Virus record (IMG/VR): IMGVR_UViG_3300033066_000693
Coordinates: 128,001 to 192,000 of that record
Reading direction: 5' to 3' (one strand)
Origin: a virus
Length of the DNA stretch: 64,000 nt
This document shows positions 1 to 64,000 of the stretch, in pieces. The translations under genes were made by a program, and so were the position numbers. The notes below the pieces were generated by a model that saw nothing but the letters and a program-made list of their open reading frames with translations, did not search any database and was not told where the DNA came from. Numbering within the stretch: position 1 is the first letter of the stretch; each line of letters begins with the position of its first letter.

Positions 1-195
1 TCGTCTACATCTAACTCTGAAAGTTTAGAAACACTCTGAACTCTCGTCTCAATCACTCTGAACAATAAACCAACAATATCGAATAACAAAATAGTATAAT
101 AAAACTGTCGATGGCCTCCTTTCTCATTACTCTAAATCTCTGTTCTCTTAATCATCTAGGACATAGTTAACTTCGACTATTTCGAATCAATTCCT

Positions 196-1452
196 TCAAT
201 CCATCCAATCACTTTGTCCTGCTTTTTTCATCGTCCTATCTGGCTTAGGAGTAAAGTTCTTCACAGCCTCTTGAACCTCAAGACGGTCAAACCCTTCGTC
301 TGCCAACTTACTATGACTGGAACTCGTTTGTGCGGCTCGTTTTACGTTTTCTGGAAGGCTTCCAAAGGACTTCTCTAGACCGTCCGTAACATGCTGCTGC
401 TTGACAAGTTCAATGGCAATACTAATCTTACGGCTAAGAATTTCCTTAGCTTCAAGTAGATTATGATAAACGTCTTTGGCGCTCTGCTCAAGACTTTCAA
501 TTCTTGCAGCATACATCTCAACGTCTCGCATATGGTCATAGATAACGCCGTCTTGTCTAGCCGCAGGCTTCTCGTATGAAACCTTCGCAAGAACGCCTCT
601 CAGCAACTCAACGCCTCGCTTGCATGCGGAGCATTGACTAGTAGCTTGGATCTTTATCTGAACAACTCGATCCAAGTAGTCTTGGATCTTGGTCAGTTTC
701 TCGCCCATTCCTACAAGATCAGTAAGCTCAACATTTGTGCTAACAGAAGAGTTTTTCAGTTCAGCAACAAGCTTGTCAATATCAAGAGGACGACCATTGC
801 TAGTAATGTTGCGAATGAAAGCGCCCTTCTCGTCATAGAAGCGAGAATACATAGGAGCGGGCGGAGTCAGCATCCATCCGTCTGCGTTGGGCTTTTGCTC
901 ATAGATAGGGCCAGCAGCAGTCTCTTGCTCTGAATCTTCAACCTGAACATGCTTTACAGGATTAGGTTGAGACGGAGCGGCGGTTAGCCCCACAACATTA
1001 GGAACTGAGGCAGGCTCAATCCGAATCTTGTCATTGTCCTTATTCGCTTGGACATCGGTTGTATCTTTATTCTCAAAGATTTGTTCCGACACCAGCGGTT
1101 GTACCGCTGGGACGACAGGCTGCTTAGTTGGTATTGACTTCGACAGTATTTCCTCGAAGCTATTGTTCGAGACGACTGCGGGAGCGGGCTGTTCTGGTTG
1201 CTGGGCGACGGTCTGTTGAACATTAGCAGTTACCTCCGGTTGGGCGGTGTACTGTACGTCAGCAGTTGGTACGGCTTGTGCTATCTTGTCGCTCAATTCT
1301 TTAGCCTTTTGCTCAAATGTCGCATTGTCATGCGAAGGAGCTACCTCTGCGTATGCTCCCTCCTGACTCTCTTCGCTCTCGTCTCTGATGTTCGAACCGT
1401 TTTTTGGTACGTCGAATATAGAATCTAGTTGATCAACTATTCCTGAAGACAT
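196..1452 (-). CDS. hypothetical protein with a low-complexity Q/P/V-rich middle region and a coiled-coil-like C-terminal half
   Basis: 418-aa ORF. ATG at 1450-1452 is preceded by an AGGAAGA SD-like motif. No recognisable catalytic motifs. Confidence 0.6.
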   Translation of the reverse strand: MSSGIVDQLDSIFDVPKNGSNIRDESEESQEGAYAEVAPSHDNATFEQKAKELSDKIAQAVPTADVQYTAQPEVTANVQQTVAQQPEQPAPAVVSNNSFEEILSKSIPTKQPVVPAVQPLVSEQIFENKDTTDVQANKDNDKIRIEPASVPNVVGLTAAPSQPNPVKHVQVEDSEQETAAGPIYEQKPNADGWMLTPPAPMYSRFYDEKGAFIRNITSNGRPLDIDKLVAELKNSSVSTNVELTDLVGMGEKLTKIQDYLDRVVQIKIQATSQCSACKRGVELLRGVLAKVSYEKPAARQDGVIYDHMRDVEMYAARIESLEQSAKDVYHNLLEAKEILSRKISIAIELVKQQHVTDGLEKSFGSLPENVKRAAQTSSSHSKLADEGFDRLEVQEAVKNFTPKPDRTMKKAGQSDWMD

Positions 1453-1473
1453 AATTTCTTCCTATCTATCTAT

Positions 1474-1788
1474 TCAAGCAATCGCGTCGTAATCTTTCTT
1501 CTCGTCTGCGGAAAGGCCTTTTCTCGGTAATTCAGGCGCATTCACTATGGCAGCAACCGTATTAAGCTTGTATTCTTCGAATACTTTCTTGGCTGTCTGC
1601 TCGAAATCGTCTGCTACAAGCTTTGTGATTCCGTCGCTCTTAGCTCGCAGAGCCGCTACCGTATCCCATTCAACCTCAATCGAGTGGTCAACAAGGATGT
1701 CCATCGTTTCGTACTTTGCCGTATTGTACTTACGGGTAATGGATTTTCTGACAATCGACTTTCTTACAACTGGCTCGCCCTCTGCCAT
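1474..1788 (-). CDS. hypothetical protein
   Basis: 104-aa ORF in the co-directional array, tightly packed against its neighbours. No recognisable motifs. Confidence 0.5.
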   Translation of the reverse strand: MAEGEPVVRKSIVRKSITRKYNTAKYETMDILVDHSIEVEWDTVAALRAKSDGITKLVADDFEQTAKKVFEEYKLNTVAAIVNAPELPRKGLSADEKKDYDAIA

Positions 1789-1803
1789 GATCTTCCCTTT
1801 CTA

Positions 1804-2247
1804 TTAGGTACCAACTCTTTCGGAGGTTTCTCTTCCGTCTTCGGATATCCACACGAACTCTCCTGCTTCGCCAACAGGAAAGTAATCTCTACAGTTACAG
1901 CAAAATGTTCTGCCATAAAAAGAAGGCGTAGCTGCATAGGTTTCAGCGATAGCCGTTCCCATAGTCGTAGTAGTATTGCATCCGCTATCAAGCTGCTTTT
2001 GCGTCCAGAAACGGCCTACTACAGGCTCTTTTTCAGGGCCATACTCTTCATAGGCAACATAACCTTCGTTCTTATATCGCTCTTGCTCTTCAGCGGTCAA
2101 TGGCCTTGTAGGATTCTGCGGACGAACGCCTACATGCTTATATGTTCTACGAACAGGTCTTATGAACTTACGGTCTTCAGGAACAACAGTCGGATGCCGC
2201 TCATATTGTCCGTCTTCTCTCTTAGAGCCATAATCAAAGCTACTCAT
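1804..2247 (-). CDS. hypothetical Cys-containing protein
   Basis: The ORF track starts at a TTG at 2259. An in-frame ATG at 2245-2247 is preceded by GGAGG with a 5-nt spacer, so it is the likelier true start. Confidence 0.55.
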   Translation of the reverse strand: MSSFDYGSKREDGQYERHPTVVPEDRKFIRPVRRTYKHVGVRPQNPTRPLTAEEQERYKNEGYVAYEEYGPEKEPVVGRFWTQKQLDSGCNTTTTMGTAIAETYAATPSFYGRTFCCNCRDYFPVGEAGEFVWISEDGRETSERVGT

Positions 2248-2305
2248 ATTTGCCTCCAAATAAGCTATTCATACTCGTCTTTTTCTTTACGAGGTTACTC
2301 TATGT

Positions 2306-4291
2306 TCACGCAAAGATATTTCCTGTTTCTACCCCTCGCTTCTTGGCCTTCTTTAGGTCTTCGCGAATGACTTCAAACTCTGCGATAATGGCGTCTTTAC
2401 CTCTGCCTCTACCCGTCTTTGGTCTAAAGAAGCCAGCCTCTACCAGCGCTTCAACCGCCCTCATATCTACAATCTTGGTATCAGTCTTGGCCGCAAAATC
2501 CGCAAGACTTGAATAAGGCTGCTTAGAGACAATCTCATGAGCAGCATTATCGCTCAAACCCTTGCATTTAACCGAAGGACAAATCTGAGACTTGCCAATC
2601 CCTTGAGCGGCGTCTGCTCTTGCGATAATTCGATACTCTAGCTTGCAATCGTTGATATGACGAGGGGCTATGTCTATGTTCATATCCTCTGCCATCTTCT
2701 CAAGAACGCTTACTTTATCATAGTTTGATCTACCGACTTCTACGTTTAGATATGCGGTAACAAACTCTTCTGGGTAGTTAGCCTTGAGATATGCCGTGAT
2801 ATACGAGTTGTAGGCATAGCAACAAGCATGGGCCTTGTTGAAGCCGTAATCGGCAAAGGGCGTGATAACCTTGTCCCAATAGTCAGCCGCTATCTTGCCT
2901 TGAATCCCATTCTTTTCCGCGCCAGAAATAAACTTCTCTCGGTATTTTTGCAACAAATCTCTCTGCTTCTTACCAATGGCCTTAATAACGACATAACCCT
3001 CAGGAATCGAGAAACCAGCTATCGAGTTACAGATAGTCATGACTTGTTCCTGATAAACAAGCAAACCATAAGTCTTCTTCACATAAGGCTCAATGAACTT
3101 CTTGAGAGATGGATGGAAATAGTCCAGCGTCTCTGAGCCATGCTTACGAGCGCAGTATGTTGGAATGGAATCCATCGGACCCGGGCGGTACAAGGCTATA
3201 CCTGCCATGATGTCGTCTATAGAGTCAACTCCCATGTTGACCATCGTTCGCTGCATTCCATGCTCTTCGCATTGGAAGACACCTGTAAGCTTACCGCTCT
3301 TATAGAGCTTGAAAGTCTTAGCGTCGTCCAGCGGCAGATTCTCAATATCGATCTTGATTCCGGGATAGTTCTTTTCTACCTCTTGGCAACAACGGCGAAT
3401 AACAGAAAGCGTGCTAAGAGCCAAGATATCGAACTTGATAAGACCAAGAAACTCTAGGTCATTGTACTCAAACTGAGTTGCATAGGCATACTTTGGACCA
3501 GTCTGGAACTCGTCCGTAGAAAGCATCTTTGTCTGACGAAGAGGCGCTATGCGACCTAGCGGCTCGCTAGATATAACAATACCGGCAGCATGGACTCCAA
3601 AAGTGGATAGTAGTCCCTCGATATTACGAGAATGCTCCAAAATAGCAGGGTATTTATTGATGTAGAACGCAAAGTTTTTACACCACTTAGTAGCGTCTTC
3701 AACGGTCTTAATTGCATGTTCTTGCCCATCTGGACCCTTTACTTTCAGAAATGCACCATACTGCGGCGGAAGAGCAGTTAGGATATCTTCCCCTAGAGCA
3801 TTGGTTGCGGTTTTCCATTCGTCAAATCCTTTGAAGAAGGTTCGCTCCGGGTCAATTGCCTTGACCGCCCGACGAACAAACGACTTCATCTTCAACCCTG
3901 AATATGTACCAATGTTACCAACGTGTTCTCTTCCGTAAGTATCAATGATGTACTTATAGATATCGTCACGATGCTCATAGTCAAAGTCGGAGTCGATATC
4001 GGGGAAACCTTTTCTAGCAAAGGCTCGGCGCTTCTGAAGGAATGTCGAACCGTCTTCTGGCTTCTTCTCGGTCATGCCTAGAGCAAAAGCAGTCCAAGAG
4101 TTGATCTCATTGCGCTGTCCCTTTTTGCCGCCAGAATCCTTCCAAAGCTTATAGAACTTCTCCAAGATAGGCTTGCCGTCAAGTCCCTCAGTAGTTTCCA
4201 TCTTGGCAAGCTCTGCTTGGATGTTATTTAGAAGAGACTTGTCTTGAACAGCCGTCTCTAGTTCTTGCTTCATTTCCTGCAATGTTGCCAT
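2306..4291 (-). CDS. dnaE: DNA polymerase III alpha (DnaE-type) C-terminal fragment: palm catalytic DxD, fingers and HhH
   Basis: The motif FPDIDSDFD...YGREHV aligns with E. coli PDFDVDF...YGRD. Further DnaE matches are ALYRPGPM, YQEQVM and GFNKAHACCYAY...YLKANYPEEF (FNKSHSAAYA...LKAHYPAEF). The HhH region TDTK...VEALVEAGFFRP is also present. The ORF ends after HhH, with no OB or clamp-binding tail. About 95 aa of unassigned N-terminal head precede the palm motif. Confidence 0.9.
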   Translation of the reverse strand: MATLQEMKQELETAVQDKSLLNNIQAELAKMETTEGLDGKPILEKFYKLWKDSGGKKGQRNEINSWTAFALGMTEKKPEDGSTFLQKRRAFARKGFPDIDSDFDYEHRDDIYKYIIDTYGREHVGNIGTYSGLKMKSFVRRAVKAIDPERTFFKGFDEWKTATNALGEDILTALPPQYGAFLKVKGPDGQEHAIKTVEDATKWCKNFAFYINKYPAILEHSRNIEGLLSTFGVHAAGIVISSEPLGRIAPLRQTKMLSTDEFQTGPKYAYATQFEYNDLEFLGLIKFDILALSTLSVIRRCCQEVEKNYPGIKIDIENLPLDDAKTFKLYKSGKLTGVFQCEEHGMQRTMVNMGVDSIDDIMAGIALYRPGPMDSIPTYCARKHGSETLDYFHPSLKKFIEPYVKKTYGLLVYQEQVMTICNSIAGFSIPEGYVVIKAIGKKQRDLLQKYREKFISGAEKNGIQGKIAADYWDKVITPFADYGFNKAHACCYAYNSYITAYLKANYPEEFVTAYLNVEVGRSNYDKVSVLEKMAEDMNIDIAPRHINDCKLEYRIIARADAAQGIGKSQICPSVKCKGLSDNAAHEIVSKQPYSSLADFAAKTDTKIVDMRAVEALVEAGFFRPKTGRGRGKDAIIAEFEVIREDLKKAKKRGVETGNIFA

Positions 4292-4896
4292 TATTTCTCG
4301 TCCCTATAAAACAACCGGGGGAATGCAGCCCCGGTTCCGTATATCCAATAGCCAATCTTGGGATGTCGGCGTATTCCATACGAACCTAGCTCAATTCCAC
4401 TTTGAGTAACAATGTCATAGCTCTTAACTGTTGTACATTGTTCTCTTGGCTCGTCAACTGTTTCTACTACCCGCAGGTTACCAGACAACCCTCTTGTCTC
4501 TCTTGCAAACTCCAAATAGATTTTGGCAAGTGAGATCATCTGCTGAAGAGAACTATCATATGGTTCCTCGTCATTGTAGTAATCAATAAGCTCTACTTTG
4601 AAGAACTGCGCAAAGTGCAATCCGTCATTCCTCAATCCGTCTTGAACTCTATAGCATGGCGTTGCGCAGCAATACTTGCCTGCATGAAAATCAGTAGTAA
4701 GAATCAACTCCATGAACGATTGCTCGCCAGAAGCAACCAGAGTTCCCGGACCCATAAGATCACAATGACCCTTAGGGGCCGTCGTCATCATTGCCTCAAT
4801 ACCTACTACCCAAGGGACATCAATATAATCAAAGTCTTCGTCTGTATAGAACTCAATAGCTTGATGAACTGGTCCATAGAAGTTCATGTAACTCAT
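4291..4896 (-). CDS. class II aminoacyl-tRNA synthetase-like minimal catalytic core (AsnA/EpmA/PheS-alpha-like ligase fold)
   Basis: 201 aa. A motif-2-like segment YRVQDGLRNDGLHFAQFFKVEL carries the conserved Arg and an [HE]F..E signature. A motif-3-like segment GTGAAFPRLFY carries G.G...RL. There is no anticodon-binding domain. Confidence 0.5.
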   Translation of the reverse strand: MSYMNFYGPVHQAIEFYTDEDFDYIDVPWVVGIEAMMTTAPKGHCDLMGPGTLVASGEQSFMELILTTDFHAGKYCCATPCYRVQDGLRNDGLHFAQFFKVELIDYYNDEEPYDSSLQQMISLAKIYLEFARETRGLSGNLRVVETVDEPREQCTTVKSYDIVTQSGIELGSYGIRRHPKIGYWIYGTGAAFPRLFYRDEK

Positions 4897-5204
4897 TTTC
4901 TTGTTCCATCCATAAAAGCAGAATGAGTGGCGTCTGCCATTTTTCTCAGGTCGTCAATGGAAAAAGACGGAAACTGACGTTTCAAATAACCGTCAATAGC
5001 TCCAACAAGATCGGCCAACTCTATAAGGGCCATAAGGCGATTCTGTTGAGCTTCTGCGTCTTGCAGTTCCTCTACTTCCTCTCGGAGCTTGGAACTAAAA
5101 CCGTACTCACCCTTCTGTATCTTCGCTAGATGATAACCCATTATTTTCCTCCGGGAAACAAGATCCCTGTTCTGACTGCTTTGCCCAATCGCCCTTCTTG
5201 ACAA
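4893..5204 (-). CDS. MazG-like all-alpha NTP pyrophosphohydrolase domain protein
   Basis: The sequence LREEVEELQDAEAQ...LIELADLVGAIDGYL resembles the MazG/HisE EExxE...D helix pair. The ORF overlaps the Dam MTase by about 98 nt as drawn. An internal Met at 5141 is a likelier start. Confidence 0.5.
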   Translation of the reverse strand: MSRRAIGQSSQNRDLVSRRKIMGYHLAKIQKGEYGFSSKLREEVEELQDAEAQQNRLMALIELADLVGAIDGYLKRQFPSFSIDDLRKMADATHSAFMDGTRK

Positions 5205-5997
5205 TCAGTATTTCTTGCGCCTTGCTTTTGTTATCTCCACGCTGCATGCTTTTTACAACTCTCTTTTCGTAAATCTTGAACCCTTCGCTTTCGGGGTAGA
5301 GTTTTCGAATAAAGTCGCTGTCATAGTACGAGATAGCGCAACTGCCTTGAATTTGCTTAGCGGCATCAGCTAATCCATTATGGTCGAAGCCATCCTTTTG
5401 ATTAACATGATAGAAGTCTTTTTCTACATTCTCATAAGGAGGGTCTAAGTAAAACAAAGCAGGACCACAATCCCATTTACGGATACATTCCTTATAGTCT
5501 AGATTTTCAAGATAGACATTCCGCAAAAACGCCGCAACAGTTTCAATTAGAGGAGGCAGCTTTGCCCATGTCATACAAATGTTCTCTCCCGTTCGAGAAA
5601 CGCACCATGTTCCGTCTTCTTTTCCAAACATGGATTGACGGTTGTATATGAGATAGTTTCTAGCCCATTCAACTGGGTTTTCTTTCAAGAAGTCCCGCTT
5701 TGTTTCTATGTAGACAACAGCATTCTCTAGCTCTCGCCTGCTATATGGAGTCAAGACTTGAGCCGTAAGGAACTCGTCTCGGTGGTCCCGCAAGACACGA
5801 AAGAAATTCCAAACGTGCCCGTCAAGATCATTGTAGACGAGACGATAATCCGTCGTCTCTGGCTTTGGCATAGCAAAACCAACCGCGAAGCTACCGCCAA
5901 ACGGCTCGCAATAGAGCTTATGAACAGGGAGTAAGCCTTTGATCCATTCTCTAATCTTGACTTTACCTCCTACTCGTTTGATCAAAGTGTCTGCCAT
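5107..5997 (-). CDS. dam: D12-class (Dam-family) N6-adenine DNA methyltransferase
   Basis: The N-terminus IKRVGGKVKIREWI...YCEPFGGSFAVGF matches Dam KWAGGK...EPFVGAGSV (motif I). NYLIYNRQSMFG matches LYLNRYGYNG. The DPPY motif IV lies in FYLDPPYEN. Confidence 0.85.
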   Translation of the reverse strand: MADTLIKRVGGKVKIREWIKGLLPVHKLYCEPFGGSFAVGFAMPKPETTDYRLVYNDLDGHVWNFFRVLRDHRDEFLTAQVLTPYSRRELENAVVYIETKRDFLKENPVEWARNYLIYNRQSMFGKEDGTWCVSRTGENICMTWAKLPPLIETVAAFLRNVYLENLDYKECIRKWDCGPALFYLDPPYENVEKDFYHVNQKDGFDHNGLADAAKQIQGSCAISYYDSDFIRKLYPESEGFKIYEKRVVKSMQRGDNKSKAQEILIVKKGDWAKQSEQGSCFPEENNGLSSSEDTEG

Positions 5998-6503
5998 GTT
6001 TCATGCCCTTTCTTGATATTCCATTTGTCATTGATAAGAGCTATAAAGTATGCCTTATCGACTGGAATTTTTACATACTCTTCTTCCCCGCTAGTTACGT
6101 ACTTATTGGGCTTAAATTCCCAAGGAGAATCATCAAAGTCATTTCTTCTAACGACAATAAAGCTTTTTAGATCTCTATGAAAAAGAACAAAATACCTGAA
6201 GCCGTCATTTTTCTCTTTGTCTTTGCGAGAATGTTTGGTGCTTTTTCTAAAAGGAATGTCCACAGTTGGGTACGGGAAAGAAAGAGCATCAACCCATCCA
6301 GTTTTTTTCATCTCTAAAGAGAAAATATCCCCTTGCAGGATAAGATCCCAATAGTATTTAGATGATAATTCTTCACTGCCTTTTGCTGTAATAATCTCGC
6401 TCTGCAAGAAACCTTGCGATAACAAGAAATCGCTAAAAGCTTTCTTTACCGACTGATCGCAGCTTTCCAGTTCTTTGTGATTACATGGTTTTATGTAGTT
6501 CAA
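5982..6503 (-). CDS. hypothetical protein
   Basis: 173-aa ORF between the Dam MTase and DnaE-N, overlapping each by 4-16 nt. No recognisable motifs. Confidence 0.5.
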   Translation of the reverse strand: MNYIKPCNHKELESCDQSVKKAFSDFLLSQGFLQSEIITAKGSEELSSKYYWDLILQGDIFSLEMKKTGWVDALSFPYPTVDIPFRKSTKHSRKDKEKNDGFRYFVLFHRDLKSFIVVRRNDFDDSPWEFKPNKYVTSGEEEYVKIPVDKAYFIALINDKWNIKKGHETWQTL

Positions 6504-7987
6504 TAGCGGTCAACTCCACCCGGATCTTCCGTAACGTCTCTATCTTCGAACAACTCAGCAACAACTTCGTCTGCCTTCTTAGTTTCAATCTCTCCAAAGA
6601 AATCCTGCTCTTGAACAAAGAACTTGTCATCGAAGCCTAGGAATCTCTCCCAAATCAGGTCATACTTCAATGGGTCTGGTCCATAAGCGATTCCAATAAC
6701 TCGCAACAGAACGCTGGCATATCCTGAGCCTCGACCGCATCCCGTCAGGATGTTGCGCTTCTTCGCCTCTTGCATGTAGTCTCGAACAATCAAGAAGTAC
6801 GTAGCAAAATCGTACTTGTTGTTGTCCCAAGCAACTCGAACGTCCTCAATTTCTTGCTTGAGTCTATCAATATGCGGCTGGCTGCTCTCCCAACCAAGCT
6901 TCTTCATGCCCTCCCACGCAAGATGCTCCATATACTCCATTGGAGTCTTGAACGGAGGCGGAACCTTGTATGGAGGCAGCCGCATGCCTGAAGTCATGTT
7001 CTCATAGATGTTGTTGGCATCAATCTTGTCGGAAACCATTACAGTATTGAACAAGAACTCGGGATTAGAGCCAAAAATCTTCCCCATCTCTTCTGCCGAC
7101 TTGAGATAGAATTCATGATACGGGAAGTGAAGGTGCTTTGGGTCATGCAGACAACGACTGGTCATCATGCACATGAGGAGTTCTTGCGAAAGACCCTGCT
7201 CTTTCTGGCAGTAATGACAATCATTTGTTGCAATGATTGGAACATTCATTTCCTTGCCGAGCTTGATAACGTCTGGAATGATAAGAGCTTCGGCGTCAAT
7301 GCCGTGATACATGACTTCCAAATGGAAATCTTCCTTGAAGATATCCTTGAAGATTCCTACGGCCTTTCGTGCCATGTCAAAGCGATCATGAAGAAGGTTG
7401 GCATTGACAACGCTGCTAAGGCAAGCGGAATTGCAAATCAATCCTTCGCTATGAGCCGCCAAGGTTGGCAAATCAATACGAGGATCAATGTAATAGCCTT
7501 CGGTCCATGCTTTTTGCGAAAGCGTACAGAGGTTCTGCCAACCCTTCCAGTTCTTTGCAATCAGCACCAAGTGACGGTTGCCTCGCCGTCCGTCTGTTTG
7601 CCCTAGAATGGTCTTAGAACCCTCTTTGCGCTGCGTATAGTTGATGGTTCTGTCTTTGGCAAGATAGAACTCGCAACCGCAAATAGGCTTGATATCGAAC
7701 TTCTTGTTGTCTGAACTTCGACACGCATTCATGAACTTGATAGACCCGCCAATGTTACCGTGATCGGTAAGGGCGATAGACTTGAAGCCCATTTCCTTTG
7801 CTCGCTCTGGTAGCGATAACCAAGGCTTCTTGCTCTTGTCTTTTTCAGGGTGCGCTTGGATTCGATTCAGACCGTCAAAAGACGAGTATTCTGAATGATT
7901 GTGGAGATGAACAAAGTCTGCGTTGTTTATGAATCGAGGCATAGGGCTTAGTCGGCATTTCTCCCTCGGGAAGACAGAGAGCCACAC
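6500..7987 (-). CDS. dnaE: DNA polymerase III alpha (DnaE-type) N-terminal fragment: PHP domain and start of palm
   Basis: The PHP motif FVHLHNHSEYSSFDG (HxH...D) is present. GCGRGSGYASVLLRVIGIAYGPDPLKYDLIWERFLG matches E. coli [33 protein letters not shown]. The ORF stops about 45 aa after ERFLG, before the catalytic PDFDxDF motif, which lies in ORF 2306..4291. Confidence 0.9.
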   Translation of the reverse strand: MWLSVFPREKCRLSPMPRFINNADFVHLHNHSEYSSFDGLNRIQAHPEKDKSKKPWLSLPERAKEMGFKSIALTDHGNIGGSIKFMNACRSSDNKKFDIKPICGCEFYLAKDRTINYTQRKEGSKTILGQTDGRRGNRHLVLIAKNWKGWQNLCTLSQKAWTEGYYIDPRIDLPTLAAHSEGLICNSACLSSVVNANLLHDRFDMARKAVGIFKDIFKEDFHLEVMYHGIDAEALIIPDVIKLGKEMNVPIIATNDCHYCQKEQGLSQELLMCMMTSRCLHDPKHLHFPYHEFYLKSAEEMGKIFGSNPEFLFNTVMVSDKIDANNIYENMTSGMRLPPYKVPPPFKTPMEYMEHLAWEGMKKLGWESSQPHIDRLKQEIEDVRVAWDNNKYDFATYFLIVRDYMQEAKKRNILTGCGRGSGYASVLLRVIGIAYGPDPLKYDLIWERFLGFDDKFFVQEQDFFGEIETKKADEVVAELFEDRDVTEDPGGVDRY

Positions 7988-8335
7988 TCAAGCCAAGTCG
8001 AGAATATCGCCTCTTTCCACAACGTCCTTTTTGGTAAACACTTCGGATGGTGAGACAGTTGTGCATACATAATCAAGATACGCAAAGGGGATCTTCCTGA
8101 CTGTCATGCTATGAGCAGGATTGATGACCGAAATATCGAATGTCGTCTCGGCTACCCCGGTTATTCTAACTCTTTCATGAACAGTTGGTACGTCCATAGG
8201 ACTGCTGCGATAGCTTATCGAAGCGTCGGTACGAGAACGCAAAAAAGTACCAAGGATTTCCTTGATGACATTGGGATCGCTTATTACTTCGTCAGCAATC
8301 ACCTTAGTTACAATTTGTTTTCTGACGTATCTCAT
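7988..8335 (-). CDS. hypothetical protein
   Basis: 115-aa ORF in the co-directional array. Confidence 0.45.
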   Translation of the reverse strand: MRYVRKQIVTKVIADEVISDPNVIKEILGTFLRSRTDASISYRSSPMDVPTVHERVRITGVAETTFDISVINPAHSMTVRKIPFAYLDYVCTTVSPSEVFTKKDVVERGDILDLA

Positions 8336-8613
8336 CCGTGCTTATGAGGATCAAACCGTTCATGAATGCCCTTGGTCTTATCTGTTACCCATTTAGGCTT
8401 TGCGCTTCTAATATGATCTCGAACATCTGTACATCGTTCCCAAGCTGGGCGACTATCGTTTATCAATCCCATATTAGAAATGATGTGTCTGATTGGCCTT
8501 CCGTCTTCTGGATGCTTGGTATACTTAGGGTCTGACATCTTCTGCAAGAACTCAACAACTTCTCCTGTAGAATCGCCTTTTTCATTTAGAACTTCGTACT
8601 CGTAGAGAGGCAT
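8332..8613 (-). CDS. hypothetical protein
   Basis: 93-aa ORF with a 4-nt overlap to the downstream gene. Confidence 0.45.
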   Translation of the reverse strand: MPLYEYEVLNEKGDSTGEVVEFLQKMSDPKYTKHPEDGRPIRHIISNMGLINDSRPAWERCTDVRDHIRSAKPKWVTDKTKGIHERFDPHKHG

Positions 8614-8616
8614 TGT

Positions 8617-8841
8617 TTAATCCTTAGTATATCCTACGCACTGAAGAACAATAGACGGATTGTTTATGTTCTTTCTGTACACTTTCCATTGATGTTGTTT
8701 GCCAAAAATCGTAAGCGTTGTTGGCTCAATAGGGTTGCTACAGTCTTTCGTCTGACAAGAGTTACAAAGAGGCTCAACCACTCCCATAGGCCCTACGGGA
8801 AGCTTATCCAAAGGGAATAGTTTTACCTTGTATGTACTCAT
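8617..8841 (-). CDS. small Cys-containing hypothetical protein
   Basis: 74 aa with a CNSCQTKDC cluster. 4-nt overlap with the upstream gene. Confidence 0.4.
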   Translation of the reverse strand: MSTYKVKLFPLDKLPVGPMGVVEPLCNSCQTKDCSNPIEPTTLTIFGKQHQWKVYRKNINNPSIVLQCVGYTKD

Positions 8842-9485
8842 TTTTCGGCTCTACGAATCGAAGCGCCAGCGGTCTGCGCTTTCCTTAGCGCCTTCTCTCT
8901 AGCCGCCATGATATCTTGAACTTCTTCTTGCGAAAGCTCAACTTGGTCGGCGCTTGAAGACAAACTTTGAGCAGGAACCATTCCCTCAATCCCGTTGCTA
9001 ATATCTTCCATACGCTTTGCTTCTTTCTTTACAAGATCTTCAGGAAGGAATGGCTGTTCTGCTGGCGAATCGTCTTCAAGATCTACTTCAACAGCCTCTA
9101 CAGGACTCTTACGATTACCGACCTTAAGAGGGTTTACAACGGCTTGAGGATTAGGGCGGGTATTTACAACTCTAGGCTTTGGAAGAGGCTTCCTTGCCTG
9201 AGTCTCGGTTGCCTTTGTCATTGTATTCGTTATGTTTGGCAAACGATTTGGCATTGGCAAAGTCTTCTTACCCTGTAGAATGCCCTGCTCAACCAAGAAC
9301 TCGGAAACTTCCGAGAACATAGTAACTGGGAAGCTTACTGCTGGTTCGCCCTCGTCGTCCAATAGAGCGATAGTTGGGCCATACTCGTCTGTATGGAAGA
9401 ATCGCAACGAAATGGCATATGCCGTTCCAGTTGGGGACTCATATTCAAACTCGAAATCAACTTTTTTGTTGGACTTGATCGCCAT
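8838..9485 (-). CDS. hypothetical protein
   Basis: 215-aa ORF with an acidic N-terminal half and a basic C-terminus. Confidence 0.5.
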   Translation of the reverse strand: MAIKSNKKVDFEFEYESPTGTAYAISLRFFHTDEYGPTIALLDDEGEPAVSFPVTMFSEVSEFLVEQGILQGKKTLPMPNRLPNITNTMTKATETQARKPLPKPRVVNTRPNPQAVVNPLKVGNRKSPVEAVEVDLEDDSPAEQPFLPEDLVKKEAKRMEDISNGIEGMVPAQSLSSSADQVELSQEEVQDIMAAREKALRKAQTAGASIRRAEK

Positions 9486-9675
9486 CTTTGTCTCCTAAAA
9501 TCATTTGTTTCAGCACCATGCGTATCTTCTGCTGATTCATTGCTAGAACTTTTTCAGCTTCTTGAACCATCTTCGGCTTAACGACTGGTGGGATATACTT
9601 TCCGCACTTACTACACATCGTGCCAAAGACATTTTCCTTGTGGGGCATAGAATGAGCGCAAGAGGGGCAAATCAT
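9457..9675 (-). CDS. zinc-ribbon protein
   Basis: 72 aa with the pair CPSC...CSKCGK (CxxC...CxxC). Confidence 0.45.
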   Translation of the reverse strand: MICPSCAHSMPHKENVFGTMCSKCGKYIPPVVKPKMVQEAEKVLAMNQQKIRMVLKQMILGDKDGDQVQQKS

Positions 9676-10151
9676 ATGAGTTCGATTCTTTCGTCTTCAT
9701 CCTCGTCCGTAGTAGGATCATCGTCAAACTGCAAGTCTTTTCTTGCTCCATACTTCTTTTCTAGGTACTCGGAATCAACAATGTAAGTATCCCATTCCTT
9801 GCGCCAGAATGGCAGCCAAGAGTCGGCAATAGACGGCAGAGGCTCTGGGGTTTTCCACCCAGATTCATTGCACCAGCAAGTAAGACACCTAATGTCTGTA
9901 TTGTGTATGTCTTTTGAAGATGGTCGGTAGTCAGCTATATAGACCTTGCCATTCCAATAGAAATGGCATTCTAACATAGCAAAACCAAATGGACTTCGTA
10001 TAGTAACTCTTGAGCTAACCATCCACTCATTGCGCTTAGAACTTGCGCCTGTAGAATATGTATGAACATTCATTATGCGACAAACTTTTTTGTACGAACC
10101 GTTTGCCTGCAAAAGAGTTAGATCTGTAAACTGTATCTCAAAATCCATCAA
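9672..10151 (-). CDS. hypothetical protein with a Cys/His cluster and an acidic tail
   Basis: 159 aa containing RCLTCWC and an acidic C-terminus DDDPTTDEDEDE. Confidence 0.5.
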   Translation of the reverse strand: MMDFEIQFTDLTLLQANGSYKKVCRIMNVHTYSTGASSKRNEWMVSSRVTIRSPFGFAMLECHFYWNGKVYIADYRPSSKDIHNTDIRCLTCWCNESGWKTPEPLPSIADSWLPFWRKEWDTYIVDSEYLEKKYGARKDLQFDDDPTTDEDEDERIELI

Positions 10152-11008
10152 AAAACCTCGTTCTCAACTACTTCCTTAGGTATTTCTGCCTTGCTTTCCT
10201 TCAATCTTTGAGATCTTGGCACGTAAGGTTCGAAGATGTTGGCAATGTTGTTTATCCTATCCCGAGCGTATTTAACATCGCCTTCTGAGTTATCTATGCC
10301 TATGTAGTTTCGGCCAGTCATCTTAGCAACTGCGCCGGTTGTACCAGTCCCCATAAATGGGTCTAGGATAGTATTGCCTCGATAGCTAAATAGCTTCAAG
10401 ATACGAGTAACAAGCTCTTCTGGATATGGCGCAGGATGTCCATTTCTGTTCTTAGTTTCTGGCTGAATGAACCATGTACTAAACGTCCATTCTTGGAACT
10501 CTTTAGGGGTCATGTCGGAAAGCTCGCTATCGCCTTCCAAGCCAAACTCGTCTTTAGACCAAACAAGAACATATTCATGAGTTCTTCTAAGCGCTGGATT
10601 TGAGCATGAACACCAAGAACCGAATGCCGTAGCTCTTCCAGACCAGTTCTGCTTGTACCAGCAAATTTCTACGCGAAACTTCAAGCCTATTTCTCGCCCT
10701 ATGTTTACTAGGTCGGCATAAATAGGACGCATGTATTCTTCGCCGTCTTGCAGATTACGCACAGAGTCTATGTTGATGGCTATTCTGCCTCCTGAAACAA
10801 GAACTCGCTTGCATTCAATGAGAATGTCTTTCAGCCATGCAAGGTAATGAGCATAAGGATCGTTATCCTTTCGATTCTTGTATTTAATGTTGATGTTGTA
10901 AGGAGGCGAAGTGCATACTAAGTGTACGGTTTCGTCTGGGATCTTTCGAAGGCCATCAAGAACGTCGTCAAACATGATGGTATTGAGTAGCTGATCTATG
11001 GGTATCAT
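10148..11008 (-). CDS. beta-class DNA methyltransferase (N4-cytosine/N6-adenine, PF01555-like)
   Basis: Motif IV SPPY (LVCTSPPYNI) lies N-terminal and motif I C-terminal (ILDPFMGTGTTGAVA), the beta-class order. Confidence 0.85.
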   Translation of the reverse strand: MIPIDQLLNTIMFDDVLDGLRKIPDETVHLVCTSPPYNINIKYKNRKDNDPYAHYLAWLKDILIECKRVLVSGGRIAINIDSVRNLQDGEEYMRPIYADLVNIGREIGLKFRVEICWYKQNWSGRATAFGSWCSCSNPALRRTHEYVLVWSKDEFGLEGDSELSDMTPKEFQEWTFSTWFIQPETKNRNGHPAPYPEELVTRILKLFSYRGNTILDPFMGTGTTGAVAKMTGRNYIGIDNSEGDVKYARDRINNIANIFEPYVPRSQRLKESKAEIPKEVVENEVF

Positions 11009-11778
11009 TTGCTTTCCTTTGAATCGAATATCGTGGTAAGCTGACTTACCCGTTCCTGCGCGATATCTATGGCTTGTTTACTCTTGTCGGAACCTATGGA
11101 GTATCTTCCTAATGAAACACCAGTCTCTATCAATGATCCACTTCCGCAGAACGGATCTAGAATCCTGCTTTCTGCATTACTCCATATTTCTACGACCCTT
11201 TGCATGAGCTTTCTAGGCTTCTGCGTTGCATAGCCTGTTTTCTCTGGCTCATTCCTACAAAGAGCAGGGATATCCGTCCACCAATCCTCTAAAAGCTTGC
11301 CCTTTTGCTCGTATTTTTCCCAAGGAATCTTCTCTTTAGACCAAGCCGCTGCCCCTCCAACATTCATCTTTGTCTTATAAGGAATGCGAGGCTGGTTAAA
11401 GATATAGTCGCCTACTCCGTACCAAAGAATCGTATTATGTTTTCTAGGGAGCCATTTCTTAGCACTAGCTGGGTTGCTAAAGCACCATATGATCTCGTTT
11501 TTGAAGCTATCCCTACCAAACATTCCGTCCATCATTACCTTGAGATAATGAACAGCCTTATAGTCAACATGGACAAGGATATTGGCGCTGGGCTTCATTA
11601 GCTTTTGAAGGTTCTCCAACCGTTCCTTCATATAGGCTAGAAACTCGTCCAGAGTCTCGCCTTCGCCATAATACTCGTCCTCTTTCTTAGAGCTATATGG
11701 TGGGTCCAAATAGATAAGATCAACCGGATCGATAACTAGGTCTTTACAATCTGTAAGATGTAGCTCGTACTTATTCAT
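11005..11778 (-). CDS. beta-class N6-adenine DNA methyltransferase
   Basis: DPPY (LIYLDPPYSS) lies N-terminal and motif I C-terminal (ILDPFCGSGSLIETG). Confidence 0.85.
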   Translation of the reverse strand: MNKYELHLTDCKDLVIDPVDLIYLDPPYSSKKEDEYYGEGETLDEFLAYMKERLENLQKLMKPSANILVHVDYKAVHYLKVMMDGMFGRDSFKNEIIWCFSNPASAKKWLPRKHNTILWYGVGDYIFNQPRIPYKTKMNVGGAAAWSKEKIPWEKYEQKGKLLEDWWTDIPALCRNEPEKTGYATQKPRKLMQRVVEIWSNAESRILDPFCGSGSLIETGVSLGRYSIGSDKSKQAIDIAQERVSQLTTIFDSKESK

Positions 11779-12403
11779 AACTTCTGAAATCTTTGGCGCT
11801 CTGTATTTCCTCTTGCTTCTGCTTTTCTAGGAACATCTGATACCTATATCCGGTTCTCTTTGGAAGAGCGTCAGATAGCTTTTCTAGTTCCTCAAGATTC
11901 TCGATAAGAACCAAGCTATCTGCGAGAGCAAATACCTTCTCGGCAATCTGAATCTCATTGGGGTCAAAGTTTACTTTGCGCAGAAAATCATGCATATGGA
12001 CGCTAATAAACAATGAAGAAGCGAGGAGGTCTTCTCCCTTGTCTTCCTTGCCCGGGTCATTGATGTGAAGCAGTATCTCTCGAATGACTGATTCTAAAAC
12101 GTCGTCTATGTTGATATTCAGACCAGCCGAAAGTCTTTGAATAGTCTCCTTGATAGAGATCTGTTCGTAGGAAGCTATGAACTGGATAATAGAGCCTGCG
12201 CTCTTGCAGCCGTAGCAATAGTAATCCTGCCGAGTAGGTTTGTCATAGACGAAGAATGACGGCGTTTTGTCAGACTTATGAGACGGCAATGGACAACGGT
12301 ACTTGTATCTACCTCCGTCAAAAGACGACCATTGAACTCCCTTAGAAGAAAGGTAGTCTGTTATCTTGTTGGCCTTGATAATCGTGTCAAGAATAATGCT
12401 CAT
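11771..12403 (-). CDS. DnaG-type CHC2 zinc-finger protein (primase N-terminal domain only, no TOPRIM)
   Basis: YRCPLPSHKSDKTPSFFVY...YYCYGCKSAGSIIQF matches the CHC2 consensus CPFH.EKTPSF.V...Y.CFGCG.GG. No E...DxD TOPRIM motif occurs in the 210 aa. Confidence 0.7.
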   Translation of the reverse strand: MSIILDTIIKANKITDYLSSKGVQWSSFDGGRYKYRCPLPSHKSDKTPSFFVYDKPTRQDYYCYGCKSAGSIIQFIASYEQISIKETIQRLSAGLNINIDDVLESVIREILLHINDPGKEDKGEDLLASSLFISVHMHDFLRKVNFDPNEIQIAEKVFALADSLVLIENLEELEKLSDALPKRTGYRYQMFLEKQKQEEIQSAKDFRSYE

Positions 12404-13986
12404 AGTTCAAAACCCAAATCGTCTGTACTTTGACTGGCTTTCTTTGCAATCTTCGGCTTTTCCTTGGGCGTTATCATGGGCTTTGGCGGCTCGTCGTCAA
12501 AGGCCAAATCAATATCAGGATTGGGCGACGGAGCAGACTCGCCTCGTCGCAGGACTTCCGAAGCGTCCGGGTCATTATCTGCCCAACTAGCGTCTACAAA
12601 TGCGCTTATCTTGCCAATCTTGGGGTATACGTCTAGGGTTGCTTTAGATTGATTATGATGCGGTCCAAACATGGTTGAACCATATCTGGACTTGACGCAG
12701 AATAGGTAAAGCTTTTCTTCTGACTGTTCAGGATGTCTTACTTGAACATAGATGTTATCAGCGTCAGCGGAGAAGTCATGAGAACCTCTCAAAGCGTCGG
12801 AGCCTACAGATTGCTTGCCTTCTTTCTGGTTGCGTAGAGACTTGATAGCCTCTCGATTTAGCTGCACCGCTGAGAGTACAGCGAATCCCATCTTCCTTCC
12901 AAGCTGTCGCAAGTCTTTGCACATCTGTCCGTACCAGCTATGCTCTGCTAGCTTTTGGTACCAAGGCTCTGGGCTAAGAATGGAGATATAGTCAATGACA
13001 ACCAATCGAACCTTGAAGAAGTGCTTTCGCTTTTCTAGCTCGGCGCGAATCTTCGAGACTGTCATTCTCTCTTGGGCGTCTAGAATGGCAAACTTCGAGC
13101 TTATTTGCTTGAAATCTTCGGCAGCTTTCTTTACTCTAGCCTTCTCATCAGCGGTCAGTAAATTTGGCTTTGCAAGCTTCGAGGAATCGATCTCCGCCTC
13201 TCTGGAAATGATACGCTGCATAAGACGATCCTTGGGCATTTCCAAGGATACGTACAGAACATTTTCTCCTGATTGCTTGCATACATTCAGGGAGATATTG
13301 ATCATCGTAGCAGACTTGAATCCACCTACGTCAGCAACGATAAGAGTTAGAGAGCCGGGGTCCAAGCCAATAGGCATGGTTTCATCAAAAGGCAATATGC
13401 CAGTCTGCAAAACCTTCTTAGGATTGAGAGCTTCTTTCTCTAACTGGTCATACCAATCTGGACCGTAATCGTCAACGTTCACCCATGTAGCGGCATTGTT
13501 CTCGTCCGCGCTAGAAACAAGTATGTTTAGATCGTCAGCTATATCTCTAACAGCGCTGACATAATCCTTGTTCTTGTTTGTATTGAAGCGATCAAAAAAC
13601 TCTCCGCTCTTTCTCTTTATGTAATACTCTCTGACCTTACGGCAAATGAGAGGAAAATCCTGAGGGTCTACTTTATCTAGATTGGTAATTAGCTGAAAGT
13701 TTCGCTTCTCTGTTTGCTGAGCAAACTTAGCGCTTTCGATCTCGCTACCAGTCCATTTTTTGTAGTCTCCATTGGCGGCGGCGCGAGCTATAAAATCAAG
13801 GTAATAGTTTTCTGTAAACTTTTCTGAATCTTGATGAGATTGTTCTATGCCATAGATAAACGGGCGATACTTGCTTTCAAAGTACGCAGGCCCCATTTGT
13901 TCCGCAAGAAACTCTGGAATAAGTTCGTTGCGATTTATTACTAGATGCAGTAGTTTTTCTTGAGCTTCAAGTTCTGTTATTGCCAT
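12400..13986 (-). CDS. dnaB: DnaB-family replicative DNA helicase
   Basis: Walker A lies in LTLIVADVGGFKSATMIN. A Walker B/H2-like LVVIDYISIL is present. N-terminal domain plus RecA-like C-domain architecture. ATG at 13986 is preceded by GGGGGA. Confidence 0.85.
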   Translation of the reverse strand: MAITELEAQEKLLHLVINRNELIPEFLAEQMGPAYFESKYRPFIYGIEQSHQDSEKFTENYYLDFIARAAANGDYKKWTGSEIESAKFAQQTEKRNFQLITNLDKVDPQDFPLICRKVREYYIKRKSGEFFDRFNTNKNKDYVSAVRDIADDLNILVSSADENNAATWVNVDDYGPDWYDQLEKEALNPKKVLQTGILPFDETMPIGLDPGSLTLIVADVGGFKSATMINISLNVCKQSGENVLYVSLEMPKDRLMQRIISREAEIDSSKLAKPNLLTADEKARVKKAAEDFKQISSKFAILDAQERMTVSKIRAELEKRKHFFKVRLVVIDYISILSPEPWYQKLAEHSWYGQMCKDLRQLGRKMGFAVLSAVQLNREAIKSLRNQKEGKQSVGSDALRGSHDFSADADNIYVQVRHPEQSEEKLYLFCVKSRYGSTMFGPHHNQSKATLDVYPKIGKISAFVDASWADNDPDASEVLRRGESAPSPNPDIDLAFDDEPPKPMITPKEKPKIAKKASQSTDDLGFEL

Positions 13987-14889
13987 TCAATCCCCCGCTT
14001 TTATCAGAAAGGTGTTCTTAGAAGTTACCATCTTCTGGAAACTATAACCGAGGCTATCGGTATAATCTTTAGCGAGAGCATCGAAGTCACAGCACAATAT
14101 CGTTGGCTGCCGATTCTCAATTCGTGTCATCAGAAAATCGTCAAACAATGTAACAAAGTTCTGATGATTGAAGTCGGTTTCATTCAAAGGTAAACTTACA
14201 TCGTCAATCGCCAACCAATCATACTCTTTGAGCGAGCTTGCTCTTTCTGTTTTCTGTCTTAGGTCTTGTCTTAGAGTTTGATAAGACGTTAGGGCGTATG
14301 TATCTGCTCGATTCGTAGTATAAAGCCTTCGCCAGATGGCTTCCTTCAAGACCAAACAAGCAATGAGAGTCTTACCAGTAGGAACGGTCTGCGTAGACGG
14401 CATGCCCTCTTTCTTGAGGCGAAACGGATTGCCATGAATGATAAGATTAGTACCCTCGTAGAACCTAAGGTCCATCTTAGAAATCTTGTTGTAGTCTTCT
14501 CTGCTAGTAGCATTAGAACTATCGCTGTCTCCAAAGAGATACGACTTGAGAGAAGACTTGATAGACTCTACTGTTTTGTCGCTCCAAACTCGCAGATCCT
14601 CTCCCTGCTTAGTCTTGACCAATCCTCGAACATGGTTAATGGTCTTTTCTCTATACTCAGGAGGAATGACATATTCAATATGCCCTCTTGCGTCGGCAAC
14701 CTTTCGGCAGCGACATTGATCGGGCATTTGGCATTGGTCATTCCCCTTGTACCAAGGGCAGGCTATCGCTTCGCCTGTTTCTTTGTTGGTGCCGAAAGTT
14801 GAATAATTGCGATATCGGAAATGACGGATAAATGAGCTTAGTTCTGACATATTCTCTTCTCGACCCAAAAAAATCAATGACCCTAACAA
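13987..14889 (-). CDS. P-loop NTPase, putative DnaC/IstB-like helicase loader with a Cys-rich N-terminus
   Basis: The P-loop TVPTGKTLIA resembles PGTGKTHLA. The Walker B WLAIDDV resembles LLIIDD. An N-terminal CPWYKGNDQCQMPDQCRC segment is present. The gene lies immediately downstream of the helicase gene. Confidence 0.5.
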   Translation of the reverse strand: MLGSLIFLGREENMSELSSFIRHFRYRNYSTFGTNKETGEAIACPWYKGNDQCQMPDQCRCRKVADARGHIEYVIPPEYREKTINHVRGLVKTKQGEDLRVWSDKTVESIKSSLKSYLFGDSDSSNATSREDYNKISKMDLRFYEGTNLIIHGNPFRLKKEGMPSTQTVPTGKTLIACLVLKEAIWRRLYTTNRADTYALTSYQTLRQDLRQKTERASSLKEYDWLAIDDVSLPLNETDFNHQNFVTLFDDFLMTRIENRQPTILCCDFDALAKDYTDSLGYSFQKMVTSKNTFLIKAGD

Positions 14890-14895
14890 GGCACG

Positions 14896-17895
14896 TTACA
14901 GATCAAGGTCATGGCCTTTTTTCTGGTTTGAAGAGCGTACCTTATCTCTTGTGTTGGCAAACTTACATCTACCTTCTGCCCATTTTCGCATAGCGCTAAA
15001 ATCTTCAGCGCGAGTGCTAGACAATGCGCAGATGCTCTTACATGACGCCATCAAGTCTGTGGTTGTAATCGGCCTCTTGCCGTCGCAGAAACACTCGAAC
15101 ATGGCATTCTCAATGGTTTTCTCGATCTCTGCTCCGCTGAAACCGTCCGTACTACTAGCCAACGCATCAGTATCAAACTTACTGCTATCAAACTTGAACT
15201 TCTTAAGAAGAACTTCGTAGATCTGCCGCCTACCAATATGATTAGGCAAGTCAACAAAGAATACTTCGTCAAAACGTCCCGCTCTCATGAACTCAGGCGG
15301 AATATCTTGAACGTTGTTTGCAGTACAGATAACGAATACAGGAGCGGTCTTCTCTTGCAACCAAGTAAGGAAAGTACCAATGACTCTCTTAGTTGTTCCG
15401 CTGTCGCCAGAACCCTGACCAACTCCGCCAGCCAAACCCTTCTCAATCTCGTCTGCCCAAAGAATGCAGTTATGGCATAGGAAGCCATTGGCAAAGAAGT
15501 TGTGATTCTTTTCGCAGGATAGGTCATACGCCCACTGCGTTTCTGCAATCTGTATGCTGTCGATTTTGACGCCAACAACGTCAGAAGAAAGAAGTTTGGT
15601 CATCTCTCCGAGGTTCTTTCGTGCCAGATTAGCAGTAAGGAAATCATGAAGATCAATAGCGACATTCTGATTTACAAACGCATTTGGCTGCTCAAAAACC
15701 GCCATTTCCTGATCATTGTATTCAAGTTCGGTAATCCCATACTCATGTCGGATAGCAGAGAGAACTTTACCAAGCTGGTATCCAACAACCTCAACCCTAT
15801 TCATAGGAGAGCTAACTACAAGGTCCATAAAAGCTTCAACAGACCTAACTCTCTTCCTGTTAAAGATGGGTATGATATGGAAGAATCTTTCTATCTGCTC
15901 TGTCTCCATAACAATGCAGCTTTGCGGAGACAAGAATGAAATGATACCGAAGGTATGCAAAACAGTCTTGACTCTTTGAAATGTCGAAGGCGTATTGCAC
16001 TTCATTGCTACAAAAGGCTTGACCGGATTTCTCTGTTGGGCGTCTGCAAACCCAAAGTATCCAGCGCCATGAAAGAATCCAGCCAAGTAGAATGAAAGGA
16101 TTTCCTTAGACTGCGAAGCTAAGTTCTCCTTGAATCCCGCCAAGGCCTGAGTAACAACCTTGTTCGTCAAAAGAACCATGTTGTTCTCGAAGCTCGGCTC
16201 TGTCAAAAACGATTCCGACATCATTCCAGCAAAGAAGAACCTAATCTTTGGATCAGCATGATGGAACATGATCTCGCCGGTATCCTTATGAAAAGTACCG
16301 CAAGCGTCCATCATGCCAAATACGGTCGCAATCTGAATCAGATTCAGGTGCTTATCATTGATGCAAGCCTTATGGAGTTTTCCATTAGCTCGCATACTAA
16401 TGCTGCCTTCCTTCTTGCCCGGGAAAAGGCTAGTCAAAGAAAGAGTCTTCTTGTCTCTACGAAGCGTTTTGGGGGTAATAAGAAGATCGTTCTCAACAAG
16501 ATCCTTAGCTTCTACCCAAACAAGCTTTCCGTCACGATTGACCATCATCTTGTGGTCATGCGTAACCTCGATAGAGCCTACAGCCGTCCTGAGACGGAGC
16601 ATCTTCTTCTGCTCTGCGTGACGAATAATCGCTTTTACCCGAGTCTTTTCTAGCTTGAGAGTCTTTTCATTGAAAGAGTAAGTATAGAAAGGCTTCTTAT
16701 CAACAGACTCAAGCAAGTCTTTGACAAGATGCGACTTACCGTTTTCGTCATACACAACCGAGTTACCAGATACGCATGGCGCTACCGTCTCTGCCAACTT
16801 GATGACATGGCGAGCTATTTTTTCCGATTCGCCAACCAATGAGTTGAACATCTTTCCGAAGTCCAACCTCAAAAGAGGCATCTCATACAATGAAGCTGCG
16901 GCCTTAGCGGTAAGAGACTTACCGCAACCGGGCATGCCAAGAAGCAATACACCGCGAGGCGGCTTGAGTCCATACTCTGCTGCGTCCTTGGTAAATGCCT
17001 GCTTACGAAGGTTCAACCAGTGAGAAAGGTCGTCCAAACCTCCTACGTCTTGCATATCAATGTTTGAGTCAACATACTCAAGAATATCTGTCTTCTTGAT
17101 AATCTGCTTCTTCTCTTGAAGAATGATGTTGATATCAAACGGTTTAACTCCAAGCTGACTGCTCATGACAATAGATTTGGCATACGCTTGGCTAGCTTCG
17201 ATAGTCGTAAGTCCCTTGACTGAATTGATAAGCTCTTCTTGATGAAGTTCGACTTCTTTTCCTATGCCCGGAAATCCTGTCTTGACCTTATCTGTATCAA
17301 CAAGATCGAAGAGAATAGAGCGAATCTCTCCCTCATTAGGGAAAGGGAAATCCAATGCGGATATCTCCTTTTCCAAGGCAGGATTGGTAATGTAGTTTGG
17401 ACCAGTCAGAATGACATGGCAGTTGCTTGTAATGCGATTGATGTGCTTAAGCTGTCTCTCAATCTGAGGACTGCATCTCTCAGGTGAGAGATAGCGATAA
17501 AAGTCGCACAAGATATAGATTGAACCGTTGCCCGGCTCTTTGAGATTCTTTTTCTTCTCTAGCTCGCTGATAATGAAGGACAGAATACCTTCAGGGTATC
17601 TAGCGTCTACGGTAGCTGGCATGGTAATAGCTTCGTTTTTCTTGAGCTTTCTCAAGAGACGAAAGCAATCCCACTCGAAAGGCTCATAGCCTCTCGCAAT
17701 GCTTACGCTTTGAAGGTAATCTAGAAGCCGACTTTCCTCATTCGTTGAAATGTAAATGAGGTTCGTTCTTGTCCGCAATAGAGCTATCAGACTGTTGTTG
17801 AAATCCTCAGTTGCCATACTGAGGTATTGCTTCTGATAGTCTTCGGAAGACGCGAGAGGATTATCCTGTTGGCTTGGCTTCGGTGCTTTCGACAT
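14896..17895 (-). CDS. classical AAA-family ATPase (CDC48/FtsH-type cassette) interrupted by an intein
   Basis: MQDVGGLDDL...GLKPPRGVLLLGMPGCGKSLTAKAAAS gives Walker A. After the intein, ILWADEIEKG gives Walker B. FVICTANNVQDIPPEFMRAGRFDEVFFVDLP is the SRH/Arg finger and GFSGAEIE is sensor 2. The ORF overlaps the IF3 gene by 35 nt, so the true start may be the Met at 17817. Confidence 0.85.
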   Translation of the reverse strand: MSKAPKPSQQDNPLASSEDYQKQYLSMATEDFNNSLIALLRTRTNLIYISTNEESRLLDYLQSVSIARGYEPFEWDCFRLLRKLKKNEAITMPATVDARYPEGILSFIISELEKKKNLKEPGNGSIYILCDFYRYLSPERCSPQIERQLKHINRITSNCHVILTGPNYITNPALEKEISALDFPFPNEGEIRSILFDLVDTDKVKTGFPGIGKEVELHQEELINSVKGLTTIEASQAYAKSIVMSSQLGVKPFDINIILQEKKQIIKKTDILEYVDSNIDMQDVGGLDDLSHWLNLRKQAFTKDAAEYGLKPPRGVLLLGMPGCGKSLTAKAAASLYEMPLLRLDFGKMFNSLVGESEKIARHVIKLAETVAPCVSGNSVVYDENGKSHLVKDLLESVDKKPFYTYSFNEKTLKLEKTRVKAIIRHAEQKKMLRLRTAVGSIEVTHDHKMMVNRDGKLVWVEAKDLVENDLLITPKTLRRDKKTLSLTSLFPGKKEGSISMRANGKLHKACINDKHLNLIQIATVFGMMDACGTFHKDTGEIMFHHADPKIRFFFAGMMSESFLTEPSFENNMVLLTNKVVTQALAGFKENLASQSKEILSFYLAGFFHGAGYFGFADAQQRNPVKPFVAMKCNTPSTFQRVKTVLHTFGIISFLSPQSCIVMETEQIERFFHIIPIFNRKRVRSVEAFMDLVVSSPMNRVEVVGYQLGKVLSAIRHEYGITELEYNDQEMAVFEQPNAFVNQNVAIDLHDFLTANLARKNLGEMTKLLSSDVVGVKIDSIQIAETQWAYDLSCEKNHNFFANGFLCHNCILWADEIEKGLAGGVGQGSGDSGTTKRVIGTFLTWLQEKTAPVFVICTANNVQDIPPEFMRAGRFDEVFFVDLPNHIGRRQIYEVLLKKFKFDSSKFDTDALASSTDGFSGAEIEKTIENAMFECFCDGKRPITTTDLMASCKSICALSSTRAEDFSAMRKWAEGRCKFANTRDKVRSSNQKKGHDLDL
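15469..16776 (-). mobile_element. intein (436 aa) with LAGLIDADG-type homing endonuclease domain, inserted between Walker A and Walker B of the AAA ATPase
   Basis: The N-terminal splice junction is ...ETVAP|CVSGNSVV, with Cys1 confirmed as tgc at 16774-16776. The C-terminal junction is ...NGFLCHN|CILWADEIE, with HN then Cys+1 confirmed at 15466-15474. Two internal LAGLIDADG-like motifs occur (IATVFGMMDACGTF and FYLAGFFHGAGYFGF). Excision restores the contiguous AAA sequence LAETVAP-CILWADEIEKG. Confidence 0.75.
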
Positions 17896-18391
17896 TAGTG
17901 GCTTCTTTAATAGGCTTCAATATCACAAAAATCTCACGATCCGCAACCTTTAGATCGTCCCATTTAGCGATATTGCGCAAATCAGCCACGTTCTCTTCGA
18001 GCATCTTTTTTGCATGTTCTTTGAATGCTCGTTCTCTTCCTTTAAGCTCCACACCAAACTTGACTATGCACTTCTTTTCCAGCATAGTTCGCACTTTATT
18101 CTTCTTGATGTCAATATCATGCTGATGCTCTTTTAGAACGAACATCATTTCTTTTGTCTTCACTGTCTTCTGCGCCGCCTTCTTAGAGGCTTCAAACTTC
18201 ATCTTGCCAACATCGCCCCACTTGCAGAGCGGTATCCCTTTTTCAGTCTTTGCAACCTGAATAAGGTCTAAGCCCTTTTCCTTTGCCTGAGAAATAGCCA
18301 ATCGCTTGACAACTTCTGCTCTCTGCCCGTCCTGACCAATCACTACTACAGTATGACCGTAGATCTCATCGTTTGCTAGTATCTTGTTCAC
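17861..18391 (-). CDS. infC: translation initiation factor IF-3
   Basis: The protein is collinear with bacterial IF3 over its full length. EIYGHTVVVIGQDGQ...AKEKGLDLIQVAKTEKGIPLCKWGDVGKMKFE aligns with EIRAQEVRLTGLEGE...[31 protein letters not shown]. The C-domain segment KFGVELKGRERAF...REIFVILKP aligns with RFRGREMAH...RQMIMVLAP. The start is a GTG at 18389-18391 preceded by AAGGAG with an 8-nt spacer. Confidence 0.85.
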   Translation of the reverse strand: MNKILANDEIYGHTVVVIGQDGQRAEVVKRLAISQAKEKGLDLIQVAKTEKGIPLCKWGDVGKMKFEASKKAAQKTVKTKEMMFVLKEHQHDIDIKKNKVRTMLEKKCIVKFGVELKGRERAFKEHAKKMLEENVADLRNIAKWDDLKVADREIFVILKPIKEATNVESTEAKPTG

Positions 18392-18403
18392 CCTTCCTAC
18401 TCC

Positions 18404-19339
18404 TTACACGAACTCTTTGGCCGTGTTTGTAAACTGAATATTCGTCTCTTGAATCCCCGCCAGAATCTCCGACAGTCCCTCTACATTGTAAGATAATGGA
18501 TAGGGTTGCAACGACTTGGTTGATCTAACGATCTTCTGCAACGTAGACTCGCCTTCTTTGCGAGCGTCTAGTAATATGTCGGCCACAATCTTCTTAGCTT
18601 TGATTACTGGTAAGCTTTTCTTGTTTACCAACCATGCCATCGCTATTACTACTCCATAGTTGGTAAGAAAGCTAATCTTGTCTACATTGAATGTACGATC
18701 TATGCTACCAAAATCTACCTCAACATTCGGGATAACAATGGCCGCAACTGATTGAGGCTCTTGATACTCTCTAAGAAAACGCTTTACAGAAGCTTTGTTT
18801 CTAATGTGGATAGGACGGAAAAACCCTGCCTTGGCAATAATCTTCTCTAGCTCATTGGCAACAAACCATTCTATGTAGTTCTTGATAAATGAGTTGGAGA
18901 CTTCGTAGCCATTCAGGTTTTTGAAATCTTCCTTGAGCGTCTTAATGGTAATAGCACCTACTTGATTTGTTGTAGTAAACTCAACGCCCGGATACTTGGC
19001 ACGATACAACTCTTTGAAGTGAACAAAGAAGTATGCTGGTTTCCATTCCTCAACAGGAAGTTCCATAGAATAACTACGTGGCTTCTTATACTTGATTTGG
19101 TTCCATTCAAGTTCACCGCTTGAGCCAGTTGGGTCAACTACCTTGCCGTGTTTGTCCACTACTTCTAGCTTTGGCTCGTCTATGATCTCAAAGATATCGT
19201 CCTGCTTTTGCTTTGTTTTAGGACCGATTCCAAGGAGAGCATTCTTCTCGCTCTTGCCGAGCATACTCTCAAAGGCCGAAGGCTTCTCGATAGTCTTCAT
19301 CTTTTCCTTTTTAGGCTTCTTCGCCATACTACTGCCCAA
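18404..19339 (-). CDS. hypothetical protein
   Basis: 311-aa ORF with a basic N-terminus. Confidence 0.5.
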   Translation of the reverse strand: MGSSMAKKPKKEKMKTIEKPSAFESMLGKSEKNALLGIGPKTKQKQDDIFEIIDEPKLEVVDKHGKVVDPTGSSGELEWNQIKYKKPRSYSMELPVEEWKPAYFFVHFKELYRAKYPGVEFTTTNQVGAITIKTLKEDFKNLNGYEVSNSFIKNYIEWFVANELEKIIAKAGFFRPIHIRNKASVKRFLREYQEPQSVAAIVIPNVEVDFGSIDRTFNVDKISFLTNYGVVIAMAWLVNKKSLPVIKAKKIVADILLDARKEGESTLQKIVRSTKSLQPYPLSYNVEGLSEILAGIQETNIQFTNTAKEFV

Positions 19340-20426
19340 TGATTACATATTCAACGCCGCTGGTATTATCCTCGGCGCGACACTTATACTCGTAGGAGAG
19401 TTCTTTCATTTCAACTTTTTTCTTGAAAGGCTTTACCATATCTGATATAGTGGTTATATCGGCCCAACTGCTATTGTTGTAGCTAATGGCCCATGCAGCA
19501 TTGCCGGGAAGCGCAGCCAACAAGTCTGCAAAACTCTCTTTGTACGTCTTAGCCTTAACAAACTTCTTTGAGGCGTCTTTGAGATATGGGATTTTTCCTA
19601 TCTCTTGCTGGGCAAGATACTCTTCAAAGAACTGATACATGAAAGCATAATCGCTTTGCTGTCCGCCATACGGAGGGTCAATGTATATGAGATCAAACTT
19701 CGTTTGATTAGCCTTCAAGAAGTCAAAAACATCTCCATGATTGCAATGGCTATGCGGTCCAGTAATGTTGAACAAGAACGGCTTCATCTTATGGAAAGCC
19801 ATCTCCTTGTTTTGATTGCGTTGATGCTCAAGGCGATGTTTGAGTCCAGCAATAACCTGACCGCTATTAAGCCTACCGCCTACGTAGCAATGACTCATAA
19901 TGAAATGAATCAATGACGTATGAGCAACTGCCATTTTTACGCTTACGGCGTCTCCAAATACCGCTTTGCAGTTTGCATAGTAGTTGTCTATAAACTTGCA
20001 TTCTCGAATAGTAAAACGAATGTCGCCATACTTGGCTTCAACGAAGTTGGCTTTGTTCTTGTTGTCGTTCTCGGTCAAGAACCGCCATTCTTCCTTCGAA
20101 ATTCGGCCCTCCTGACCATTCAACAAGGCTATGCCATTCAAATATGAAGATTGCAAGATATCGTTACAGGTGACAGTCTTTCCCAGCATCCTAAAGAAAG
20201 CTGAGACAACAGAGCTACCCATAAAAAGATCGCAAACGTTATGGATGGAGTCCCATTCGAGTGCGTCATAGAGAGCTAACCCTATATCTGGCAAGATCTT
20301 ACGTTTATTGCCAACATAGGGATTAGGAATAACTCCAAGCGAGTTTTGTGCCGTCAAAGCGTCTGACGTAAATGTATCTCTTGGGGACGACGCAAAGATA
20401 TTATCAAACTGCTCAAGCTTATGCAT
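19329..20426 (-). CDS. D12-class (alpha-class) N6-adenine DNA methyltransferase
   Basis: The N-terminal YVGNKRKILPDI...VCDLFMGSSVVSAFF matches the D12 opening GGK...EPFxGxGsv (motif I). The DPPY motif lies downstream in FDLIYIDPPYGG. Confidence 0.8.
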   Translation of the reverse strand: MHKLEQFDNIFASSPRDTFTSDALTAQNSLGVIPNPYVGNKRKILPDIGLALYDALEWDSIHNVCDLFMGSSVVSAFFRMLGKTVTCNDILQSSYLNGIALLNGQEGRISKEEWRFLTENDNKNKANFVEAKYGDIRFTIRECKFIDNYYANCKAVFGDAVSVKMAVAHTSLIHFIMSHCYVGGRLNSGQVIAGLKHRLEHQRNQNKEMAFHKMKPFLFNITGPHSHCNHGDVFDFLKANQTKFDLIYIDPPYGGQQSDYAFMYQFFEEYLAQQEIGKIPYLKDASKKFVKAKTYKESFADLLAALPGNAAWAISYNNSSWADITTISDMVKPFKKKVEMKELSYEYKCRAEDNTSGVEYVIIGQ

Positions 20427-21954
20427 GAACCGACGATCCTTTGAAGTCTTTGATTATGAACTCAGGCTCAGTTTCGTAGATGCGACGACGAGCCTTGCTA
20501 TGGCCCTGCATGTACTTCATATTGTCTTGGAAATCGACAATGTAAGCGTCCTTTTTGACGAAACCACTTATCGGATCAGAGAACGTTCTAATTACTCGAC
20601 CAACCCGCTGCAATGCTCTGGTTTGAGACTTACCGCTACCAGCAAGAATCAATCCGTCCAATGGCTTTACGTCAACGCCCTCGTCAAAGATAGACGTAGC
20701 AATGGTAATCGGAGCTTTCTTGATTCGCATTTGATCAATATGCGATTGTCGAACCTTGGCGCTATGAGAACCATTCAAAAATACGCTATTTGGGATCATT
20801 GATTCCAAAAGCTCGCCATGCTCGATATGTTTGCCCAAGATAAGAACGTGCCTACCTTCTTGTACCATGTTCTGAGCGATATTGGCGATCAGTAGGTTTC
20901 TCTCTTCATTCTGAACAATGCCTTCTTTATAGGCAGTCTGATACGTAATATCTTCGTCCAGCTTCTTACGAGTATGAACAAAGTATATAGTAGGTCTTAC
21001 TAGGATTCCTTGGCGGATAAGGAATGAAGCATTGATCTCTGCAATCATCTTGCCGAAGCAAGCGTCAATAAGGAGATCGTCGCCCATGTCTCTCCAAGGA
21101 GTAGCGCTCAGTCCATAGCGGAACCTAGCGTTCATGGAGTGGTCAGCAATTACTTGGCACGTTTCGGCTGCCCAGTGCTGCACTTCGTCGCAGATCATTC
21201 CTTTTGCGCGATGAATAAGATCGGCAATCAGAGCATAGCGGGCCTTAACTTCTTCAGAAGGCTCTTCCTTTTCTGCGTCTTCGTCGTCATACTTCTTGAA
21301 CTTTTCGCCAACCGCTCGAACAGCGGTTTGGATAGTCATGATGTTGATATCTCGGATATCGCACTTGCCGCCTCCGATAACGCCAACTTCAAGAGGCATT
21401 CCGCTGATATTGAGGAATCTCTCTAGCTCGGATTTTGCCTGTCGCAAAAGGTCTTGAGAAGTAACATAGAAGATAAACGGACCAACGCCAAGCTTTGCAA
21501 TAATGCCAGCGCCGATGGCGGTCTTTCCTCCGCCAGTTGCAACCTTGATAATCCCTCGCTGCTGCTTGACGGCCTTATCTATAACCTCTTGCTGATAATC
21601 TCTGACTTGGAAATCATGATTGGTGCCAAGGATTACTTGGTTTGAAGAGAAACCGCTACGCTCGTCTGAGGTTGAACAACCAACGCCATAGGCTCGGAAG
21701 AAGTCCGTAGCTCGGCTATAAAGACCTGTAGGAAAATGAACGCCGTCTTTCTTAATAGAACAACGACACCTAGCCTTATCATAGCATACGGTGGTTATGT
21801 ATCCATTCCAGTTTTTAGCGTTCTTCCCCTTCCACATACGGTTGGGGTCTTCGTATCCAAGAGTTTTCTTGAACTCCTGATACAGTTCTTTGGTCATCTT
21901 GCCAACAACGAAAGTTGTTGAGTCTTGAACTCGCAGAGTTATAGGTGTTGTCAT
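20419..21954 (-). CDS. superfamily-2 DExH-box DNA helicase (UvsW/Res-subunit-like)
   Basis: Walker A is in KVATGGGKTAIG and the DExH box in ICDEVQH. Motif III is LSATP and motif VI QRVGRVIR. Confidence 0.85.
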   Translation of the reverse strand: MTTPITLRVQDSTTFVVGKMTKELYQEFKKTLGYEDPNRMWKGKNAKNWNGYITTVCYDKARCRCSIKKDGVHFPTGLYSRATDFFRAYGVGCSTSDERSGFSSNQVILGTNHDFQVRDYQQEVIDKAVKQQRGIIKVATGGGKTAIGAGIIAKLGVGPFIFYVTSQDLLRQAKSELERFLNISGMPLEVGVIGGGKCDIRDINIMTIQTAVRAVGEKFKKYDDEDAEKEEPSEEVKARYALIADLIHRAKGMICDEVQHWAAETCQVIADHSMNARFRYGLSATPWRDMGDDLLIDACFGKMIAEINASFLIRQGILVRPTIYFVHTRKKLDEDITYQTAYKEGIVQNEERNLLIANIAQNMVQEGRHVLILGKHIEHGELLESMIPNSVFLNGSHSAKVRQSHIDQMRIKKAPITIATSIFDEGVDVKPLDGLILAGSGKSQTRALQRVGRVIRTFSDPISGFVKKDAYIVDFQDNMKYMQGHSKARRRIYETEPEFIIKDFKGSSVHA

Positions 21955-22178
21955 TACTGCTTCTTGGCTGAAGGAATCGTTACTCCCAACTGATAAATCG
22001 TTTCAGTCGGGACTTTCTTATTCCTTTTCCATCGTCTAAGTATGGATTGTTCGTCTTTAGGATCACGACCTTCGAACAAGGAGCCTTGCCCGTTATCATT
22101 TTCGCCGGGAAATGAACCGGGTTGTCGCTTCATATCAGAAGCGAGTCTTTCAAAGCTCTCTGTACTAAGCCTTTTCAT
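21954..22178 (-). CDS. hypothetical protein
   Basis: 74-aa ORF with a 1-nt overlap to the helicase gene. Confidence 0.4.
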   Translation of the reverse strand: MKRLSTESFERLASDMKRQPGSFPGENDNGQGSLFEGRDPKDEQSILRRWKRNKKVPTETIYQLGVTIPSAKKQ

Positions 22179-22425
22179 CCGTATTCACCCTTGCGGCAAC
22201 ATATGCTGCTCTAGACTCTAGAAGATTCTTGAGATTATCCAAACCTTCTCTTGTCCCGCCTAAGCGATGATATGCGTCAATAAACTGACCGCCTCTCATC
22301 ATTGTAAGAGAGTTTTCGACATTACTTAGATGTCTTTGCACTATAGCATTCATCTTCTTATGAAAGTCTACTTCTGATAGTCCATTGTAATTGATGGGTT
22401 CCGGCATTGTTCGTCCTTTTACCAA
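22165..22425 (-). CDS. hypothetical protein
   Basis: 86-aa ORF. Confidence 0.4.
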   Translation of the reverse strand: MVKGRTMPEPINYNGLSEVDFHKKMNAIVQRHLSNVENSLTMMRGGQFIDAYHRLGGTREGLDNLKNLLESRAAYVAARVNTDEKA

Positions 22426-23465
22426 ATACGAGTCTTCGTCAATAGCTCTTGCAACGTCTGATTTGGGGGAACTTGAAGACCGTCGCTTTGTACGCGCAAA
22501 AGCAGTTCAAAGGGAAGTTCGGTCATTCCCCGTCTCTGCCTCTCGTCCTCCACCTTGTCCCATAGGTCTTTACTAAAATCTTGAAGGCTCTTTGTAGTTG
22601 ACCAGTCTGGCCCTCGGACCATATCCATCATCTTTTCTGTCAAACCGAGGAACCAAAAGTTTCCAACAAGAGAGTTAGATTGGGCTGTTTTAATGTCTTT
22701 CTTGTCACCGTAGCTCAGAGCCATATTCTCTATATCCTTTGACTGACAAAGAATAGACAAAACGGCTAGGAAGTTGGCGACTTCTGATTCGTCGCTAAAG
22801 GCAACCCCTAGGAAATCCAATATACGGTCTTTCATGAAGAAATTAGAAAGAGCTTCTCGAATAAGAGCCTCTGGACTGTCTTCGGTTTTGACATGCAATC
22901 GCAAAGCCTCAACCAACAAAAAAGCCGAACGTACAGAGTTCTTTTCAATATCCAAATTGACAAACAAAGAAGGCTCTTGATCAGGTTGCTCTATAGCAAC
23001 TACGGCGTCAAATGCTTCTGAAGACTTGGCAACTACTCGAAGGTTCTTCAGCGGGATTTGCTTGTAAGGGCAGAATATGTTCTTGAGAAGCATCCATACA
23101 ACAGGGAATTGGTCGAGTTTCATTCCAAAAACGTCCTTCTTATCAAAAGACGGCTTGTTGTTATACTCAGTCTTGAAATCGCGCAATAACGATAGGAAAA
23201 GCTTCAAAAGCGAGTTGCGAGTCTCAAGAGTATCCAAGTTCCTGCCGCATATCGACCCCATCGCATTGATGTAGACAGAATAGATGGCAGCCATAGTGTC
23301 AAGAAGATTTCCGCCAGCTTTTAAGGCTATGTAGCCGTTTTGGAAGCATGGAGAGTCTATCTTCTCAAACTTTACAGAAAGGTCAATGAAGTCACAGTCT
23401 AGACGCTTGCACAATATCTGCAAGGCTTTATGAACAAAGGCGAAATTGCTTATCTTACAATCCAT
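22419..23465 (-). CDS. hypothetical protein
   Basis: 348-aa ORF. A 37-nt upstream gap at 23466-23502 is one of the few intergenic spacers. Confidence 0.5.
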   Translation of the reverse strand: MDCKISNFAFVHKALQILCKRLDCDFIDLSVKFEKIDSPCFQNGYIALKAGGNLLDTMAAIYSVYINAMGSICGRNLDTLETRNSLLKLFLSLLRDFKTEYNNKPSFDKKDVFGMKLDQFPVVWMLLKNIFCPYKQIPLKNLRVVAKSSEAFDAVVAIEQPDQEPSLFVNLDIEKNSVRSAFLLVEALRLHVKTEDSPEALIREALSNFFMKDRILDFLGVAFSDESEVANFLAVLSILCQSKDIENMALSYGDKKDIKTAQSNSLVGNFWFLGLTEKMMDMVRGPDWSTTKSLQDFSKDLWDKVEDERQRRGMTELPFELLLRVQSDGLQVPPNQTLQELLTKTRIW

Positions 23466-23502
23466 GCGTGTTTATTCGCAAATCCTGAACTAATTCCTTT
23501 GG

Positions 23503-24693
23503 TTATCTCTCGTGGTTCAGATTGACATTATAAGTCCAAGTAATGCCTATCTTAGGATGTATTCCGAACAGCTTTTGTTCGGCAATGTTACCCGGCATAG
23601 CATTGCTAAGGGAGTACACATCTCCGCCTACAAAGCATCCGTTCATAAGTATTCGACCATTGTGCGTCGTAAACTCAGAGCAGTTATGAAAATGGCCGCA
23701 AAGCGTATAGTTTGGAATCTGCTTTGTTAGACCAGTCATCTTTCGCTCAAGATCCAAGAAAGAAGTAACCGGAGGATTCTTGCCCTTTACGTCGTCTCCG
23801 TGAACCATCAAGAACTTATGGTTCTGTACCTCCTTGATCATCCACCAACTCTTCTCGATGTTGAACTTGATACGAGGTTGCTCTCTAAACTCAAGCTCAA
23901 GATACTTGTAGCAGAACAAGTCAAAGTTGTTGTACTTCTTCTCTGCGCCGGTCGGGGCAATGCGACCATGATTGCCATACAAACCATAGAACTCAACCTC
24001 GTCAAACAAGGTTAGCATGTAGTAGATGAAGTCGGCAATAGCTCGATAGCCGATCATAACTTGATCGAATACAGGCGTTCCAATGTAGACGGCTGACCAT
24101 GCGCCTGCGGTATTCGCTCCTTCAACTATGTCTCCTAGAGAGAAGATATGGAGCTTTGGAATCTTGTACAGCTTAGAGTGAAGCTCTTTGATATCAGTAA
24201 TGGCCTTCTTCAGATTTTCCATGCGCTGAAGAAAGATATCAATGTTGTACTCTGATAGTCCGCCTGTTTCTTCAAGCGTATGCTCATGCCCAACATGAAG
24301 GTCGCTAAAGATTAGCCCCATGTCTTCGGCTGTACGATGAGAAGAAACTGTCGGCGTATAAACCGGAGGCGGAGCAATAGGAAGCTTTCGAGCGGCTTCA
24401 TAAAGCTTGTCTGCTATGATGTCCGCTTGCAAACGGTACTTATCTAGAGACTTCCCGATGCTAACTTCATGCTTGAGAAGACCCTGAGTAATGGTGGCTT
24501 GGCGATTCTCTTTGGCTTCCTCGTCATGGAAGTCAAAGTCTTCCCAGTTTGTATCTTTGTTGTACTTCGTCTCGCAAGCAGCATAGCTGCGATTGAGCAT
24601 GGAGGCTATAACCTTGTAAGGCGTCCCCTTCTGTCTCTCGGTATAAAGTAGTTCTAGCTCTTCGTTTGTCCACTTCCTATCACAGCTTGACAT
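23503..24693 (-). CDS. calcineurin-like metallophosphoesterase (Mre11/SbcD-like nuclease) with N-terminal Myb/SANT-like segment
   Basis: The phosphoesterase motifs occur in order: SDLHVGH (D.H), GDIVEG (GD), GNHG (GNH), MVHGDD and CGHFHN (GH.H). The N-terminus KWTNEELELLYTERQKGTPYKVIASML is Myb-like. Confidence 0.75.
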   Translation of the reverse strand: MSSCDRKWTNEELELLYTERQKGTPYKVIASMLNRSYAACETKYNKDTNWEDFDFHDEEAKENRQATITQGLLKHEVSIGKSLDKYRLQADIIADKLYEAARKLPIAPPPVYTPTVSSHRTAEDMGLIFSDLHVGHEHTLEETGGLSEYNIDIFLQRMENLKKAITDIKELHSKLYKIPKLHIFSLGDIVEGANTAGAWSAVYIGTPVFDQVMIGYRAIADFIYYMLTLFDEVEFYGLYGNHGRIAPTGAEKKYNNFDLFCYKYLELEFREQPRIKFNIEKSWWMIKEVQNHKFLMVHGDDVKGKNPPVTSFLDLERKMTGLTKQIPNYTLCGHFHNCSEFTTHNGRILMNGCFVGGDVYSLSNAMPGNIAEQKLFGIHPKIGITWTYNVNLNHER

Positions 24694-25417
24694 TCTTAAT
24701 CCTTTGCAAAAATGCGGCCAAGACTGTATTGTAGGAAGACAACTGCTTGAGTTTGTTCCGACGAGTCATGCCGTTTGGGTTTACTCTGTACTTTATTAGG
24801 TAGTCTTGAAGATTGTGAAACTTCTTTCCTTCAAGGATAGCTCGACACCAGAAGTCAAAATCATGGGCTGAGTCAACGCTAGGGTTCTGCGTATAACCGC
24901 CCAATTGTTTGTAGTCTGCTACTCTAAACATCGACGTAGGATTGATAATCGGACACTTGCGATAAATCGCCAACATCGTCACGATTTCTTTGTGATCTGA
25001 TGGCGGGAAATCCCAATCTCCAATAAAATCGCCATGAACGCCTATCTTCTTTGCTCTGCCGCCCACGCAAAATACATCTGCATGTGAATCTAGATAGGCC
25101 GCTTGAGCCTCTAACCTATTCGACATGCTTATGTCGTCGCCGTCATGGATGGCAATATACTCTCCACGGGCTAGTTCGATAGCCTCTTTGGATCGAGCGC
25201 TCACTCCTCGATTTTCGCTCGAATCAATGTACCTAAACCGCTCATCATTAGCTTCTGTATGTAACGCTCGTATAATCTTTCCAGTATCGTCGGTTGAACC
25301 ATCGTTGATCACGATAAGCTCAAGGTCTTTATAGCTCTGATTGAGAATAGAACGAATAGACTCTTCTATGAAGTCTTGGCAGTTATAGGCAGGAGTTATA
25401 ACGGTTATCTTAGGCAT
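24680..25417 (-). CDS. family-2 glycosyltransferase (GT-A fold)
   Basis: PKITVITPAYNCQDFIEESIRSILNQSYKDLELIVINDGSTDDT is a canonical GT2 N-terminus. DGDD/DxD-like motifs are present. Confidence 0.85.
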   Translation of the reverse strand: MPKITVITPAYNCQDFIEESIRSILNQSYKDLELIVINDGSTDDTGKIIRALHTEANDERFRYIDSSENRGVSARSKEAIELARGEYIAIHDGDDISMSNRLEAQAAYLDSHADVFCVGGRAKKIGVHGDFIGDWDFPPSDHKEIVTMLAIYRKCPIINPTSMFRVADYKQLGGYTQNPSVDSAHDFDFWCRAILEGKKFHNLQDYLIKYRVNPNGMTRRNKLKQLSSYNTVLAAFLQRIKNVKL

Positions 25418-26537
25418 TCAAGAAAAAATCTCTGTATTGCATCTTAACTTTCGACCAATTGTATTCTTCTTCAACCTGAGTTCTTCCATCTATGCCCAAT
25501 CGCTTCCCTAGATCTTCATTGGTCAACAGAGTTGCTATATGCTCCTGAAAAGTCTTTGACACTTTTTCGTCAAACTTTAGAAGCTCGCCTTTTCCTTGAT
25601 GGGCCTCAACGCAATATCCGCCTCTAAGCTCTGGAACGTGCCCGACATTTAGAGCTACCCAAGGCTTTCTGGCCGCCATTGCCTCAAGAAGAACTATGGG
25701 TCCGCATTCGGTTTGCGATGGGAACACAAAGGCGTCTGCCCCAAAGTAGGACTGAACAACTAGCTCTCTAGGGGCGTCCTTTACAAAGACAACAGGCAAG
25801 TGCATTCGCTGGCAGTTATTCCTAATCATTTCCTGTAAACGATTGCCGGGAATAAAAGCCAATGTAGAAGAAACAAATACAAGAGTTACGTCATGCTCAG
25901 CGCTGATATTCTTTATGATCGGAAGAAGATACTCTTGCCCTTTTCCCGGAAAGAAGTTGGCCACGCACAGTATCATCTTGCTTGTAGTAACTCCAAGCCT
26001 CAGTCTAATCTCTTGAGGCTCAGGTCTAGGCTTATCAAACTCTACTAGATCAATAGCGTTGTGAATGATAGATACTGGGATTCCCCATTCTCTACAAACA
26101 CGAGCGTCTATGTATTTGTCTGCATGCGCCAACACTTTGAAGTGCTGGTGCTTTCGCCTAAAGACTTCGGTTACTGCCGCATTTCTCTCAAGGGAGGATC
26201 TCATGCGGTTCATGCCAACCAATCCAATACTCTTCTTGCCGGGAATTTTCTCTACATGATTGAGAATCAAGTCCCAACGGAAAAACCAATCGCTATAAAC
26301 AAAGACATGATCGGCTTGTTCTGAGACAAGTCTTCCCAAGAAGTCTCCCTCCGAGAGCTTTCCTACAGGACAGACTCGAACTCCGTTATAAACTGTTTCA
26401 TTAGAACCATGCTGACAGAAGACTACGCACTCCATGCCATAGTCTTTGGTCATGGATTCTGTTATCTGCTGTATAACTCTTTCTGCCCCGCCGGTATGAA
26501 AGGGTTGCGCAAAGTTGGTACAAACCGCTAACTTCAT
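25410..26537 (-). CDS. family-4 glycosyltransferase (GT-B fold)
   Basis: The GT4 C-terminal signature VFPSQTECGPIVLLEAMAARKPWVA (E...E/EAMA.G.PVV) is present. The likely start is the MKLAVCTNF Met at 26537, immediately after the upstream stop. The track start at 26597 would overlap the upstream gene by 64 nt. Confidence 0.85.
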   Translation of the reverse strand: MKLAVCTNFAQPFHTGGAERVIQQITESMTKDYGMECVVFCQHGSNETVYNGVRVCPVGKLSEGDFLGRLVSEQADHVFVYSDWFFRWDLILNHVEKIPGKKSIGLVGMNRMRSSLERNAAVTEVFRRKHQHFKVLAHADKYIDARVCREWGIPVSIIHNAIDLVEFDKPRPEPQEIRLRLGVTTSKMILCVANFFPGKGQEYLLPIIKNISAEHDVTLVFVSSTLAFIPGNRLQEMIRNNCQRMHLPVVFVKDAPRELVVQSYFGADAFVFPSQTECGPIVLLEAMAARKPWVALNVGHVPELRGGYCVEAHQGKGELLKFDEKVSKTFQEHIATLLTNEDLGKRLGIDGRTQVEEEYNWSKVKMQYRDFFLNA

Positions 26538-27277
26538 AGAGAAATGATAACTGGATGAGCCGCTTGTTTCATGGGAGGGAATGATTGCCCATCCCACTTC
26601 TTCCTAAACTTGTCATAGCTTTGACGGAAGATTTCCATACGGTCTTTATTCTTGCCTAGAGTCTGGTGCGGCATATGTATGACTTTCGCCTCATGATTCC
26701 ACCCTATCTTGAGTCCAGCTTTTCGAGCGCGAAAGTTAAAATCAGGATCTTCGAAGTATGCTGGATTGAACTGTTCGTCAAACATCCCAATCGTGTCAAC
26801 AACCTTCTTTTTCATCATCATGCCGCCACAGCCGACATAGGTAAACGGCTCGCCGCTTCTTTTACAGTTGTGTCTTGGCATAAAGGCGGAATCCATAAGC
26901 CATGCGTCCGCTCCTACTAGATCATAGTCGCCAGCCGCCAAGAATGCTAAATACTGATGCATCCAATGCTTTTGGACAAACTGATCATTATCCAAAAAGA
27001 ACAAGTAGTCTGTAGGATTACTCTGATACAGAGTAAAACCCATATTCCTACCGCCTATAACTCCTAGATTCTCTTGGTTGAGAACCAGAGTGGTGTTTTT
27101 GGATTCCAAGAAAAGAGCATCTTCCAGATACTCTTTTGTCCCGTCAGTTGAACCATTATCAATCATGATAAGGTTGAACTCGGACGAAGTGTTTTCGTAC
27201 AAACACTCAAGAAACTTCTTGGTGACTTCCTTGCCATTATATGACAGTACAACAATCGTTGCTGTAGGACTACTCAT
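26534..27277 (-). CDS. family-2 glycosyltransferase
   Basis: ATIVVLSYNGKEVTKKFLECLYENTSSEFNLIMIDNGSTDGT is a GT2 N-terminus and an FEDPDF DxD-like motif is present. Confidence 0.85.
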   Translation of the reverse strand: MSSPTATIVVLSYNGKEVTKKFLECLYENTSSEFNLIMIDNGSTDGTKEYLEDALFLESKNTTLVLNQENLGVIGGRNMGFTLYQSNPTDYLFFLDNDQFVQKHWMHQYLAFLAAGDYDLVGADAWLMDSAFMPRHNCKRSGEPFTYVGCGGMMMKKKVVDTIGMFDEQFNPAYFEDPDFNFRARKAGLKIGWNHEAKVIHMPHQTLGKNKDRMEIFRQSYDKFRKKWDGQSFPPMKQAAHPVIISL

Positions 27278-27278
27278 T

Positions 27279-30200
27279 TCAGCTTATCGTCACGATATTG
27301 CTCTGAACAGCGACTCCCACGCTAAGGCCATCGAAGGGGACTACTTCAGCTTTCCACTGTTCGCCAGACGACGTATTAATCGCTGACACTATTCTCTGAT
27401 TCTGCAAAGCCGCAACCTCTGCAAACTCCATAGAGTTTCGAGGTGCCCGTAGCCATCGAATCGAGCTTTGGTCATTCTGAGTTGAACCTTGCTGTTGAGA
27501 ATCTACGTCTACATAAGTATACGAAAGCTGCAAAGACGACGATGACGGAGCGCTAGGATTAGGAGAGACTATGACGTTTCTAACAGTTGGAGGGTCATTC
27601 TCAACTGAGACTGCGGCGCTAGTAATCGGATTGCCAATGATGTTTTGAGAAGCAGGAAGGATGGTTACTTCCAATACATTTCCTATGGCAATAGCAATAA
27701 CATTGTTTCGTATTTCGCCAGTCAAAATCTCATTGTTAGAGAAACCGCCGACTACCGCATTCAAATCTCCTCGCTTGAACTCTCGTCCATTGACATACCA
27801 AACTATTTGAGACTTGGCCGAGCTATTCCCGTCTTGGAAATAATCAAAGTCGGCAAACGCTCTAGTAGCAGTCGTAAGCTTATCCTGAACCGATCCGTCG
27901 TTCTTCTTGCCCTTGATAGCAAGTCTCGACACAAACGGAGGAGCTTCGCTAATGGTAATAGACGGAGAGCGGACTACTTGACTGAACAACGTTCCGTCGC
28001 TAGCCCTTACAGTTACATATAGTACGTCATTGACTTTGAGAATACTTTCTTGTCTCTGTCTAGCAAACTCTTCTATGCTTGTTCCCGCTGTTACATCCGT
28101 AGGCTTGAAAGTAAAGGCATAAATCCAAATCGGATCAGTAAAGTCCTGAATGTTATTCCATGTTCTTAGATTACGCAGATACTCAATTTCAACTCCATTG
28201 ATATACCAACGAATCTCGCTCTTGGTTGTATCTTCATCCTTCTGATTGAGATCAATATAAGTATAAGTCAACCCCATAGTCTGATAGATTGTAACAAGCG
28301 ATGGATTGATTCTAAGACTATTGACTACCGGAGGACGAGCAGACAATGGCGGCGGCAAGAATACATTGGTGTTGTACATATAACCTAGGCCGTCGATGGC
28401 AACCGAGTTCTGAGAGTCCATATTTAGAACTCGAACGCCAAGCTTAAGTCTTCCAGCGTTTTCGACAGAGATAAACAGAGGCCCTATCTGTCGGCTACCA
28501 AAGACAATCACGCCTTCTTGCGGATATGCTTGATAAAGGGATGGGTCTAGTATGGTTTCCTCGCTGTCTGTTATAACTACAGCAGACGTATTATCCCATC
28601 TACCATACTTGGCTTTCCACATGTATCCGTCAATATTTTCTAAAGGCTCATTAAGAGTCTTGTCTTCAGTCTGCGAATAACGGATAGGGATGAATACCTT
28701 ACCGAACCTGTCAGAAGGAGGTTGAGCATTACTCTTGTAGTCCGACCAGTTGTAAGATCTGCTAGTTGTTGCTCCTACTTCTATCTGACTTAGAAGAGGC
28801 TGATTAGCAGAAACAGCAACAGATATTTGTTGAGGACTATAAGACAGCGTATCAGGATTCAGGTAAATGAAGCTTTCTGTTGGTAGGCTATAAGTGATGT
28901 AGATAGCCGCCAATGCCGGAACTCCCGGAGTTGGTATAAGATCATATTCGCTTGTTATCGAGGCGCTCAGCCCTGTAAGCAAAGTTACTTGGAATCGCAA
29001 ATAACGGGCGCTGACCTTGCTAAACTCAACTTGAGTATTCGACTTGAATGAATCGCTATAGTCTGAGTAGTTAACGCCGTCGTCGCTAGTAGCGAGCTTC
29101 CAGCTACCTTCGGTATTGTCAAATAACTCATACTCCAACAATATGTCATTGATGATACTTGATTTATCCAAATCAATTACGCATTGATAGAGTCCCCATC
29201 CAACCGAGCCTGCAACTCTTCCAAGAGAGTTGTTTACAACTTCGTCTACGAATGTTGCGTCTAGAACGGTCTGGCTCTGCCCTCCTGTTGCGAGCGATAT
29301 TCGGTCCAAACTATCAGTATCAGTTCTCGCTACCAAGGCAGAAAGCGTTACCGGGAAAACAACCGAGAAGTTGTTCATAATGACTGGAACCTTGCCAAAG
29401 CCGTCAATCGCCTGAACTTCTTCTATAGTGCTATCAAGAGTATTGACAGAAAGATTTTCTTCGTTGTCCGTATTTACATAGATGACTTTTGCATAGATAT
29501 CCAAAGAATCGTCAAGCATAAGAGACGCATTCTTGATGATTGCGTCATAGAGCGGTGAAGCTCCGAATGGGATCTCTCCGCTAAGCCTATTGAGATACTT
29601 AACAACCGTTTCGTATCCGTCATTGTTGACATGGACGATTATCTGCGGTATCCATTCGATATCGCTAAAATATGCTATCTCCGGGCTATCTAACTGAGGA
29701 GTTTGCGGTGGGCTAAGATCAAATACAGGATTGCTAGATTGCTTCAATCCTTGATCAATAGTTTGATTATTCTCGCTGTCTCGTCCGGGTTGCTGAGTCG
29801 TATTCTGACTTGCGGGAACCGATTGGCTTCCTTCAACGCTTCGGCATCCTTCAAAGTGTACTCCTGACCCTGTAGAGCCAGACGAGCTTCCAGAAGAGCC
29901 AGACGAGCTTCCAGAAGAAGTTGAATCAGTAGAAGTAGGAGTCACGATTGGAGTCGTATCGCTCTGATTGTCCTTGACATCCAAAACGGTTTGACCATAG
30001 AAGAAGTCGTCTATAACAGTAATGCGAACTCTGATCTTGTATGGGTTCCTTATGTCTCCCTCTTTGATCTTAAGCGTCTTGTCTGCTTCGGTTCCCTCTC
30101 CGGTCACTCTATCTTCTATTCCTAGCTTCCTCTTGATTTCAGATATCTTGCGCAGAATATCGTCAGAACGAGGCAGCATAATAGTCGAACCAACGCCATT

Positions 30201-33200
30201 TTGAATGTAGAAATCGTTAGAACTGAAGACAACAGGATAAACCAAAGCGTCTCTTAGAGCTTGGTCAGAAGCCTGCTGTTGGCTCTGGTCGCCGCCAGAC
30301 ACAGAATCAATCTGCGCATTAGGGAATAGTAATATTCCTTGAACAAGAACTCGAACAGATTGCGTTGGATGCTCTCCTACGTCATTGACAAGCTCAATAA
30401 CAACCGTAGTTGATTGCTGTCCATCCAAGCGTATTGACTGAGGATTCGCTCTTGCTTGAATCTGCAAGAATCCTTCTGGGCGTCCGCTTGTCAGTCCTCC
30501 CGCTGTATACAAGTATCTCCATTGGTCGCTAGATGTTCCAAAAGCAGTCTTAGCAACAGGAAGCTTGGTCAACACATCCAGATCATAGATTGGCGTGCCT
30601 TCTGCGATTTGTTCTACGGCATTAAGGACTTGAGACTTGCTGCTTGTACCGCCAAGGAAGTAATGATGATCAACTATAGAAGCATATCCGCCTCTGTAAC
30701 GAGGAGCCGGGATATCTCCATAGATAAAATCATCTTGCGACAAATCAAGAGAAGACAAAGATATCTTTATGGTATCTGTGACAAAATCTAGAGGCTGAGA
30801 ACCGTCATCATTACGAACGCCCGGTATCGCTCCACCCAAGATTCTAAGGGATAGCTGATTTGCGTCTGCAAACAAGAATGGAGAGATTCTGCTATAAAGC
30901 GTAAGCTCTGTTCCAGTGAACGCATCGCTGTATGTCCAAGTATGAGTATCTAGATCGAATACTAGAACCCTATCGTTCAATGCGTCAATACCGCCGCTTT
31001 CTCCAATCTTACGAATGCCGCAAACAATGTAAGCCTTGTTGTTTATACGACAGCATGCTCCAAGAGCTACCCCATATGGATTCTGATCAAACATAGGCAT
31101 AGACGGCATGGTTTCCCAAGTATCTGTAATCGTATTGTAACGCTCAACAGATTGCGTTATAGCCAATGATGTTCCGTCCGCTACTATGCCGCCAAAGACG
31201 TATATGTAGTTTGCGTCTTGAATAGACATATGATAGAATCTTGGAGTAGGCATTGCCTTCTTAGGAGTCCAAGTGTCTGTTGCAAAATCATACATCTCAT
31301 TGTATGCAAGAATGGATTTCCCATTCAATCCGCCTATAGCAAACAACTGCTCGCTGTATGCGTCGAAGGTCCAGTTGAGAGTAAGGCATCCTCTTGGATG
31401 AGCCATACCAGTCTTTTTGGTCCATGTATCAGTATATGTATCATACACATGGAGGTCGGCGCTAAAGACATTGTTGATTTGTCCTTGAGGGTCTTCAGTT
31501 TCGACATCATTATTTGGCTGAGACGGATCGTACTTAATTTCAACGCAAGCGGTCATGCTACGAAGAACATCGCCTCTCTTATCGTAGTTCGTCTCCGCCT
31601 GAACCTGCGCCTCGAAAGCTGATTCTGGACCAAATGGAGCAACAAAGAAAGAGGCATAACTCTTCTCTGGTCCATTAGGATTTAGCAATCTGTCATTAAC
31701 TTTGTTAGTATAGATTGTGTCATTCTGAAGGATTATCTTTTCAGGATTATTGCCGCCGATTGTCAAGAAAACAGGGGTTCCATTAGGTACTGCCTTGTCC
31801 TTGAAACTTACTTCTAGAACAAACTCATGGATGGCAACGCCATTGCATAGAATCTTTTCTACGCTTTCTCCGTTGCGACGGATATCTACCACAGAAATAG
31901 ACAATGGCTCTCTAAGCTCAATGGTAGTAGGAGGAACTCCGTTTCGAAGATCTCCGCCTCCGTTCAAGTATCTTGTTTGTCCATTGAATATAACAGAGGT
32001 TCGGCCTCGAACCGTTTTCAGATTGTTCTTTGCAAGAAGACCCGGAGGGATTTCAATGCAGGAACAGAGATTAGCACTTTGCGCTGGATCGTCATTCTGA
32101 TTGTTGTTTGTAGCTGTCTGCGGCTTACCTATGAACTTGTTGATACGAAGATAGAAGGTCGTGCTGCTACCGCTCTGCGCCAATGGGATTTGAGCAAAGG
32201 CTACATTCTGAGTAGCTTCTGTTATTACATACTCGTCTAGGTTTTCGTCATACGTTACTTGAAGATTGTCGCCATAAAGAATCTCAAACTCTTCTCCCGG
32301 TTCAATATCAATAAGCTGCCCATTGTCCAAGGTGAATATTGGCATGTTGGCGGCAGTAGCGCATTGTATGAAACAGTCGGCAAGCTGACCGCCAGAAATC
32401 GTAGGATCATGATAGATTTTTACTCTGGCAAGGTCATAGCCGTCTGCAACCAAAGTATTTACATACTGAGGCATCTCCATAAGAAAACGAGAACCAAACC
32501 CTCTTACGTCGCCGGGCGGGTAGATAATAGCTGGCCTTTCTTCAAAGGCATGAAGCCCGTCATAAACGACAGAGGCCTTAATAGCGTAAAGCTCTGGAAG
32601 AAGAATGACATTGCCGGGACATGGAATATAGGTTTCCCATGTAACTCCGCATGCAGGACCAAAGAAAATCTTCCTAGAGTGTCCGCTACGAGTATAAGAG
32701 AATACCCCCGGTCCTGACGGAACATTGTCAGTAGAATAGAATGGCCTATCTTTGGCGTTTCTTCCTTTTCGAAGATCCCAACGCACTATTTGCTGTCCAA
32801 CTATAGGAACCTTAATTGGTTCTTCTACATTTGGGCTATCTGGATCTATAAGGTAGATATTTGCCTGTTGTTCAGAAATATCAATGCAATTGGATTCTGG
32901 GGCCTCAATGGTCGTCTCAACTCGAAGTATGTTATCAAAGACAACGTACATCTTCTTGCGAGCAAAATATCCATTGAACAGAGTCTTGGCAAACAGCATA
33001 ATCGCTTGAGGAGAACGAGGAGCCTTAAGCGGTATATCTGCATATGAAACTTGTCTAGTCGTTCCGTCCGTAAGACGCTGCGTGCCAGTTCTTAGAGGTA
33101 TAGAAGTGGCAGGAGGCTGAACGCTTCGACTTCTTCTGCCAGAGAAGCTAGGAATAAACTCTGGCGGAGCGGAATCGCCACCGCCGCCAGACTGGGAACA

Positions 33201-36200
33201 TGGATTAGACGGGTTTTGGTCTTTATCGCATTGAGGGTCATTGGCTTCAAAGACCGCTGCATTGCAGCTAGACCCAACAGGAAGAGCGCCTCCTCTATAC
33301 GAAACAACGACTCTGCCTACGAATGGGCGAGTACGACGAATCCAGCATCCCGGGAATTCTTTGAACTTATCCGGATCAAAGAATGCCCCTCCGCTTGAGA
33401 TAAACTCCTGATCGTCTAGAGGAACTGTTTGCTTACAAAGAACCTTTACAGTATCGCCTGACGTACTATTGGCCGCTGTCGGCTCAACCGTACTTGAACC
33501 ATGACCTCTACGCCTCTTGCTCTTCTTAGTAAGTCCATTCTGAGTGGCGTCTCCAAAGTATGAGGTATTATCTCCAATATTGAGCAACTGCATAGAGAAA
33601 GGATTGAACGTCTCAATATGGAGAGGGAGCGAAGTAAACTCGAATACATTAGTATCAGGATTGTCCCTGTCTGGGATATTGTAAGAGACGGTGATATCGG
33701 CGGTGAGAGAGTTAATCGCAGAAAGCGTATCTGGGTCTGTTGTCATGCGGAATACGCCTCTAAGGAAACCATTTCCAATAGAGGTTGACGACAGAACGAA
33801 ACAGTTCTGAGCTTCTGGTGTAGAAGTCGTAGTATTAATGACTTCGCCAAATACGTCTTCTGCCAACTGCGCAGACTGAACAGACGCCTTAGCGGTAAAT
33901 GATATATTGCTAGCATCCGCTATTGGAGCGCCTAGTTCGTCTGTTATTTGCGCGAAAAGAGCAATACGCTGGTCGAACCAGCCCTGAATATCTCGCTGGA
34001 ACTTAACCGGAGCTTCCCAAGCCAAGCTTATAGCATTCTCATTTACAAGCTCGTATCTAAATGAACCAACCTCAAGAAGAGGGAATGTCGATTCGTCAGC
34101 CGTTGTTTGAGGAATAGAAGAAACATAGGCTGGTTCAGACAAGTTTCCGTAACGGTCTGCAAATAGCACCGCGTAATAACTAGTTGATTCATTTTCTATG
34201 TTGCGATCAACGAAGCTTGTATCTGAAGGGTTGCCAGAAAAGACAAGAATAGCTGAAGAATCTATGCCTTGATCATTGTTTACGATGGGATAGCTTGTGT
34301 CGGACCAGTAAACTAGGACTTGATGAACGTCAGTATCTATAGGCAAATCCCAAGTCAAATAATTCTTGTTATTGCCCGGCAAGGCCTGTACATTTGTGGG
34401 CTTTGAAACCATAGGAGTCGTAATCGCCGCATTACGTGCGTCCTTGCTGCTAAATACAGGGATAGGAATTGACAAGACTGGCGAATCTGAAGCAAGGCTG
34501 TAGTTGCCTAGAGTGTTCTGGGAATAGATTCTGAAATGATAGGTACGCCCATGTACATAGTCATAAGGCAGAACTACAGAAAAGCTTCCGGGTTCGGCGT
34601 CAGCTTGGAATACTATGTCTCCATCATTTTCATGAGACGGAGGCGTTCCAAATCCTTTGAATGTTAGCTGCGGAGAACCGCCATTAGGAGGCGTTACATA
34701 CTCAAACTTTGCGGTTCCTATGTCTTGCTTTCGAACAATCCTAATCTGTCCGCCAGCATAGTTGAAATCGTCAGCAACAACATACTTGATAGCAACAATA
34801 CGATCTCCATTGTCCAAGACTTTATCCGTCGTCAATACTGGGAAGTATGCTTCGCTAAGTATGTAGCTTGCAGAACGAATAGAGTTATGAATGCTGACTT
34901 CGCTTATCTTGCCAAAGAAAGATCCTGTCTTTCCTCCCAAGTAAATGTTCATAGGCTGCGGGCTATATGCTCCCAATAGCGTTATGCTACCAGACCCGGC
35001 CAAGTGTCCATTGATATAGAAACTAGCAGAAAGCGTTTCGGTATCTACAGTTACAGCAACGTGATTCCATTCATTTGCCGTCAGAGTTCCGCTAGAAACG
35101 GCAATAACCGCCTCGTCCATAGTGAACGTAAGCTTGCCATTAGTGTTTGTTCCAAATCTGAAACTTAGCTTGTTTTGGTTTGTAAGTTCTCTAGAAACAA
35201 TCGTCCTATTGGCATTGAAATCAAATGGATATATCCATGCCATGAACGTGTATTTGGTCGCAATGAACTTGCCGGACTCGTCATACCCAACAAGTCTCGT
35301 ATCATGTCCGTTGAAACGGATTCCGCTGATTCCAGTAGGAACATCAAAAGAGTTAAGCCATACAAGATCGTCTGTATCCGAACTTAGATTTAGGGGATTG
35401 TTGCTAAAATCGTATCCCATGAATCCAGTAGACTCATTGAGATGCCAAATGCCAATGGTGTTTGCGTCTCTTCTAACGCCCGTGCCAGCAATGATTCTGT
35501 ATGTAAATCCTCCAACTCCTCTTGGGATTACCTTTACAGCAGGAGTCGCAGAAAGCAGAGTTCCTTCGCTAAATATTCCAGCCGAGTTGAAGGTATAAGC
35601 GCCATAGTAATATGGCTGGCTCTCCAACAGATCGTCATCAAAAGCTCGCTCTATGAATCCTTCTGTAACAATCTCTCCGTCTAGAGGTCCGGTTGGGAAT
35701 GAACCCTTCTTGCGAATGATTCGAACGCCTGCATATCCGCTTTCTTGGTCGGCAAAGAAATCGCTTGCCACTTCGCTTGTATCATTAGTATTTACTTGGT
35801 CGGTTTCAACCACAGCGAAGAAGTTAATCTTGATAGGAGTTGAACCCAAGCTCAAAAGATTATAACGAACAGTGCCGGGATAAGTCGCCTGCAAACGGTC
35901 AATCATGCGGCGAGTAACTTCGTGGCGAAGTCCTCCGCTATCATTCCATGTCATAGAACCGCTTTGGTCCATAACAACTGAAACTAGCCTGTCAGGAAGA
36001 CTCAACTCGACTTTCTCGGTATCTGCTTCATTAGGAACAGCCTTGGTATTGATAAAGACTGGCTCTATGCTTTCAGTTGAAAAGATCTTTGTGGTCTTAG
36101 TAACTAGAGCAGAAGCAGGGACTACAATCTTACAAGCAGTCTCGTCTATGGCGTCTCTGAACGAATACAAACGGAGAGCATACCTATTGACACAATCCAG

Positions 36201-37019
36201 TTCCCAAATTTGAGAGTTGCTATTGTAGACCAAAGAACAGCTAGAGAAGTATGGGTCCAAAAGCTCATTTGTAGAGTCTGCATAGTCCCACATAAAGTAA
36301 AGGCTATCGCTACCGCCAGAGGACAGCAAGGCTGTAGCGTAATGGGCTGTAAAGTTGATTGAGGAATGGCCCGGGAGAGGGCCAAGAACGAAGTTATACC
36401 AGTTGTCATCAACGATTTCTTCAATCGAAGTCTTGTAGCCATAAATAGGCAAAGGAGCGTCTGGCGTAAAGTTGTCGTCTACTTCATACATCTTGAAATG
36501 CAAAGTAAGGAAACGACTTTGATATTCTACAGTTGTTGGTGAAAATTCCTGAGTAGTTATGTGTAAAGAGTCTATGCAGCAGTTCTTTGTCTTTGGAATA
36601 ATAGAAAGACTAAACTGGCGACCGTCTACAGCAACAAAGGTTGTTGAAATCCAGATCCACTGATTCGAAGGAACCGAAGCGATTACGTCATTAACCGATA
36701 TCCCATTGATCAATAAAGCAAATGAGAAAGTATCCTCAGCCTTGACTCTTAGAAAGAGCGTATACTTTCCGGCTGTTTCGCAAACAATTGGATAAGTAAG
36801 CGTAGGCCAACTATTGCCAGAAGAAGAGCCAATAGACATATAGCCATTGCCATAATAGCCGCTACCAGTTATCTCAAAAACAGCAGACGGATTTCCCTGT
36901 TCCAACTCTGAAAAGTTGGATGCGTCAAAAGAAACAGAACCGCCATCGCTCACGGTAAAAAATGGCGAACTCGTCTGGCCTACAACTCTAAGGAAAACTG
37001 AAGCTTTTGTAAGTATCAT
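27279..37019 (-). CDS. giant (3246 aa) multidomain virion/adhesin-like protein: vWA-like MIDAS segment, FN3, LamG/ConA-like lectin domain, Kelch beta-propeller, Gly/Ser-rich linker, C-terminal Ig-like tandem repeats
   Basis: ATG at 37017-37019. The MIDAS motif DQSGSM is at about aa 351. The LamG-like segment WIYPFDFNANRT...EWNHVAVTVD...FYINGHLAG spans roughly aa 520-700. Kelch motifs (YVFGG...VERYN..TDTWE) map to about 30.6-31.46 kb. The linker STDSTSSGSSSGSSGSSSGSTGSG lies at about 29.88 kb. Three C-terminal repeats of roughly 115 aa carry the core IRWYINGVEI. Confidence 0.8.
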   Translation of the reverse strand: MILTKASVFLRVVGQTSSPFFTVSDGGSVSFDASNFSELEQGNPSAVFEITGSGYYGNGYMSIGSSSGNSWPTLTYPIVCETAGKYTLFLRVKAEDTFSFALLINGISVNDVIASVPSNQWIWISTTFVAVDGRQFSLSIIPKTKNCCIDSLHITTQEFSPTTVEYQSRFLTLHFKMYEVDDNFTPDAPLPIYGYKTSIEEIVDDNWYNFVLGPLPGHSSINFTAHYATALLSSGGSDSLYFMWDYADSTNELLDPYFSSCSLVYNSNSQIWELDCVNRYALRLYSFRDAIDETACKIVVPASALVTKTTKIFSTESIEPVFINTKAVPNEADTEKVELSLPDRLVSVVMDQSGSMTWNDSGGLRHEVTRRMIDRLQATYPGTVRYNLLSLGSTPIKINFFAVVETDQVNTNDTSEVASDFFADQESGYAGVRIIRKKGSFPTGPLDGEIVTEGFIERAFDDDLLESQPYYYGAYTFNSAGIFSEGTLLSATPAVKVIPRGVGGFTYRIIAGTGVRRDANTIGIWHLNESTGFMGYDFSNNPLNLSSDTDDLVWLNSFDVPTGISGIRFNGHDTRLVGYDESGKFIATKYTFMAWIYPFDFNANRTIVSRELTNQNKLSFRFGTNTNGKLTFTMDEAVIAVSSGTLTANEWNHVAVTVDTETLSASFYINGHLAGSGSITLLGAYSPQPMNIYLGGKTGSFFGKISEVSIHNSIRSASYILSEAYFPVLTTDKVLDNGDRIVAIKYVVADDFNYAGGQIRIVRKQDIGTAKFEYVTPPNGGSPQLTFKGFGTPPSHENDGDIVFQADAEPGSFSVVLPYDYVHGRTYHFRIYSQNTLGNYSLASDSPVLSIPIPVFSSKDARNAAITTPMVSKPTNVQALPGNNKNYLTWDLPIDTDVHQVLVYWSDTSYPIVNNDQGIDSSAILVFSGNPSDTSFVDRNIENESTSYYAVLFADRYGNLSEPAYVSSIPQTTADESTFPLLEVGSFRYELVNENAISLAWEAPVKFQRDIQGWFDQRIALFAQITDELGAPIADASNISFTAKASVQSAQLAEDVFGEVINTTTSTPEAQNCFVLSSTSIGNGFLRGVFRMTTDPDTLSAINSLTADITVSYNIPDRDNPDTNVFEFTSLPLHIETFNPFSMQLLNIGDNTSYFGDATQNGLTKKSKRRRGHGSSTVEPTAANSTSGDTVKVLCKQTVPLDDQEFISSGGAFFDPDKFKEFPGCWIRRTRPFVGRVVVSYRGGALPVGSSCNAAVFEANDPQCDKDQNPSNPCSQSGGGGDSAPPEFIPSFSGRRSRSVQPPATSIPLRTGTQRLTDGTTRQVSYADIPLKAPRSPQAIMLFAKTLFNGYFARKKMYVVFDNILRVETTIEAPESNCIDISEQQANIYLIDPDSPNVEEPIKVPIVGQQIVRWDLRKGRNAKDRPFYSTDNVPSGPGVFSYTRSGHSRKIFFGPACGVTWETYIPCPGNVILLPELYAIKASVVYDGLHAFEERPAIIYPPGDVRGFGSRFLMEMPQYVNTLVADGYDLARVKIYHDPTISGGQLADCFIQCATAANMPIFTLDNGQLIDIEPGEEFEILYGDNLQVTYDENLDEYVITEATQNVAFAQIPLAQSGSSTTFYLRINKFIGKPQTATNNNQNDDPAQSANLCSCIEIPPGLLAKNNLKTVRGRTSVIFNGQTRYLNGGGDLRNGVPPTTIELREPLSISVVDIRRNGESVEKILCNGVAIHEFVLEVSFKDKAVPNGTPVFLTIGGNNPEKIILQNDTIYTNKVNDRLLNPNGPEKSYASFFVAPFGPESAFEAQVQAETNYDKRGDVLRSMTACVEIKYDPSQPNNDVETEDPQGQINNVFSADLHVYDTYTDTWTKKTGMAHPRGCLTLNWTFDAYSEQLFAIGGLNGKSILAYNEMYDFATDTWTPKKAMPTPRFYHMSIQDANYIYVFGGIVADGTSLAITQSVERYNTITDTWETMPSMPMFDQNPYGVALGACCRINNKAYIVCGIRKIGESGGIDALNDRVLVFDLDTHTWTYSDAFTGTELTLYSRISPFLFADANQLSLRILGGAIPGVRNDDGSQPLDFVTDTIKISLSSLDLSQDDFIYGDIPAPRYRGGYASIVDHHYFLGGTSSKSQVLNAVEQIAEGTPIYDLDVLTKLPVAKTAFGTSSDQWRYLYTAGGLTSGRPEGFLQIQARANPQSIRLDGQQSTTVVIELVNDVGEHPTQSVRVLVQGILLFPNAQIDSVSGGDQSQQQASDQALRDALVYPVVFSSNDFYIQNGVGSTIMLPRSDDILRKISEIKRKLGIEDRVTGEGTEADKTLKIKEGDIRNPYKIRVRITVIDDFFYGQTVLDVKDNQSDTTPIVTPTSTDSTSSGSSSGSSGSSSGSTGSGVHFEGCRSVEGSQSVPASQNTTQQPGRDSENNQTIDQGLKQSSNPVFDLSPPQTPQLDSPEIAYFSDIEWIPQIIVHVNNDGYETVVKYLNRLSGEIPFGASPLYDAIIKNASLMLDDSLDIYAKVIYVNTDNEENLSVNTLDSTIEEVQAIDGFGKVPVIMNNFSVVFPVTLSALVARTDTDSLDRISLATGGQSQTVLDATFVDEVVNNSLGRVAGSVGWGLYQCVIDLDKSSIINDILLEYELFDNTEGSWKLATSDDGVNYSDYSDSFKSNTQVEFSKVSARYLRFQVTLLTGLSASITSEYDLIPTPGVPALAAIYITYSLPTESFIYLNPDTLSYSPQQISVAVSANQPLLSQIEVGATTSRSYNWSDYKSNAQPPSDRFGKVFIPIRYSQTEDKTLNEPLENIDGYMWKAKYGRWDNTSAVVITDSEETILDPSLYQAYPQEGVIVFGSRQIGPLFISVENAGRLKLGVRVLNMDSQNSVAIDGLGYMYNTNVFLPPPLSARPPVVNSLRINPSLVTIYQTMGLTYTYIDLNQKDEDTTKSEIRWYINGVEIEYLRNLRTWNNIQDFTDPIWIYAFTFKPTDVTAGTSIEEFARQRQESILKVNDVLYVTVRASDGTLFSQVVRSPSITISEAPPFVSRLAIKGKKNDGSVQDKLTTATRAFADFDYFQDGNSSAKSQIVWYVNGREFKRGDLNAVVGGFSNNEILTGEIRNNVIAIAIGNVLEVTILPASQNIIGNPITSAAVSVENDPPTVRNVIVSPNPSAPSSSSLQLSYTYVDVDSQQQGSTQNDQSSIRWLRAPRNSMEFAEVAALQNQRIVSAINTSSGEQWKAEVVPFDGLSVGVAVQSNIVTIS

Positions 37020-37026
37020 ATTCGAT

Positions 37027-40000
37027 TCAAGGTATTTTGACGCCTGTAGCTATTTTTCTGACAAAGGTTTCTGAAACCACTCTAAACTGATTGTATCCAA
37101 ACAGCCAAATATCATCTTCTACAATCAGGACTTTGTGGATGGTTGAAAGCTTAGACAATGGCTGCATAACAAAACCGTCAGTATATACAACGTATCGGCC
37201 ATCAGATAGACCAATAACAGCCTTGTTAAAGTTCGAGTCTATGTCATTAATTACGACCTCAGAAGATCTTTCAACGTCATTGAGAATATCAAGAAGCTGC
37301 AAAGATAACAAGCTCGTATAGAATGAGCCACCGTCTTGGTAAAGACCTGTGTTTGTCGCAAAGAGAATCTGCGAACGATGCTTCTGCACTTTATTTACAA
37401 TCTTCTCATTGACTATTCCTACTCGATTCCATGTGAATCCGTCTGTTGAGTAGTAAGAACCTCCGTCGTCCGAAACAGAAAGCAATGCGTCTGGCGACGA
37501 AAGAATGTTTACCGCCTTGGTTGTAGAAACAACCTTTTTCCATGTCAAAGACGCCGCCTTACGAGCATACAGACCGTCGCTAGCTCCAATGACAATGTTT
37601 GAACCAAAGACTGAAGCAACGCTATGGAGCTTTCCGGGCAGTCCTTGGGCAATATCATTGGTTATAGTCTCAGTTGTCAGATTGTATATGAAGAGCCTTG
37701 TCTCGTCTAGAATGTAAACCTTATCTTGATACTTCTTCATGTCCTTTATCAACAAAGGACGGTCAGATGGAATATCTAGAATGTCTATTGATTTAGAGGC
37801 AATGTCTATAACCAAAACTCCGCCATAGCCTGCCGCCCAAACCTGTCCTTTTTCTGCCACATACAAGACAGCATTAGCGTAAGGTATGCTCAAGTTAGTA
37901 TTAGCATTATCAAGAAATAGATCATAGTCAATAGTTGAGTTGAGTACATCATACCAAGAAGTATTACATGGTATGATATACTTGGCTTGATATGCAGGAG
38001 CATGCGCGTCAAGGTTTCCGGGAGCTATTCTCTCGCCTGCCAAACCGCCAGACAATATATTGGAATGGTGTACTTGACTGAGATGAGAAGGCATGCCTGA
38101 GTTAACCCATTCAAATGTATCCTCGATAACCCAATGAGGCATACCAACGTTTGTTAGAACTGGATTGACAATATCAGCTTCAAGTCTATTGTATTTGCCT
38201 AAGGCCTTAGAAAGCTGTAGCGTTCCGTCAACAGAATTAGCGATAGCTATAACATCATAGGCTGAATAGTCAAACGGGAACTCGTCCCCAATACCGCCAG
38301 AAGGCGTGGGGTTGTATCTAGTTACTCCAAATCCGTCAATTGGGTCGCTAGGCTTCTTCTTATCTAGTCTTACAAGCTTCGTAATTCCCAAACGAGCAAG
38401 ATCAGATTCGCCTTCGGCATTAGGAGGAACAACTTCTGAAACAGATACCGTTGCTGGCGGGTCTATCGTCGCAATATCTCTCAGATACCTAGACTGAATA
38501 TCTCGCAGATGAGGATACCAGTTTTGAGCAACGCCATTCATGGTAGTAACTGCCTCTGCTGGCGTTAGCAGAACATCCCACCAAATAACTCCTTGGCATC
38601 CGGCAAGATACTTGCCCTTATACATCATCCCATATACGTTTGTATTCATTAGCCTTGTATCTCGAAGATGCTTAGACCAAATGAAAGGGATAACAGGTAT
38701 ATTGCCGCAATAGTTTGCGATTCTAAACTGATTTCTAACAAGCAATATATGAAACAGTATTGACTGTATAGGATCTGAGCCTAGTCTTCCTGCGTCTGAA
38801 TAAAGTAGCGGAGCATCATAATCAGGGTGATAATCCCAAAGATACATGCTAGGACCAAGGAAGTCCAACTTAGAAACATACTCTTTCCAATATTGAACCT
38901 CTAGATCATATTCAGGATGAGGAACATCTGGATTCGTTACTCCATAATCCAGTCCAACCAAATCCCATGTTCCGTATATTGGGCTTCCTGCATAGATCCC
39001 ATACAGAGTATTTGGTCGTTGAGTCCTAAACGTATTAGCAATCATTCCTTGCCATATAGCCCAGCGATCAGCCCACGTTTGCTGTAGAATAACGTCTTGC
39101 TGAGCTACAGTTTTTCCTGTAGACCATCCGGGCTGCTTCAAGTCTAGAACATATATCCACCAGTCTCTAAGAGTTCTAGAGGAAAGGCCGCTACCGGGGG
39201 TTGACGGATGAAGAGTTGTTGTTTGGAATGCTGTATACATAGCCAAGCCTACGCCTGCGGCATGCCAAGGCTCCCAGTTCAGCACAATATGACCCTCAAA
39301 GCCAGCTTCAATATAAGGACCGCTTGGACGATTAGTGCCATTGATGTTGTTTATAAGAGACTGTCTAGCTAGCTCTAGCTTATCATCTTCCCATAGCCAT
39401 TTCAAACTATCTCCGCCGTTGCATAGGTCGTCGCCAAAACCGCCCAAACCGGGGAACCAAGAATGGCCAGCAGACCAATCATATAAGCCATCAAACTGGT
39501 ACACGATTACTATGTCATATCGCAAGCTTGTTGGAATGTTTGAAGTATAATTGGTGGTCAAATCTTCATTTGTACAGGATTTGCGTCCTCCAAGAGCAGG
39601 ATCTCCTGATGTGCAGAGAGTGCTATAGGCTGTAATGCCGTCCAGAGTCTTAAACTCTTCTTTCCAATTTCTCTTACGAGGCATTCTACAAGCAGAGCGA
39701 GCAATGCGCCCTATTGTTACTACTATGCCTTGATGTTCTTTTTCTACTGTCTGCGCATAATCATCATATGCAGTTTCCGTTGCGGTGGACGTTCCATAGT
39801 CTGCATACCAACTCTTTATAGGCATGTAAACCCAAGGATCTGCTCCGAACAGCAAAAGGTCCAAGAACCAGTCTCTACCGCCCTTAGAATAATCAGCCGT
39901 CAGATACTCGCTTCTATCCATGTAAGACGGAACAACATATGCATACGTCTCGTTGGCAGTTCTATTCTTGCCGCTAAGCAATACAGAAGAAAAACCAATT

Positions 40001-41376
40001 CTCCAACTAGATAGATAGTCCATTACCCACGGCTCGACTACGGCGTTTGGAAGATCAAATAGCGCCAAGCCTCCGGCAGAACGCAAACTTCCATTATCGA
40101 AATTGGCCGCGATAGACTGAGACTGTATGATGTTAGTATGGTCAAAAGTTTCTGACGAATCGCTAAAGATTCCAGTATTGACAGTTTTTAGAGTATTATC
40201 TGCCGCGAAAAATACTCTTAGTCCGTTGGTATTTTCCCATTCCTTAATCTCAGGAATGGTGTTCCTCAAATTAGGCGGCAGGGCTGTAAATATTGACGGG
40301 TTGCCTCCTTGGTCTGCATTGCCCCATCCGCCCGGATGAAGTAGCAATACGGCTTGATAACCATAGGTTTTTAGGGTAGGTACGTCAGCTACAGCGTCTA
40401 AGAGGTCGCCCCAGCCGCCAACGGTTTGCGGATTCATGTATTCTTGACCCGGCAAAGGAAGCTGCCCATCAAGACTGCTCTTTGTTTCAGTAGCAAACAA
40501 GTAATATCTACGAGGGTTATCCCTTGGGGCAAAATAAGCCTTAGGCGCATTGGAACCAGCTAGGTCTACTCCATAGACTCTTCCGCTTATTCTAGGACCG
40601 TGATCTGGCTCTCCATTGTTTCGCCAATACGAAACAAAATACGGTTCGTATGATCTAAGAGCAGCTATCTTCCTATATGTTGGCCCGCCAAGTCCAACCG
40701 ATGTAAAATGGTTGTATATTTCAAATCTCAGCCATACTGTCCAAGTTCTTTCTTCGCCGGGGCTAAAAGTATCCAAGACGCCTTTGCCGCTAATATTGAC
40801 ATTGCCTTCAAGTCTAAAGTAAGCTTTTAGAGTAGACGGATCGTAGTCGCCATAGATTCTGAATGGGTATGGATAATCAGTAGAGACTGACATCATTTGT
40901 AGACCATAGGCTGCTCGCCCAACTGCCCAGTTATCAACAGCCAAGCAAGGCGCAAACCAGTTGACGCTATATATAGCGTTTGGATCTCCGAATTTTTCAT
41001 TAGCAACTGTCGCAGGAGACACAAGCGTAGACCGCATACCAAAGCTATCATGCGACATATAGTTGAGTACATGACGGAAGTTCGAGTCTGCTCCCGCTCC
41101 ATTCCATGTGCGATGATACATACCGCTATTTAGTTTGATATAAGGAGCAGGCTGCGGTTGGTCTGATATATTCTTGACGGTTATAGAGAGATTGATTCCT
41201 CTCTGCTCTTTCAACTGTCTGGTTACGTTAACTGCCCAACCAGCTTGGTTATCGCTCAAAGGCGAACCCGTCAAGCTATCGCGAAGGATATTTACTCCGT
41301 AATCGGTCGGGTTAAGCCATACATATCGCTGAGCTTCTCCGCCGCCGCTTTCAGAAGGAGAAAACAATGAACTCAT
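37027..41376 (-). CDS. large (1449 aa) structural protein with C-terminal beta-propeller (Y_Y_Y/BNR-like) repeats
   Basis: ATG at 41374-41376. C-terminal repeats of the form GLYARKAASLTWKKV / NTGLYQDGGSFYT are present. No catalytic motif was recognised. Confidence 0.75.
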   Translation of the reverse strand: MSSLFSPSESGGGEAQRYVWLNPTDYGVNILRDSLTGSPLSDNQAGWAVNVTRQLKEQRGINLSITVKNISDQPQPAPYIKLNSGMYHRTWNGAGADSNFRHVLNYMSHDSFGMRSTLVSPATVANEKFGDPNAIYSVNWFAPCLAVDNWAVGRAAYGLQMMSVSTDYPYPFRIYGDYDPSTLKAYFRLEGNVNISGKGVLDTFSPGEERTWTVWLRFEIYNHFTSVGLGGPTYRKIAALRSYEPYFVSYWRNNGEPDHGPRISGRVYGVDLAGSNAPKAYFAPRDNPRRYYLFATETKSSLDGQLPLPGQEYMNPQTVGGWGDLLDAVADVPTLKTYGYQAVLLLHPGGWGNADQGGNPSIFTALPPNLRNTIPEIKEWENTNGLRVFFAADNTLKTVNTGIFSDSSETFDHTNIIQSQSIAANFDNGSLRSAGGLALFDLPNAVVEPWVMDYLSSWRIGFSSVLLSGKNRTANETYAYVVPSYMDRSEYLTADYSKGGRDWFLDLLLFGADPWVYMPIKSWYADYGTSTATETAYDDYAQTVEKEHQGIVVTIGRIARSACRMPRKRNWKEEFKTLDGITAYSTLCTSGDPALGGRKSCTNEDLTTNYTSNIPTSLRYDIVIVYQFDGLYDWSAGHSWFPGLGGFGDDLCNGGDSLKWLWEDDKLELARQSLINNINGTNRPSGPYIEAGFEGHIVLNWEPWHAAGVGLAMYTAFQTTTLHPSTPGSGLSSRTLRDWWIYVLDLKQPGWSTGKTVAQQDVILQQTWADRWAIWQGMIANTFRTQRPNTLYGIYAGSPIYGTWDLVGLDYGVTNPDVPHPEYDLEVQYWKEYVSKLDFLGPSMYLWDYHPDYDAPLLYSDAGRLGSDPIQSILFHILLVRNQFRIANYCGNIPVIPFIWSKHLRDTRLMNTNVYGMMYKGKYLAGCQGVIWWDVLLTPAEAVTTMNGVAQNWYPHLRDIQSRYLRDIATIDPPATVSVSEVVPPNAEGESDLARLGITKLVRLDKKKPSDPIDGFGVTRYNPTPSGGIGDEFPFDYSAYDVIAIANSVDGTLQLSKALGKYNRLEADIVNPVLTNVGMPHWVIEDTFEWVNSGMPSHLSQVHHSNILSGGLAGERIAPGNLDAHAPAYQAKYIIPCNTSWYDVLNSTIDYDLFLDNANTNLSIPYANAVLYVAEKGQVWAAGYGGVLVIDIASKSIDILDIPSDRPLLIKDMKKYQDKVYILDETRLFIYNLTTETITNDIAQGLPGKLHSVASVFGSNIVIGASDGLYARKAASLTWKKVVSTTKAVNILSSPDALLSVSDDGGSYYSTDGFTWNRVGIVNEKIVNKVQKHRSQILFATNTGLYQDGGSFYTSLLSLQLLDILNDVERSSEVVINDIDSNFNKAVIGLSDGRYVVYTDGFVMQPLSKLSTIHKVLIVEDDIWLFGYNQFRVVSETFVRKIATGVKIP

Positions 41377-41379
41377 TTC

Positions 41380-44300
41380 TTAGCCTCCGCCAGACTTCGC
41401 GCCGCCCGAAATACTTCCTCCAACATTATCGCCACCTCCGCTAGAGCCAGTACCGCCAACCCCTCCAATAAGAGAAGAAGGCAATATACCATCGGTAGTT
41501 AGCTCATTTCCAAAACTGCCCACTGTCGAAGATTGCGAGTTAGAAGCGTCTTGCGTCCAATCCTTGTAAAGACCAAATGTTCCTACATTGCTTTTCTTTG
41601 TTCTTGCGACTGAAGAAAGGAGCAACACTCGGAAATCAGGGATCTTGAAGGGGACTTCGGAAACTTGTCCTTGCGAATCCGTTACAGACACCACTCGGGC
41701 GGATTCATATACTTGGGAAAGGAACCTTTCAATCCCATACAATGTTGCAACAACGTTCCCCTTGGTGAAGCCTTTCAGCTTAGTAATCTGCCCATTGTCG
41801 TCTCGTTCCACTTCTAATAGCAAAGTCTTGGCCGCTTCATAGAAGGCTTTGGCGTCGTCTGCTCCTGCTGCATGAGCGTTACGGTCATTGTAACTTGGCA
41901 AAACTAGATCCGAAATCTGCTGCGCTGGCTTCTCTGCAAGGCTAAGATCGTTTACCTTATTTCCGTCAACATACAAAGAAACTGACGACAAGTAGTTGGT
42001 GTCTGCCCATCCTCCGTTTGTCATGACAAACTTCTTATACTGATTGGCAACAGAAACAACAGCGCCAAAACGCTGCTTGACATCAAAACACACAAACTTT
42101 CTTAGCCTATCTGTACTTGTAGTAAAGCGATAACCTATGAACTGTTGCTCGCCGTCTACATAAACAGTTGGGTTCACTTCCGTCTCAAACTCAGAATGTA
42201 AAGATAGCTTACCGGGCTTGTCGGATATGAAGAGAGTCTCTTCGCTGCCTACAAATAGCTTGTCATCAATAACGTTCAAAGAACTAGCAGGAAGAGAGTA
42301 TGAGTTTGTTCTGAGCGCGGAAAAAGCATTCTCAAAAGTAATGGCATTGTCTTCATAGATGTCATTTTCAGATATAGAGCATAGAAGACCGCTATCGGTA
42401 GAAACATACAATCTGTCTCTCCATATAACAAGCTTTCTGGCTATGGAAGCATTCTCCATTACTCCGATTCTTTGGAATGTAGAATCGGTTGGCTTGCGTC
42501 TCCAAAGCATGAAATCTGTTATGGCGAATATACAGCCTTGACTCTGAATGAAAGCGTGAATAGGCCTTTGTTCTGTAAACTCAGAACTAAAAGTCCATCT
42601 TACTCCGCTATTTGAGCTTTCGAAGATTCCCAACTCATTGCTAACTATCAATCGCTGTCTCAATGAGTCATACAGAATTGCATACGACTCAGTGCTTCTA
42701 GGACCGAATATGGGAGTCTGCTGAAAGAAGAACGAGCCTTGACCTATATCTCTACGAAGCTTGAAAACTCCCAAATCAGAACTGCAAAACACGTCTCCGT
42801 TATTATCTTCAACTATGTTCCTGATAATCTTGGCGTTCTCTGCCCCGCCAACCTCGGTCCAAATACTAAACCCTCCCGCTACACCCCCTCGACCGAAGAG
42901 TATGCCTCTATTCGTGCCAGCAAAGTAAGTGTCAAATCGAGACGAATAGAAGAATCTGACTACTGGCGTCAGAGGTTCATATTTTCTTTGCCAAGAAGCT
43001 CCGAAGTCTTCGCTTGTATATATGCCATCGCTTGTGGACGCAACAAGTATATCAAGATCTCCATTGGCCTGAATAATGTCATAGAAAACAATAGCGTCTC
43101 CTAGAGGCTCTTTTGCGTCCACAGGAGCATATCGGTAGCCGTCGTCAATACTGAGAAGAGGAATGGTAACTGGCTTAAGAGCTTCCTTTTTTCGACCGTC
43201 ATGGCTAAGAGCAGGAACTTGTGCTTTTTCAAAGTATCCAACTCCAATCTGTTGCGCAGATATTCCGTCTATCCTTCCATTAGGAAGAATGCTCTGAACT
43301 TCTTCAAGATTATCAAACTCGATAGTAAGAGTTGGCGCAGTAGTAAACGGGAATACTTGGTTAGAATCAGTTTCAAAACCAGTTGGAGCCAATGGAGTTT
43401 CAAACGTTATCGTTCCATTATCAGAATCCAAAGAGAACAAAAGACCGAACGTAGAAACATCGTCTCCATTCAGAAGAATGGTATATGTTGTAGTATCTGA
43501 GATATCTGTTGCCGTTGCATAGGTTTGATTATCAATGGTTTCCCAGTCATCTACCGTAAGCTTGTCGCTAAGATTGATTCGTCTGTCATCGGTATCGCTA
43601 TACCACTTGTGCTTATGAAGAACAATCCTCGACTGAGCTTCTTCTTTGATTGGATCTTCTAGATTCTTGATCTTACGAATGCCAGTCAAATCTATGGTAG
43701 CTTGACCATTCTTTGTTACTACCTTACCCAAATATATTGCATTGGTTACAGAAGAAGCATTCTCGGTCACAAACAAGTCTGCTTCATTTCTGAACTTACG
43801 GACCATGTAATAGACGGTTCCGGTTTTAGTCAGTACAGATGAATCTAGATAATAGGTAATCGAGGCTGCTGTTGTAGCTATCAGAGTAAAAGAATACTTG
43901 TTACCGATTGAACGGTAAATCTCATAACCGTCAAACTGACCGCCAGTAGGCTGCCATGACAACTCAACGCTTCGCCCTGATACGCTTGTAGTAAGATTAA
44001 GAGGTCCATCAAGAGTGGAATTAGAAACTGGCTTCAGCGTAACGAGAGTATAGTTGATATATAGATCGTCTCTTGGATTTAGAGATTCTTGGTCATAGCT
44101 ATCTACAGTGGTAATGAAGTAGATATAGCTTACGTCATTCTGCACTTCATAGTCTGTATAGGTGAAACTGTTTGGCGATACCGTTTCTAGAAGCGTAAAA
44201 TCGCTTGAATGAATTGAAACAGCATCATTAGCCCTGTAAATACGGTAGCCTTTGATGTTCTCAATGCCTGCCTTATTCCATGTTAGAGTATTTTGCTTGT

Positions 44301-45954
44301 TTCCGGCAAAGCCTACTTGCTGTTGCGGAGGCGGAGGTCTTGGAAGATCAGCAAGAGCAGCAACGTCAAATGTTGTCTCTTTGATTGAGCTTTCATTTCC
44401 AAACTCGTCTACGCAATAGACTCTAAAAACATACCTAGTGTTTGCAGTTATGTAACTTGATTCCAAAAGATAAACAGTAGAACGTCCAACATTTGCTTCA
44501 TTAACAAGAACAGTCTCAGAAGAATCTGAAAGATTCACCTTTACAATAGAGAGTATATTGCTGCTAAAAATAGACGGAGAGTTTTCCCAACGGAACAGCA
44601 AAGAATGATCGATTCTGTCAATAATAGAAGTCGAAACAATAGGCTCAGGACTAATGAACGTTTGCGTATAGTGTTTTACTCTCTTGCCTATGCTTCGCTG
44701 ATTGTACTGATCTACATTGCGAATAGTGATGTAGTAAGTTGTTCTAGAGTCAATAGACTTGTAAAACAACTGACCGCTCTTCCTGTAAGGAAAAACCTCT
44801 ATGGCTTTCATCATAGAACCTTGCAGAACAGGAATCCATTCAGAAGTAACTACGCTTCCGTCTGTATGGTACTCTTCAAGCTGAATCTCTGAAGTACCAG
44901 AGAATCCAATATAAGGATCGATGATCGTCATCCATTCAAGAGTCAAACCATTGGTGGACACGCCAGAAGTAACCGCATAATCTGTTGCCGTTATCTCTAC
45001 GACATCAGCGGGGCCTGCCAAGTCCAACGGCATTCCAACAAGAATAACTCCGTCTGATTCAATGCCATACTTGCTTACGGCCTTCAGTTCAATTAAGTAT
45101 CTTTGTCCATTGACAAGACTATCCAATGTCATGTCTACAAATGTACTAGCAACATCAAAAGATAGAGTTGCTCCTACAGGAATTCTCTCTTCTGTTATAG
45201 GAGTAAAATAAGCTCTGTACGAAAGAATATTGCCATACGCAGACGAGTTCCAGCTAAGATGAATGACTTCCTTAGAAGACTTCAATCGAACAGACGTTGG
45301 AGGGGCAGGCTTGCTAAGATCTTGGCTAGTAATAACCAAAAGGCTAGAAGATAGGCCGCTTGCATTGCCTGATAGGTCATAGGCTTTTATCTTGTAATAG
45401 TAGATGGAATTCTCTTTGAGCGTTGCGTCCAAATACTCGGCGCTCTTAGACGTATTCAGCAAAGCATATGTCATGTTGTCATTGCTTCTATAGATTTCGT
45501 AGAAGTCAAAATCAATCTCTGCTGATGCTGTCCATTCTATAGTTGCCGAATCGGTTGATCGACTTCGAACAGACAATCCACTTGGAGTAGAAGGAGCAGT
45601 TGTGTCTTGATATGTCAAAGACGAGATAGGACAGAATGGGCTAATCTGCCCAATCACTCCCGGTCGCAGTCTCATCCATGCATATATGGTATTGTCATCA
45701 AGAAGAGACTTCTGAGAATCTCCAAATGTTCTAGTAATATACCTACCAATCATTCCCCATCCGCTAGAAACCTTCAGCGTAAGAGAAGACGGTATTGAAA
45801 GATCCCAGCCCTCTATTTTGCCCGGGCCAACAAGATCTGATATGAACGCCATATGCGTATCAATAGTGCGAAACCTTCGCTCGTCAATGACGCCTAGGTA
45901 AACGTCGCCTAAAACAAATGCTTCCAACCCGAAATGCGGAGTACGAACAGGCAT
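41380..45954 (-). CDS. large (1524 aa) structural protein with multiple FN3 domains, a beta-propeller region and a Gly-rich C-terminus
   Basis: FN3 units of the form PSTPSGLSVRSRSTDSATIEWTAS...YYYKIKAYDLSGN are present. A propeller-like middle region occurs. The C-terminus is GGVGGTGSSGGGDNVGGSISGGAKSGGG. Confidence 0.75.
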   Translation of the reverse strand: MPVRTPHFGLEAFVLGDVYLGVIDERRFRTIDTHMAFISDLVGPGKIEGWDLSIPSSLTLKVSSGWGMIGRYITRTFGDSQKSLLDDNTIYAWMRLRPGVIGQISPFCPISSLTYQDTTAPSTPSGLSVRSRSTDSATIEWTASAEIDFDFYEIYRSNDNMTYALLNTSKSAEYLDATLKENSIYYYKIKAYDLSGNASGLSSSLLVITSQDLSKPAPPTSVRLKSSKEVIHLSWNSSAYGNILSYRAYFTPITEERIPVGATLSFDVASTFVDMTLDSLVNGQRYLIELKAVSKYGIESDGVILVGMPLDLAGPADVVEITATDYAVTSGVSTNGLTLEWMTIIDPYIGFSGTSEIQLEEYHTDGSVVTSEWIPVLQGSMMKAIEVFPYRKSGQLFYKSIDSRTTYYITIRNVDQYNQRSIGKRVKHYTQTFISPEPIVSTSIIDRIDHSLLFRWENSPSIFSSNILSIVKVNLSDSSETVLVNEANVGRSTVYLLESSYITANTRYVFRVYCVDEFGNESSIKETTFDVAALADLPRPPPPQQQVGFAGNKQNTLTWNKAGIENIKGYRIYRANDAVSIHSSDFTLLETVSPNSFTYTDYEVQNDVSYIYFITTVDSYDQESLNPRDDLYINYTLVTLKPVSNSTLDGPLNLTTSVSGRSVELSWQPTGGQFDGYEIYRSIGNKYSFTLIATTAASITYYLDSSVLTKTGTVYYMVRKFRNEADLFVTENASSVTNAIYLGKVVTKNGQATIDLTGIRKIKNLEDPIKEEAQSRIVLHKHKWYSDTDDRRINLSDKLTVDDWETIDNQTYATATDISDTTTYTILLNGDDVSTFGLLFSLDSDNGTITFETPLAPTGFETDSNQVFPFTTAPTLTIEFDNLEEVQSILPNGRIDGISAQQIGVGYFEKAQVPALSHDGRKKEALKPVTIPLLSIDDGYRYAPVDAKEPLGDAIVFYDIIQANGDLDILVASTSDGIYTSEDFGASWQRKYEPLTPVVRFFYSSRFDTYFAGTNRGILFGRGGVAGGFSIWTEVGGAENAKIIRNIVEDNNGDVFCSSDLGVFKLRRDIGQGSFFFQQTPIFGPRSTESYAILYDSLRQRLIVSNELGIFESSNSGVRWTFSSEFTEQRPIHAFIQSQGCIFAITDFMLWRRKPTDSTFQRIGVMENASIARKLVIWRDRLYVSTDSGLLCSISENDIYEDNAITFENAFSALRTNSYSLPASSLNVIDDKLFVGSEETLFISDKPGKLSLHSEFETEVNPTVYVDGEQQFIGYRFTTSTDRLRKFVCFDVKQRFGAVVSVANQYKKFVMTNGGWADTNYLSSVSLYVDGNKVNDLSLAEKPAQQISDLVLPSYNDRNAHAAGADDAKAFYEAAKTLLLEVERDDNGQITKLKGFTKGNVVATLYGIERFLSQVYESARVVSVTDSQGQVSEVPFKIPDFRVLLLSSVARTKKSNVGTFGLYKDWTQDASNSQSSTVGSFGNELTTDGILPSSLIGGVGGTGSSGGGDNVGGSISGGAKSGGG

Positions 45955-48900
45955 TAGAGAACAAACCTCATACTAATAAACTCATTACCCTCTAGTTCCC
46001 ACATAATAGAGAAGTTCTTAAGTATAGGAACATCGGCATATGATCCACAATAAGCTTGAGAAGTCAAATCATTGGCCTTGAATGTAAACGAGTTGCTATT
46101 ATTCTCAAATACGCTTCCGTTGTATACATCAATGGACAAGTAGTATGTCTTGTTGGCGTCTATAGTAGAAAGACTTGGTGCATAGTTGACAACAATGGAC
46201 TCCCCTGAGTTGGTTTCAAAACCGGCAACTGGAAGATCTCTATCATTTACCTGCCAGTTGGTGAGATCGTTACCGCTGAAAGCGGTATACTTTAGATCTG
46301 TTCGTTCCGGATCATTGTAGAAACGAATACGGAAGTGGAAAGTCTCGGTACTTTCTGCGGTGTTGACAAACTCAAAGTTGATGTTGTCAACAAAAGTAGT
46401 TCCGCATGATTCTATAAAACTCAAAGCGTCTGTAACCAAGAACGTATCTGGCGAACTGATAGCCTCTATCTTAACATAGTAATACGTGCTGCATCGTAGC
46501 GGAGTTGCGCCTACAGGAGTGAACGAGAAGGCTCTAGTTTGATTGGCTACAAAAACCGTTCCGCCAGTTGGGAATATGTTTCCGTCTGTACTGAACCCAG
46601 TATGAGAGTTGGCGCTATTGATTTCATAGACAAGAGTAGTCAAAGAAGAATCTTCATAGAAGCTAATTCTGAAGTTAAAGGTACGGTCGATAGCGTCTGG
46701 GTTCTTGTAGCTCCATTCAACCGAGTTGAACATCAGAGGATACCCGTATGGACTGTACTCGTCTGGGTTCAACCCAATCGCCTCGGACTTGGTTGGAGTA
46801 ATAAAGCGTATACCAACTCTAAGTCCCTTTCCAATCTGGGAGTCTTCTGTAGTAAAGATTCTATTCTCGTCAATAATCTGATAGTCTGCGAAGTCGGTAG
46901 AGTTCTTTGTATCTATACCGAAAACGATATCTGCCGCAACTGGAAGAAGCTTTGTAGAAGTAAGAATACCGCTCTTTACTCTGCTTGGCATGACAAAGTT
47001 TGTCGTAAAGAAATGAGTAGAGTCGCTAGAGATGCTTTTGATAACAACATTTCGCAGAGACGGGCTTAGTCCTCGAACTTTGCTCTTCATAACAACCTTG
47101 AACTGAATGTACTGTCCAGAAAGGAAAGAGATATCAGCAGATTGGTCGCTGCCATTTACGCTGAACTCAAATTCCTTATCAAGAATCTCGTCCCGAGTAG
47201 CAGCGGTCTTGATATAGAAAGTAACTGATGTGTTATCTGGAATCGTAGCATCCCAAGAAATCTTGTCCCATGAAACTAGATTGTTTGTGCCGTTGAAAAA
47301 CTCGCTGTAATACTCTCCCTGCTCCTCTTCCACAACGTCGGCTGAATAGAATCTGTCATTACCCTCTCGGATATCAATAGCCTTGCCGAATGGGTCAACT
47401 CTCAATATTCGATTGCGATTGATAAACGCTGCGAGATCTGAAATAGAGATCTCGTCAAAAAGGTTAGGGTCCAACGTAGTCTGAGCTACGTCGGTATAGA
47501 GATTGGTTTCGTTGCCAGCCTTATCTATAAGCTTGAGATAGACTTTCTTTACGTTCTCTGCCTTTCCTATCTTGTAGATATAGGAATCGGAAATGAACCA
47601 AACTGTTCCGTCTGGTCCGTCCATAATGTCTCTAATATCTTCTCTATGAGTATACTTTGCTGTCCAAACATTATCAAGGTAGTACAATGTATTACCAATA
47701 GCAGCGTAGAGAACGCCTCCAATGTTCTTCATTGCATATACCGCAGAAGGTATAGTCTTGAAGGAGTGTACAAACGGAGAATCTGGAATCTTTGAACGCT
47801 TAATCTGTCCGCTAGATCCAAATCCTGCGAAGATATATCCTTGACCGTTTACTACAGCCTTGTTTATGCTAAGAGCCTTTCGGTCTGCATTTACATCAAC
47901 GATCTGTTGAGTATTGTTCTTTGGGTCGAGCTTGTAAATCCTTCCCTCAGAACCAGTTGCCGCATATAGCTCTCTTTCAGATTCAACTAGAGAGTAAATA
48001 GCTCCGCTGACATTTCTGAACACTTCCTTTGTTGTGGTTCCGTCAAATGAGTAAAGAGCGCCAAACCCTCCTCCGCCGCCGCCGATGTAAAGAACTTCGT
48101 CAAAAACAACAGCGCAATGAGCATAGGTATTTGTTGGAAGAGTTCTTAAAAGCTCAAACTTGAACGTTTCATTATTCATTATCCATAGCTTGCCAGAGCC
48201 ATTTGGACTTCCTGTTCCTGCGAAGATTCGCCCTTGGAACTCAATCAAGAACTCGACAGACGCATTTGGATTGGCGGTGCCTCCTACAACGTCCAAAGTG
48301 TCTATTTTTACCCATGACTGCGCAATCGGATCGTACTTGTAAACGTTTGCTGGCTCGGCTGTTCCGGCCAACATAATAGGGTCTTTGCCAATAGGTTGAT
48401 ACTTCAACATTCTACGTCCAAGACCGCTAACGAATGTGTATTGACGGCTTACGCTATCAAAGATTTCGCCTATGTTATGAAGCAAGAATCTAGTAAATAC
48501 GATAGGCTCAAGAGGAACCTCTCCGTCGCTAGTAAAGTTCGCATAGTTCGAAACAATCATCTTGTCTATACCAGACGTTTGATCAAACAATCCATCAACA
48601 TCGTCTTCTAGAGGCGCAACAGAAACTTCAAAAACGCTTCTCTCTCGACGGCTACCTAGAGTAATCTTACCAGCAGGAGGGGTCTTATCTAGAACAATCC
48701 TATCAAACGGAAGGTCTGTAGTTTCGTCATTGATTTGAAGAGTATTGATATCTCCTCCTGTCAATGCATAAACATGACCGCTAGTAGATAGCAGCTTCTC
48801 AATACGAGTTGCCTTGTTGCCCAAAGCGTACTTTTGCGCTTGATTCTGTGAAAAGTTTCCTAGTTTTTCGATATCGAAACGGACATTTACTTTTACTACG

Positions 48901-51900
48901 TCTGTTTCTGCCAACGGATAATCAAAACGTATTAGCTGCTTAGATGGAGAGAACGTGTATCCTCTTGTTATCTTGTTTCCATTCAACGTTACTTCAAACA
49001 ATGCATTCTTAGGTATTTGACGACCTGAAAGACCTATAAGCTGGAAGGTTTGCAAATCATTGTTACGAGCAAAGGCTACAGGAGTAAGAGTGAAATCGCT
49101 GCTGCTAAACTTAGCAATCTCTGTCTTTTCTGTAGTAAACGCCTCTTCAATGAATACGATCTCATATAGCGTATGATTAGACGCAATCCATAGAACGTTA
49201 GGATCTTTCCATTTGATTGCCTTAGTATTGTTGAAGACTGGGATCTTTATGTCTCCCGTACCAGTTTGGTTGAAAGCTGATGGAGGCGCATTTGTATTGT
49301 CGAAGTTCAAAGGACTTACGCTAATGCCTGTCATTTTATTGACACCAGCGGTTGTCGCTATGTAGCGAATAGCCGTATTTCGTATCGCTATGTCATTGAC
49401 CTTGTTAGAGTTTAGTCCATTGACAGTCGTAAAGAGAGCTATCTCTCCAGAAGCATAACGAATCAGCCCTTGGTCTGTTCCAATCCATGCGACATCATTA
49501 GCGTCAACTCTTACAACATTTGCTTTGATAGACGAGTCGCCATTTAGACTGAGCTTGGTTATGTCTGCGGCTGCAACAGCTATTGTTCTAGCGGTATTTG
49601 TTACGTTTTCTTTCGTAATCTCTATTTCTCCATAGAGATTGTTCAAATTGATTATGTATATGCCGCTGTCTGATGCAACATATAAACGATTAGCGTCGTC
49701 CACCTCAATAGAGCGAGGAGTTGCTGGCAAATCTCCGCTCAACTTGAAGAAATAGGAGTGATCTCCGCTAACGTATAATCCATTAGAAGTAGCAAGATGC
49801 ATATTGGACTTTCTATCAAAGGCAATACCATAGATAGAAAGATCCTTGATGTTGTAGTTTTCTGAATCCAAAAGATAGGTCTGGTTAGAATCTCTCTTAT
49901 AGAAGATAAGGCCAGTTTTAGTTCCTAGCCAAGCATCGCCGTTGTTATTAGCAGCAACAGCATACACTTCTGTGTTTGGCATATTGGTTGTTGCAGAAGA
50001 AACCAAGTTTATGCTAAATGGATCAACGCTATCAGAGAGGTAATACTTCAAAGCTCCTACAACCATGCGAGCAGAAAGATTCTCTGAGAAATCTCCAAAA
50101 CGGATTTCTTTGCGGTTCAAAGCTCCGTCCATTCGAATCTCTCCGGGCGAATGGCTGCTTATGTCATAGACAGGCTCAAATGTTAGATCGAAAACTATAT
50201 CTCGAACCTGAGTAAAGGTTTCGTTATGCTTTTCAACTTCTCCAACTGGAACAACAATAGAACTCTCAAAAAGAATATGTAGGTTTCCATGAAACTTATC
50301 TGAGATGATTGGACGGTAGGATTGTCTAGGGAGGCCGAAATCAAACTCTACATCGAAATTGAAGTCATAATCTTCAGGATGGTTTTGATTGCTGCTTTCC
50401 CAAACCTGCATAACAGCATTCCATCTCAAAGCATATACAGACGGACTCTTGAAATTAACATCGCTCTCTCTTGCGGCATATGGGTCATATGTAGATGTTA
50501 TCTTTTCCTGTTGTTTCTCAAAGACAACATAGACGTTACCGCTAAGGCTATCCACTCCGCAACGAGGATGCTCGGAATCGAAGTCTCCGGTAGTAAGCTG
50601 CTCAACGTCTTTGGCAAAAACCAATCGAGAGTTTATGAACCGTCCGAATACTTGTTGGTTATAACCAACAACATCGTTCCAAACAACAACAATCTGCCCC
50701 TTGAGGTCTACCGTTAAGTCTGAATGGTCAGCCTTAATCTCTCCCATACCAGAAACAGAGTAGTCGGTTCCGTTTTGACCTGACGAGAGCCAAAGCTTTT
50801 GTCCTCCGTCGTATACTCCCATACGAATGCCAGAAGATCCGTCTCTCTTGAATGAAGTCCAAGTCACAAACACGCTTTGATTGTAAGCTATGATGGCAGG
50901 TCTCTTTGCTCCAACTGCGTCCAAGCTTATCTGTACGTCTGTGCCGCCAAACATTGCGCTTTCCCATTGTCCATTTGCGGCATTGCGACGGCAATAGAAG
51001 ATTTGAGGGTGAGAAAGTCGGTAGTCTTCCCATACAACGTGAGCATTGTTCTTGTTGTCTATCGAGATCTTAGGGGCAAAAGAATCGTACAAGTTAGAAG
51101 TCAACAAGTATGGCTCAGACCATCCATAGGCATTCTTGGTTATAACTGAAATGTCAGTATAGTCAGAGCGAGTTGTTTCATAAACAACATAAACATTGCC
51201 CAAAGAATCAACTGCTATATCAGGATTTTCAGAACTAAACTCGTCAGAGACTATCAGTTCTGGTTCAGACCAAGAAGTACCAAAAGTTGAGTAATATAGC
51301 TGACGACGATTGACTCCCTTACCGTCATCATGCCAAACTGCATGCATAACGCCATTAGCGTCGGTGGTAATAGACGGACGGCCAGCGTTGCCTTGATTTG
51401 TGGCGTTAGGAATGATCGCTGTTTCAGCAATCAAGTTGTAAGTTTGGTCGGCTGCCTTCTTGCCATAAAGCTTAATCCTAGTCTTTTTGCCGATCAAGCG
51501 ATATTGCGTAAGGGAAGTTGTGTCATAGACAAAAGACTTACCAGAGTCTTCAAATACGATTTCTTGAGGGAGGAAGTAAATGTTCTCTGAACACAAACCG
51601 TCGTTCACGTACAACCCAATACCCTTAGGCTTTTCTACATTAGCAGGAGTATCGCTATCCTCGATAGAATCAAGTCTGAAATCGAAATCAACTGTCCAGC
51701 CTTTAGCATTATCTACTCTTTCAAACCAAGGCGTTCCAGACTTACGATGACAATAGAACCACTTTCCAGTAGCCAAAGTTCCATATGGGTTAGGATTGTA
51801 GGGGTCTACAACTTCATAAGTTCCACTTAGGCTTAGACTTGGGAAAAGATTACTCTGCGTCAACTCCTGCAAACGAGTAGCCGCCTGAGTTCCAACATCG

Positions 51901-54218
51901 TTCAATACGAAGATGTCATAAAACAATCCAAAGAAGTAGTACGCAGAGTCCGTAAGTGCTTTAAGCTCATTAACCAATGCTGTTACGCTCTTATCTAGAA
52001 GAGATGTAGAGTAAACTACCGTAGAAGTGCCAGCAAGATAGATGATCAAGATATTCGTAGACGTTATCTGTATGTCGAAGTTATAGCTTATGAGCGAATC
52101 GAAAACAGAAACGAACGATATAGCTTTTGCGGTAGTACGAATGGTTGTATTGTCTACAGATACAGACGTTTGGCGATTACCAACGGTAGTATCAATTACC
52201 AATCCATCGTCTTCATACATAGCGGCAACAAATGGAGTTGTTCTTACAAGCTCCCAAAGATCCAACTGAGGATCAAAGCCAGCGCTAAATATCGAGTCAT
52301 TGTCATATTTAGGAATGTAGTAACTGTCAAAGAAACTTGCGCCTTTTGTATGAGCTATGTACAACAGATTTTCCGTAGGAGAAAGAGAAAGGCTATTTAG
52401 CTTAATGCTAAATGCGTCTATGTTCTCCGTAGAAGCAAGAACCGCCTTTTCTGTTTCTACAATCTTGAATATCTGTCCGCTCTCGCTAGGGTTAAGCGGG
52501 TTTGCAGCAACTAGAATATTGCCTTCGTGTTCTGTTATATCAGATACGGCCATACCAGCAAAGTCAATAAACTTTTCCAAACGAATATCTGAATAGATAG
52601 ACGCTCCCGGCTCGTAGTTTCCGTTGATATTATACGCAACTCTCTTGAAGAAGCCAGTTGCGTCAGAGTTGCCAGAAGAACCAATCTCAATAAAGCGGTC
52701 GCTGGCGAACTCAACAAACAAATCAGTTCCGTCCAATATGAGAGAGTTTTCTGCATACACCTTGATAGAGTTGTTCTTACCAACAATCAAGATATTATGA
52801 GGAACGGTCATGTCAATATCAAAGACTTTGATATTGCTTTTACCCAGAAGAAGCTCTGTCTTGGATGGGTAGAATCTTATCTCCGCGAACCTTTTTCCGT
52901 CTCCAATAGAGATTCGCTGATAGCCTGTCTCTCCCGTAACGCTTACCGCAAGTTCTATAGTCCATCCTGTAGCATTGTCTACTTCCTTCTCCCAAAGATT
53001 GCCAGCAACTCGGAATCGAGCAGACTCGGCATTTTGAAACAAGTCAGGTTGGTCGCTCATGGCTACTGAAACATAGTAATCAACTCCACGACGAACAATA
53101 TTGTCTGGCAATGAGAACTTGTTGTCATATGTCTCAATCGTAGTTTCATATGTATTGTTTGAACCCGGAGCGGTACCCAAGCGGATATGCGCATAACGGC
53201 TTGCTCTATCGAATGGCTGAATAACGTCCCACTCTATTGTGGGGTTAACGCTATTGACGCTTAGATTCTCTATTAGACCATCAACTCGAACATTGATGAC
53301 ACGAAAGCCGGGGTCTTGAATTGTTACGGTTCTAGACGCAACAGTAGTTCCAACAAAGATTCCGTCGCTTGGAGTAACGGTAAAGTAAACCTCGTCATTT
53401 GGCTTTAGCCCAAAACGAACAAACCTCTCGTCATTGGCGACAGTAATAACCTCTCCATTGATGTACCAGCGAATCTCGCTCTTGTCTTGTATCAGTAGAG
53501 TCTCCGTATTAGGATCGTTAGCTACATAGCTAGCTTCCAAAATATCGTTGACGTTAGGGTTGAGAGGTAGTAACTGTAGATTATCTGCTACAGGCGGCTT
53601 TTTGCTTATTGTAACAGCCTTAACCGTAATGGTAGGCCCAAGCTCTAGACCGTCATGCGGGCTGATCTCTGCATACCAAGAATCTCCATACCTAAGGTAT
53701 TCCCTTGATACCTTGAGGTAGTTATCAAACTGCTGATAATGAACGCCATTGCGGAACCATTTGGTGCGCAACGTTGTAGACTCGGAGCTTGCTCCTACCT
53801 TAAGTTCCAAGTCAGTAGTTTCAGAAGGCTCTAGCGGGCTGATGGTAGCAGAAGTCAAGAATGGAAGCCTATTGATAGCAAAGCTGAATTTTACCCATTC
53901 GCTTTCTTCATTAGTTGTGTCTTTGACTCGTATCTGCCCATAATATACTTCTCCGCGCTGAATAAACTTGTTCTTCAGCCTCCAATACTGCGCCATATCT
54001 CTAGCATAAGGCTGGCGGATAACGTCTGAAATAAACGAGCTAGTACCCCAGTTGATGGTATTAGAACCAATACGAATCTCGTAAGATAGCTGCTTAATAG
54101 AAGGGGCGGTAGTAGATATATCCCATGTGATTATGGGAGCCTCGTAGGGGATTACCAAAGAACCGCCTTGATCGGCAATCTGGTTGTTGATTTTTACTTT
54201 CGTTACTACAATTGCCAT
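45954..54218 (-). CDS. giant (2754 aa) structural protein: N-terminal Ig/FN3-like repeats sharing the IRWYING core, BNR/sialidase-like beta-propeller repeats, poly-Gly stretch
   Basis: N-terminal repeats carry LRTKWFRNGVHY and SEIRWYINGEVI. BNR-like units include SWSEP, DIAVDSLGNVYVVYE and HVVWEDYR. An internal GGGGGGFGALYSFDG stretch is present. Confidence 0.8.
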   Translation of the reverse strand: MAIVVTKVKINNQIADQGGSLVIPYEAPIITWDISTTAPSIKQLSYEIRIGSNTINWGTSSFISDVIRQPYARDMAQYWRLKNKFIQRGEVYYGQIRVKDTTNEESEWVKFSFAINRLPFLTSATISPLEPSETTDLELKVGASSESTTLRTKWFRNGVHYQQFDNYLKVSREYLRYGDSWYAEISPHDGLELGPTITVKAVTISKKPPVADNLQLLPLNPNVNDILEASYVANDPNTETLLIQDKSEIRWYINGEVITVANDERFVRFGLKPNDEVYFTVTPSDGIFVGTTVASRTVTIQDPGFRVINVRVDGLIENLSVNSVNPTIEWDVIQPFDRASRYAHIRLGTAPGSNNTYETTIETYDNKFSLPDNIVRRGVDYYVSVAMSDQPDLFQNAESARFRVAGNLWEKEVDNATGWTIELAVSVTGETGYQRISIGDGKRFAEIRFYPSKTELLLGKSNIKVFDIDMTVPHNILIVGKNNSIKVYAENSLILDGTDLFVEFASDRFIEIGSSGNSDATGFFKRVAYNINGNYEPGASIYSDIRLEKFIDFAGMAVSDITEHEGNILVAANPLNPSESGQIFKIVETEKAVLASTENIDAFSIKLNSLSLSPTENLLYIAHTKGASFFDSYYIPKYDNDSIFSAGFDPQLDLWELVRTTPFVAAMYEDDGLVIDTTVGNRQTSVSVDNTTIRTTAKAISFVSVFDSLISYNFDIQITSTNILIIYLAGTSTVVYSTSLLDKSVTALVNELKALTDSAYYFFGLFYDIFVLNDVGTQAATRLQELTQSNLFPSLSLSGTYEVVDPYNPNPYGTLATGKWFYCHRKSGTPWFERVDNAKGWTVDFDFRLDSIEDSDTPANVEKPKGIGLYVNDGLCSENIYFLPQEIVFEDSGKSFVYDTTSLTQYRLIGKKTRIKLYGKKAADQTYNLIAETAIIPNATNQGNAGRPSITTDANGVMHAVWHDDGKGVNRRQLYYSTFGTSWSEPELIVSDEFSSENPDIAVDSLGNVYVVYETTRSDYTDISVITKNAYGWSEPYLLTSNLYDSFAPKISIDNKNNAHVVWEDYRLSHPQIFYCRRNAANGQWESAMFGGTDVQISLDAVGAKRPAIIAYNQSVFVTWTSFKRDGSSGIRMGVYDGGQKLWLSSGQNGTDYSVSGMGEIKADHSDLTVDLKGQIVVVWNDVVGYNQQVFGRFINSRLVFAKDVEQLTTGDFDSEHPRCGVDSLSGNVYVVFEKQQEKITSTYDPYAARESDVNFKSPSVYALRWNAVMQVWESSNQNHPEDYDFNFDVEFDFGLPRQSYRPIISDKFHGNLHILFESSIVVPVGEVEKHNETFTQVRDIVFDLTFEPVYDISSHSPGEIRMDGALNRKEIRFGDFSENLSARMVVGALKYYLSDSVDPFSINLVSSATTNMPNTEVYAVAANNNGDAWLGTKTGLIFYKRDSNQTYLLDSENYNIKDLSIYGIAFDRKSNMHLATSNGLYVSGDHSYFFKLSGDLPATPRSIEVDDANRLYVASDSGIYIINLNNLYGEIEITKENVTNTARTIAVAAADITKLSLNGDSSIKANVVRVDANDVAWIGTDQGLIRYASGEIALFTTVNGLNSNKVNDIAIRNTAIRYIATTAGVNKMTGISVSPLNFDNTNAPPSAFNQTGTGDIKIPVFNNTKAIKWKDPNVLWIASNHTLYEIVFIEEAFTTEKTEIAKFSSSDFTLTPVAFARNNDLQTFQLIGLSGRQIPKNALFEVTLNGNKITRGYTFSPSKQLIRFDYPLAETDVVKVNVRFDIEKLGNFSQNQAQKYALGNKATRIEKLLSTSGHVYALTGGDINTLQINDETTDLPFDRIVLDKTPPAGKITLGSRRERSVFEVSVAPLEDDVDGLFDQTSGIDKMIVSNYANFTSDGEVPLEPIVFTRFLLHNIGEIFDSVSRQYTFVSGLGRRMLKYQPIGKDPIMLAGTAEPANVYKYDPIAQSWVKIDTLDVVGGTANPNASVEFLIEFQGRIFAGTGSPNGSGKLWIMNNETFKFELLRTLPTNTYAHCAVVFDEVLYIGGGGGGFGALYSFDGTTTKEVFRNVSGAIYSLVESERELYAATGSEGRIYKLDPKNNTQQIVDVNADRKALSINKAVVNGQGYIFAGFGSSGQIKRSKIPDSPFVHSFKTIPSAVYAMKNIGGVLYAAIGNTLYYLDNVWTAKYTHREDIRDIMDGPDGTVWFISDSYIYKIGKAENVKKVYLKLIDKAGNETNLYTDVAQTTLDPNLFDEISISDLAAFINRNRILRVDPFGKAIDIREGNDRFYSADVVEEEQGEYYSEFFNGTNNLVSWDKISWDATIPDNTSVTFYIKTAATRDEILDKEFEFSVNGSDQSADISFLSGQYIQFKVVMKSKVRGLSPSLRNVVIKSISSDSTHFFTTNFVMPSRVKSGILTSTKLLPVAADIVFGIDTKNSTDFADYQIIDENRIFTTEDSQIGKGLRVGIRFITPTKSEAIGLNPDEYSPYGYPLMFNSVEWSYKNPDAIDRTFNFRISFYEDSSLTTLVYEINSANSHTGFSTDGNIFPTGGTVFVANQTRAFSFTPVGATPLRCSTYYYVKIEAISSPDTFLVTDALSFIESCGTTFVDNINFEFVNTAESTETFHFRIRFYNDPERTDLKYTAFSGNDLTNWQVNDRDLPVAGFETNSGESIVVNYAPSLSTIDANKTYYLSIDVYNGSVFENNSNSFTFKANDLTSQAYCGSYADVPILKNFSIMWELEGNEFISMRFVL

Positions 54219-54222
54219 CTAG

Positions 54223-55290
54223 TTATATCCTAACGGAAGACTTGAAAAGCTTTAGAGAACCATTCTCAACGGCGGTGATAGAATCTTCAGAAAAAACATT
54301 CTTCTTGACAAACTTGATTTCGTCTGGACTACCGAAGTCCCTCCTGACTTGCCACATCGTTCTATCGCCCTTGAATAAAGCTCCGTCATTCCGTCCTGCA
54401 TAGAAGTTCTTTCCATTACTTAGTACAGAGGTTACACCCAACGCAGTTGGGTCATCAAAGGCAAAGCAATTATCGACTACTTCCTTATAAAGAAGAGATT
54501 GATCAATAGCATGCTCAACACCAAGATTAATTACCTTCCCAATAACAGAAGTATCAGGAATAAACTGATTCAGAAACACAAGCTCATCAATAAGTCCTGC
54601 ATTGTTTCTTAACAATGAGCCATACCCAATTGCTGACTGGTTGAGATTGAAATGAACCAAGGCTGAGTTATTCAACGCCAGCGGGATAGGGAAACCGTCC
54701 TCGGAAAACAAGCCTATAGGAGAGCCGTTTACAAATACAAGAAAGCTTCTGCTAGGACCATAGTACGTAATCCAAAAATGGTTGAACTGATATGTCTTAT
54801 AGATATCAGTTTCCAAAACTATCTGAAGACCTGTAACCGACTGTAGCATGATCTTCATTATATTGAAGCCGTCTTCCTTGCATTCTTCATATATACTGAA
54901 AGTAGCTTCAATGGCGCTAATAAAGCCAGTGGCGCTTGCGTAAGCATAGCTAGCCTTGTCCATAAGAGCCATACGATAATAGACGGGAAGATTTGTAACA
55001 GGACTGATTGTAGGAGGAATCCAAGAAGACCTCAGCCAAAACCCTATGCTGAACTGAACTGGGCTGCTAAGGAACAGCGGAACAGACAAAGAAGACTTTG
55101 GCCTCATGCGAAGTCCATTTCCTAAAACTGCCTTTTCTAGGAAAGCCGGATTCTCATTGGTAATAAGTACGTTCTGTCCGCTCAGTTCTTCTATAACTGG
55201 CAGCGACTCAAACTTTAGAAAGAACTTAGCGTTTGAGTTTATTACGCTCTTATATGAGGCTAGATTGATATTTAGGGAGACTTCTTCCAT
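54223..55290 (-). CDS. hypothetical structural protein
   Basis: 355-aa ORF in the structural block, tightly packed against its neighbours. Confidence 0.55.
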   Translation of the reverse strand: MEEVSLNINLASYKSVINSNAKFFLKFESLPVIEELSGQNVLITNENPAFLEKAVLGNGLRMRPKSSLSVPLFLSSPVQFSIGFWLRSSWIPPTISPVTNLPVYYRMALMDKASYAYASATGFISAIEATFSIYEECKEDGFNIMKIMLQSVTGLQIVLETDIYKTYQFNHFWITYYGPSRSFLVFVNGSPIGLFSEDGFPIPLALNNSALVHFNLNQSAIGYGSLLRNNAGLIDELVFLNQFIPDTSVIGKVINLGVEHAIDQSLLYKEVVDNCFAFDDPTALGVTSVLSNGKNFYAGRNDGALFKGDRTMWQVRRDFGSPDEIKFVKKNVFSEDSITAVENGSLKLFKSSVRI

Positions 55291-55291
55291 T

Positions 55292-56707
55292 TTATACTCT
55301 ACTGTATATCAAACTCAAAGAGGTTCTATTGTTGAGAAACTCGTCATTAGATTCTGCAATACTTCTCTCAACCCATACGTAAACAACTTCGTTTGGCAAC
55401 AAGTCAGCGCCGCTAGAGCGATTGCCTTGTACATTAATGGATAGAGCATTTTCTTCGTTAGTGGCGTCATAAAAGCTTGAACAAGGAGCCGAGGGAGCTT
55501 TCGTGCCGGATTTTACTCTCTGCGATGGAGCGGTATCAATGAAAAACTCGTCTCCTTCGCTAATCGGATTGGGTAGCCTATTATCCAATACCAATGTACC
55601 GCTTGTTGGATTGTATGACTTAACAAGCCTACTCTGAGCGGTGTTAAGCCCAGAAGTAAAACTAATAGGAGCCAAGGCGTAATGATCTGTAGTAAACTTT
55701 CCTACAAGGTCAGACACAGCGAAAGCTGTAATACCTCCGCTCGTGGCTGTTCCTGAATAGTAATCGCTTGTTGGAGCCTCTATAGCTATCTTAAGGCGCG
55801 ACAGATTATTTCTACTAGGGAACTTGAAGAATACCTTCAGGTTTTTCGCTGTTTCTGTTGGATTTGTGTTTTTGATAGCAATGCAACGATACTGCTTGAG
55901 ATCTGTTCCCAAAGCTCCGTCAAAGAAGCTGTTCTTACTGATTTCTCTGATTACAGAGTTTTTAGGATGGAAACGAAGAGGAGTGTTGTATACGTTTCTT
56001 TCAGCTAAGTATGCGGTATAGTCAAGCCATTTACTAATCTTCACTATCTCATCCTGTATTTGCAGGTACTCCATCTTTTGCAAATCTTTGATAGTAAACG
56101 TAGAACTAAGGCTTGATTGATCTATGTATATAGTGTTGTCATAAGTTGATAATGGATTAGCAAGACGAACATTACGATAGACTTCGCTAAGGCTTACATA
56201 TCCGCCAAGCGATTGCGTTAGATTACGCTGCGCCATAAGAGGCTCAGTGCTAGTAAGCATATACTTGAGGTCAAGGTTTAGAGTAGAATAAACGTTGTTA
56301 CGAATGACTTTTGACGCTTCCAGATAAACCCACTTACCGCTTGCGTCTATAAAGGCCGTATCCTCCAAAAGATCAGAAGCGATAAACCCTGCCGAGTTGA
56401 CTGGTTCGGCAACAATATCAGAATAGCTGTTGAGAGTATTTACTAGGTCTTTAATGCTTTGACCTAACAATGGAATCTGAATAAGAGTAATGGTGCTTCC
56501 GTCTTCTCTGGCGAAAACTCCTGCCAATACCTTTACATCATTAGCTGTTACAATACAGAACTTAGCTGACACAAACGAAGTCAAAGAGTCCGTGCTTCGC
56601 TTGAACTGCATTCGGATAACTGAGTTATCCGTAGACGTATAGGAAGCTGAGACATTAGCTGTAAGCGGAAAAGTTCCGTAGATAGTAGGCGTATCAAGAG
56701 CGCTCAT
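55292..56707 (-). CDS. hypothetical structural protein
   Basis: 471-aa ORF. Confidence 0.55.
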   Translation of the reverse strand: MSALDTPTIYGTFPLTANVSASYTSTDNSVIRMQFKRSTDSLTSFVSAKFCIVTANDVKVLAGVFAREDGSTITLIQIPLLGQSIKDLVNTLNSYSDIVAEPVNSAGFIASDLLEDTAFIDASGKWVYLEASKVIRNNVYSTLNLDLKYMLTSTEPLMAQRNLTQSLGGYVSLSEVYRNVRLANPLSTYDNTIYIDQSSLSSTFTIKDLQKMEYLQIQDEIVKISKWLDYTAYLAERNVYNTPLRFHPKNSVIREISKNSFFDGALGTDLKQYRCIAIKNTNPTETAKNLKVFFKFPSRNNLSRLKIAIEAPTSDYYSGTATSGGITAFAVSDLVGKFTTDHYALAPISFTSGLNTAQSRLVKSYNPTSGTLVLDNRLPNPISEGDEFFIDTAPSQRVKSGTKAPSAPCSSFYDATNEENALSINVQGNRSSGADLLPNEVVYVWVERSIAESNDEFLNNRTSLSLIYSRV

Positions 56708-58272
56708 ATGGCAACCTCAGTAAACGTCGTTCCGTCATATACAAACAACTTCTTACTATTACGAGGAACGATGTACAACAAAGAATTATCGGAGTACAGT
56801 CTTTGTAGCGGTACTCCAAACACATGAACTATAGTTGCGCTACTGCCGTCATAGCTATATAGATTGCCGTTCTTACATCCTAAGAAAAGCTTGTTTCTAA
56901 AAGCGTGCAAAGATATAACTTCCGAATCAACAGCAGACAAGGACAGCATTTCTTCTAGAACGAATCCAGTCCAACGGTATACCAAAGCCGTACTATCTGA
57001 AGTCTGTACCGCAATATAAAGAATGTCTTCAAATAGGGCTATCGCATTGATTTGTTCATTGACCTTGGTTATGAAAGCATTATGAGGATTGAAACGATAA
57101 ATGCCGGGAACATCGCCATTCTTGGCTAACCAAATGGAAGTAGGATCTCCGTATTGAAGAGCGATATCAGCAATGTCTTCGTTGTTTATCTCGAAAAGAA
57201 CTCTAAAAGTACGAGTCTCCTGAGCGCTTCGATTAGCTCCATAGTCTTGCAATTTGACCTTTAGAGTTTTGATACCGTCGTCTTCTGTAAGCTTCCAATA
57301 CTTGACATTGGCAAAAGACTCAGCCGGACCCTCAATATCGTCTTGGTCTGATTCTATGAACTGCATGGAATGCACGCCAGTTGTCTCGTCATAGCCATAC
57401 AGTCTAACTGTTACGTTCTCATCGCGAGCAAACTGGTCTGCGTCATTGATTTGGACATAACCGCTTGGCGGCTTAGTATCAATCAAGAAGAAGCCTTCTT
57501 GGATAATAGACAAGTTTCGGATAGCAACTTCTTCTGATTTATTTCCATCGTCGTCTGCCAAATAGATAGTAGCAACATAGTCGTCAGAAGGAGGGAGCAA
57601 CGAGGTATCCCAAACCAAAGGTCCAGTACCAACGGCTATCTTTTGAGCTATGGGAGTAAACGGTATATTTGCCTTAGCTGAACTGAAGTAGATGTAATAT
57701 TTCGCTCTTTGCGCGAAACTTTTCAGAACCGCAGTATCGTCAAATATGAACTGAACAGACGTTCCATATCTCTGACTTGGAATAGGAGACAGAACTGCTG
57801 GCGTTACTGGCAATGAGCGGCGAATAGAGAATGAAGCCGCAGATATTGAGTAATCGCTGCGTTCGCCTCGGCTATTTACAGAGCGTACAGCAACTCGAAC
57901 ATTCTTGCTTTTTATGCTATTTCCTACCTTCCATAGATACTTGCTAAAGCCAACCGGCACCGTAGCAATCATTTTCCAGTCAGGTTCGGTAAAATAGTCA
58001 TAGTTTTCGCTGAAGTATATTTCGTACCAAACTTGCAGTTTGTCATTAGAAGCTGGGACAGGCTCTTTCCATGAGATCTCAATTTCTCTTGTAAGGATAC
58101 TCTCCCCTCCATTAGGATAAATGAGAGTAGGACGATTCAAAGAGTTTCTAGGACCAGCAGTAATGATAGTTGGGACCACGGGTGGCGGCGGCGGAGTGAC
58201 AACTTTCCACTCAAAATTAAGAGTAAAGCTATCCGGAACTGACCAATCATATGTTACTGTAATCGTACTCAT
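56704..58272 (-). CDS. hypothetical structural protein with FN3/Ig-like segment
   Basis: 522 aa, PPPPPVVP-linker then Ig-like region; 4-nt overlap with downstream gene. Confidence 0.55.
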   Translation of the reverse strand: MSTITVTYDWSVPDSFTLNFEWKVVTPPPPPVVPTIITAGPRNSLNRPTLIYPNGGESILTREIEISWKEPVPASNDKLQVWYEIYFSENYDYFTEPDWKMIATVPVGFSKYLWKVGNSIKSKNVRVAVRSVNSRGERSDYSISAASFSIRRSLPVTPAVLSPIPSQRYGTSVQFIFDDTAVLKSFAQRAKYYIYFSSAKANIPFTPIAQKIAVGTGPLVWDTSLLPPSDDYVATIYLADDDGNKSEEVAIRNLSIIQEGFFLIDTKPPSGYVQINDADQFARDENVTVRLYGYDETTGVHSMQFIESDQDDIEGPAESFANVKYWKLTEDDGIKTLKVKLQDYGANRSAQETRTFRVLFEINNEDIADIALQYGDPTSIWLAKNGDVPGIYRFNPHNAFITKVNEQINAIALFEDILYIAVQTSDSTALVYRWTGFVLEEMLSLSAVDSEVISLHAFRNKLFLGCKNGNLYSYDGSSATIVHVFGVPLQRLYSDNSLLYIVPRNSKKLFVYDGTTFTEVAI

Positions 58273-59852
58273 TACGTAGCTTCATTCCAGTCAATAGTTA
58301 GAGTTCCGGTCTTCAGTCCAACAACGTCGGTAGGGAATACAAGAGTAAAGACTCCTGCATTTGCGTTATTAGGAGTTAGAGTCAAAGGGAAAGCAGGCGT
58401 TCCTTGAATCTGTACATCGCCGCTTACGGAAACGGAGTTGATTACGATGCTCTTATAAATACCGCTGTTCTTTAGTGAATAAGACTTCGTGAAAGATTTT
58501 CCTCTGTCCAATGTTCCCAAAGAGAACTCTGCACCATCTACAATAGCCGTTCCAGAAAGAACAAAATCAAGCTTAGCCTGCGGAAGTATGGCATAGTTTA
58601 GCGTAATAGTATAAACATTGTTCGTTGGATCATTTGAAACAACTGATATTCTAACGCTCTTGTTTCCTAAATCTGAAGTTTGAAGATTGAGGTTGATATT
58701 GCCGCTAGAGTTTTGAACTATTGTACTTCCAGTTCCAACTGAACCGCTCGCTACCGTTCCGTCGCCAGTAACGCTTATAACAGAGATTGACAATGCATCA
58801 GTACCAGAATTGCTTACTACCACTGTTGCTGTTGTACTAATGTCTTCAGGAACCGAAGGAATAGACAATATGCCATTCTTTGCTACAACAACATTATTGT
58901 ACTTCAAAGCGATAACAGGATGTCCCTGAGGAGGAGCAGCGATAGCTGTAAAGAAAATGGTGATGTAAAACAGCGGATATGTTGGATCGTCAGTGCTTAT
59001 GTACAATGTGCCTGTATAAGTACCCGCAACGCCAGCAGAGCAATCAACATTGAACGTTATTTCGGTTCCTGCGTCTTGGCTATATGCAGCAACGCCAGTA
59101 ACGGGGCAGTTAGCGATCTTCATTGTTCCAGTATCCGTATATATGCCGCCAGCAGGATAAGATAGTTTGGCTTCAGAAGAATTCACTATATGAAAAGTAA
59201 GTCTATTAACGGATGAAACAAGAACTGTTCCTAGATTAATAGATCCGCCATATTCAAGTGCATTTGGACTAAAACTTGGCTCTGTAAGGGTATATGAAGG
59301 AAGCAACCCTTCAGTATATTCAACTTCCATTTGTATCTGAAAAAGCTTGATGTTACAAGAAGTTGTGCTTGATTTAACATGAAAGTACAACTCAAAAGCG
59401 AAATACGGGGATGTTACATCTGCTAGATCAGGGAAATTAGCTTCGCTATATGTGGCCACATATTCTAAAGTGTCTTCGATTGCCGACGTATCGTATTCTT
59501 CGCCTTCAATAGTAGTAGGAACAAAACCCAACGATTCGTGCTTATCTCCCCTCGTCATGTCCGGACCTTTAACTTCAACTAACGAATAAGAACCTCCGGC
59601 ATCTCCCTTGTATCTTGCTCTAAAAGTTACCTTAGATACAACACTTCCTTCTGGGATATCGCGAATCAGTTCTTCTCTATTGAAGCTTGCTCGATAGATA
59701 TAAGTATCTTCTTCGCTCTCGCAAACAGCAGCGGCGTAACTTAATTCTGTAATATTTTGACCAAGAGCGTCCTCTGGCTTAGACCAAATAACTCCCTTGT
59801 TATCAATAAGTTCATAAGAAAGAGCATAGACTTGAACAAATGGATTAGCCAT
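58272..59852 (-). CDS. Ig-like/ASH-like repeat structural protein (paralogue of 59862..61046)
   Basis: The C-terminal half is built of repeated beta-sandwich-like units (for example ISVISVTGDGT...NSGTDALS) and ends TLTIDWNEAT. It is paralogous to the upstream neighbour, which ends INVQWEVAS. Confidence 0.6.
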   Translation of the reverse strand: MANPFVQVYALSYELIDNKGVIWSKPEDALGQNITELSYAAAVCESEEDTYIYRASFNREELIRDIPEGSVVSKVTFRARYKGDAGGSYSLVEVKGPDMTRGDKHESLGFVPTTIEGEEYDTSAIEDTLEYVATYSEANFPDLADVTSPYFAFELYFHVKSSTTSCNIKLFQIQMEVEYTEGLLPSYTLTEPSFSPNALEYGGSINLGTVLVSSVNRLTFHIVNSSEAKLSYPAGGIYTDTGTMKIANCPVTGVAAYSQDAGTEITFNVDCSAGVAGTYTGTLYISTDDPTYPLFYITIFFTAIAAPPQGHPVIALKYNNVVVAKNGILSIPSVPEDISTTATVVVSNSGTDALSISVISVTGDGTVASGSVGTGSTIVQNSSGNINLNLQTSDLGNKSVRISVVSNDPTNNVYTITLNYAILPQAKLDFVLSGTAIVDGAEFSLGTLDRGKSFTKSYSLKNSGIYKSIVINSVSVSGDVQIQGTPAFPLTLTPNNANAGVFTLVFPTDVVGLKTGTLTIDWNEAT

Positions 59853-59861
59853 AGTTATTCC

Positions 59862-61046
59862 TTATGAAGCAACTTCCCATTGTACATTTATCGAAGCGTT
59901 TCTTGTTCCAAGAGAAGACGAACCAAACTTGGCAGTAAACTGAAGAACATTAGCCTCTCTCGGCTGAAGAACAACAGGTAGCAATGGAATCCCTTGAAGC
60001 TGTACGTCTCCTGTAGGAATAATGCCCAAAATGCGAATGTTATAGAAGATTCCTCGATTACTTGCAGAGATAGTCTTCAGAATATTTGACCTTCTGCTAA
60101 AAGACCCAAGATTAACCGTTTCGTCATCAGACACTTCTTCGCTAGATTCTTTTACAACCAAATCAAAAGCCTTAGCAATAGTATACGTTATGGTTACATT
60201 AAACGGATTTTTGTTAGTTCCAGTATCGTTAGAGATAATGGAAATATGCAATGTCTTGGTTCCTAATGTTGAAGAATCCAGTCTAATAGTAAACTGACTT
60301 GAAGCTCCAAATGACAGAGTTACAGCTTGACCATTGACAGGATTAACTACCAAAGACGCGCCGCCAGAATCAGGAATGCCTATACCTTGATCTGGTATAA
60401 TCAAAGAAGGCGTTCCATAGTTAAATATGTCAAAGTTGACATTGTTTGTGGTGTCAAATGGGAAGCTTCCTAGATTCACCGTGCTTTGGTCAGGAATAAT
60501 TGTACCTCCGTAAAGCAGGTTTATGTCAGGAGAAACTGCGGAAGCTGCCGTAACTGTAAAATTAACATTGAAGAAAAATGGAGTGCCAGAACTGGCGGTT
60601 TCCGTTGGGTCATTAGACAAAATCTTGTAATGGATTGCTTTTGCGCCAAGAGCGCTTGTAGTCAACGTAGTTGTAAATGTAGTTGACTCACCTCTATTTA
60701 GATTAACTGCGTGTCCAGTAGACGGATTAACGGTAATAGACCCGTCTCCGCTAAGAATAGATATACCGTTTGCGCTTATGGATAGAACGCTGCCAGCTTC
60801 TCCTACATTACCAACAGTAATAACAATGGTTTGAGAAGTGTTTTGAACGAAGGAGCCTATATTCCTAGATAAAGACGCGCTGTTCGTAAATAGAACAGAG
60901 CTATAAATAACTTGAATTCTAGGAGAAGGAAACTCATTTTCAACGCCTACGCCACCCTCATCAGGTATAATGAGAACGTCTTCTCCTGATTCAAACTGAA
61001 TATCTTCGCCACCGGGCATTAGGTCGTCACTTGGAATATCAGGCAT
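59862..61046 (-). CDS. Ig-like/ASH-like repeat structural protein
   Basis: 394 aa with repeated units of the form SISANGISILSGDGSITVNPSTGHAVNLNRGESTTF. Confidence 0.6.
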   Translation of the reverse strand: MPDIPSDDLMPGGEDIQFESGEDVLIIPDEGGVGVENEFPSPRIQVIYSSVLFTNSASLSRNIGSFVQNTSQTIVITVGNVGEAGSVLSISANGISILSGDGSITVNPSTGHAVNLNRGESTTFTTTLTTSALGAKAIHYKILSNDPTETASSGTPFFFNVNFTVTAASAVSPDINLLYGGTIIPDQSTVNLGSFPFDTTNNVNFDIFNYGTPSLIIPDQGIGIPDSGGASLVVNPVNGQAVTLSFGASSQFTIRLDSSTLGTKTLHISIISNDTGTNKNPFNVTITYTIAKAFDLVVKESSEEVSDDETVNLGSFSRRSNILKTISASNRGIFYNIRILGIIPTGDVQLQGIPLLPVVLQPREANVLQFTAKFGSSSLGTRNASINVQWEVAS

Positions 61047-61065
61047 GTTCTCTCCTACTCGTCAT

Positions 61066-63885
61066 TTAGGTTGCTCCCTCGACTCCGCCACCTGTTGTTC
61101 CAGCGTCTCCGGTAGACGGCGGGATAAATCCTGTATCATTGTTAAGAGGCCCCTCGCCTCCACCAATCCATTTGGTACTTCCAAAGTCCTTAGAAGTTGT
61201 TTCTCCAAGGCCAAATTTTCTTATCTTATAGTAGTCCGGAGAGCCAAATGAACCCTTTATGTCGTCTCCAAGGTACTTGTCCCTAAAGACCGTAAAGTTG
61301 TTGAACACAGAGACTTTTTGATCCAAACTTCTACTAGACAAAATGTTCTCTACTCTATAAGCCAAATCATCAAAAGTCAAAGGCTTGCATTGTCCGGGTA
61401 CGTCTACAACAATAACTGCCAATCCGTCAATGTTACAGATGCCATCGTCAGGCATTACAACAAACGAACTGCTATAAACTCCTTCGGCTATTTTAGTCAT
61501 AGCAAGACCTAATTGATCGCTTAGTCCTTGCTGATATACGCTCATAGTTAGCTTGTTAGACAGAGATAGTCTATCTACTGTTTGTAGCTTCTCCAAGAGT
61601 TGAATCTTTTTCTTATCTTTGAACTCAATCCTAGCGTAAATCGTAGTTTCTTGCGTTACGGCCTCATTGATAGAACCAAGATTTTCGTCGTCAATCAAAG
61701 TTGGTGTACTAAACTCGCTAACAACCATATAGTTCTTGAACTTAGGAACAGGCTTGGTAAATGCGCTATCGAAGAACAAGTCAATCTTGTAGTCGAGGTT
61801 GTCATAGATTGCCATGAAATCAACGCAGAACGTTTCTGTCTTACCGAAGAAGGTTAGGATCTCGCAACAGACTTTCTTTGTTCCGTTTCCAGCAGAAGCT
61901 ACCCAAGGGGCTGTAAATCTATTTCTCTGAGTAAAGAATGCTCTGAAGAATGACCTTTCTGCTTCTGTGCTTGCTGTATCAGTTTGAGATTGCGACGGGA
62001 GATCAGGACCGATTGGCAGCCATTCTGTCCAGTCTTCATCATTCTCGTTTTTCAAACGATATGCATAGGTTCCCGGAACTCCCAAAATATCCAGTTCTAT
62101 AAAACAATCATTTATGACTGGAATAGGAGATTGAAGATCTAGATAGGTAGAGAATGCTATGTATTTTCCAGAAATGCGAATCTTCTGATACTGAGCAACG
62201 TCTCTGTCAGGAGCGCCTCCAACCACAAAGAACGAAGAATCTGTTTCGTCTGTAAACATGCAAGGCAGTATTAGATCAGAATTCAATGATTCAAACTTAC
62301 AGCCAAGAGTACAAGATTGAGCATATACTCTGAACCCATCATGAGCTACCAAGTTTAGATTCTGGAACTGGTCAACAAAGATTGAAGCGTCATATAGAGA
62401 TTTGCCACCAGCCTTATATGTAGTCAATCTTCTGTCATATCCGCCTTGTCCTGAGCAAGTAAATGATTCTAGGACTGGATCATAGAGAGCCATGAAATAG
62501 TCAGGAGAGATAGCTCCTTGGTCTGATAGTATTCTTGTATACCTATAGTCTTGCCATACAATGTAGAACAGATCAAAGTCTGTAACTTTAACTTTAGGGA
62601 ATAGACTCCTATTATCTGTTTGCGAAATACGGAAATCATCAAATCCTTGACCGCTACATACCCATGTAGACGAGTCTCGGTCCTTTCTCCATAGATCTGA
62701 GTCTGTTTTCGAACAAGGACAAATAAACTGGAACTGATTTTCCAAAGTAAAGATGTTATCCACAACGCTCTCTATTGTAACGTAATACGTTACTCCACAA
62801 AGAAGAGACTGACGGATAATGCTTCCGTTCTGCATCTTGATTTGAGATTCATACATTTCAAACGGCAAGATTTCAGGAACATAGATAGCGCTTATCTCTT
62901 GACTTGGCGTAACCAAAAGACCGCCAGCGGGGAATGGAGTAGAGCCTGATTTCCAACCCAAGCTGTCAACCTTAGAGAAGGATGACATAATAGGATTGGT
63001 TCTTTCTGCGTCTGCATAGAATGAAACTCTGAAGTGGACATTCTTATTGGAGTTATGGTTGTTGATGAATGAACAGTTTACGTCGCATCGAGAAGACTGA
63101 GTAATGGGGCAATAGTAAACGAATTCGTTTTCTCCAATAGACTCTGTATCGTCTTGAAGTATAACTCTGATTTCATCAATAGCAGGATCGACTGTCATGT
63201 ATATTGTCAATGTCTTACGGTCTGCCGAAACTTGCAAAGTATCTATAGCTTCTAATCCTGCACCTGTAGTTTCATGATATGTTACACCGCTAACTCCGAA
63301 ATATCGCTTGCTAGAAACCAAGGAGCTTCCGCTAGTGAACATAGCAACTATTGGCGAAGTGAAAGTTATAGTTGCAGAAACTTCTCCCGCAGACCCAATA
63401 GGATCAAAGTGCAATAGAATGCTCTTAACTCTATCTCCTCGTTTCGCGCCGGGAAGCTTTGTAAGAGGACTTGCAAAAGACACGCCAGTAACAGGAGAAA
63501 CATTGAAGAAAGACAATCCTTGCGGGTTTATGCCAACTGGCGTTTCATCATTGAATTCCAAGAATGCTCGAATGAGATTATTAGCTTCATATCGAGTAGA
63601 CTTAAGATTGAGTCCAGAATACGGATGAACAATCTGTATATTGGTAGATTTTGAAATGTCTATTGGATTCGCATTGATCTGGAACTGAGCAACAACATAG
63701 AGAACTTTATCAGAAAGACCGTCTTCATACGATGGACTATAGCTTACTACGTAGCTAGACTCTGCCGTAGCAGTAACTCCATTGTAAGGAAGCTGAGTAT
63801 CGTCTATGCGCCAGCCATTGATATTTGCAGAAGAGGAAATCGTTTTGTAAAGAGTCTGATACTCTCTGTCTTCATAGAACAACAA
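61066..63885 (-). CDS. large (939 aa) structural protein with Gly-rich C-terminus
   Basis: Long ORF ending GGGEGPLNNDTGFIPPSTGDAGTTGGGVEGAT. Coding appears to continue upstream beyond the window edge. Confidence 0.65.
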   Translation of the reverse strand: MLFYEDREYQTLYKTISSSANINGWRIDDTQLPYNGVTATAESSYVVSYSPSYEDGLSDKVLYVVAQFQINANPIDISKSTNIQIVHPYSGLNLKSTRYEANNLIRAFLEFNDETPVGINPQGLSFFNVSPVTGVSFASPLTKLPGAKRGDRVKSILLHFDPIGSAGEVSATITFTSPIVAMFTSGSSLVSSKRYFGVSGVTYHETTGAGLEAIDTLQVSADRKTLTIYMTVDPAIDEIRVILQDDTESIGENEFVYYCPITQSSRCDVNCSFINNHNSNKNVHFRVSFYADAERTNPIMSSFSKVDSLGWKSGSTPFPAGGLLVTPSQEISAIYVPEILPFEMYESQIKMQNGSIIRQSLLCGVTYYVTIESVVDNIFTLENQFQFICPCSKTDSDLWRKDRDSSTWVCSGQGFDDFRISQTDNRSLFPKVKVTDFDLFYIVWQDYRYTRILSDQGAISPDYFMALYDPVLESFTCSGQGGYDRRLTTYKAGGKSLYDASIFVDQFQNLNLVAHDGFRVYAQSCTLGCKFESLNSDLILPCMFTDETDSSFFVVGGAPDRDVAQYQKIRISGKYIAFSTYLDLQSPIPVINDCFIELDILGVPGTYAYRLKNENDEDWTEWLPIGPDLPSQSQTDTASTEAERSFFRAFFTQRNRFTAPWVASAGNGTKKVCCEILTFFGKTETFCVDFMAIYDNLDYKIDLFFDSAFTKPVPKFKNYMVVSEFSTPTLIDDENLGSINEAVTQETTIYARIEFKDKKKIQLLEKLQTVDRLSLSNKLTMSVYQQGLSDQLGLAMTKIAEGVYSSSFVVMPDDGICNIDGLAVIVVDVPGQCKPLTFDDLAYRVENILSSRSLDQKVSVFNNFTVFRDKYLGDDIKGSFGSPDYYKIRKFGLGETTSKDFGSTKWIGGGEGPLNNDTGFIPPSTGDAGTTGGGVEGAT

Positions 63886-64000
63886 GTTGAAATGGAACTG
63901 ATTGTTTGTAGGAGCCGTAAACTCAAACTCGATTCCACAGTTTAGCTGAGAAATGGGCAGAGTATACGGGTCGAAGACTGGATCGATATTGCTGTTCCAT

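Follow-up and report, generated by a model that had tools for sequence, protein, structure and literature searches.

A family C replicative DNA polymerase divided inside its palm between two genes in an uncultured huge phage

Organization of the locus

The six ORFs considered here all lie on the minus strand of a 64-kb window (the whole stretch of DNA analyzed) and are listed with their motifs in Table 1. Two of them encode the halves of a DnaE-type polymerase, hereafter the N-half and the C-half, and four others occupy the 2.2 kb between them. This interval is coding throughout, and Rfam gave no match and no intron. The original prediction described the intervening genes as co-oriented and translationally coupled, which holds along the whole series, as successive stop and start codons overlap or abut (ATTGA, 16 nt, 35 nt, ATGA and TAATG). 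Its limits for the C-half were also correct. For the N-half it had taken GTG 7987 as the start, and the reading frame does stay open upstream to this codon, but gene callers and homologues make ATG 7942 the most likely start. The identical six-gene order was found in three independent assemblies (JGI 3300045318, JGI 3300045315 and Logan SRR23702538), and the misassembly raised as a possible caveat is thus excluded.

Table 1. Coordinates of the genes and motifs of the split polymerase locus in the 64-kb window.
Feature	Coordinates	Strand	Evidence or remark
DnaE N-half	6500..7942	-	480 aa from ATG 7942; Pfam, phrog_405 and PDB DnaE matches
GCGRGSGYAS, Pol-beta-type GS (triphosphate-binding) motif	6713..6742	-	N-half only
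N-half tail, 43 aa	6503..6631	-	DDKxF[IV]xExDF stretch, variable acidic linker, R[DE]Vx[DE]DxGGVDRY-COOH
GGVDRY, end of N-half	6503..6520	-	Conserved C-terminus
173-aa cargo ORF	5982..6503	-	TTG start overlaps the N-half stop codon
D12-class (Dam-like) N6-adenine DNA methyltransferase, cargo	5107..5997	-	Pfam MethyltransfD12 1.4e-22; TIGR00571 5.9e-20
MazG-like protein, cargo, 82 aa	4893..5141	-	phrog_6408 1.3e-31
Minimal class-II aaRS-like catalytic core, cargo, 201 aa	4291..4896	-	phrog_4806 3.5e-28
DnaE C-half, 661 aa	2306..4291	-	Pfam, phrog_405; Taq DnaE E=8e-87
C-half head, residues 1-87, helical subdomain	4031..4291	-	Degenerate second NTP-binding palm copy (profile comparison)
Head similarity core, residues 18-81	4049..4240	-	hhalign vs canonical DnaE segment
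Catalytic D98-I-D100 (= Taq D463/D465)	3992..4000	-	Alignment to Taq DnaE
Third catalytic aspartate, D288 in KFDIL	3428..3430	-	Alignment to Taq DnaE
GVETGNIFA, beta-clamp-binding-like motif, extreme C-terminus	2309..2335	-	Conserved in C-half homologues

Three of the four identities first proposed for the intervening genes were recovered, namely the Dam methyltransferase, the MazG-like protein and the class-II aaRS-like core. The MazG-like gene kept its identity with a corrected extent (Table 1); its Pfam PRA-PH match (0.0047) is below the curated cutoff. A profile of 5 homologues of the aaRS-like core matched the catalytic core of SerRS (E=3.6e-6), and AspRS more weakly. The 173-aa ORF had no match in Pfam, PHROG, NCBIfam or PADLOC. 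A weak homologue stands at the same position in locus L007, and the ORF is missing from L005 and from all adjacent-type relatives.

Position of the cut

The N-half matched the Pfam PHP domain (E=3.9e-37) and positions 1-97 of the 260 of DNA_pol3_alpha; the C-half matched positions 68-260 of the same profile, then DNA_pol3_finger (1.5e-49) and HHH_6 (2e-8). Against PHROG 405 (DNA polymerase), the N-half covered profile positions 40-435 and the C-half 439-944, so that the halves are adjacent on the DnaE profile. In phmmer comparisons with PDB sequences, the N-half aligned with the DnaE of Taq, Mtb and E. coli as far as ...ERFL (about Taq 455), and PDIDSDF of the C-half corresponded to Taq 462-468, the catalytic DxD. 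As proposed beforehand, the breakpoint maps inside the palm: it separates the GS/ERFL helices from the DxD strand and leaves PHP and the NTP-binding part of the palm on the N-half and the catalytic strand, fingers and HhH on the C-half. The expectation of two polypeptides stands, and so does the reported lack of an OB fold; the tau-binding C-terminal domain is likewise absent. The observation itself, a DnaE in two ORFs that is cut inside the palm with cargo between, is confirmed.

The cut point recurs in the closest homologues (about 120 per half) and at 31 IMG/VR loci. The DxD strand was present in 0 of the 120 best N-half homologues, and PHP was missing from 119 of the 120 best C-half homologues. 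Judging from these sequences, the split is common to hundreds of related uncultured phages. Wherever both halves were located (~30 of 34 loci), they occurred in N-then-C order on one strand, with conserved flanking synteny and a gap ranging from -8 nt to 2.9 kb. In 185,579 species genomes, 20 loci were confirmed, the best of them 36% identical; GenBank phage matches were all below 60% identity, the best of those listed reaching 30-37%.

A few relatives (P0220, L020, L022 and L026) have single ORFs. Contiguous forms occur both with the region that begins the C-half, the head, in-frame (1,090-1,117 aa) and without it (about 995 aa), and the headless ones keep only the N-half-type NTP-binding copy. 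Comparison with a contiguous dnaE had been expected to mark the limits of the inserted cassette. What it reveals is an in-frame palm insertion of ~95 aa, the head, with the cut inside or beside it. This insertion is in-frame in some relatives and absent in others, with the gene cut there in most, and the split is for this reason an old, heritable and apparently reversible state of the polymerase lineage rather than a result of the cassette. None of the three forms (split, fused, headless) is monophyletic in a neighbour-joining tree, and the change may have run from fused to split or from split to re-fused.

Features of the two halves

The nine PHP metal-ligand positions (H29, H31, D38, H76, E106, H139, C189, D256 and H258 in 495-aa numbering) were invariant among 40 homologues and, since all nine ligands are intact, the PHP domain of the N-half is probably an active proofreading exonuclease. 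The N-half continues through the NTP-binding (GS-motif) palm subdomain to ...LIWERFLGF. This segment is 49% identical to bacterial DnaE (hhalign against the canonical DnaE segment, P=1.5e-31), and its GS-motif residues G416, G418, R419, G420, S421, G422 and S425 were invariant in the 40 N-half homologues. In the tail that follows, two conserved stretches flank a variable acidic linker. GGVDRY forms the C-terminus of 85/120 N-half homologues, occurs once in the 64-kb window and was missing from all fused and headless relatives; most split forms have acquired an acidic C-terminal tail with GGVDRY on the N-half. No residue elsewhere in either half was found to co-vary with this tail, and its partner may for that reason lie outside the polymerase. 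One could speculate that it holds the two halves together or brings in a further protein of the replisome.

The head had been described as about 95 unassigned residues forming a novel extension. A profile of the head matched the canonical DnaE segment over 63 columns (hhalign Prob 92.9%, P=3.6e-7), with a score of 42.1 against 17.1 for the reversed control and at most 21.9 for column-shuffled ones. By this comparison, the NTP-binding subdomain of the palm has a degenerate internal duplicate in the head. The head carries G..N.INS where the canonical copy has the GRGS motif, which is lost in all members, while N61, P78, R88 and R89 are invariant and N64 and S65 conserved at ≥90%. Among 1.84 billion cluster representatives, 40 matched the head at E<=0.001; those classifiable by id or length were C-halves or fused forms of the clade, and many others were short fragments. 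The weakest match, P0390 (1674 aa, 11 stretches), looks unrelated.

Beyond the head, the C-half comprises the catalytic strand with the remaining palm, the thumb, the fingers, HhH and a motif at the C-terminus. The triphosphate-contacting arginine R93 (FAR) lies just upstream of D98-I-D100, and D98, D100, D288, R88, R89 and R93 were invariant in 73 C-halves. A lack of the clamp-binding C-terminus, also predicted, is doubtful: 106/116 C-halves have [DNSEQ][LIMV]F within their last 6 residues (...KKG[VL]xSx[DN][ILM]F), as do fused and headless relatives. We take this ending to be a putative beta-clamp motif, presumably comparable to QxD[LM]F and to QADMF of E. coli alpha.

A proposed two-subunit enzyme

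Most likely, the two genes give a C-family polymerase of two obligate subunits that share a composite active site. The N-half brings PHP together with the GS (NTP-binding) subdomain of the palm. All three catalytic aspartates come from the C-half, as do the triphosphate-contacting arginine, thumb, fingers, HhH and the clamp-binding-like C-terminal motif. As neither half has a complete active site, the most likely arrangement is a single enzyme, held together non-covalently, whose catalytic centre is composite. The cut falls at the N-terminal edge of the clade-specific helical insertion of ~95 aa, the NTP-binding duplicate.

The whole polymerase was modelled on the naturally fused relative P0220 (49-52% identical) rather than on the pair of the window. 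AF2 predicts P0220 as one complete DnaE fold (pLDDT 95.2, pTM 0.91), and its Foldseek TM to the DnaE of Mtb, Taq and E. coli is 0.7-0.86. Its lowest interior confidence (73-77) is at residues 430-450, exactly the cut of the split forms. The C-half modelled alone reached pLDDT 88, with the head at 87-93; the head was helical and confident in the fused relative too. In the C-half alone, the RRAFAR segment beside the DxD strand falls to a confidence of 60-74 and no longer forms a strand, which is consistent with a need for the N-half. The packing of the head and the pairing of strands 421-424 and 533-536 are suggested by secondary structure and confidence only.

Alternative explanations

The C-half could instead be a self-sufficient core that uses the head, with the N-half acting as an epsilon-like PHP proofreading subunit whose palm fragment only docks. 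The head and the entire NTP-binding subdomain are colinear; the head is also strongly conserved and is predicted to fold confidently by itself. However, GRGS is missing from every head whereas GRGSG and ERFL are invariant in the N-half, whose segment remains close to bacterial DnaE; headless contiguous relatives dispense with the head copy, and the fused form is predicted as a single high-confidence DnaE. We regard this explanation as improbable.

The original prediction had the polymerase split by the cassette, and a once-contiguous dnaE could have been broken by these 2.2 kb, with tail and head arising with or after the insertion. The cassette sits exactly between the halves, is translationally coupled to both, and varies in content among close relatives as mobile cargo would. 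It is confined to the 70-77%-identity sub-clade of the window: the Dam methyltransferase is in the gap of every member (L003-L009, L029) and in no other lineage, the MazG-like gene only in L003/4, L005 and L007, and the aaRS-like core is in tandem duplicate in L004. Against a splitting role, relatives at 50-63% identity are cut identically without intervening genes (the halves being 14 nt apart in L001/L010 and 42 nt in L024, and overlapping by 8 nt in L013), gaps of this kind spanning 14-64 nt, and others hold different cargo (ClpP, dCMP deaminase, SAM methyltransferase, small unidentified ORFs). Moreover, tail and head are kept across lineages with gene-free gaps, the head is also in unsplit relatives, and none of the four ORFs matched a homing endonuclease, transposase or integrase in Pfam, PHROG, NCBIfam or PADLOC. 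An insertion that broke the gene is thus very unlikely, and the four genes are later passengers, not the cause of the split; translationally coupled cargo genes have since landed in the short gap between the halves.

It is even harder to accept that the halves are ligated by a cryptic or atypical split intein made of tail and head, with Ser425 of the N-half and Asn64/Ser65 of the head as nucleophiles. These residues are invariant or nearly so, in our reading a junction ...GRGSGYA/SWTAFALGMT... would restore the canonical DnaE sequence, and inteins, split ones included, occur commonly in the gene family. Nevertheless, as the original prediction had noted, intein hallmarks are lacking: neither half matches the Hint/intein Pfam families, which were detected in the AAA gene of the window. 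The candidate segment is predicted to be all-helical and not beta-rich like the Hint fold, the would-be N-intein includes the invariant canonical DnaE helix LLWERFL, fused relatives retain the entire segment in a confidently modelled DnaE, and the penultimate His is absent. Equally remote is an artefact or decay (misassembly, a sequencing frameshift, a pseudogene, or recoding or an intron that restores a single protein), for which the metagenomic origin and the few single-ORF relatives could be invoked, in view of the three concordant assemblies, the invariant catalytic residues, the fully coding and intron-free interval and hundreds of homologues with termini conserved to the stop (GGVDRY*) and from the start (M..IK.EIL).

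Comparison with known split polymerases

Among the closest known systems, group 2.2 jumbo phages have a minimal DNA polymerase III alpha that is split (Iyer, Anantharaman, Krishnan, Burroughs and Aravind, 2021; PMC7824862). Both are intein-free splits of a C-family enzyme into an N-terminal NTP-binding and a C-terminal Mg2+/template-binding part at the same structural junction. Both come from jumbo phages, and in each case the parts are proposed to make up a single enzyme again. Compared by description, the group 2.2 version is minimal, without PHP or other Pol III domains, whereas the DnaE encoded here is nearly complete (PHP, palm, thumb, fingers, HhH). Its halves are at distant loci and accompany a family-B polymerase (PMC7824862), while those described here are co-oriented and adjacent or near, no family-B polymerase was seen in the 64-kb window, and the cut lies beside an internal duplication. 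Phage G-type (group 3.2) jumbo phages have a single host-like DnaE with an N-terminal PHP; it is likewise a PHP-containing replicative polymerase of the largest phages, with neither split nor palm duplication reported (PMC7824862). PF07733 is the marker of the marine jumbo-phage cluster PGC_A (PMC9123017).

In the chimallivirus PhiKZ, the two-subunit B-family polymerase DNAP-N/DNAP-C was shown to form a 1:1 complex that is stable and active (Basu et al., 2026 preprint; PMC13648687). Its split falls inside a large helical palm insertion, to which ~50 residues at the C-terminus of one subunit and ~98 at the N-terminus of the other belong, and its catalytic carboxylates lie on different chains, which we liken to the split polymerase of the window. 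In contrast, its fold is of family B and not C, its genes are not adjacent, and its insertion has no detectable relatives (PMC13648687), whereas the insertion described here duplicates a palm subdomain.

T4-like phages have a split gp43 polymerase and an NrdA split by the mobE homing endonuclease (cited in PMC2677866). In these cases essential replication genes consist of two ORFs 0.5-3 kb apart whose products reassociate unspliced, as is proposed for the polymerase described here, but those splits are associated with insertion of a homing-endonuclease gene and are phylogenetically recent, while the present one is endonuclease-free, deep and clade-wide. The cyanobacterial DnaE is also in two pieces, and in metagenomic 'fractured genes', among them dnaE loci reported from marine and lake metagenomes, a free-standing endonuclease accompanies the split inteins (Dassa et al., 2009; PMC2677866). 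These rely on protein trans-splicing at different sites, unlike the present junction, which has no Hint domain or splicing blocks. Relatives of the polymerase of the window carry split inteins at other sites (P0163/P0164).

Taken as a whole, it is quite probable that this uncultured huge phage has a C-family replicative polymerase made of two polypeptides, with a split that is old, heritable and not caused by the cassette. The PhiKZ B-family polymerase and the minimal split Pol III alpha are precedents for the function of such splits.

Domain Content of the Two Polymerase Halves

The six co-oriented ORFs lie at the positions given by the original prediction, with two corrections: the polymerase N-half most likely starts at the ATG at 7942 (480 aa), and the MazG-like protein has 82 aa. 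The N-half contains a PHP domain (Pfam, 3.9e-37) and positions 1-97 of the 260 positions of DNA_pol3_alpha, and the C-half (661 aa) contains positions 68-260 of the same family, followed by DNA_pol3_finger (1.5e-49) and HHH_6 (2e-8). On phrog_405, a profile of the full-length phage polymerase, the two halves matched positions 40-435 and 439-944, respectively. The N-half could be aligned to solved DnaE structures up to ...ERFL, and the PDIDSDF of the C-half pairs with the catalytic DxD of Taq DnaE. Nine residues were invariant in 40 N-halves (H29, H31, D38, H76, E106, H139, C189, D256, H258), and we take them to be the PHP metal ligands, judging by the pattern HxH, D, H, E, H, C, DxH. The GS motif (GRGSG) is likewise on the N-half and invariant in these 40 sequences. 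The aspartates D98, D100 and D288 and the arginine R93 are on the C-half, invariant in 73 sequences. A Pol-beta-like palm with a GS motif and three catalytic aspartates is present only when both chains are taken jointly; the fingers and the (HhH)2 duplex-binding part of DnaE are on the C-half. The enzyme is not encoded as a single polypeptide: its two ORFs are 2.2 kb apart, and it is divided in most of the clade.

The C-half ends about 35 residues past the HhH. Neither the OB fold (PF01336) nor the tau-binding C-terminal domain, both typical of DnaE1, was found in it by Pfam; PF01336 was present in bacterial matches to P0220, a naturally fused relative used as query. The lack of the OB fold had been correctly predicted. 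A clamp-binding end had also been described as lacking, but a motif resembling one, ...KKG[VL]xSx[DN][ILM]F, is present at the C-terminus in 106 of 116 C-half sequences. We liken its DxF to the QADMF of E. coli alpha, and by this analogy one may speculate that it binds the sliding clamp.

The Acidic Tail and the Head

After ERFLGF, the N-half continues with a conserved tail: DDKxF[IV]xExDF, a variable acidic stretch and the terminal R[DE]Vx[DE]DxGGVDRY. This GGVDRY-type C-terminal ending was present in 85 of the 120 N-half homologues, the others ending soon after ...DFGF. The motif was not found elsewhere in the window, and no residues outside the tail were seen to co-vary with it. As a speculation, the acidic tail might tether the halves or recruit a partner.

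The first ~95 residues of the C-half (the head) are conserved too, with the consensus ...EL..M...EGLDGK..L..FY.IWK...GK.G..N.INSWTAY.LGMT.KKP.G.FLP.RRAFAR.GFP/DIDSDF. Neither a head-only profile against PDB nor 39 head sequences against Pfam gave a significant DnaE match, and the direct profile comparison of the head with the N-half was also insignificant (E = 0.11). These residues had been called unassigned; they became assignable in a targeted profile-profile test of the head against a canonical bacterial DnaE segment, with the DxD anchor left out. Residues 18-81 of the head are colinear with ...RL..EL.vI..mGF.gYFLIVwDFI..A...gI.VGPGRGSAAGSLVsY.LGIT..DPL of this segment (probability 92.9%, P = 3.6e-7, score 42.1), against control scores of 17.1 for the reversed profile and at most 21.9 for 30 column-shuffled ones. 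The N-half's own copy matched the same segment with P = 1.5e-31. By sequence comparison, the authentic NTP-binding subdomain closes the N-half, and the head, which opens the C-half, is a degenerate second copy of it in which GRGS is lost. Since the head and the end of the N-half both match the canonical segment, the two halves overlap in homology.

A search of 1.84 billion cluster representatives with the head gave 40 matches at E <= 0.001. The head was N-terminal in the large majority of them and clearly internal in three fused forms. The matches classifiable by id or length were C-halves or fused forms of the clade, many others were short fragments, and the weakest, P0390 (1674 aa, 11 stretches), is apparently unrelated.

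Contiguous Relatives and Structure Models

Single-chain relatives were recovered by a search with one fused homologue, P0220. In the fused type (~1,090-1,117 aa), the head lies in-frame between ERFLGF..DFGF and RRxFARxGFPDID; in the headless type (~991-998 aa), the sequence reads ERFLAFK..E..GKRVFARPGFPDID. Viral loci showed the same states, L020, L022/23 and L026 being fused and L028 headless. In a neighbour-joining tree based on 883 shared columns, bootstrap support was 100% for the phage clade, 95% for the main split clade including the window, and 96% for a second split clade, and the split, fused and headless forms were each non-monophyletic (0%). The GGVDRY tail is common to both split clades, which favours a single origin of the split with later re-fusions or deletions over repeated fission; on these sequences, such a history would be the more economical one. 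Its polarity would rest on the basal placement of fused-with-head lineages, for which support was 57-67% only.

The polymerases of relatives carry further interruptions in the form of LAGLIDADG/Hint inteins at several sites (see table). At least one true split intein also occurs: the homologues P0163 and P0164 start with an IntC piece ending ...ILVHN/CHAAG, so some phages make their polymerase from three genes.

The AlphaFold2 model of fused P0220, based on a 121-sequence alignment, had a pLDDT of 95.2 and a pTM of 0.91, and matched the DnaE of Mtb, Taq and E. coli with Foldseek TM scores of 0.7-0.86. In the interior, confidence falls only at residues 430-450 (73-77), where the split relatives end or begin. 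The head consists of four helices, ordered like those of the authentic subdomain, and has a short strand on either side: residues 421-424 before it, and residues 533-536, which correspond to RRAFAR, after it. When the window C-half was modelled alone (pLDDT 88), the helical head was confident (87-93), and residues 81-100 had a confidence of 60-74 with loss of the strand. We infer from these models that the head is probably an autonomous subdomain and that the segment beside the catalytic strand would be ordered through contact with the N-half.

Probable Assembly of the Two Chains

PHP and the GS motif belong to the N-half; the C-half carries the three catalytic aspartates, the arginine for the triphosphate, the DNA-binding domains and the C-terminal motif. 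By analogy with other divided polymerases, the two chains most likely associate non-covalently to form a single DnaE whose active site is composite. Tentatively, and with more doubt than confidence, we suggest that duplication of the NTP-binding subdomain made a redundant, surface-exposed seam at which, during evolution, the polymerase could be cut and re-joined without loss of function. The most serious alternative to the two-chain enzyme is a self-sufficient C-half using its own degenerate NTP-binding copy. The head would supply the corresponding subdomain, but it has lost the GRGS that is invariant in the N-half, and headless relatives retain the N-type copy; we regard this alternative as quite improbable.

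The Split and the Genes between the Halves

The identities proposed for three of the four intervening genes were confirmed: a D12 Dam-type methyltransferase, a MazG-like protein and a minimal class-II aaRS-like core, for which a profile matched the catalytic domain of SerRS (E = 3.6e-6). The fourth encodes a 173-aa protein without match. All junctions between the six genes overlap or abut, and the layout is identical in three independent assemblies. In PADLOC and NCBIfam, only the methyltransferase of this cassette gave matches.

The 120 best N-half homologues, down to ~50% identity, had 405-502 aa, longer ones occurring only through inteins, and none of them contained the DxD strand. Similarly, PHP was absent from 119 of the 120 best C-half homologues. 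Wherever both halves could be located (~30 of 34 loci), the N-half preceded the C-half on the same strand and the flanking genes were conserved. The spacing ranged from an 8-nt overlap (L013) through 14 nt (L001 and L010, Tara contigs of ~480-500 kb), 42 nt and several hundred nt up to 2.9 kb. A Dam gene occupies the gap only in the window's own sub-clade (70-77% identity), within which the presence of the MazG-like gene, the aaRS-like gene (one or two copies) and the unknown ORF varies. Other lineages have a SAM methyltransferase, ClpP, dCMP deaminase, a zinc-finger protein or small unknown ORFs in this place. The original prediction that insertion of the cassette split dnaE is contradicted by these data, as adjacent-type relatives have the same cut without intervening genes and unrelated cargo is found elsewhere. 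The split, being shared with adjacent-type and differently loaded relatives, long predates the cassette. The gap between the halves is a recurrent landing site for unrelated cargo.

Invariants of the aaRS-like core include SGEQSF, PC, KxELI, LGSYG and GxWxYGxG..PR. It occurs in tandem in the relative L004, with copies 48% and 39% identical to that of the window. The gap protein of L018 (345 aa) has repeated Cys-rich zinc-finger units, and Pfam supports the zinc fingers only; by eye, its C-terminal stretch LELDFYFPD..AVEVSG..H resembles Vsr/DUF559 endonucleases.

A split intein is recognized by a Hint fold, Cys/Ser1, TxxH, and a terminal (H)N with Cys/Ser/Thr after it. We rejected a cryptic split intein of the Ser/Asn/Ser type joining the halves: neither half had a Hint or intein Pfam match, although PF14890 was detected in another window gene, the tail and head are predicted to be helical, and the segment is kept in fused relatives. 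Pfam, Rfam and a junction check revealed no intein, intron, recoding route or endonuclease at the split. Rfam gave no intron or ribozyme match at E <= 1 in 1500..9000, and the four intervening ORFs, which overlap and fill the interval, had no match in Pfam, PHROG, NCBIfam or PADLOC to the nuclease families HNH, GIY-YIG, LAGLIDADG or Vsr-like taken as a sign of homing endonucleases. The recurrence of the layout in several assemblies and the conservation extending to the termini exclude an artefact or pseudogene.

Genomic Surroundings and Distribution

We identify the region as the replication module of a huge, uncultured phage. The 64-kb window has a G+C content of 43.5%, 40 of its 41 long ORFs are on the minus strand, and the longest reach 3,246 codons. 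Around the polymerase halves are DnaB, a DnaG zinc-ribbon protein, several DNA methyltransferases, an intein-containing AAA+ ATPase and a helicase. A PHROGs search of ten flanking ORFs was uninformative.

Positions of features in the window and of features and interruptions in related loci
Feature	Source	Position	Strand	Length
Polymerase N-half	window	6500..7942	-	480 aa
Polymerase C-half	window	2306..4291	-	
ORF 3' of C-half	window	196..1452	-	418 aa
ORF 3' of C-half	window	1474..1788	-	104 aa
DNA methyltransferase	window	5107..5997	-	
DNA methyltransferase	window	10148..11008	-	
DNA methyltransferase	window	11005..11778	-	
DNA methyltransferase	window	19329..20426	-	
CHC2 zinc-ribbon gene	window	11771..12403	-	
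AAA+ ATPase	window	14896..17895	-	999 aa
phrog_9787 homologue	window	17861..18391	-	176 aa
Giant ORF	window	27279..37019	-	3,246 aa
Giant ORF	window	37027..41376	-	1,449 aa
Giant ORF	window	41380..45954	-	1,524 aa
Giant ORF	window	45954..54218	-	2,754 aa
aaRS-like core, tandem copies	L004	13043..13630, 13643..14293		
Zinc-finger gap protein	L018	11484..12521		345 aa
Toprim gene	L035	13395..14180		261 aa
Interruption, N-half	P0008/L008	residue ~105		
Interruption, C-half	L016, L021, L029, L032	residues ~234-260		
Interruption	L032	residue ~410		
Interruption	L016, L024, L027, L028, L031	residue ~487		

The primase, too, is divided: a stand-alone CHC2 zinc-ribbon gene (DnaG N-terminal part) adjoins DnaB, and a gene of its own, downstream of RecA, encodes the Toprim part, both in this phage and in relatives (L001). 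In the AAA+ ATPase, Pfam Intein_splicing covers residues 386-809, between two AAA segments, and its homologue in the relative L003 likewise has an intein. Four DNA methyltransferase genes, two of the D12 and two of the N6_N4 class, lie within 20 kb of the replication module, and the giant ORFs are consecutive. The two ORFs 3' of the C-half have no Pfam or PHROG match; they trail the C-half in nearly all relatives, down to ~45% polymerase identity, and are candidate accessory replisome subunits. The phrog_9787 family matched by the 176-aa ORF is annotated 'translation initiation factor' (E = 1.4e-17).

The identical C-half protein was found on contigs of up to 258 kb, and relatives on IMG/VR viral contigs of up to 548 kb, the lineage coming from oceans and lakes. 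In a scan of 185,579 bacterial and archaeal species genomes for hosts or prophages, the best of 20 confirmed loci was 36% identical. No near-identical DNA was found in GenBank phages; the tblastn matches there were all <60% identical, the best listed being 30-37% and mostly contiguous.

Relation to Known Split Polymerases and Significance

In the textbook view, replicative C-family polymerases are single-chain catalytic subunits. The only exceptions in the literature searched were intein-spliced dnaE and one minimal PHP-less phage module. Split phage polymerases are already known (T4-like gp43, PhiKZ, the minimal Pol III alpha module) (PMC2677866, PMC7824862, PMC13648687), as is intein-split dnaE (PMC2677866). 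For the PhiKZ B-family polymerase, a two-chain non-covalent assembly was demonstrated, and it is cut, like the DnaE of the window, inside a helical insertion of the palm (PMC13648687). The minimal split Pol III alpha of group 2.2 jumbo phages, whose cut is at the same junction of the NTP-binding and Mg-binding parts, has been proposed to assemble in a similar way (PMC7824862). The latter shares with our polymerase the presence of the GS motif and DxD on separate chains (Iyer et al. 2021). However, it has no PHP and its parts are at distant loci, whereas the DnaE of the window and its relatives has a PHP and halves 0-2.9 kb apart. The group 2.2 module co-occurs with a family-B polymerase; none was seen among the scanned, non-giant ORFs of the window.

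In the literature searched, we found no near-complete PHP-bearing DnaE with an intein-free split across a whole huge-phage lineage, no recognition of a cut at an internal duplication of the NTP-binding subdomain, no three-state series (headless, inserted, split) and no seam serving as cargo slot. The split DnaE is a solid, widespread and experimentally tractable finding that corrects the first reading; it is not a new principle. The inference that the cassette broke the gene was attractive but wrong, and its correction matters for annotation, as the halves are now labelled "DNA polymerase III subunit alpha" twice, or "PHP domain protein".

If the seam proposal is true, the head and the acidic GGVDRY tail would be a dedicated assembly or regulatory latch in the split state, and polymerase activity would depend on joining the PHP/NTP-binding subunit with the catalytic subunit. 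The seam would also be a privileged slot, in which cargo such as methyltransferase, MazG-like, aaRS-like, ClpP and deaminase genes would share the expression of an essential enzyme and would not easily be lost. For a C-family polymerase, a natural and reversible series of fission states (headless, inserted, split) would thereby be described for the first time. GGVDRY-COOH and the clamp-like C-terminal DxF offer handles on the rest of the uncharacterised replisome. A large and environmentally widespread lineage of huge phages replicates with a near-complete DnaE whose active site most likely comes from two gene products. Together with its uncut relatives, with and without the insertion, it offers a natural comparative series on the fission of an essential enzyme, addressing how fission is tolerated, what holds the pieces together and whether assembly serves control.

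What the first reader, a model, noticed from the sequence alone, without database searches (positions are those of the whole stretch)
15469..16776. LAGLIDADG intein inside the P-loop region of a phage AAA ATPase
The canonical intein boundaries (Cys1 in CVSGNS, and HN followed by Cys+1) bracket a 436-aa insert with two LAGLIDADG-like motifs. Removal rejoins the Walker A region to a perfect Walker B, ILWADEIE. The intein sits in a highly conserved nucleotide-binding site, a typical homing target. Inteins are usually reported in terminase, polymerase, helicase or RNR genes, so a classical AAA ATPase host protein is less usual.
Basis: seen in the sequence. Interest (0 to 1): 0.6.

Follow-up and report, generated by a model that had tools for sequence, protein, structure and literature searches.

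The report
Nuclease-dead intein in jumbo-phage AAA ATPase
A large phage's AAA ATPase gene is interrupted just before its Walker B motif by a genuine self-splicing intein whose homing-endonuclease domain has lost its catalytic residues; this is an ordinary kind of element, but some related phages kept the intein after losing the ATPase around it.

Summary
Window 15469..16776 (minus strand) encodes a 436-aa in-frame insert in a 999-aa AAA ATPase gene (14896..17895). It has every class-1 intein hallmark: Cys1, block B TxxH, block F Asp, terminal His-Asn and Cys+1. It passes the curated cut-offs of three intein profiles. Its predicted fold matches solved endonuclease-bearing inteins. Removing it gives a 563-aa protein collinear with thousands of intein-free ~550-aa homologues and restores AP|CILWADE.

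Three corrections apply:
- The site is 5 residues before the Walker B Asp and 46 residues after Walker A, so it is not in the P-loop.
- The middle domain has a LAGLIDADG fold, but both catalytic acids are replaced (Cys159, Ala238) and it matches no Pfam LAGLIDADG model. The nuclease is probably dead.
- Hosts of this type are not unusual. AAA+ hosts are common and a CDC48 intein has been published.

The allele family sits in syntenic jumbo-phage contigs (164-499 kb) and co-diverges with its extein, so it looks old, fixed and vertically inherited.

The most interesting result lies outside the window. In at least two related lineages the syntenic slot holds only an intein-derived ORF with no exteins and no splicing residues. 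This hints that the intein moiety has a use of its own.

Verdict: new member of a known kind, modest interest.

The parts
14896..17895 (-). Precursor gene: AAA ATPase with intein, 999 aa plus stop
   Evidence: ORF list. Pfam AAA E 3.5e-23 plus Intein_splicing. The spliced product matches phrog_8638 full length, E 1e-127.
16777..17895 (-). N-extein, aa 1-373: an N-terminal domain of about 280 aa with no family match, then the first half of the AAA module. Ends KLAETVAP.
16915..16938 (-). Walker A / P-loop GMPGCGKS, uninterrupted in this window
   Evidence: Aligned to p97/Cdc48 GPPGCGKT.
15469..16776 (-). Intein, 436 aa, class 1
16441..16776 (-). Hint N-lobe (intein aa 1-112) with block A (Cys1-Val-Ser-Gly) and block B
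   Evidence: TIGR01445 matches aa 1-79. Beta-rich in the AF2 model. PDB sequence hits to PI-PkoII, Cdc21, DnaB and RadA inteins.
16549..16563 (-). Block B THDHK (Thr72, His75)
   Evidence: T and H are invariant in all 17 AAA-hosted alleles aligned there.
15811..16359 (-). LAGLIDADG-fold core (intein aa 140-322), two alpha-beta-beta-alpha-beta-beta-alpha repeats in the model
   Evidence: AF2 pLDDT mostly 80-96 in this stretch. Foldseek hits to I-Tsp061I, I-AniI, WhiA and the bI3 maturase, and to the endonuclease-bearing inteins 7qss, 2cw7, 1dq3 and 1vde. No Pfam hit at E<=1.
16297..16323 (-). LAGLIDADG motif 1, VFGMMDACG. The catalytic position 8 is Cys159.
   Evidence: In the same alignment columns as GMIDSDG of P0137, which passes Pfam LAGLIDADG_3. 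The helix ends at residue 159 in the model.
16060..16086 (-). LAGLIDADG motif 2, LAGFFHGAG. The catalytic position 8 is Ala238.
   Evidence: In the same columns as GYFDGDG of P0137 and P0138. The helix ends at residue 238.
15589..15810 (-). Variable helical region between the endonuclease core and the Hint C-lobe (intein aa 323-396), role unknown
   Evidence: pLDDT below 50 for aa 324-396. Length varies among alleles. Only a faint HTH_3 hint, in relative P0137 (E 0.21).
15469..15588 (-). Hint C-lobe (aa 397-436) with block F (YDLSCEKNHNFFANG, Asp418) and block G (FLCHN: His435, Asn436)
   Evidence: TIGR01443 matches aa 416-436. Conservation.
15466..15468 (-). Cys+1, first residue of the C-extein
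   Evidence: Cys in all 14 intein-bearing alleles. C 23, S 23, V 5, A 4, T 1 among 56 intein-free homologues.
15448..15465 (-). Walker B ILWADE, restored next to ...ETVAP-C by splicing
14899..15468 (-). C-extein, 190 aa: Walker B, second region of homology (FMRAGRFDE at 15265..15291) and AAA lid

Best explanation
The element is a genuine class-1 intein in the AAA ATPase of a jumbo-type phage. The gene is translated as a 999-aa precursor. In that precursor, 436 foreign residues separate Walker A from the Walker B strand, so the ATPase core should be unable to form (inferred). The Hint domain then carries out canonical splicing: an N-S acyl shift at Cys1, trans-thioesterification to Cys+1, cyclisation of Asn436 assisted by His435, and an S-N shift. 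This chemistry is inferred from the conserved residues and has not been shown. The products would be a 563-aa classic-clade AAA ATPase with a restored ...ETVAP-CILWADEIE, plus a free 436-aa intein. The nested LAGLIDADG domain keeps its fold but has lost the acidic residue at the end of both motifs (Cys159, Ala238). It most likely no longer cuts DNA, and the intein no longer homes. It is an old, fixed, vertically inherited allele. It persists because only exact excision would preserve Walker B, and possibly because the domain is still useful.
For: Boundaries and frame were read directly. Three intein profiles are passed above curated cut-offs. The nearest PDB sequences are inteins, led by PI-PkoII at E 7e-10. 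The AF2 model has pLDDT 73.7 and pTM 0.72. Its best Foldseek matches are endonuclease-bearing inteins: TliVMA E 3e-16, PI-PkoII, PI-PfuI and PI-SceI. The core also hits free LAGLIDADG proteins. The spliced extein aligns in one piece to intein-free phage AAA ATPases. It also matches thousands of ~550-aa homologues at 45-49% identity, with no gap or insert at the junction. Cys1, TxxH, the block F Asp, (H/K)N and Cys+1 are kept in every complete AAA-hosted allele (15 of the 17; the other two are cut short before blocks F/G). Catalytic position 8 is Asp in both motifs only in P0137; the window has Cys and Ala. The window core has no Pfam LAGLIDADG hit at E<=1, whereas P0137 and P0002 pass the model. 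In NJ trees the exteins of the intein-bearing alleles cluster together, apart from P0137 and the mini-intein P0042, and the tree mirrors the intein tree. All relatives above 50% extein identity carry the intein. Four-fold sites between the window and L001 differ by 50-70%, close to saturation. Across the same comparison the exteins keep 70-74% identity, Hint 59-72% and the LAGLIDADG core 40% without indels. Intein GC (0.438) equals window GC (0.435).
Against: Splicing has not been demonstrated. The -1 residue is Pro, which from my own recollection slows the first step in some inteins, although it is conserved in all alleles here. Loss of nuclease activity is inferred from two positions in a MAFFT alignment and from helix ends in a predicted model, not from a solved active site or an assay. 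The LAGLIDADG core is still clearly under purifying selection, which a purely decaying domain would not be. The trees are neighbour-joining without support values.
Confidence: 0.75

Rival explanations
1. Domesticated intein. The excised Hint plus nuclease-dead LAGLIDADG protein has a function of its own that benefits the phage, for example sequence-specific DNA binding in the replication module in the manner of WhiA or the LAGLIDADG maturases. That function, not only the difficulty of exact deletion, would explain why the domain is retained.
For: In the syntenic relatives L006 and L007/L008, the slot between the hyp311/IF3 genes and the hyp300-DnaB genes holds only an intein homologue of 440 or 478 aa. 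No N- or C-extein is detectable by tblastn. Six mutually divergent representatives of such ORFs are full length and uninterrupted. Five of the six have lost Cys1 and four the block B His; none keeps the His-Asn end (P0140 still ends in Asn). They fall in two separate intein clades, and the flanking genes agree with that split, which implies at least two independent extein losses with the intein retained. The hosted LAGLIDADG core is conserved at 40% identity without indels across near-saturated synonymous divergence.
Against: No function, partner or DNA target is known. The contigs with orphan ORFs are short (11.8 and 28.7 kb), so an AAA gene elsewhere in those genomes is not excluded. No dN/dS could be computed because synonymous sites are saturated. 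The mini-intein allele P0042 shows the endonuclease domain can be deleted from a hosted allele. The orphan ORFs are in relatives, not in this window.
Confidence: 0.3
2. Active mobile intein. The LAGLIDADG domain still cleaves intein-less alleles, perhaps as a nickase or with non-canonical metal ligands, and the element still homes between co-infecting phages.
For: The fold is retained and the reading frame is intact. Some alleles keep one or both Asp: P0137 both, P0126, P0001 and P0138 one. The P0137/P0138/P0042 ('SKN') sub-lineage does not follow the extein tree, so mobility exists within the family.
Against: Both metal-binding positions are non-acidic in the window (Cys159, Ala238). From established knowledge of PI-SceI D218/D326 and I-CreI D20, loss of these residues abolishes cleavage. 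There is no profile match to any LAGLIDADG family. Intein and extein co-diverge, and no empty site exists among close relatives.
Confidence: 0.1
3. Conditional-splicing switch. The intein holds the ATPase inactive until a cue, such as redox state acting through Cys1, Cys+1, Cys421 and Cys434, permits splicing. This would time ATPase activity during infection.
For: The insertion splits the nucleotide-binding core. Four cysteines cluster at the splice junction and are conserved in most alleles. Post-translational regulation by inteins in ATPase motifs has been proposed in the literature (PMC5050341, PMC4760082).
Against: There is no direct evidence. Conservation of Cys1 and Cys+1 is already explained by catalysis. 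The hypothesis is not exclusive of the best explanation.
Confidence: 0.12
4. Dead insertion. The intein no longer splices and the AAA gene is a pseudogene.
For: Pro at -1. No experimental splicing data.
Against: Every catalytic splicing residue is intact. The exteins are conserved at 70-74% identity across near-saturated synonymous divergence. The orphan ORFs show what happens to these residues once splicing is no longer needed: they are lost.
Confidence: 0.03

Closest known systems
Archaeal LAGLIDADG-bearing inteins with solved structures (PI-PkoII 2cw7, PI-PfuI 1dq3, TliVMA 7qss, PI-SceI 1vde)
   Same: Class-1 Hint domain with a LAGLIDADG domain nested at the usual position. These are the best fold matches (Foldseek E 3e-16 to 3e-7, TM about 0.5-0.6). 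PI-PkoII is also the best PDB sequence match.
   Different: Sequence identity is only 9-15%. The window copy lacks both catalytic acids. The host is a phage AAA ATPase. A 74-residue variable helical region replaces the stirrup or DNA-recognition add-ons of those inteins.
Inteins in AAA+ and other P-loop ATPases (MCM sites d/e, Pol III gamma site a, RFC-S, LonB, mycobacteriophage TerL1-e, Anaeramoeba CDC48)
   Same: Insertion in the conserved nucleotide-binding core at or next to Walker B (PMC4760082, PMC5050341). A CDC48-type host has been reported (PMC10710043).
   Different: I found no description of this allele family, at AP|C(I/V)LW.DE in the phrog_8638 phage AAA ATPase, in the searched literature. 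I could not compare its site with the published CDC48 site.
Nuclease-dead LAGLIDADG scaffolds (WhiA, bI3 maturase)
   Same: LAGLIDADG fold retained without the catalytic acids. Both appear among the fold hits (3hyi, 2ab5).
   Different: Those proteins have demonstrated DNA- or RNA-binding roles. None is shown here.
Yeast HO and WHO proteins (intein-derived, no exteins)
   Same: This applies to the orphan ORFs in the relatives L006 and L007: standalone genes with an intein-like Hint plus LAGLIDADG architecture, no exteins and degenerate splicing motifs (PMC7282813).
   Different: HO and WHO are eukaryotic, carry a zinc-finger fusion and are active nucleases that arose by duplication or mis-homing. 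The phage ORFs sit in the original host-gene slot, have no added domain and mostly lack the catalytic acids.

Membership tests
Intein (class 1, Hint superfamily) | Nucleophile (Cys/Ser) at intein position 1 | tested here: met
   Cys1 in CVSGNS. Invariant in all 17 hosted alleles aligned.
Intein (class 1, Hint superfamily) | Block B TxxH | tested here: met
   Thr72 and His75 in THDHK.
Intein (class 1, Hint superfamily) | Blocks F/G with terminal His-Asn followed by a Cys/Ser/Thr +1 residue | tested here: met
   YDLSCEKNHNFFANGFLCHN|C. TIGR01443 32.7 bits against a cut-off of 15.6.
Intein (class 1, Hint superfamily) | Curated profile match above threshold | tested here: met
   PF14890 78.3 against 35.8. 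TIGR01445 39.8 against 24.5.
Intein (class 1, Hint superfamily) | In-frame insertion that is absent from homologues, whose removal restores a conserved host motif | tested here: met
   Alignment A1. Single-piece tblastn matches to intein-free phage genes. About 550-aa homologues.
Intein (class 1, Hint superfamily) | Hint fold | tested here: met
   Predicted model only. Foldseek hits to many mini-inteins and to Hedgehog Hint.
Intein (class 1, Hint superfamily) | Protein splicing actually occurs | not testable with these tools
   Needs expression and a western blot or mass spectrometry.
LAGLIDADG homing endonuclease | Two-repeat alpha-beta-beta-alpha-beta-beta-alpha fold with two LAGLIDADG helices | tested here: met
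   AF2 secondary structure. Foldseek hits to I-Tsp061I, I-AniI and endonuclease-bearing inteins.
LAGLIDADG homing endonuclease | Sequence-profile match (Pfam LAGLIDADG_1/2/3, Hom_end) | tested here: not met
   No hit at E<=1 for the window core. The homologous alleles P0137 (43.4 bits) and P0002 (25.2 bits) pass the cut-off of 22.5.
LAGLIDADG homing endonuclease | Acidic metal-binding residue at the end of each LAGLIDADG motif | tested here: not met
   Cys159 and Ala238, in the alignment columns where P0137 has Asp in both motifs.
LAGLIDADG homing endonuclease | Site-specific cleavage of the intein-less allele | not testable with these tools
   Needs an in vitro cleavage assay.
Classic-clade AAA ATPase (PF00004) | Walker A GxxGxGK[ST] and Walker B hhhhDE | tested here: met
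   GMPGCGKS and ILWADE. Pfam AAA E 3.5e-23.
Classic-clade AAA ATPase (PF00004) | Second region of homology with Arg fingers, and similarity to Cdc48/p97-type modules | tested here: met
   FMRAGRFDE aligns with RFGRFD / RPGRLD of Cdc48. Best PDB hits are Cdc48/p97 D2 at E 7e-53.
Classic-clade AAA ATPase (PF00004) | AAA lid domain | tested here: inconclusive
   AAA_lid_3 scores 26.3 bits against a cut-off of 27.2 in the window. It passes in several relatives.
IteA anti-phage ATPase (NF042959) | Equivalog score cut-off | tested here: not met
   62 bits against a cut-off of 510. This is only generic AAA similarity.

The most novel reading that the evidence does not exclude
The intein moiety (Hint plus catalytically dead LAGLIDADG) of this jumbo-phage lineage has been co-opted for a function of its own. 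In at least two related lineages the AAA ATPase exteins were deleted, while the intein-derived ORF was kept intact in the same genomic slot and shed its splicing residues. That would make it a prokaryotic-virus counterpart of the yeast HO/WHO story. It would also imply that the hosted copy in this window releases a useful protein on splicing rather than a mere parasite.
Probability: 0.3. Interest if true: 0.7.

Novelty: new member of a known kind. Interest (0 to 1): 0.35.

Why it matters
As it stands, this is a clean and fully canonical intein. It adds a phage classic-clade AAA ATPase (phrog_8638, function unknown) and an insertion site just upstream of Walker B to the list of intein hosts. 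It also gives a well-sampled example of the late phase of the homing cycle: the allele is fixed, the nuclease is dead, and one allele is already reduced to a mini-intein. It is practically useful for annotation, because the true gene product is 563 aa. It could also serve as a source of Cys1/Cys+1 splicing domains that tolerate Pro at -1.

The wider lineage matters more. One gene shows five states across related phages:
- no intein
- a full intein
- a mini-intein
- two inteins, one of them apparently an atypically split intein inside Walker A
- an intein with no exteins

If the extein-less ORFs are functional, they would be a rare case of intein domestication outside yeast.

Tried and rejected
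- **GenBank phage searches.** Megablast of 13000..19500 against GenBank phages gave no match. tblastn of the intein against the same collection also gave none.
- **Word-indexed protein search.** With the intein alone it recovered only 3 hits. The exhaustive HMMER search was needed to see the family.
- **IMG/VR scans.** Alignment A3 (window plus orphan ORFs) had no stretch conserved enough to search with. Single-protein scans with P0127 and with the window intein found nothing. Alignment A4 then found four loci.
- **Bacterial and archaeal genomes.** The GTDB genome scan found no relative, so there is no host clue and no prophage copy.
- **HTH domain.** I suspected an XRE-type helix-turn-helix in intein aa 323-396. 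Pfam gives only HTH_3 at E 0.21 in one relative and nothing in the window, so this is not claimed.
- **dN/dS.** Not computed, because four-fold sites are near saturation. Domain-wise amino-acid identity was used instead.
- **IteA anti-phage ATPase membership.** Rejected: 62 bits against a cut-off of 510.
- **Other copies.** A profile built from the family finds no second copy in any frame of the window.
- **Jug phages.** This gut jumbo-phage group (PMC12880540) was considered as the source. The paper describes different marker genes (eIF-1A, many group I introns), and I have no sequence evidence linking the two.
Full report
**Observation**

The minus-strand ORF 14896..17895 encodes 999 aa. Residues 374-809, encoded by 15469..16776, start at ...KLAETVAP|CVSGNS and end at ...NGFLCHN|CILWADEIEKG. 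Walker A (GMPGCGKS, 16915..16938) lies 46 residues upstream of the insertion. The Walker B Asp-Glu lies at +6/+7 of the C-extein (ILWADE, 15448..15465). The site is therefore the start of the Walker B strand, not the P-loop.

**Is it an intein?**

Yes, by all three kinds of evidence available.
- **Profiles.** Three curated profiles are passed with margin: Pfam Intein_splicing at 78.3 bits against 35.8, TIGR01445 at 39.8 against 24.5, and TIGR01443 at 32.7 against 15.6.
- **Solved structures.** The nearest solved sequences are inteins: PI-PkoII, a PolB split intein, Cdc21, DnaB and RadA.
- **Predicted fold.** An AlphaFold model built on eight allelic sequences has pLDDT 73.7 and pTM 0.72, and is weak only for residues 324-396. 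Its best PDB matches are the endonuclease-bearing inteins TliVMA, PI-PkoII, PI-PfuI and PI-SceI (E 3e-16 to 3e-7). Many mini-inteins match the Hint lobes. I-Tsp061I, I-AniI, WhiA and the bI3 maturase match the middle domain.

The residues needed for class-1 splicing are all present: Cys1, Thr72 and His75 (block B), Asp418 (block F), His435-Asn436 and Cys+1.

**Host protein and insertion site**

- The spliced 563-aa product matches phrog_8638 (function unknown) end to end at E 1e-127.
- Its ATPase module is closest to Cdc48/p97 D2 (E 7e-53), which has the same AP-C-V-L-F-F-D-E string.
- It aligns in a single piece with intein-free phage genes such as Corndog gp96 and Rhizobium phage L338C.
- It also matches thousands of metagenomic ~550-aa proteins at 45-49% identity.
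- In the multiple alignment these proteins are contiguous across the junction.
- The +1 position in 56 intein-free homologues is Cys (23), Ser (23), Val (5), Ala (4) or Thr (1). It is always Cys in intein-bearing alleles.

**Allele family**

An exhaustive HMMER search found about 20 close relatives of the intein. Seventeen are in the same AAA family at exactly the same site. They include a 153-aa mini-intein with no endonuclease domain (P0042). Three alleles end in Lys-Asn instead of His-Asn.

**Endonuclease**

The two LAGLIDADG-like helices end at residues 159 and 238 in the model. In the family alignment these positions are the motif's eighth residue, which in characterised enzymes is the metal-binding Asp or Glu (established knowledge: I-CreI D20, PI-SceI D218/D326). 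The window has Cys159 and Ala238. Only P0137 has Asp in both motifs, and P0126, P0001 and P0138 have one. The window core matches no Pfam LAGLIDADG model even at E<=1, while P0137 and P0002 pass. I conclude the fold is LAGLIDADG but the nuclease is very probably inactive.

**Evolution**

- In NJ trees, the exteins of twelve of the fourteen intein-bearing alleles cluster together. The tree has the same sub-clades as the intein tree.
- The exception is the Lys-Asn group. P0137, the one allele with an intact active site, sits outside that cluster, and the mini-intein P0042 sits among intein-free exteins. This pattern is what one expects if only that sub-lineage is or was recently mobile.
- All relatives with more than 50% extein identity carry the intein.
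- Between the window and its nearest relatives, four-fold degenerate sites differ by 50-70%, which is near saturation. Across the same comparison the exteins keep 70-74% identity, the Hint lobes 59-72%, the LAGLIDADG core 40% with no indels, and the variable region 33%.
- The endonuclease domain is therefore relaxed but not neutral.
- Intein GC equals window GC.

**Context**

All 39 predicted genes lie on the minus strand and there are no tRNA genes. The AAA gene sits in a replication module. In order along the window, that module holds a primase Zn-ribbon, DnaB, a 300-aa unknown, the AAA gene, IF3, a 311-aa unknown, a D12 methyltransferase and an SF2 helicase. Upstream lie giant ORFs of 1449-3246 aa with Kelch, LamG and fn3 domains. 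The same gene order occurs on IMG/VR contigs of 164, 170, 257 and 499 kb and on other metagenomic contigs. The window therefore comes from a jumbo-phage lineage. No relative was found in GenBank phages at the DNA level, nor in GTDB genomes.

**Relatives: the unexpected part**

- **Split gene in L004/L009.** The AAA gene is in two pieces, broken inside Walker A. The first ORF ends GLPG|CVLGNTKIRIRKKKEGKHLIYVL*. After 141 nt, the second ORF begins with 127 residues that end ...SIISHN|CGKS, and it also carries the Walker B intein. The C-piece scores 27 bits on Intein_splicing, below the cut-off. This looks like an atypically split intein with a very short N-piece, but it is not proven.
- **Extein-less ORFs in L006 and L007/L008.** The slot between the 311-aa/IF3 genes and the 300-aa/DnaB genes holds only a 440- or 478-aa homologue of the intein. 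tblastn finds no trace of either extein, although the flanking genes are 50-78% (L006) and 22-58% (L007) identical to the window's.
- **Properties of these ORFs.** Six mutually divergent representatives exist. Five of the six have lost Cys1 and four the block B His, and none keeps the terminal His-Asn, but all retain the full-length architecture.
- **Independent origins.** They fall in two different intein clades, in agreement with the similarity of their flanking genes. This argues for at least two independent losses of the exteins with retention of the intein.
- **Possible vestiges.** By eye, their short leaders resemble the last residues of the N-extein (LKISANIEG against IKLAETVAP). This is suggestive only.
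- **Closest precedent.** The nearest case I could find is yeast HO/WHO (PMC7282813).

**Comparison with the literature**

Inteins favour P-loop ATPases. About 70% sit in ATP-binding proteins. AAA+ hosts include MCM, RFC-S, Pol III gamma and LonB, and Walker B-adjacent sites are known in MCM, Pol III gamma and mycobacteriophage TerL1-e (PMC4760082, PMC5050341). A CDC48 ATPase intein has been reported in Anaeramoeba, with similarity to inteins at orthologous prokaryotic sites (PMC10710043). An AAA host is therefore not unusual. I found no description of this particular phage family or of its extein-less derivatives, but the searchable library is incomplete.

**Verdict**

This is a real, canonical class-1 intein that is probably splicing-competent. 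Its LAGLIDADG domain is degenerate, and it is fixed and vertically inherited in a jumbo-phage AAA ATPase. It is a new member of a known kind. The finding itself deserves modest interest. The orphan intein ORFs in relatives deserve follow-up.

Noticed in passing
L006 7891-9213 (P0127); L007 5952-7388 and L008 125-1561 (P0129); also P0125, P0128, P0132, P0140: Standalone 440-478-aa ORFs homologous to the whole intein occupy the syntenic slot of the AAA gene. No exteins are detectable and the splicing residues are lost. They fall in two separate intein clades, which suggests repeated extein loss with the intein retained.
   Followed up: partly
L004 8001-11570 (= L009), proteins P0076 and P0123; P0138 has the same N-terminus: The orthologous AAA gene is split inside Walker A (GLPG|C...GKS). 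A 23-aa IntN-like tail ends the first ORF and a 127-aa IntC-like head ending SHN|CGKS starts the second. This is a candidate atypically split intein. The same protein also carries the Walker B intein. The Pfam intein score is below threshold (27 against 35.8 bits).
   Followed up: partly
window 20419-21954 (-) compared with L001 4687-7455 and L004 3261-5813: The window's SF2 helicase (511 aa) has no intein. Its orthologues in two syntenic relatives are 922 and 850 aa and carry inteins at two different sites. The lineage is intein-rich, with presence/absence polymorphism.
   Followed up: partly
window 6500-7987 (-) and 2306-4291 (-): The DnaE-type polymerase is encoded in two separate genes. 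One has PHP plus DNA_pol3_alpha positions 1-97. The other has positions 68-260 plus the finger and HHH domains. About 2.2 kb separates them and holds three genes, including a D12 methyltransferase (5107-5997). No intein termini are evident. L007 has a similar 481-aa N-terminal piece.
   Followed up: partly
window 17861-18391 (-): A phage-encoded translation initiation factor IF3 homologue (IF3_N plus IF3_C, both above Pfam cut-offs). Its 3' end overlaps the start of the AAA gene by 35 nt. It is present in L001, L007 and L010 but absent from L004.
   Followed up: partly
window 27279-54218 (-): Four consecutive giant ORFs of 3246, 1449, 1524 and 2754 aa, carrying Kelch-repeat, Laminin_G_3/ConA-like, fn3 and Ig-like domains. 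They are presumably tail-fibre or host-recognition proteins. Three glycosyltransferase-like genes follow (24680-27277 by homology to L001).
   Followed up: no
window 5107-5997, 10148-11008, 11005-11778, 19329-20426 (-): At least four DNA methyltransferase genes (two D12-class, two N6_N4-type by homology to L002/L004) lie within 15 kb of the replication module.
   Followed up: no
window 15589-15810 (-), intein aa 323-396: A helical region between the LAGLIDADG core and the Hint C-lobe is modelled with low confidence and varies in length among alleles. In some relatives it looks by eye like an XRE-type helix-turn-helix (GYRLG...STIGRYERQ...), but Pfam gives only E 0.21.
   Followed up: partly

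What the first reader, a model, noticed from the sequence alone, without database searches (positions are those of the whole stretch)
17861..18391. Phage-encoded full-length translation initiation factor IF3
The 176-aa product is collinear with bacterial IF3 in both the N and C domains. It starts with GTG behind a strong SD. Virus-encoded IF3 is rare and implies direct manipulation of host translation initiation fidelity. That could include discrimination of non-canonical starts, and several genes here use GTG or TTG. The gene is wedged between a DNA MTase-containing block and the intein-containing ATPase, not in a translation operon, consistent with a phage-acquired gene.
Basis: partly seen in the sequence, partly recalled or inferred. 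Interest (0 to 1): 0.6.

Follow-up and report, generated by a model that had tools for sequence, protein, structure and literature searches.

The report
Huge-phage IF3 gene with GTG start

Summary
The ORF is real: window 17861-18391, minus strand, 176 aa, GTG start 8 nt after an AAGGAG Shine-Dalgarno. It passes the curated cut-offs of IF3_N, IF3_C and the full-length infC equivalog TIGR00168. Its AlphaFold model superposes on 30S-bound bacterial IF3.

The context is a 98%-coding, single-strand block of phage-type replication genes and giant surface proteins. Relatives lie in the same gene order on 101-505 kb contigs, several catalogued in IMG/VR. No hallmark capsid or terminase gene was seen in the about 84 kb examined.

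IF3 diverges in step with DnaB and primase, and dN/dS is about 0.09. No cellular genome carries the clade's signature peptides. It is therefore an old, vertically inherited viral gene, not a recent host pick-up.

Phage IF3 is already reported (Al-Shayeb 2020; Iyer 2021; phrog_9787), so this is a new member of a known kind.

Two details are new:
- In 10 of 12 lineages the gene starts with GTG or TTG, while about 96% of neighbouring genes start with ATG. It never uses the AUU/AUC start that autoregulates cellular infC.
- Several basic residues of the 30S/codon-facing surface are replaced.

Function is untested.

The parts
17861..18391 (-). IF3 (infC-like) coding sequence, 176 aa plus stop; GTG start at 18391-18389
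   Evidence: ORF. TIGR00168 79.1 bits, above the 60-bit cut-off. Pfam IF3_N and IF3_C above their cut-offs. Fold match to 30S-bound IF3.
18400..18405 (-). Shine-Dalgarno AAGGAG, 8 nt upstream of the GTG; it overlaps the TAA stop (18404-18406) of the upstream gene
   Evidence: Sequence. Longest SD match among the 40 window genes. The stop/SD/start junction is conserved in other lineages.
18170..18373 (-). IF3 N-terminal domain (aa 7-74)
   Evidence: PF05198, 48.7 bits. Model strands and helix at aa 14-59, pLDDT about 90.
18158..18211 (-). Lysine-rich helical linker (about aa 61-78), 5 residues shorter than in E. coli IF3
   Evidence: Helix at aa 61-72 in the model. Alignment to E. coli and Geobacillus IF3.
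17912..18163 (-). IF3 C-terminal domain (aa 77-160), beta-alpha-beta-alpha-beta-beta fold
   Evidence: PF00707, 45.5 bits. Secondary structure. Foldseek hits to isolated IF3 C-domains, target-normalised TM 0.75-0.85.
17864..17911 (-). Variable, disordered C-terminal tail (aa 161-176); it overlaps the start of the next gene
   Evidence: pLDDT below 50 for aa 164-176. Not conserved in the clade alignment.
17861..17895 (-). 35-nt overlap between the IF3 3' end and the ATG of the AAA ATPase gene (likely translational coupling)
   Evidence: Similar overlaps of 23-38 nt occur in most related loci; there is no overlap in L024 and L025, and the gene is absent in L015.
18404..19327 (-). Conserved but fast-evolving upstream partner gene (307 aa, function unknown); its stop lies inside the IF3 SD
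   Evidence: Present directly upstream of IF3 in every locus. 22-30% identity where IF3 is 41-59%. No family or structure match.
14896..17895 (-). Downstream AAA ATPase (999 aa) interrupted by an intein of about 435 aa
   Evidence: phrog_8638, 1.5e-121. Pfam AAA / Intein_splicing / AAA / AAA_lid_3 on the identical gene in L001. Intein boundaries.

Best explanation
The gene encodes a working IF3-type factor of an uncultivated huge phage lineage whose largest contigs reach about 500 kb.

Shown:
- It has both IF3 domains, the linker and the IF3 fold.
- It is under strong purifying selection.
- It has been inherited vertically, at one fixed place in the replication-gene module, across lineages whose synonymous sites are saturated.

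Inferred:
- The protein binds the host 30S subunit at the IF3 site. The C-domain would sit near the P site on h44/h24/h45, and the N-domain and linker on the platform and the initiator-tRNA elbow.
- It supplements or replaces host IF3 during infection. That would keep 30S subunits free and keep initiation fast and selective for phage mRNAs, which are about 96% AUG-initiated and often SD-led.
- Its own synthesis is set by an unusual design: the strongest SD in the region, a weak GUG/UUG start, and coupling to the upstream gene's stop codon.
- GUG and UUG are 'canonical' for IF3, whereas cellular infC uses AUU/AUC to be repressed by IF3. The viral copy should therefore escape the host's IF3 feedback loop while still being made in modest amounts.
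- Replacement of several basic residues on the ribosome/codon-facing surface suggests adaptation to the unknown host's ribosome, or altered stringency.
For: IF3 identity:
- Curated profile cut-offs are passed.
- PDB sequence matches to IF3.
- Fold match to full-length IF3 on the 30S, TM 0.64-0.75.

Selection and inheritance:
- 38 invariant columns among 20 clade members.
- dN/dS is 0.09 on the only unsaturated pair; dS is saturated elsewhere.
- IF3 identity tracks DnaB and primase: 59% versus 61%/61% to L004, and 41% versus 43%/34% to L024.
- The synteny hyp-IF3-[AAA or intein ORF]-hyp-DnaB-primase holds in all loci, including members at about 41% identity.

Viral context:
- Relatives are in IMG/VR on 101-494 kb contigs.
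- PHROG replication hits.
- 98% coding, with 40 co-directional genes.
- No clade member found in GTDB species genomes.

Expression design:
- Start codons across 12 lineages are GTG 6, TTG 4, ATG 2.
- Other called genes in eight of the same loci are 105 ATG, 2 GTG, 2 TTG.
- IF3 has the best SD in the window.

Literature:
- AUG, GUG and UUG are canonical for IF3, and infC uses AUU/AUC and is autoregulated. A 10-fold IF3 excess lowers a GUG mRNA by only 20-25% and a UUG mRNA marginally, versus more than 60% for AUU (PMC5499595).
- B. subtilis infC also starts with AUU (PMC1865079).

Residues retained: K66, G71, K72, F75 (Tyr75 stacks on h23, PMC5037330), K79, D106, K110, K131, R133.
Against: - No experiment exists for any phage IF3; PMC11895373 states the function is unknown.
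- The host is unknown, so fit to its ribosome and comparison with its infC could not be tested.
- Several residues that are basic in the E. coli and Geobacillus IF3s are non-basic here. R20 becomes Y, R25 becomes I/V, R112 becomes N/T, R116 is variable, R129 becomes E/Q, and R168 becomes N in most members (R in the window). R99, which is S in Geobacillus, becomes H (V in the window). 30S binding or fidelity could therefore differ from the textbook factor.
- The score on TIGR00168 (79 bits) is only modestly above the cut-off.
- No other translation gene or tRNA was found in the 64-kb window or in the 9 related loci scanned for tRNAs. There is no sign here of a wider translation-takeover toolkit.
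- Hallmark virion genes were not found in the roughly 84 kb inspected.
- The 'escape from autoregulation' step is inference from the start codon alone. In four lineages an in-frame ATT or ATA directly precedes the GTG, so an AUU/AUA start cannot be strictly excluded there.
Confidence: 0.7

Rival explanations
1. Takeover by altered stringency. The viral IF3 is not a simple supplement. Because it is exempt from AUU-based feedback, it raises total IF3 activity or changes its specificity. Host infC (AUU) and other weak, non-canonical or leaderless host starts would be shut down, while the AUG-rich phage genes are favoured. Alternatively it competes with host IF3 as a variant with relaxed or shifted fidelity.
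For: - The non-AUU start is conserved.
- About 96% of phage genes start with ATG, versus about 80% on average in bacteria (PMC5499595).
- Residues equivalent to T. thermophilus Arg91 and Arg159 are substituted. Those residues lie next to the start codon and anticodon stem in PMC5037330; the mapping to E. coli R99 and R168 is my inference from the RG motif.
- The core clade's N-domain has Y in place of R20, whereas more distant viral relatives keep R.
Against: - It is purely inferential.
- Excess IF3 has only mild effects on GUG and UUG mRNAs in vitro (PMC5499595).
- The window's own protein differs from its clade at two of these sites (V99, R168), so no single 'rewired' surface is conserved.
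- The host's start-codon usage is unknown.
Confidence: 0.2
2. Ribosome mobilisation. The factor mainly helps split or keep apart 70S/100S ribosomes, through recycling, exit from hibernation or rescue. This would let a very large phage use the idle ribosomes of slow-growing environmental hosts.
For: [quoted passage not shown]
- Anti-association is a core IF3 activity (PMC5037330 introduction).
- The relatives come from environmental and host-associated metagenomes.
Against: - No RRF, HPF, EF-G or rescue genes were seen near it.
- Nothing in the sequence distinguishes this role from ordinary IF3 function.
Confidence: 0.1
3. Moonlighting outside translation. Because the gene is fixed inside the replication module (helicase-MTase-x-IF3-AAA-x-DnaB-primase), the IF3 fold may have been recruited as a nucleic-acid-binding accessory of replication or of the neighbouring AAA ATPase.
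For: - Invariant position among replication genes.
- Divergence at several ribosome-contacting arginines.
- In unrelated jumbo phages IF3 also sits beside Clp/AAA+-type genes.
Against: - Both domains, the linker length class, Tyr75-equivalent F75, K110, K131 and R133 are all kept.
- The equivalog-level model is passed.
- Phage early regions commonly mix functions.
- The AAA neighbour is absent or replaced in several lineages while IF3 stays.
Confidence: 0.05
4. It is not viral: the window is cellular DNA (for example a tiny-genome bacterium), a megaplasmid, or a host fragment mis-assembled with phage DNA, and this is simply the organism's own infC.
For: - No capsid, portal or terminase gene was recognised in the window or in about 20 kb beyond it.
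- The word-based search's nearest non-clade hits include a Candidatus Pacebacteria IF3.
- The window's exact sequence is not in IMG/VR.
Against: - There is no infC-rpmI-rplT context, no tRNA, and no other housekeeping gene.
- 40 genes lie on one strand at 98% coding density.
- Replication genes match PHROG families and phage helicases.
- The region has five DNA methyltransferase genes (four in the window, one just beyond it) and inteins.
- Relatives are catalogued as viral genomes.
- The signature peptides are absent from 185,579 species genomes.
- The start codon is not AUU/AUC as in cellular infC (PMC5499595).
Confidence: 0.05

Closest known systems
Bacterial translation initiation factor IF3 (infC; TIGR00168; PF05198 + PF00707)
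   Same: The two-domain architecture with a helical lysine-rich linker, and a similar length of about 170-180 aa. The fold superposes on 30S-bound IF3. The aromatic residue at the Tyr75 position is kept, as are D106, K110, a basic residue at 131, G132 and R133.
   Different: - Identity is only 25-30% to E. coli and Geobacillus and 36% to a Pacebacteria IF3, whereas those three share 37-54% with each other.
- There is no infC-rpmI-rplT operon.
- The start is GUG/UUG instead of the autoregulatory AUU/AUC (PMC5499595, PMC1865079).
- Arginines equivalent to E. coli 20, 25, 99, 112, 116 and 129 are lost, and 168 in most members.
- The linker is 5 residues shorter.
IF3 genes of cultured jumbo phages (phrog_9787; Asteriusvirus-like 'group 2.2' phages such as Munch and A4; Vibrio phage 2.275.O; Sinorhizobium phage Phosso) and of metagenomic huge phages (Al-Shayeb et al. 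2020)
   Same: A full-length IF3 encoded by a phage genome larger than 200 kb, outside a ribosomal operon (PMC7162821, PMC7824862). None of the five examined uses AUU: Phosso uses GTG, the Vibrio phage TTG, and Munch, A4 and Hallingskeid ATG. Function is untested in all (PMC11895373).
   Different: - This is a separate lineage, with 26-32% identity to them, which is no closer than to bacteria.
- Phosso's copy is clearly bacterial-like at 42-44% and looks like an independent, later capture.
- There is no DNA or gene-order similarity to any GenBank phage.
- Those phages pair IF3 with ClpS/ClpX-type genes, S21 or tRNAs. Here it sits between an unknown gene and an AAA ATPase in the replication module, with no tRNA nearby.
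Mitochondrial IF3 (IF3mt)
   Same: The same two-domain fold; Foldseek E-values 1e-8 to 1e-9.
   Different: Only 16% identity. IF3mt carries N- and C-terminal extensions (PMC6352543). The viral protein has only a short disordered C-tail.

Membership tests
Bacterial-type IF3 (infC) | N-terminal domain matching PF05198 above the gathering score | tested here: met
   48.7 bits against a cut-off of 26.9; aa 7-74 on profile positions 2-69 of 70.
Bacterial-type IF3 (infC) | C-terminal domain matching PF00707 above the gathering score | tested here: met
   45.5 bits against a cut-off of 34.8; aa 77-160 on profile positions 1-85 of 86.
Bacterial-type IF3 (infC) | Full-length equivalog model TIGR00168 above the curated cut-off | tested here: met
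   79.1 bits against a cut-off of 60; profile positions 4-169 of 170.
Bacterial-type IF3 (infC) | Dumbbell fold: alpha/beta N-domain, long helical basic linker, beta-alpha-beta-alpha-beta-beta C-domain | tested here: met
   AF2 model with pLDDT 82 and matching secondary structure. Foldseek top hits are 9a5a_B, 5lmn_X and 5lms_X, TM 0.64-0.75 over 166-171 columns.
Bacterial-type IF3 (infC) | Conserved 30S/mRNA-facing residues (E. coli numbering: Y75, K110 and the C-domain arginines 99, 112, 116, 129, 131, 133, 168). The arginine list is recalled from Petrelli et al. 2003 and was not retrievable here. Tyr75 and the T. thermophilus Arg91/Arg123/Arg159 contacts come from PMC5037330. | tested here: inconclusive
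   Kept: F75, K110, K131, R133. Changed: R99 to V (H in the clade), R112 to N, R116 to T, R129 to E. R168 is kept in the window but is N/D in most of the clade. Some of these sites also vary among bacteria; for example, position 99 is S in Geobacillus.
Bacterial-type IF3 (infC) | Atypical AUU/AUC start codon giving IF3 autoregulation (PMC5499595, PMC1865079) | tested here: not met
   GTG in the window. Across 12 lineages: GTG 6, TTG 4, ATG 2; never clearly AUU/AUC. This is a feature of the gene's regulation, not of the protein family.
Bacterial-type IF3 (infC) | Operon context infC-rpmI-rplT | tested here: not met
   The neighbours are an unknown gene, an MTase, a helicase, an AAA ATPase and DnaB. 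No L35 or L20 domain was found in the window.
Bacterial-type IF3 (infC) | Biochemical activity: 30S binding, anti-association, rejection of non-canonical initiation complexes | not testable with these tools
   Needs purified protein and ribosomes.
Phage-encoded IF3 of huge/jumbo phages (phrog_9787; Al-Shayeb 2020) | Match to the viral IF3 family profile | tested here: met
   phrog_9787, 1.4e-17; aa 1-160 on profile positions 1-166 of 168.
Phage-encoded IF3 of huge/jumbo phages (phrog_9787; Al-Shayeb 2020) | Encoded on a phage genome of 200 kb or more | tested here: inconclusive
   Relatives in identical synteny lie on IMG/VR contigs of 257-494 kb and JGI contigs of 334-505 kb. A cluster member 99% identical to the window's protein occurs on a 257,887-bp contig. 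Phage-type genes surround it. Capsid and terminase genes were not seen in the parts available.

The most novel reading that the evidence does not exclude
Phage IF3 genes, here and in at least two other independent phage lineages, have exchanged the cellular AUU/AUC autoregulatory start for GUG/UUG behind a strong SD. The viral factor would then accumulate outside the host's IF3 homeostat. Together with a remodelled codon-facing surface, it would raise or shift initiation stringency. That would silence host infC and other weak-start or leaderless host mRNAs and favour the phage's almost exclusively AUG-initiated genes. This would be a host-takeover mechanism acting on start-codon selection.
Probability: 0.15. 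Interest if true: 0.7.

Novelty: new member of a known kind. Interest (0 to 1): 0.35.

Why it matters
Virus-encoded translation factors blur the line between viruses and cells, and no phage IF3 has been studied experimentally. This lineage offers a clean case for doing so. The gene is a long-retained, strongly constrained core gene, which argues that it does something useful. It also carries a conserved, easily testable regulatory signature: a strong SD with a GUG/UUG start instead of the cellular AUU. If the viral factor changes start-site selection, it would be a new way for phages to redirect host ribosomes. If it simply tops up IF3, it shows which step of initiation limits very large phages. 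As a gene annotation, however, it adds another lineage to an already reported phenomenon.

Tried and rejected
1. RegA-like partner. The upstream gene gave a weak PF01818 'bacteriophage translational regulator' hit (E 0.0066, 16.8 bits, below the 25-bit cut-off). Only 1 of 6 orthologs repeats it, and neither family profile finds RegA or anything else in the PDB. PHROGs also gave nothing consistent. I rejected it as chance.
2. Structure of the partner gene. The homolog search found only the protein itself. The single-sequence model has pLDDT 36 and is unusable.
3. DNA-level relatives among GenBank phages: none. The exact window 41-mer is not in IMG/VR.
4. Identifying the cellular donor or host.
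   - Clade-signature peptides are absent from GTDB species genomes.
   - Broader alignments were too divergent for the pattern scan.
   - The exhaustive profile search returns unnamed metagenomic proteins.
   - The two intermediates I could place are again phage-syntenic.
Hints of a Bacillota-like host are weak: strong SD use, helicase hits to Bacillus phages, and a SpoVS gene.
5. Survey for other translation genes. There are no tRNAs in the window or in 9 related loci. No ribosomal-protein, IF1 or EF domain was found in any window ORF scanned. The phrog_4806 'histidyl tRNA synthetase' label on window 4291-4896 has no Pfam support.
6. Hallmark virion genes. PHROG and Pfam scans of the giant proteins and unknown ORFs, tblastn searches, and walking about 10 kb beyond each end found only adhesin-like domains and more replication and recombination genes.
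7. Promoter and terminator scan around the gene: at chance level, so uninformative.
8. The literature search for the arginine-scan paper on the IF3 C-domain failed. That residue list is therefore marked as recalled.

Full report
OBSERVATION

The window holds a 176-aa ORF at 17861-18391, on the minus strand. It starts with GTG at 18391-18389. The upstream gene's TAA stop (18406-18404) lies in the same frame 12 nt earlier, so this GTG is the first possible start. The hexamer AAGGAG (18405-18400) sits 8 nt upstream. It is the longest Shine-Dalgarno match among all 40 genes of the window. The 3' end overlaps the ATG of the next gene by 35 nt.

IDENTITY

- Pfam IF3_N scores 48.7 bits (cut-off 26.9) and IF3_C scores 45.5 bits (cut-off 34.8).
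- The full-length NCBIfam equivalog TIGR00168 infC scores 79.1 bits (cut-off 60).
- PHROGs already holds a viral family for this protein, phrog_9787 'translation initiation factor' (1.4e-17).
- PDB sequence matches are all IF3.
- An AlphaFold2 model built on 20 clade sequences (pLDDT 82) shows an alpha/beta N-domain, a helical linker and a beta-alpha-beta-alpha-beta-beta C-domain. The last 13 residues (aa 164-176) are disordered.
- Foldseek ranks full-length bacterial IF3 bound to the 30S subunit first, with TM 0.64-0.75 and 27-30% identity.

CONTEXT: PHAGE OR HOST?

The window is 98% coding, with 40 genes all on the minus strand and GC 43.5%.

Genes around IF3:
- an SF2 helicase;
- four DNA methyltransferases;
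- DnaB and a primase;
- an exonuclease;
- three glycosyltransferases;
- a split PolIII-alpha;
- an AAA ATPase carrying an intein.

Further along lie four giant proteins of 1,449-3,246 aa with Kelch, laminin-G and fibronectin-III domains.

There is no DNA similarity to any GenBank phage. The large protein collection, however, holds a tight clade of about 30 IF3 clusters at 51-65% identity, on contigs up to 505 kb. In every locus I could read, IF3 lies in the same order: helicase, D12 MTase, unknown gene of about 300 aa, IF3, AAA ATPase or intein-like ORF, unknown gene of about 287 aa, DnaB, primase. Six such loci are IMG/VR viral genomes of 101-494 kb.

An exhaustive profile search of 1.84 billion representatives shows a graded series beyond the clade. 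The two intermediates I could place, at about 41% identity, are again in the same synteny. The clade's signature peptides occur in none of 185,579 species-representative genomes.

Walking about 10 kb beyond each window end finds more giant proteins on one side. On the other side are RecA, Toprim, SpoVS, a weak Sipho_Gp157 match, UvrD and another MTase. No ribosomal operon and no tRNA appear.

I did not find a capsid, portal or terminase gene in the DNA available. That is the one gap in the viral assignment. I put viral origin at about 0.9.

EVOLUTIONARY STATUS

- Between the window and the 505-kb lineage, IF3 is 59% identical. That is like DnaB (61%) and primase (61%).
- To the distant L024 lineage, IF3 is 41% identical, against 43% for DnaB and 34% for primase.
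- The only pair that is not saturated at synonymous sites gives dN/dS = 0.09.
- 38 alignment columns are invariant among 20 members.

So the gene is a constrained, vertically inherited core gene of a broad huge-phage lineage, not a recent acquisition.

Against model cellular IF3s it is 25-30% identical to E. coli and Geobacillus and 36% to a Pacebacteria IF3. Those three share 37-54% among themselves. Phosso's IF3 is 42-44% identical to bacterial IF3s, so it is a separate, later capture. The Munch/Vibrio group forms a third lineage.

WHAT IS ALREADY KNOWN

- Al-Shayeb et al. [quoted passage not shown]
- Iyer et al. 2021 note IF3 in group 2.2 jumbo phages (PMC7824862).
- Soil huge phages also carry it (PMC11748809).
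- A 2025 phage genome paper states that its function in phages 'cannot be definitively stated' (PMC11895373).
- tblastn finds IF3-like genes in 33 of 50,697 GenBank phage records, mostly jumbo phages and many annotated as IF-3.

The finding is therefore a new member of a known kind. It is rare among phages overall, but it is a recognised trait of very large ones.

A DETAIL THAT SEEMS NEW: THE START CODON

The homologous start position lies 5-8 codons before the conserved N-[DE]-E-I motif (N-E-N-I and N-D-A-I in the two distant lineages L024 and L025), usually behind an AAGGAG-type SD. Start codons at that position:

| Start | Lineages |
|---|---|
| GTG (6) | window, L004, L007/L012, L013, L014, L015 |
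| TTG (4) | L009, L016, L018, L024 |
| ATG (2) | L017, L025 |

By contrast, the other called genes in eight of the same loci (L001, L004, L007 and L014-L018) start with ATG in 105 of 109 cases. In the window's own locus, IF3 is the only non-ATG gene of 23. With SD-aware start choice, 36 of 40 window genes use ATG. Two of the other three non-ATG calls are artefacts: a truncated ORF at the window edge, and a gene that the database calls with ATG. The third (5982-6503) is unverified.

Synonymous sites are saturated between these lineages. Keeping a non-ATG start, and swapping between GTG and TTG, therefore looks selected. The lineages are not independent samples, so no formal probability is attached.

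Cellular infC is famous for an AUU/AUC start through which IF3 represses its own translation (PMC5499595; B. subtilis in PMC1865079). The same source states that AUG, GUG and UUG are all accepted by IF3 as canonical. A tenfold IF3 excess lowers a GUG mRNA by only 20-25% and a UUG mRNA marginally, against more than 60% for AUU.

The viral gene therefore has neither the cellular autoregulatory codon nor the phage's usual ATG. It combines the strongest SD with a weak but IF3-tolerated start, and it is coupled to the upstream gene's stop codon. Two of three other phage IF3 lineages also use GTG (Phosso) or TTG (Vibrio phage); the Munch group uses ATG.

Caveat: in L007/L012 an in-frame ATT directly precedes the GTG, and in L004/L015 an in-frame ATA does, with a short SD spacing. 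In L025 an ATA has better spacing than the called ATG.

PROTEIN SURFACE

Mapped on E. coli numbering, the clade keeps K66, G71, K72, F75, K79, D106, K110, K131 and R133. Tyr75 stacks on h23 and affects fidelity (PMC5037330).

It has lost basic residues as follows:

| E. coli position | Clade residue |
|---|---|
| 20 | Y |
| 25 | I/V |
| 99 | H (V in the window) |
| 112 | N/T |
| 116 | variable |
| 129 | E/Q |
| 168 | N/D in most members (R in the window) |

In the T. thermophilus complexes, Arg91, Arg123 and Arg159 lie by the start codon and anticodon stem (PMC5037330). By the RG motif these correspond to E. coli 99, 131 and 168; that correspondence is my inference. More distant viral relatives still have R at position 20. 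I read this as a diverged ribosome-facing surface whose consequence cannot be judged without the host ribosome.

MECHANISM

Most likely (0.7): this is a working IF3 that binds host 30S subunits and supplements or replaces host IF3 during infection. It would be made in modest amounts from a start region that host IF3 feedback cannot shut off.

- Shown: family membership, fold, selection, inheritance and start-region design.
- Inferred: 30S binding, benefit to phage translation and escape from feedback.

Rivals:
- takeover by altered stringency (0.2);
- ribosome mobilisation from hibernation or recycling (0.1);
- a non-translational role in the replication module (0.05);
- non-viral origin (0.05).

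DEAD ENDS

- A weak RegA-like hit on the upstream partner proved to be chance.
- That partner remains unknown.
- The donor and the host could not be identified.

VERDICT

The 'rare and novel' framing is overstated, and the proposed GTG/TTG link is wrong as stated. The gene's own conserved non-AUG, non-AUU start and its status as an ancient core gene are modest additions that can be tested. Interest is 0.35.

Noticed in passing
window 14896-17895 (-); L004:10506-11870; L007:10506-11828; L014:6506-7828; L024:8514-9884: In the window, the gene after IF3 is an AAA ATPase split by an intein of about 435 aa. In four sister lineages the gene at that position is 440-456 aa and carries no AAA domain. 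In L004 it aligns only with the intein part (34% identity, window aa 375-809; it ends ILCYN-stop), and there is no room for exteins. L007, L014 and L024 are inferred from gene size and Pfam marks alone. L025 has the ATPase without an intein (549 aa), and L015 has neither. So a free-standing intein-like ORF occupies the locus where the host gene seems to have been lost.
   Followed up: partly
L019-L023 (GenBank phages Phosso, Munch, A4, Vibrio 2.275.O, Hallingskeid); window 14896-18391: In unrelated jumbo phages the IF3 gene lies next to Clp/AAA+-type genes. Phosso has a ClpX-like ATPase just upstream. Munch, A4 and Hallingskeid have a ClpS-like adaptor/protease gene just downstream. The Vibrio phage has S21 and then an L7/L12/ClpS-like gene downstream. 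In the window an AAA ATPase follows, with an overlapping start. The recurrence may be coincidence or a functional link.
   Followed up: no
L007:9998-10003, L012, L004:9998-10003, L015:3995-4000, L025:7995-8003: An in-frame ATT (L007/L012) or ATA (L004/L015) codon sits immediately before the GTG start of IF3. In L025 an ATA two codons before the called ATG has better SD spacing. In some lineages, initiation at a cellular-infC-like AUU/AUA codon cannot be excluded.
   Followed up: partly
window 2306-7987 (-): PolIII-alpha (DnaE) is encoded in two separate ORFs, a PHP/N-terminal half at 6500-7987 and a C-terminal half at 2306-4291. Three genes separate them: a 173-aa ORF, a DNA methyltransferase (5107-5997) and a 201-aa protein (4291-4896). 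The 201-aa protein hits phrog_4806, labelled 'histidyl tRNA synthetase' (3.5e-28), but has no Pfam match, so the label looks unreliable.
   Followed up: partly
window 27279-54218 (-) and L026:2830-9981: Four consecutive giant genes (3,246, 1,449, 1,524 and 2,754 aa) carry Kelch beta-propeller, laminin-G-like and fibronectin-III domains. Further giant genes of 2,383 aa (DUF642) and 1,180 aa or more lie just outside the window. These may be fibres or adhesins. There are no informative PHROG matches.
   Followed up: partly
window 5107-5997, 10148-11008, 11005-11778, 19329-20426 (-); L027:12853-13752: The density of DNA methyltransferase genes is unusually high: four in the window (N6_N4 and D12 classes) and another just beyond it. 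Three glycosyltransferases lie at 24680-27277.
   Followed up: no
L014:1103-4021; L015:305-3058; L025:2982-5942 and 11065-13983; L004:18344 onward: Inteins or homing endonucleases sit in different replication genes in different lineages: the helicase in L014, L015 and L025, DnaB in L025, DnaE in L004/L005, and the AAA ATPase in the window. This indicates active intein mobility within the phage family.
   Followed up: no
window 18404-19327 (-): The gene directly upstream of IF3 is present in every lineage but evolves two to three times faster than its neighbours (22-30% identity where IF3 is 41-59%). It has a lysine-rich N-terminus and invariant Trp and Tyr residues. It matches no known family or structure. 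A weak RegA-like Pfam hit was shown to be chance.
   Followed up: yes
L027:7880-8191: A SpoVS-family gene (PF04232) lies about 4 kb beyond the window's low-coordinate end. Together with strong SD usage and helicase similarity to Bacillus phages, including the 497-kb phage G, it hints weakly at a Bacillota-type host.
   Followed up: no
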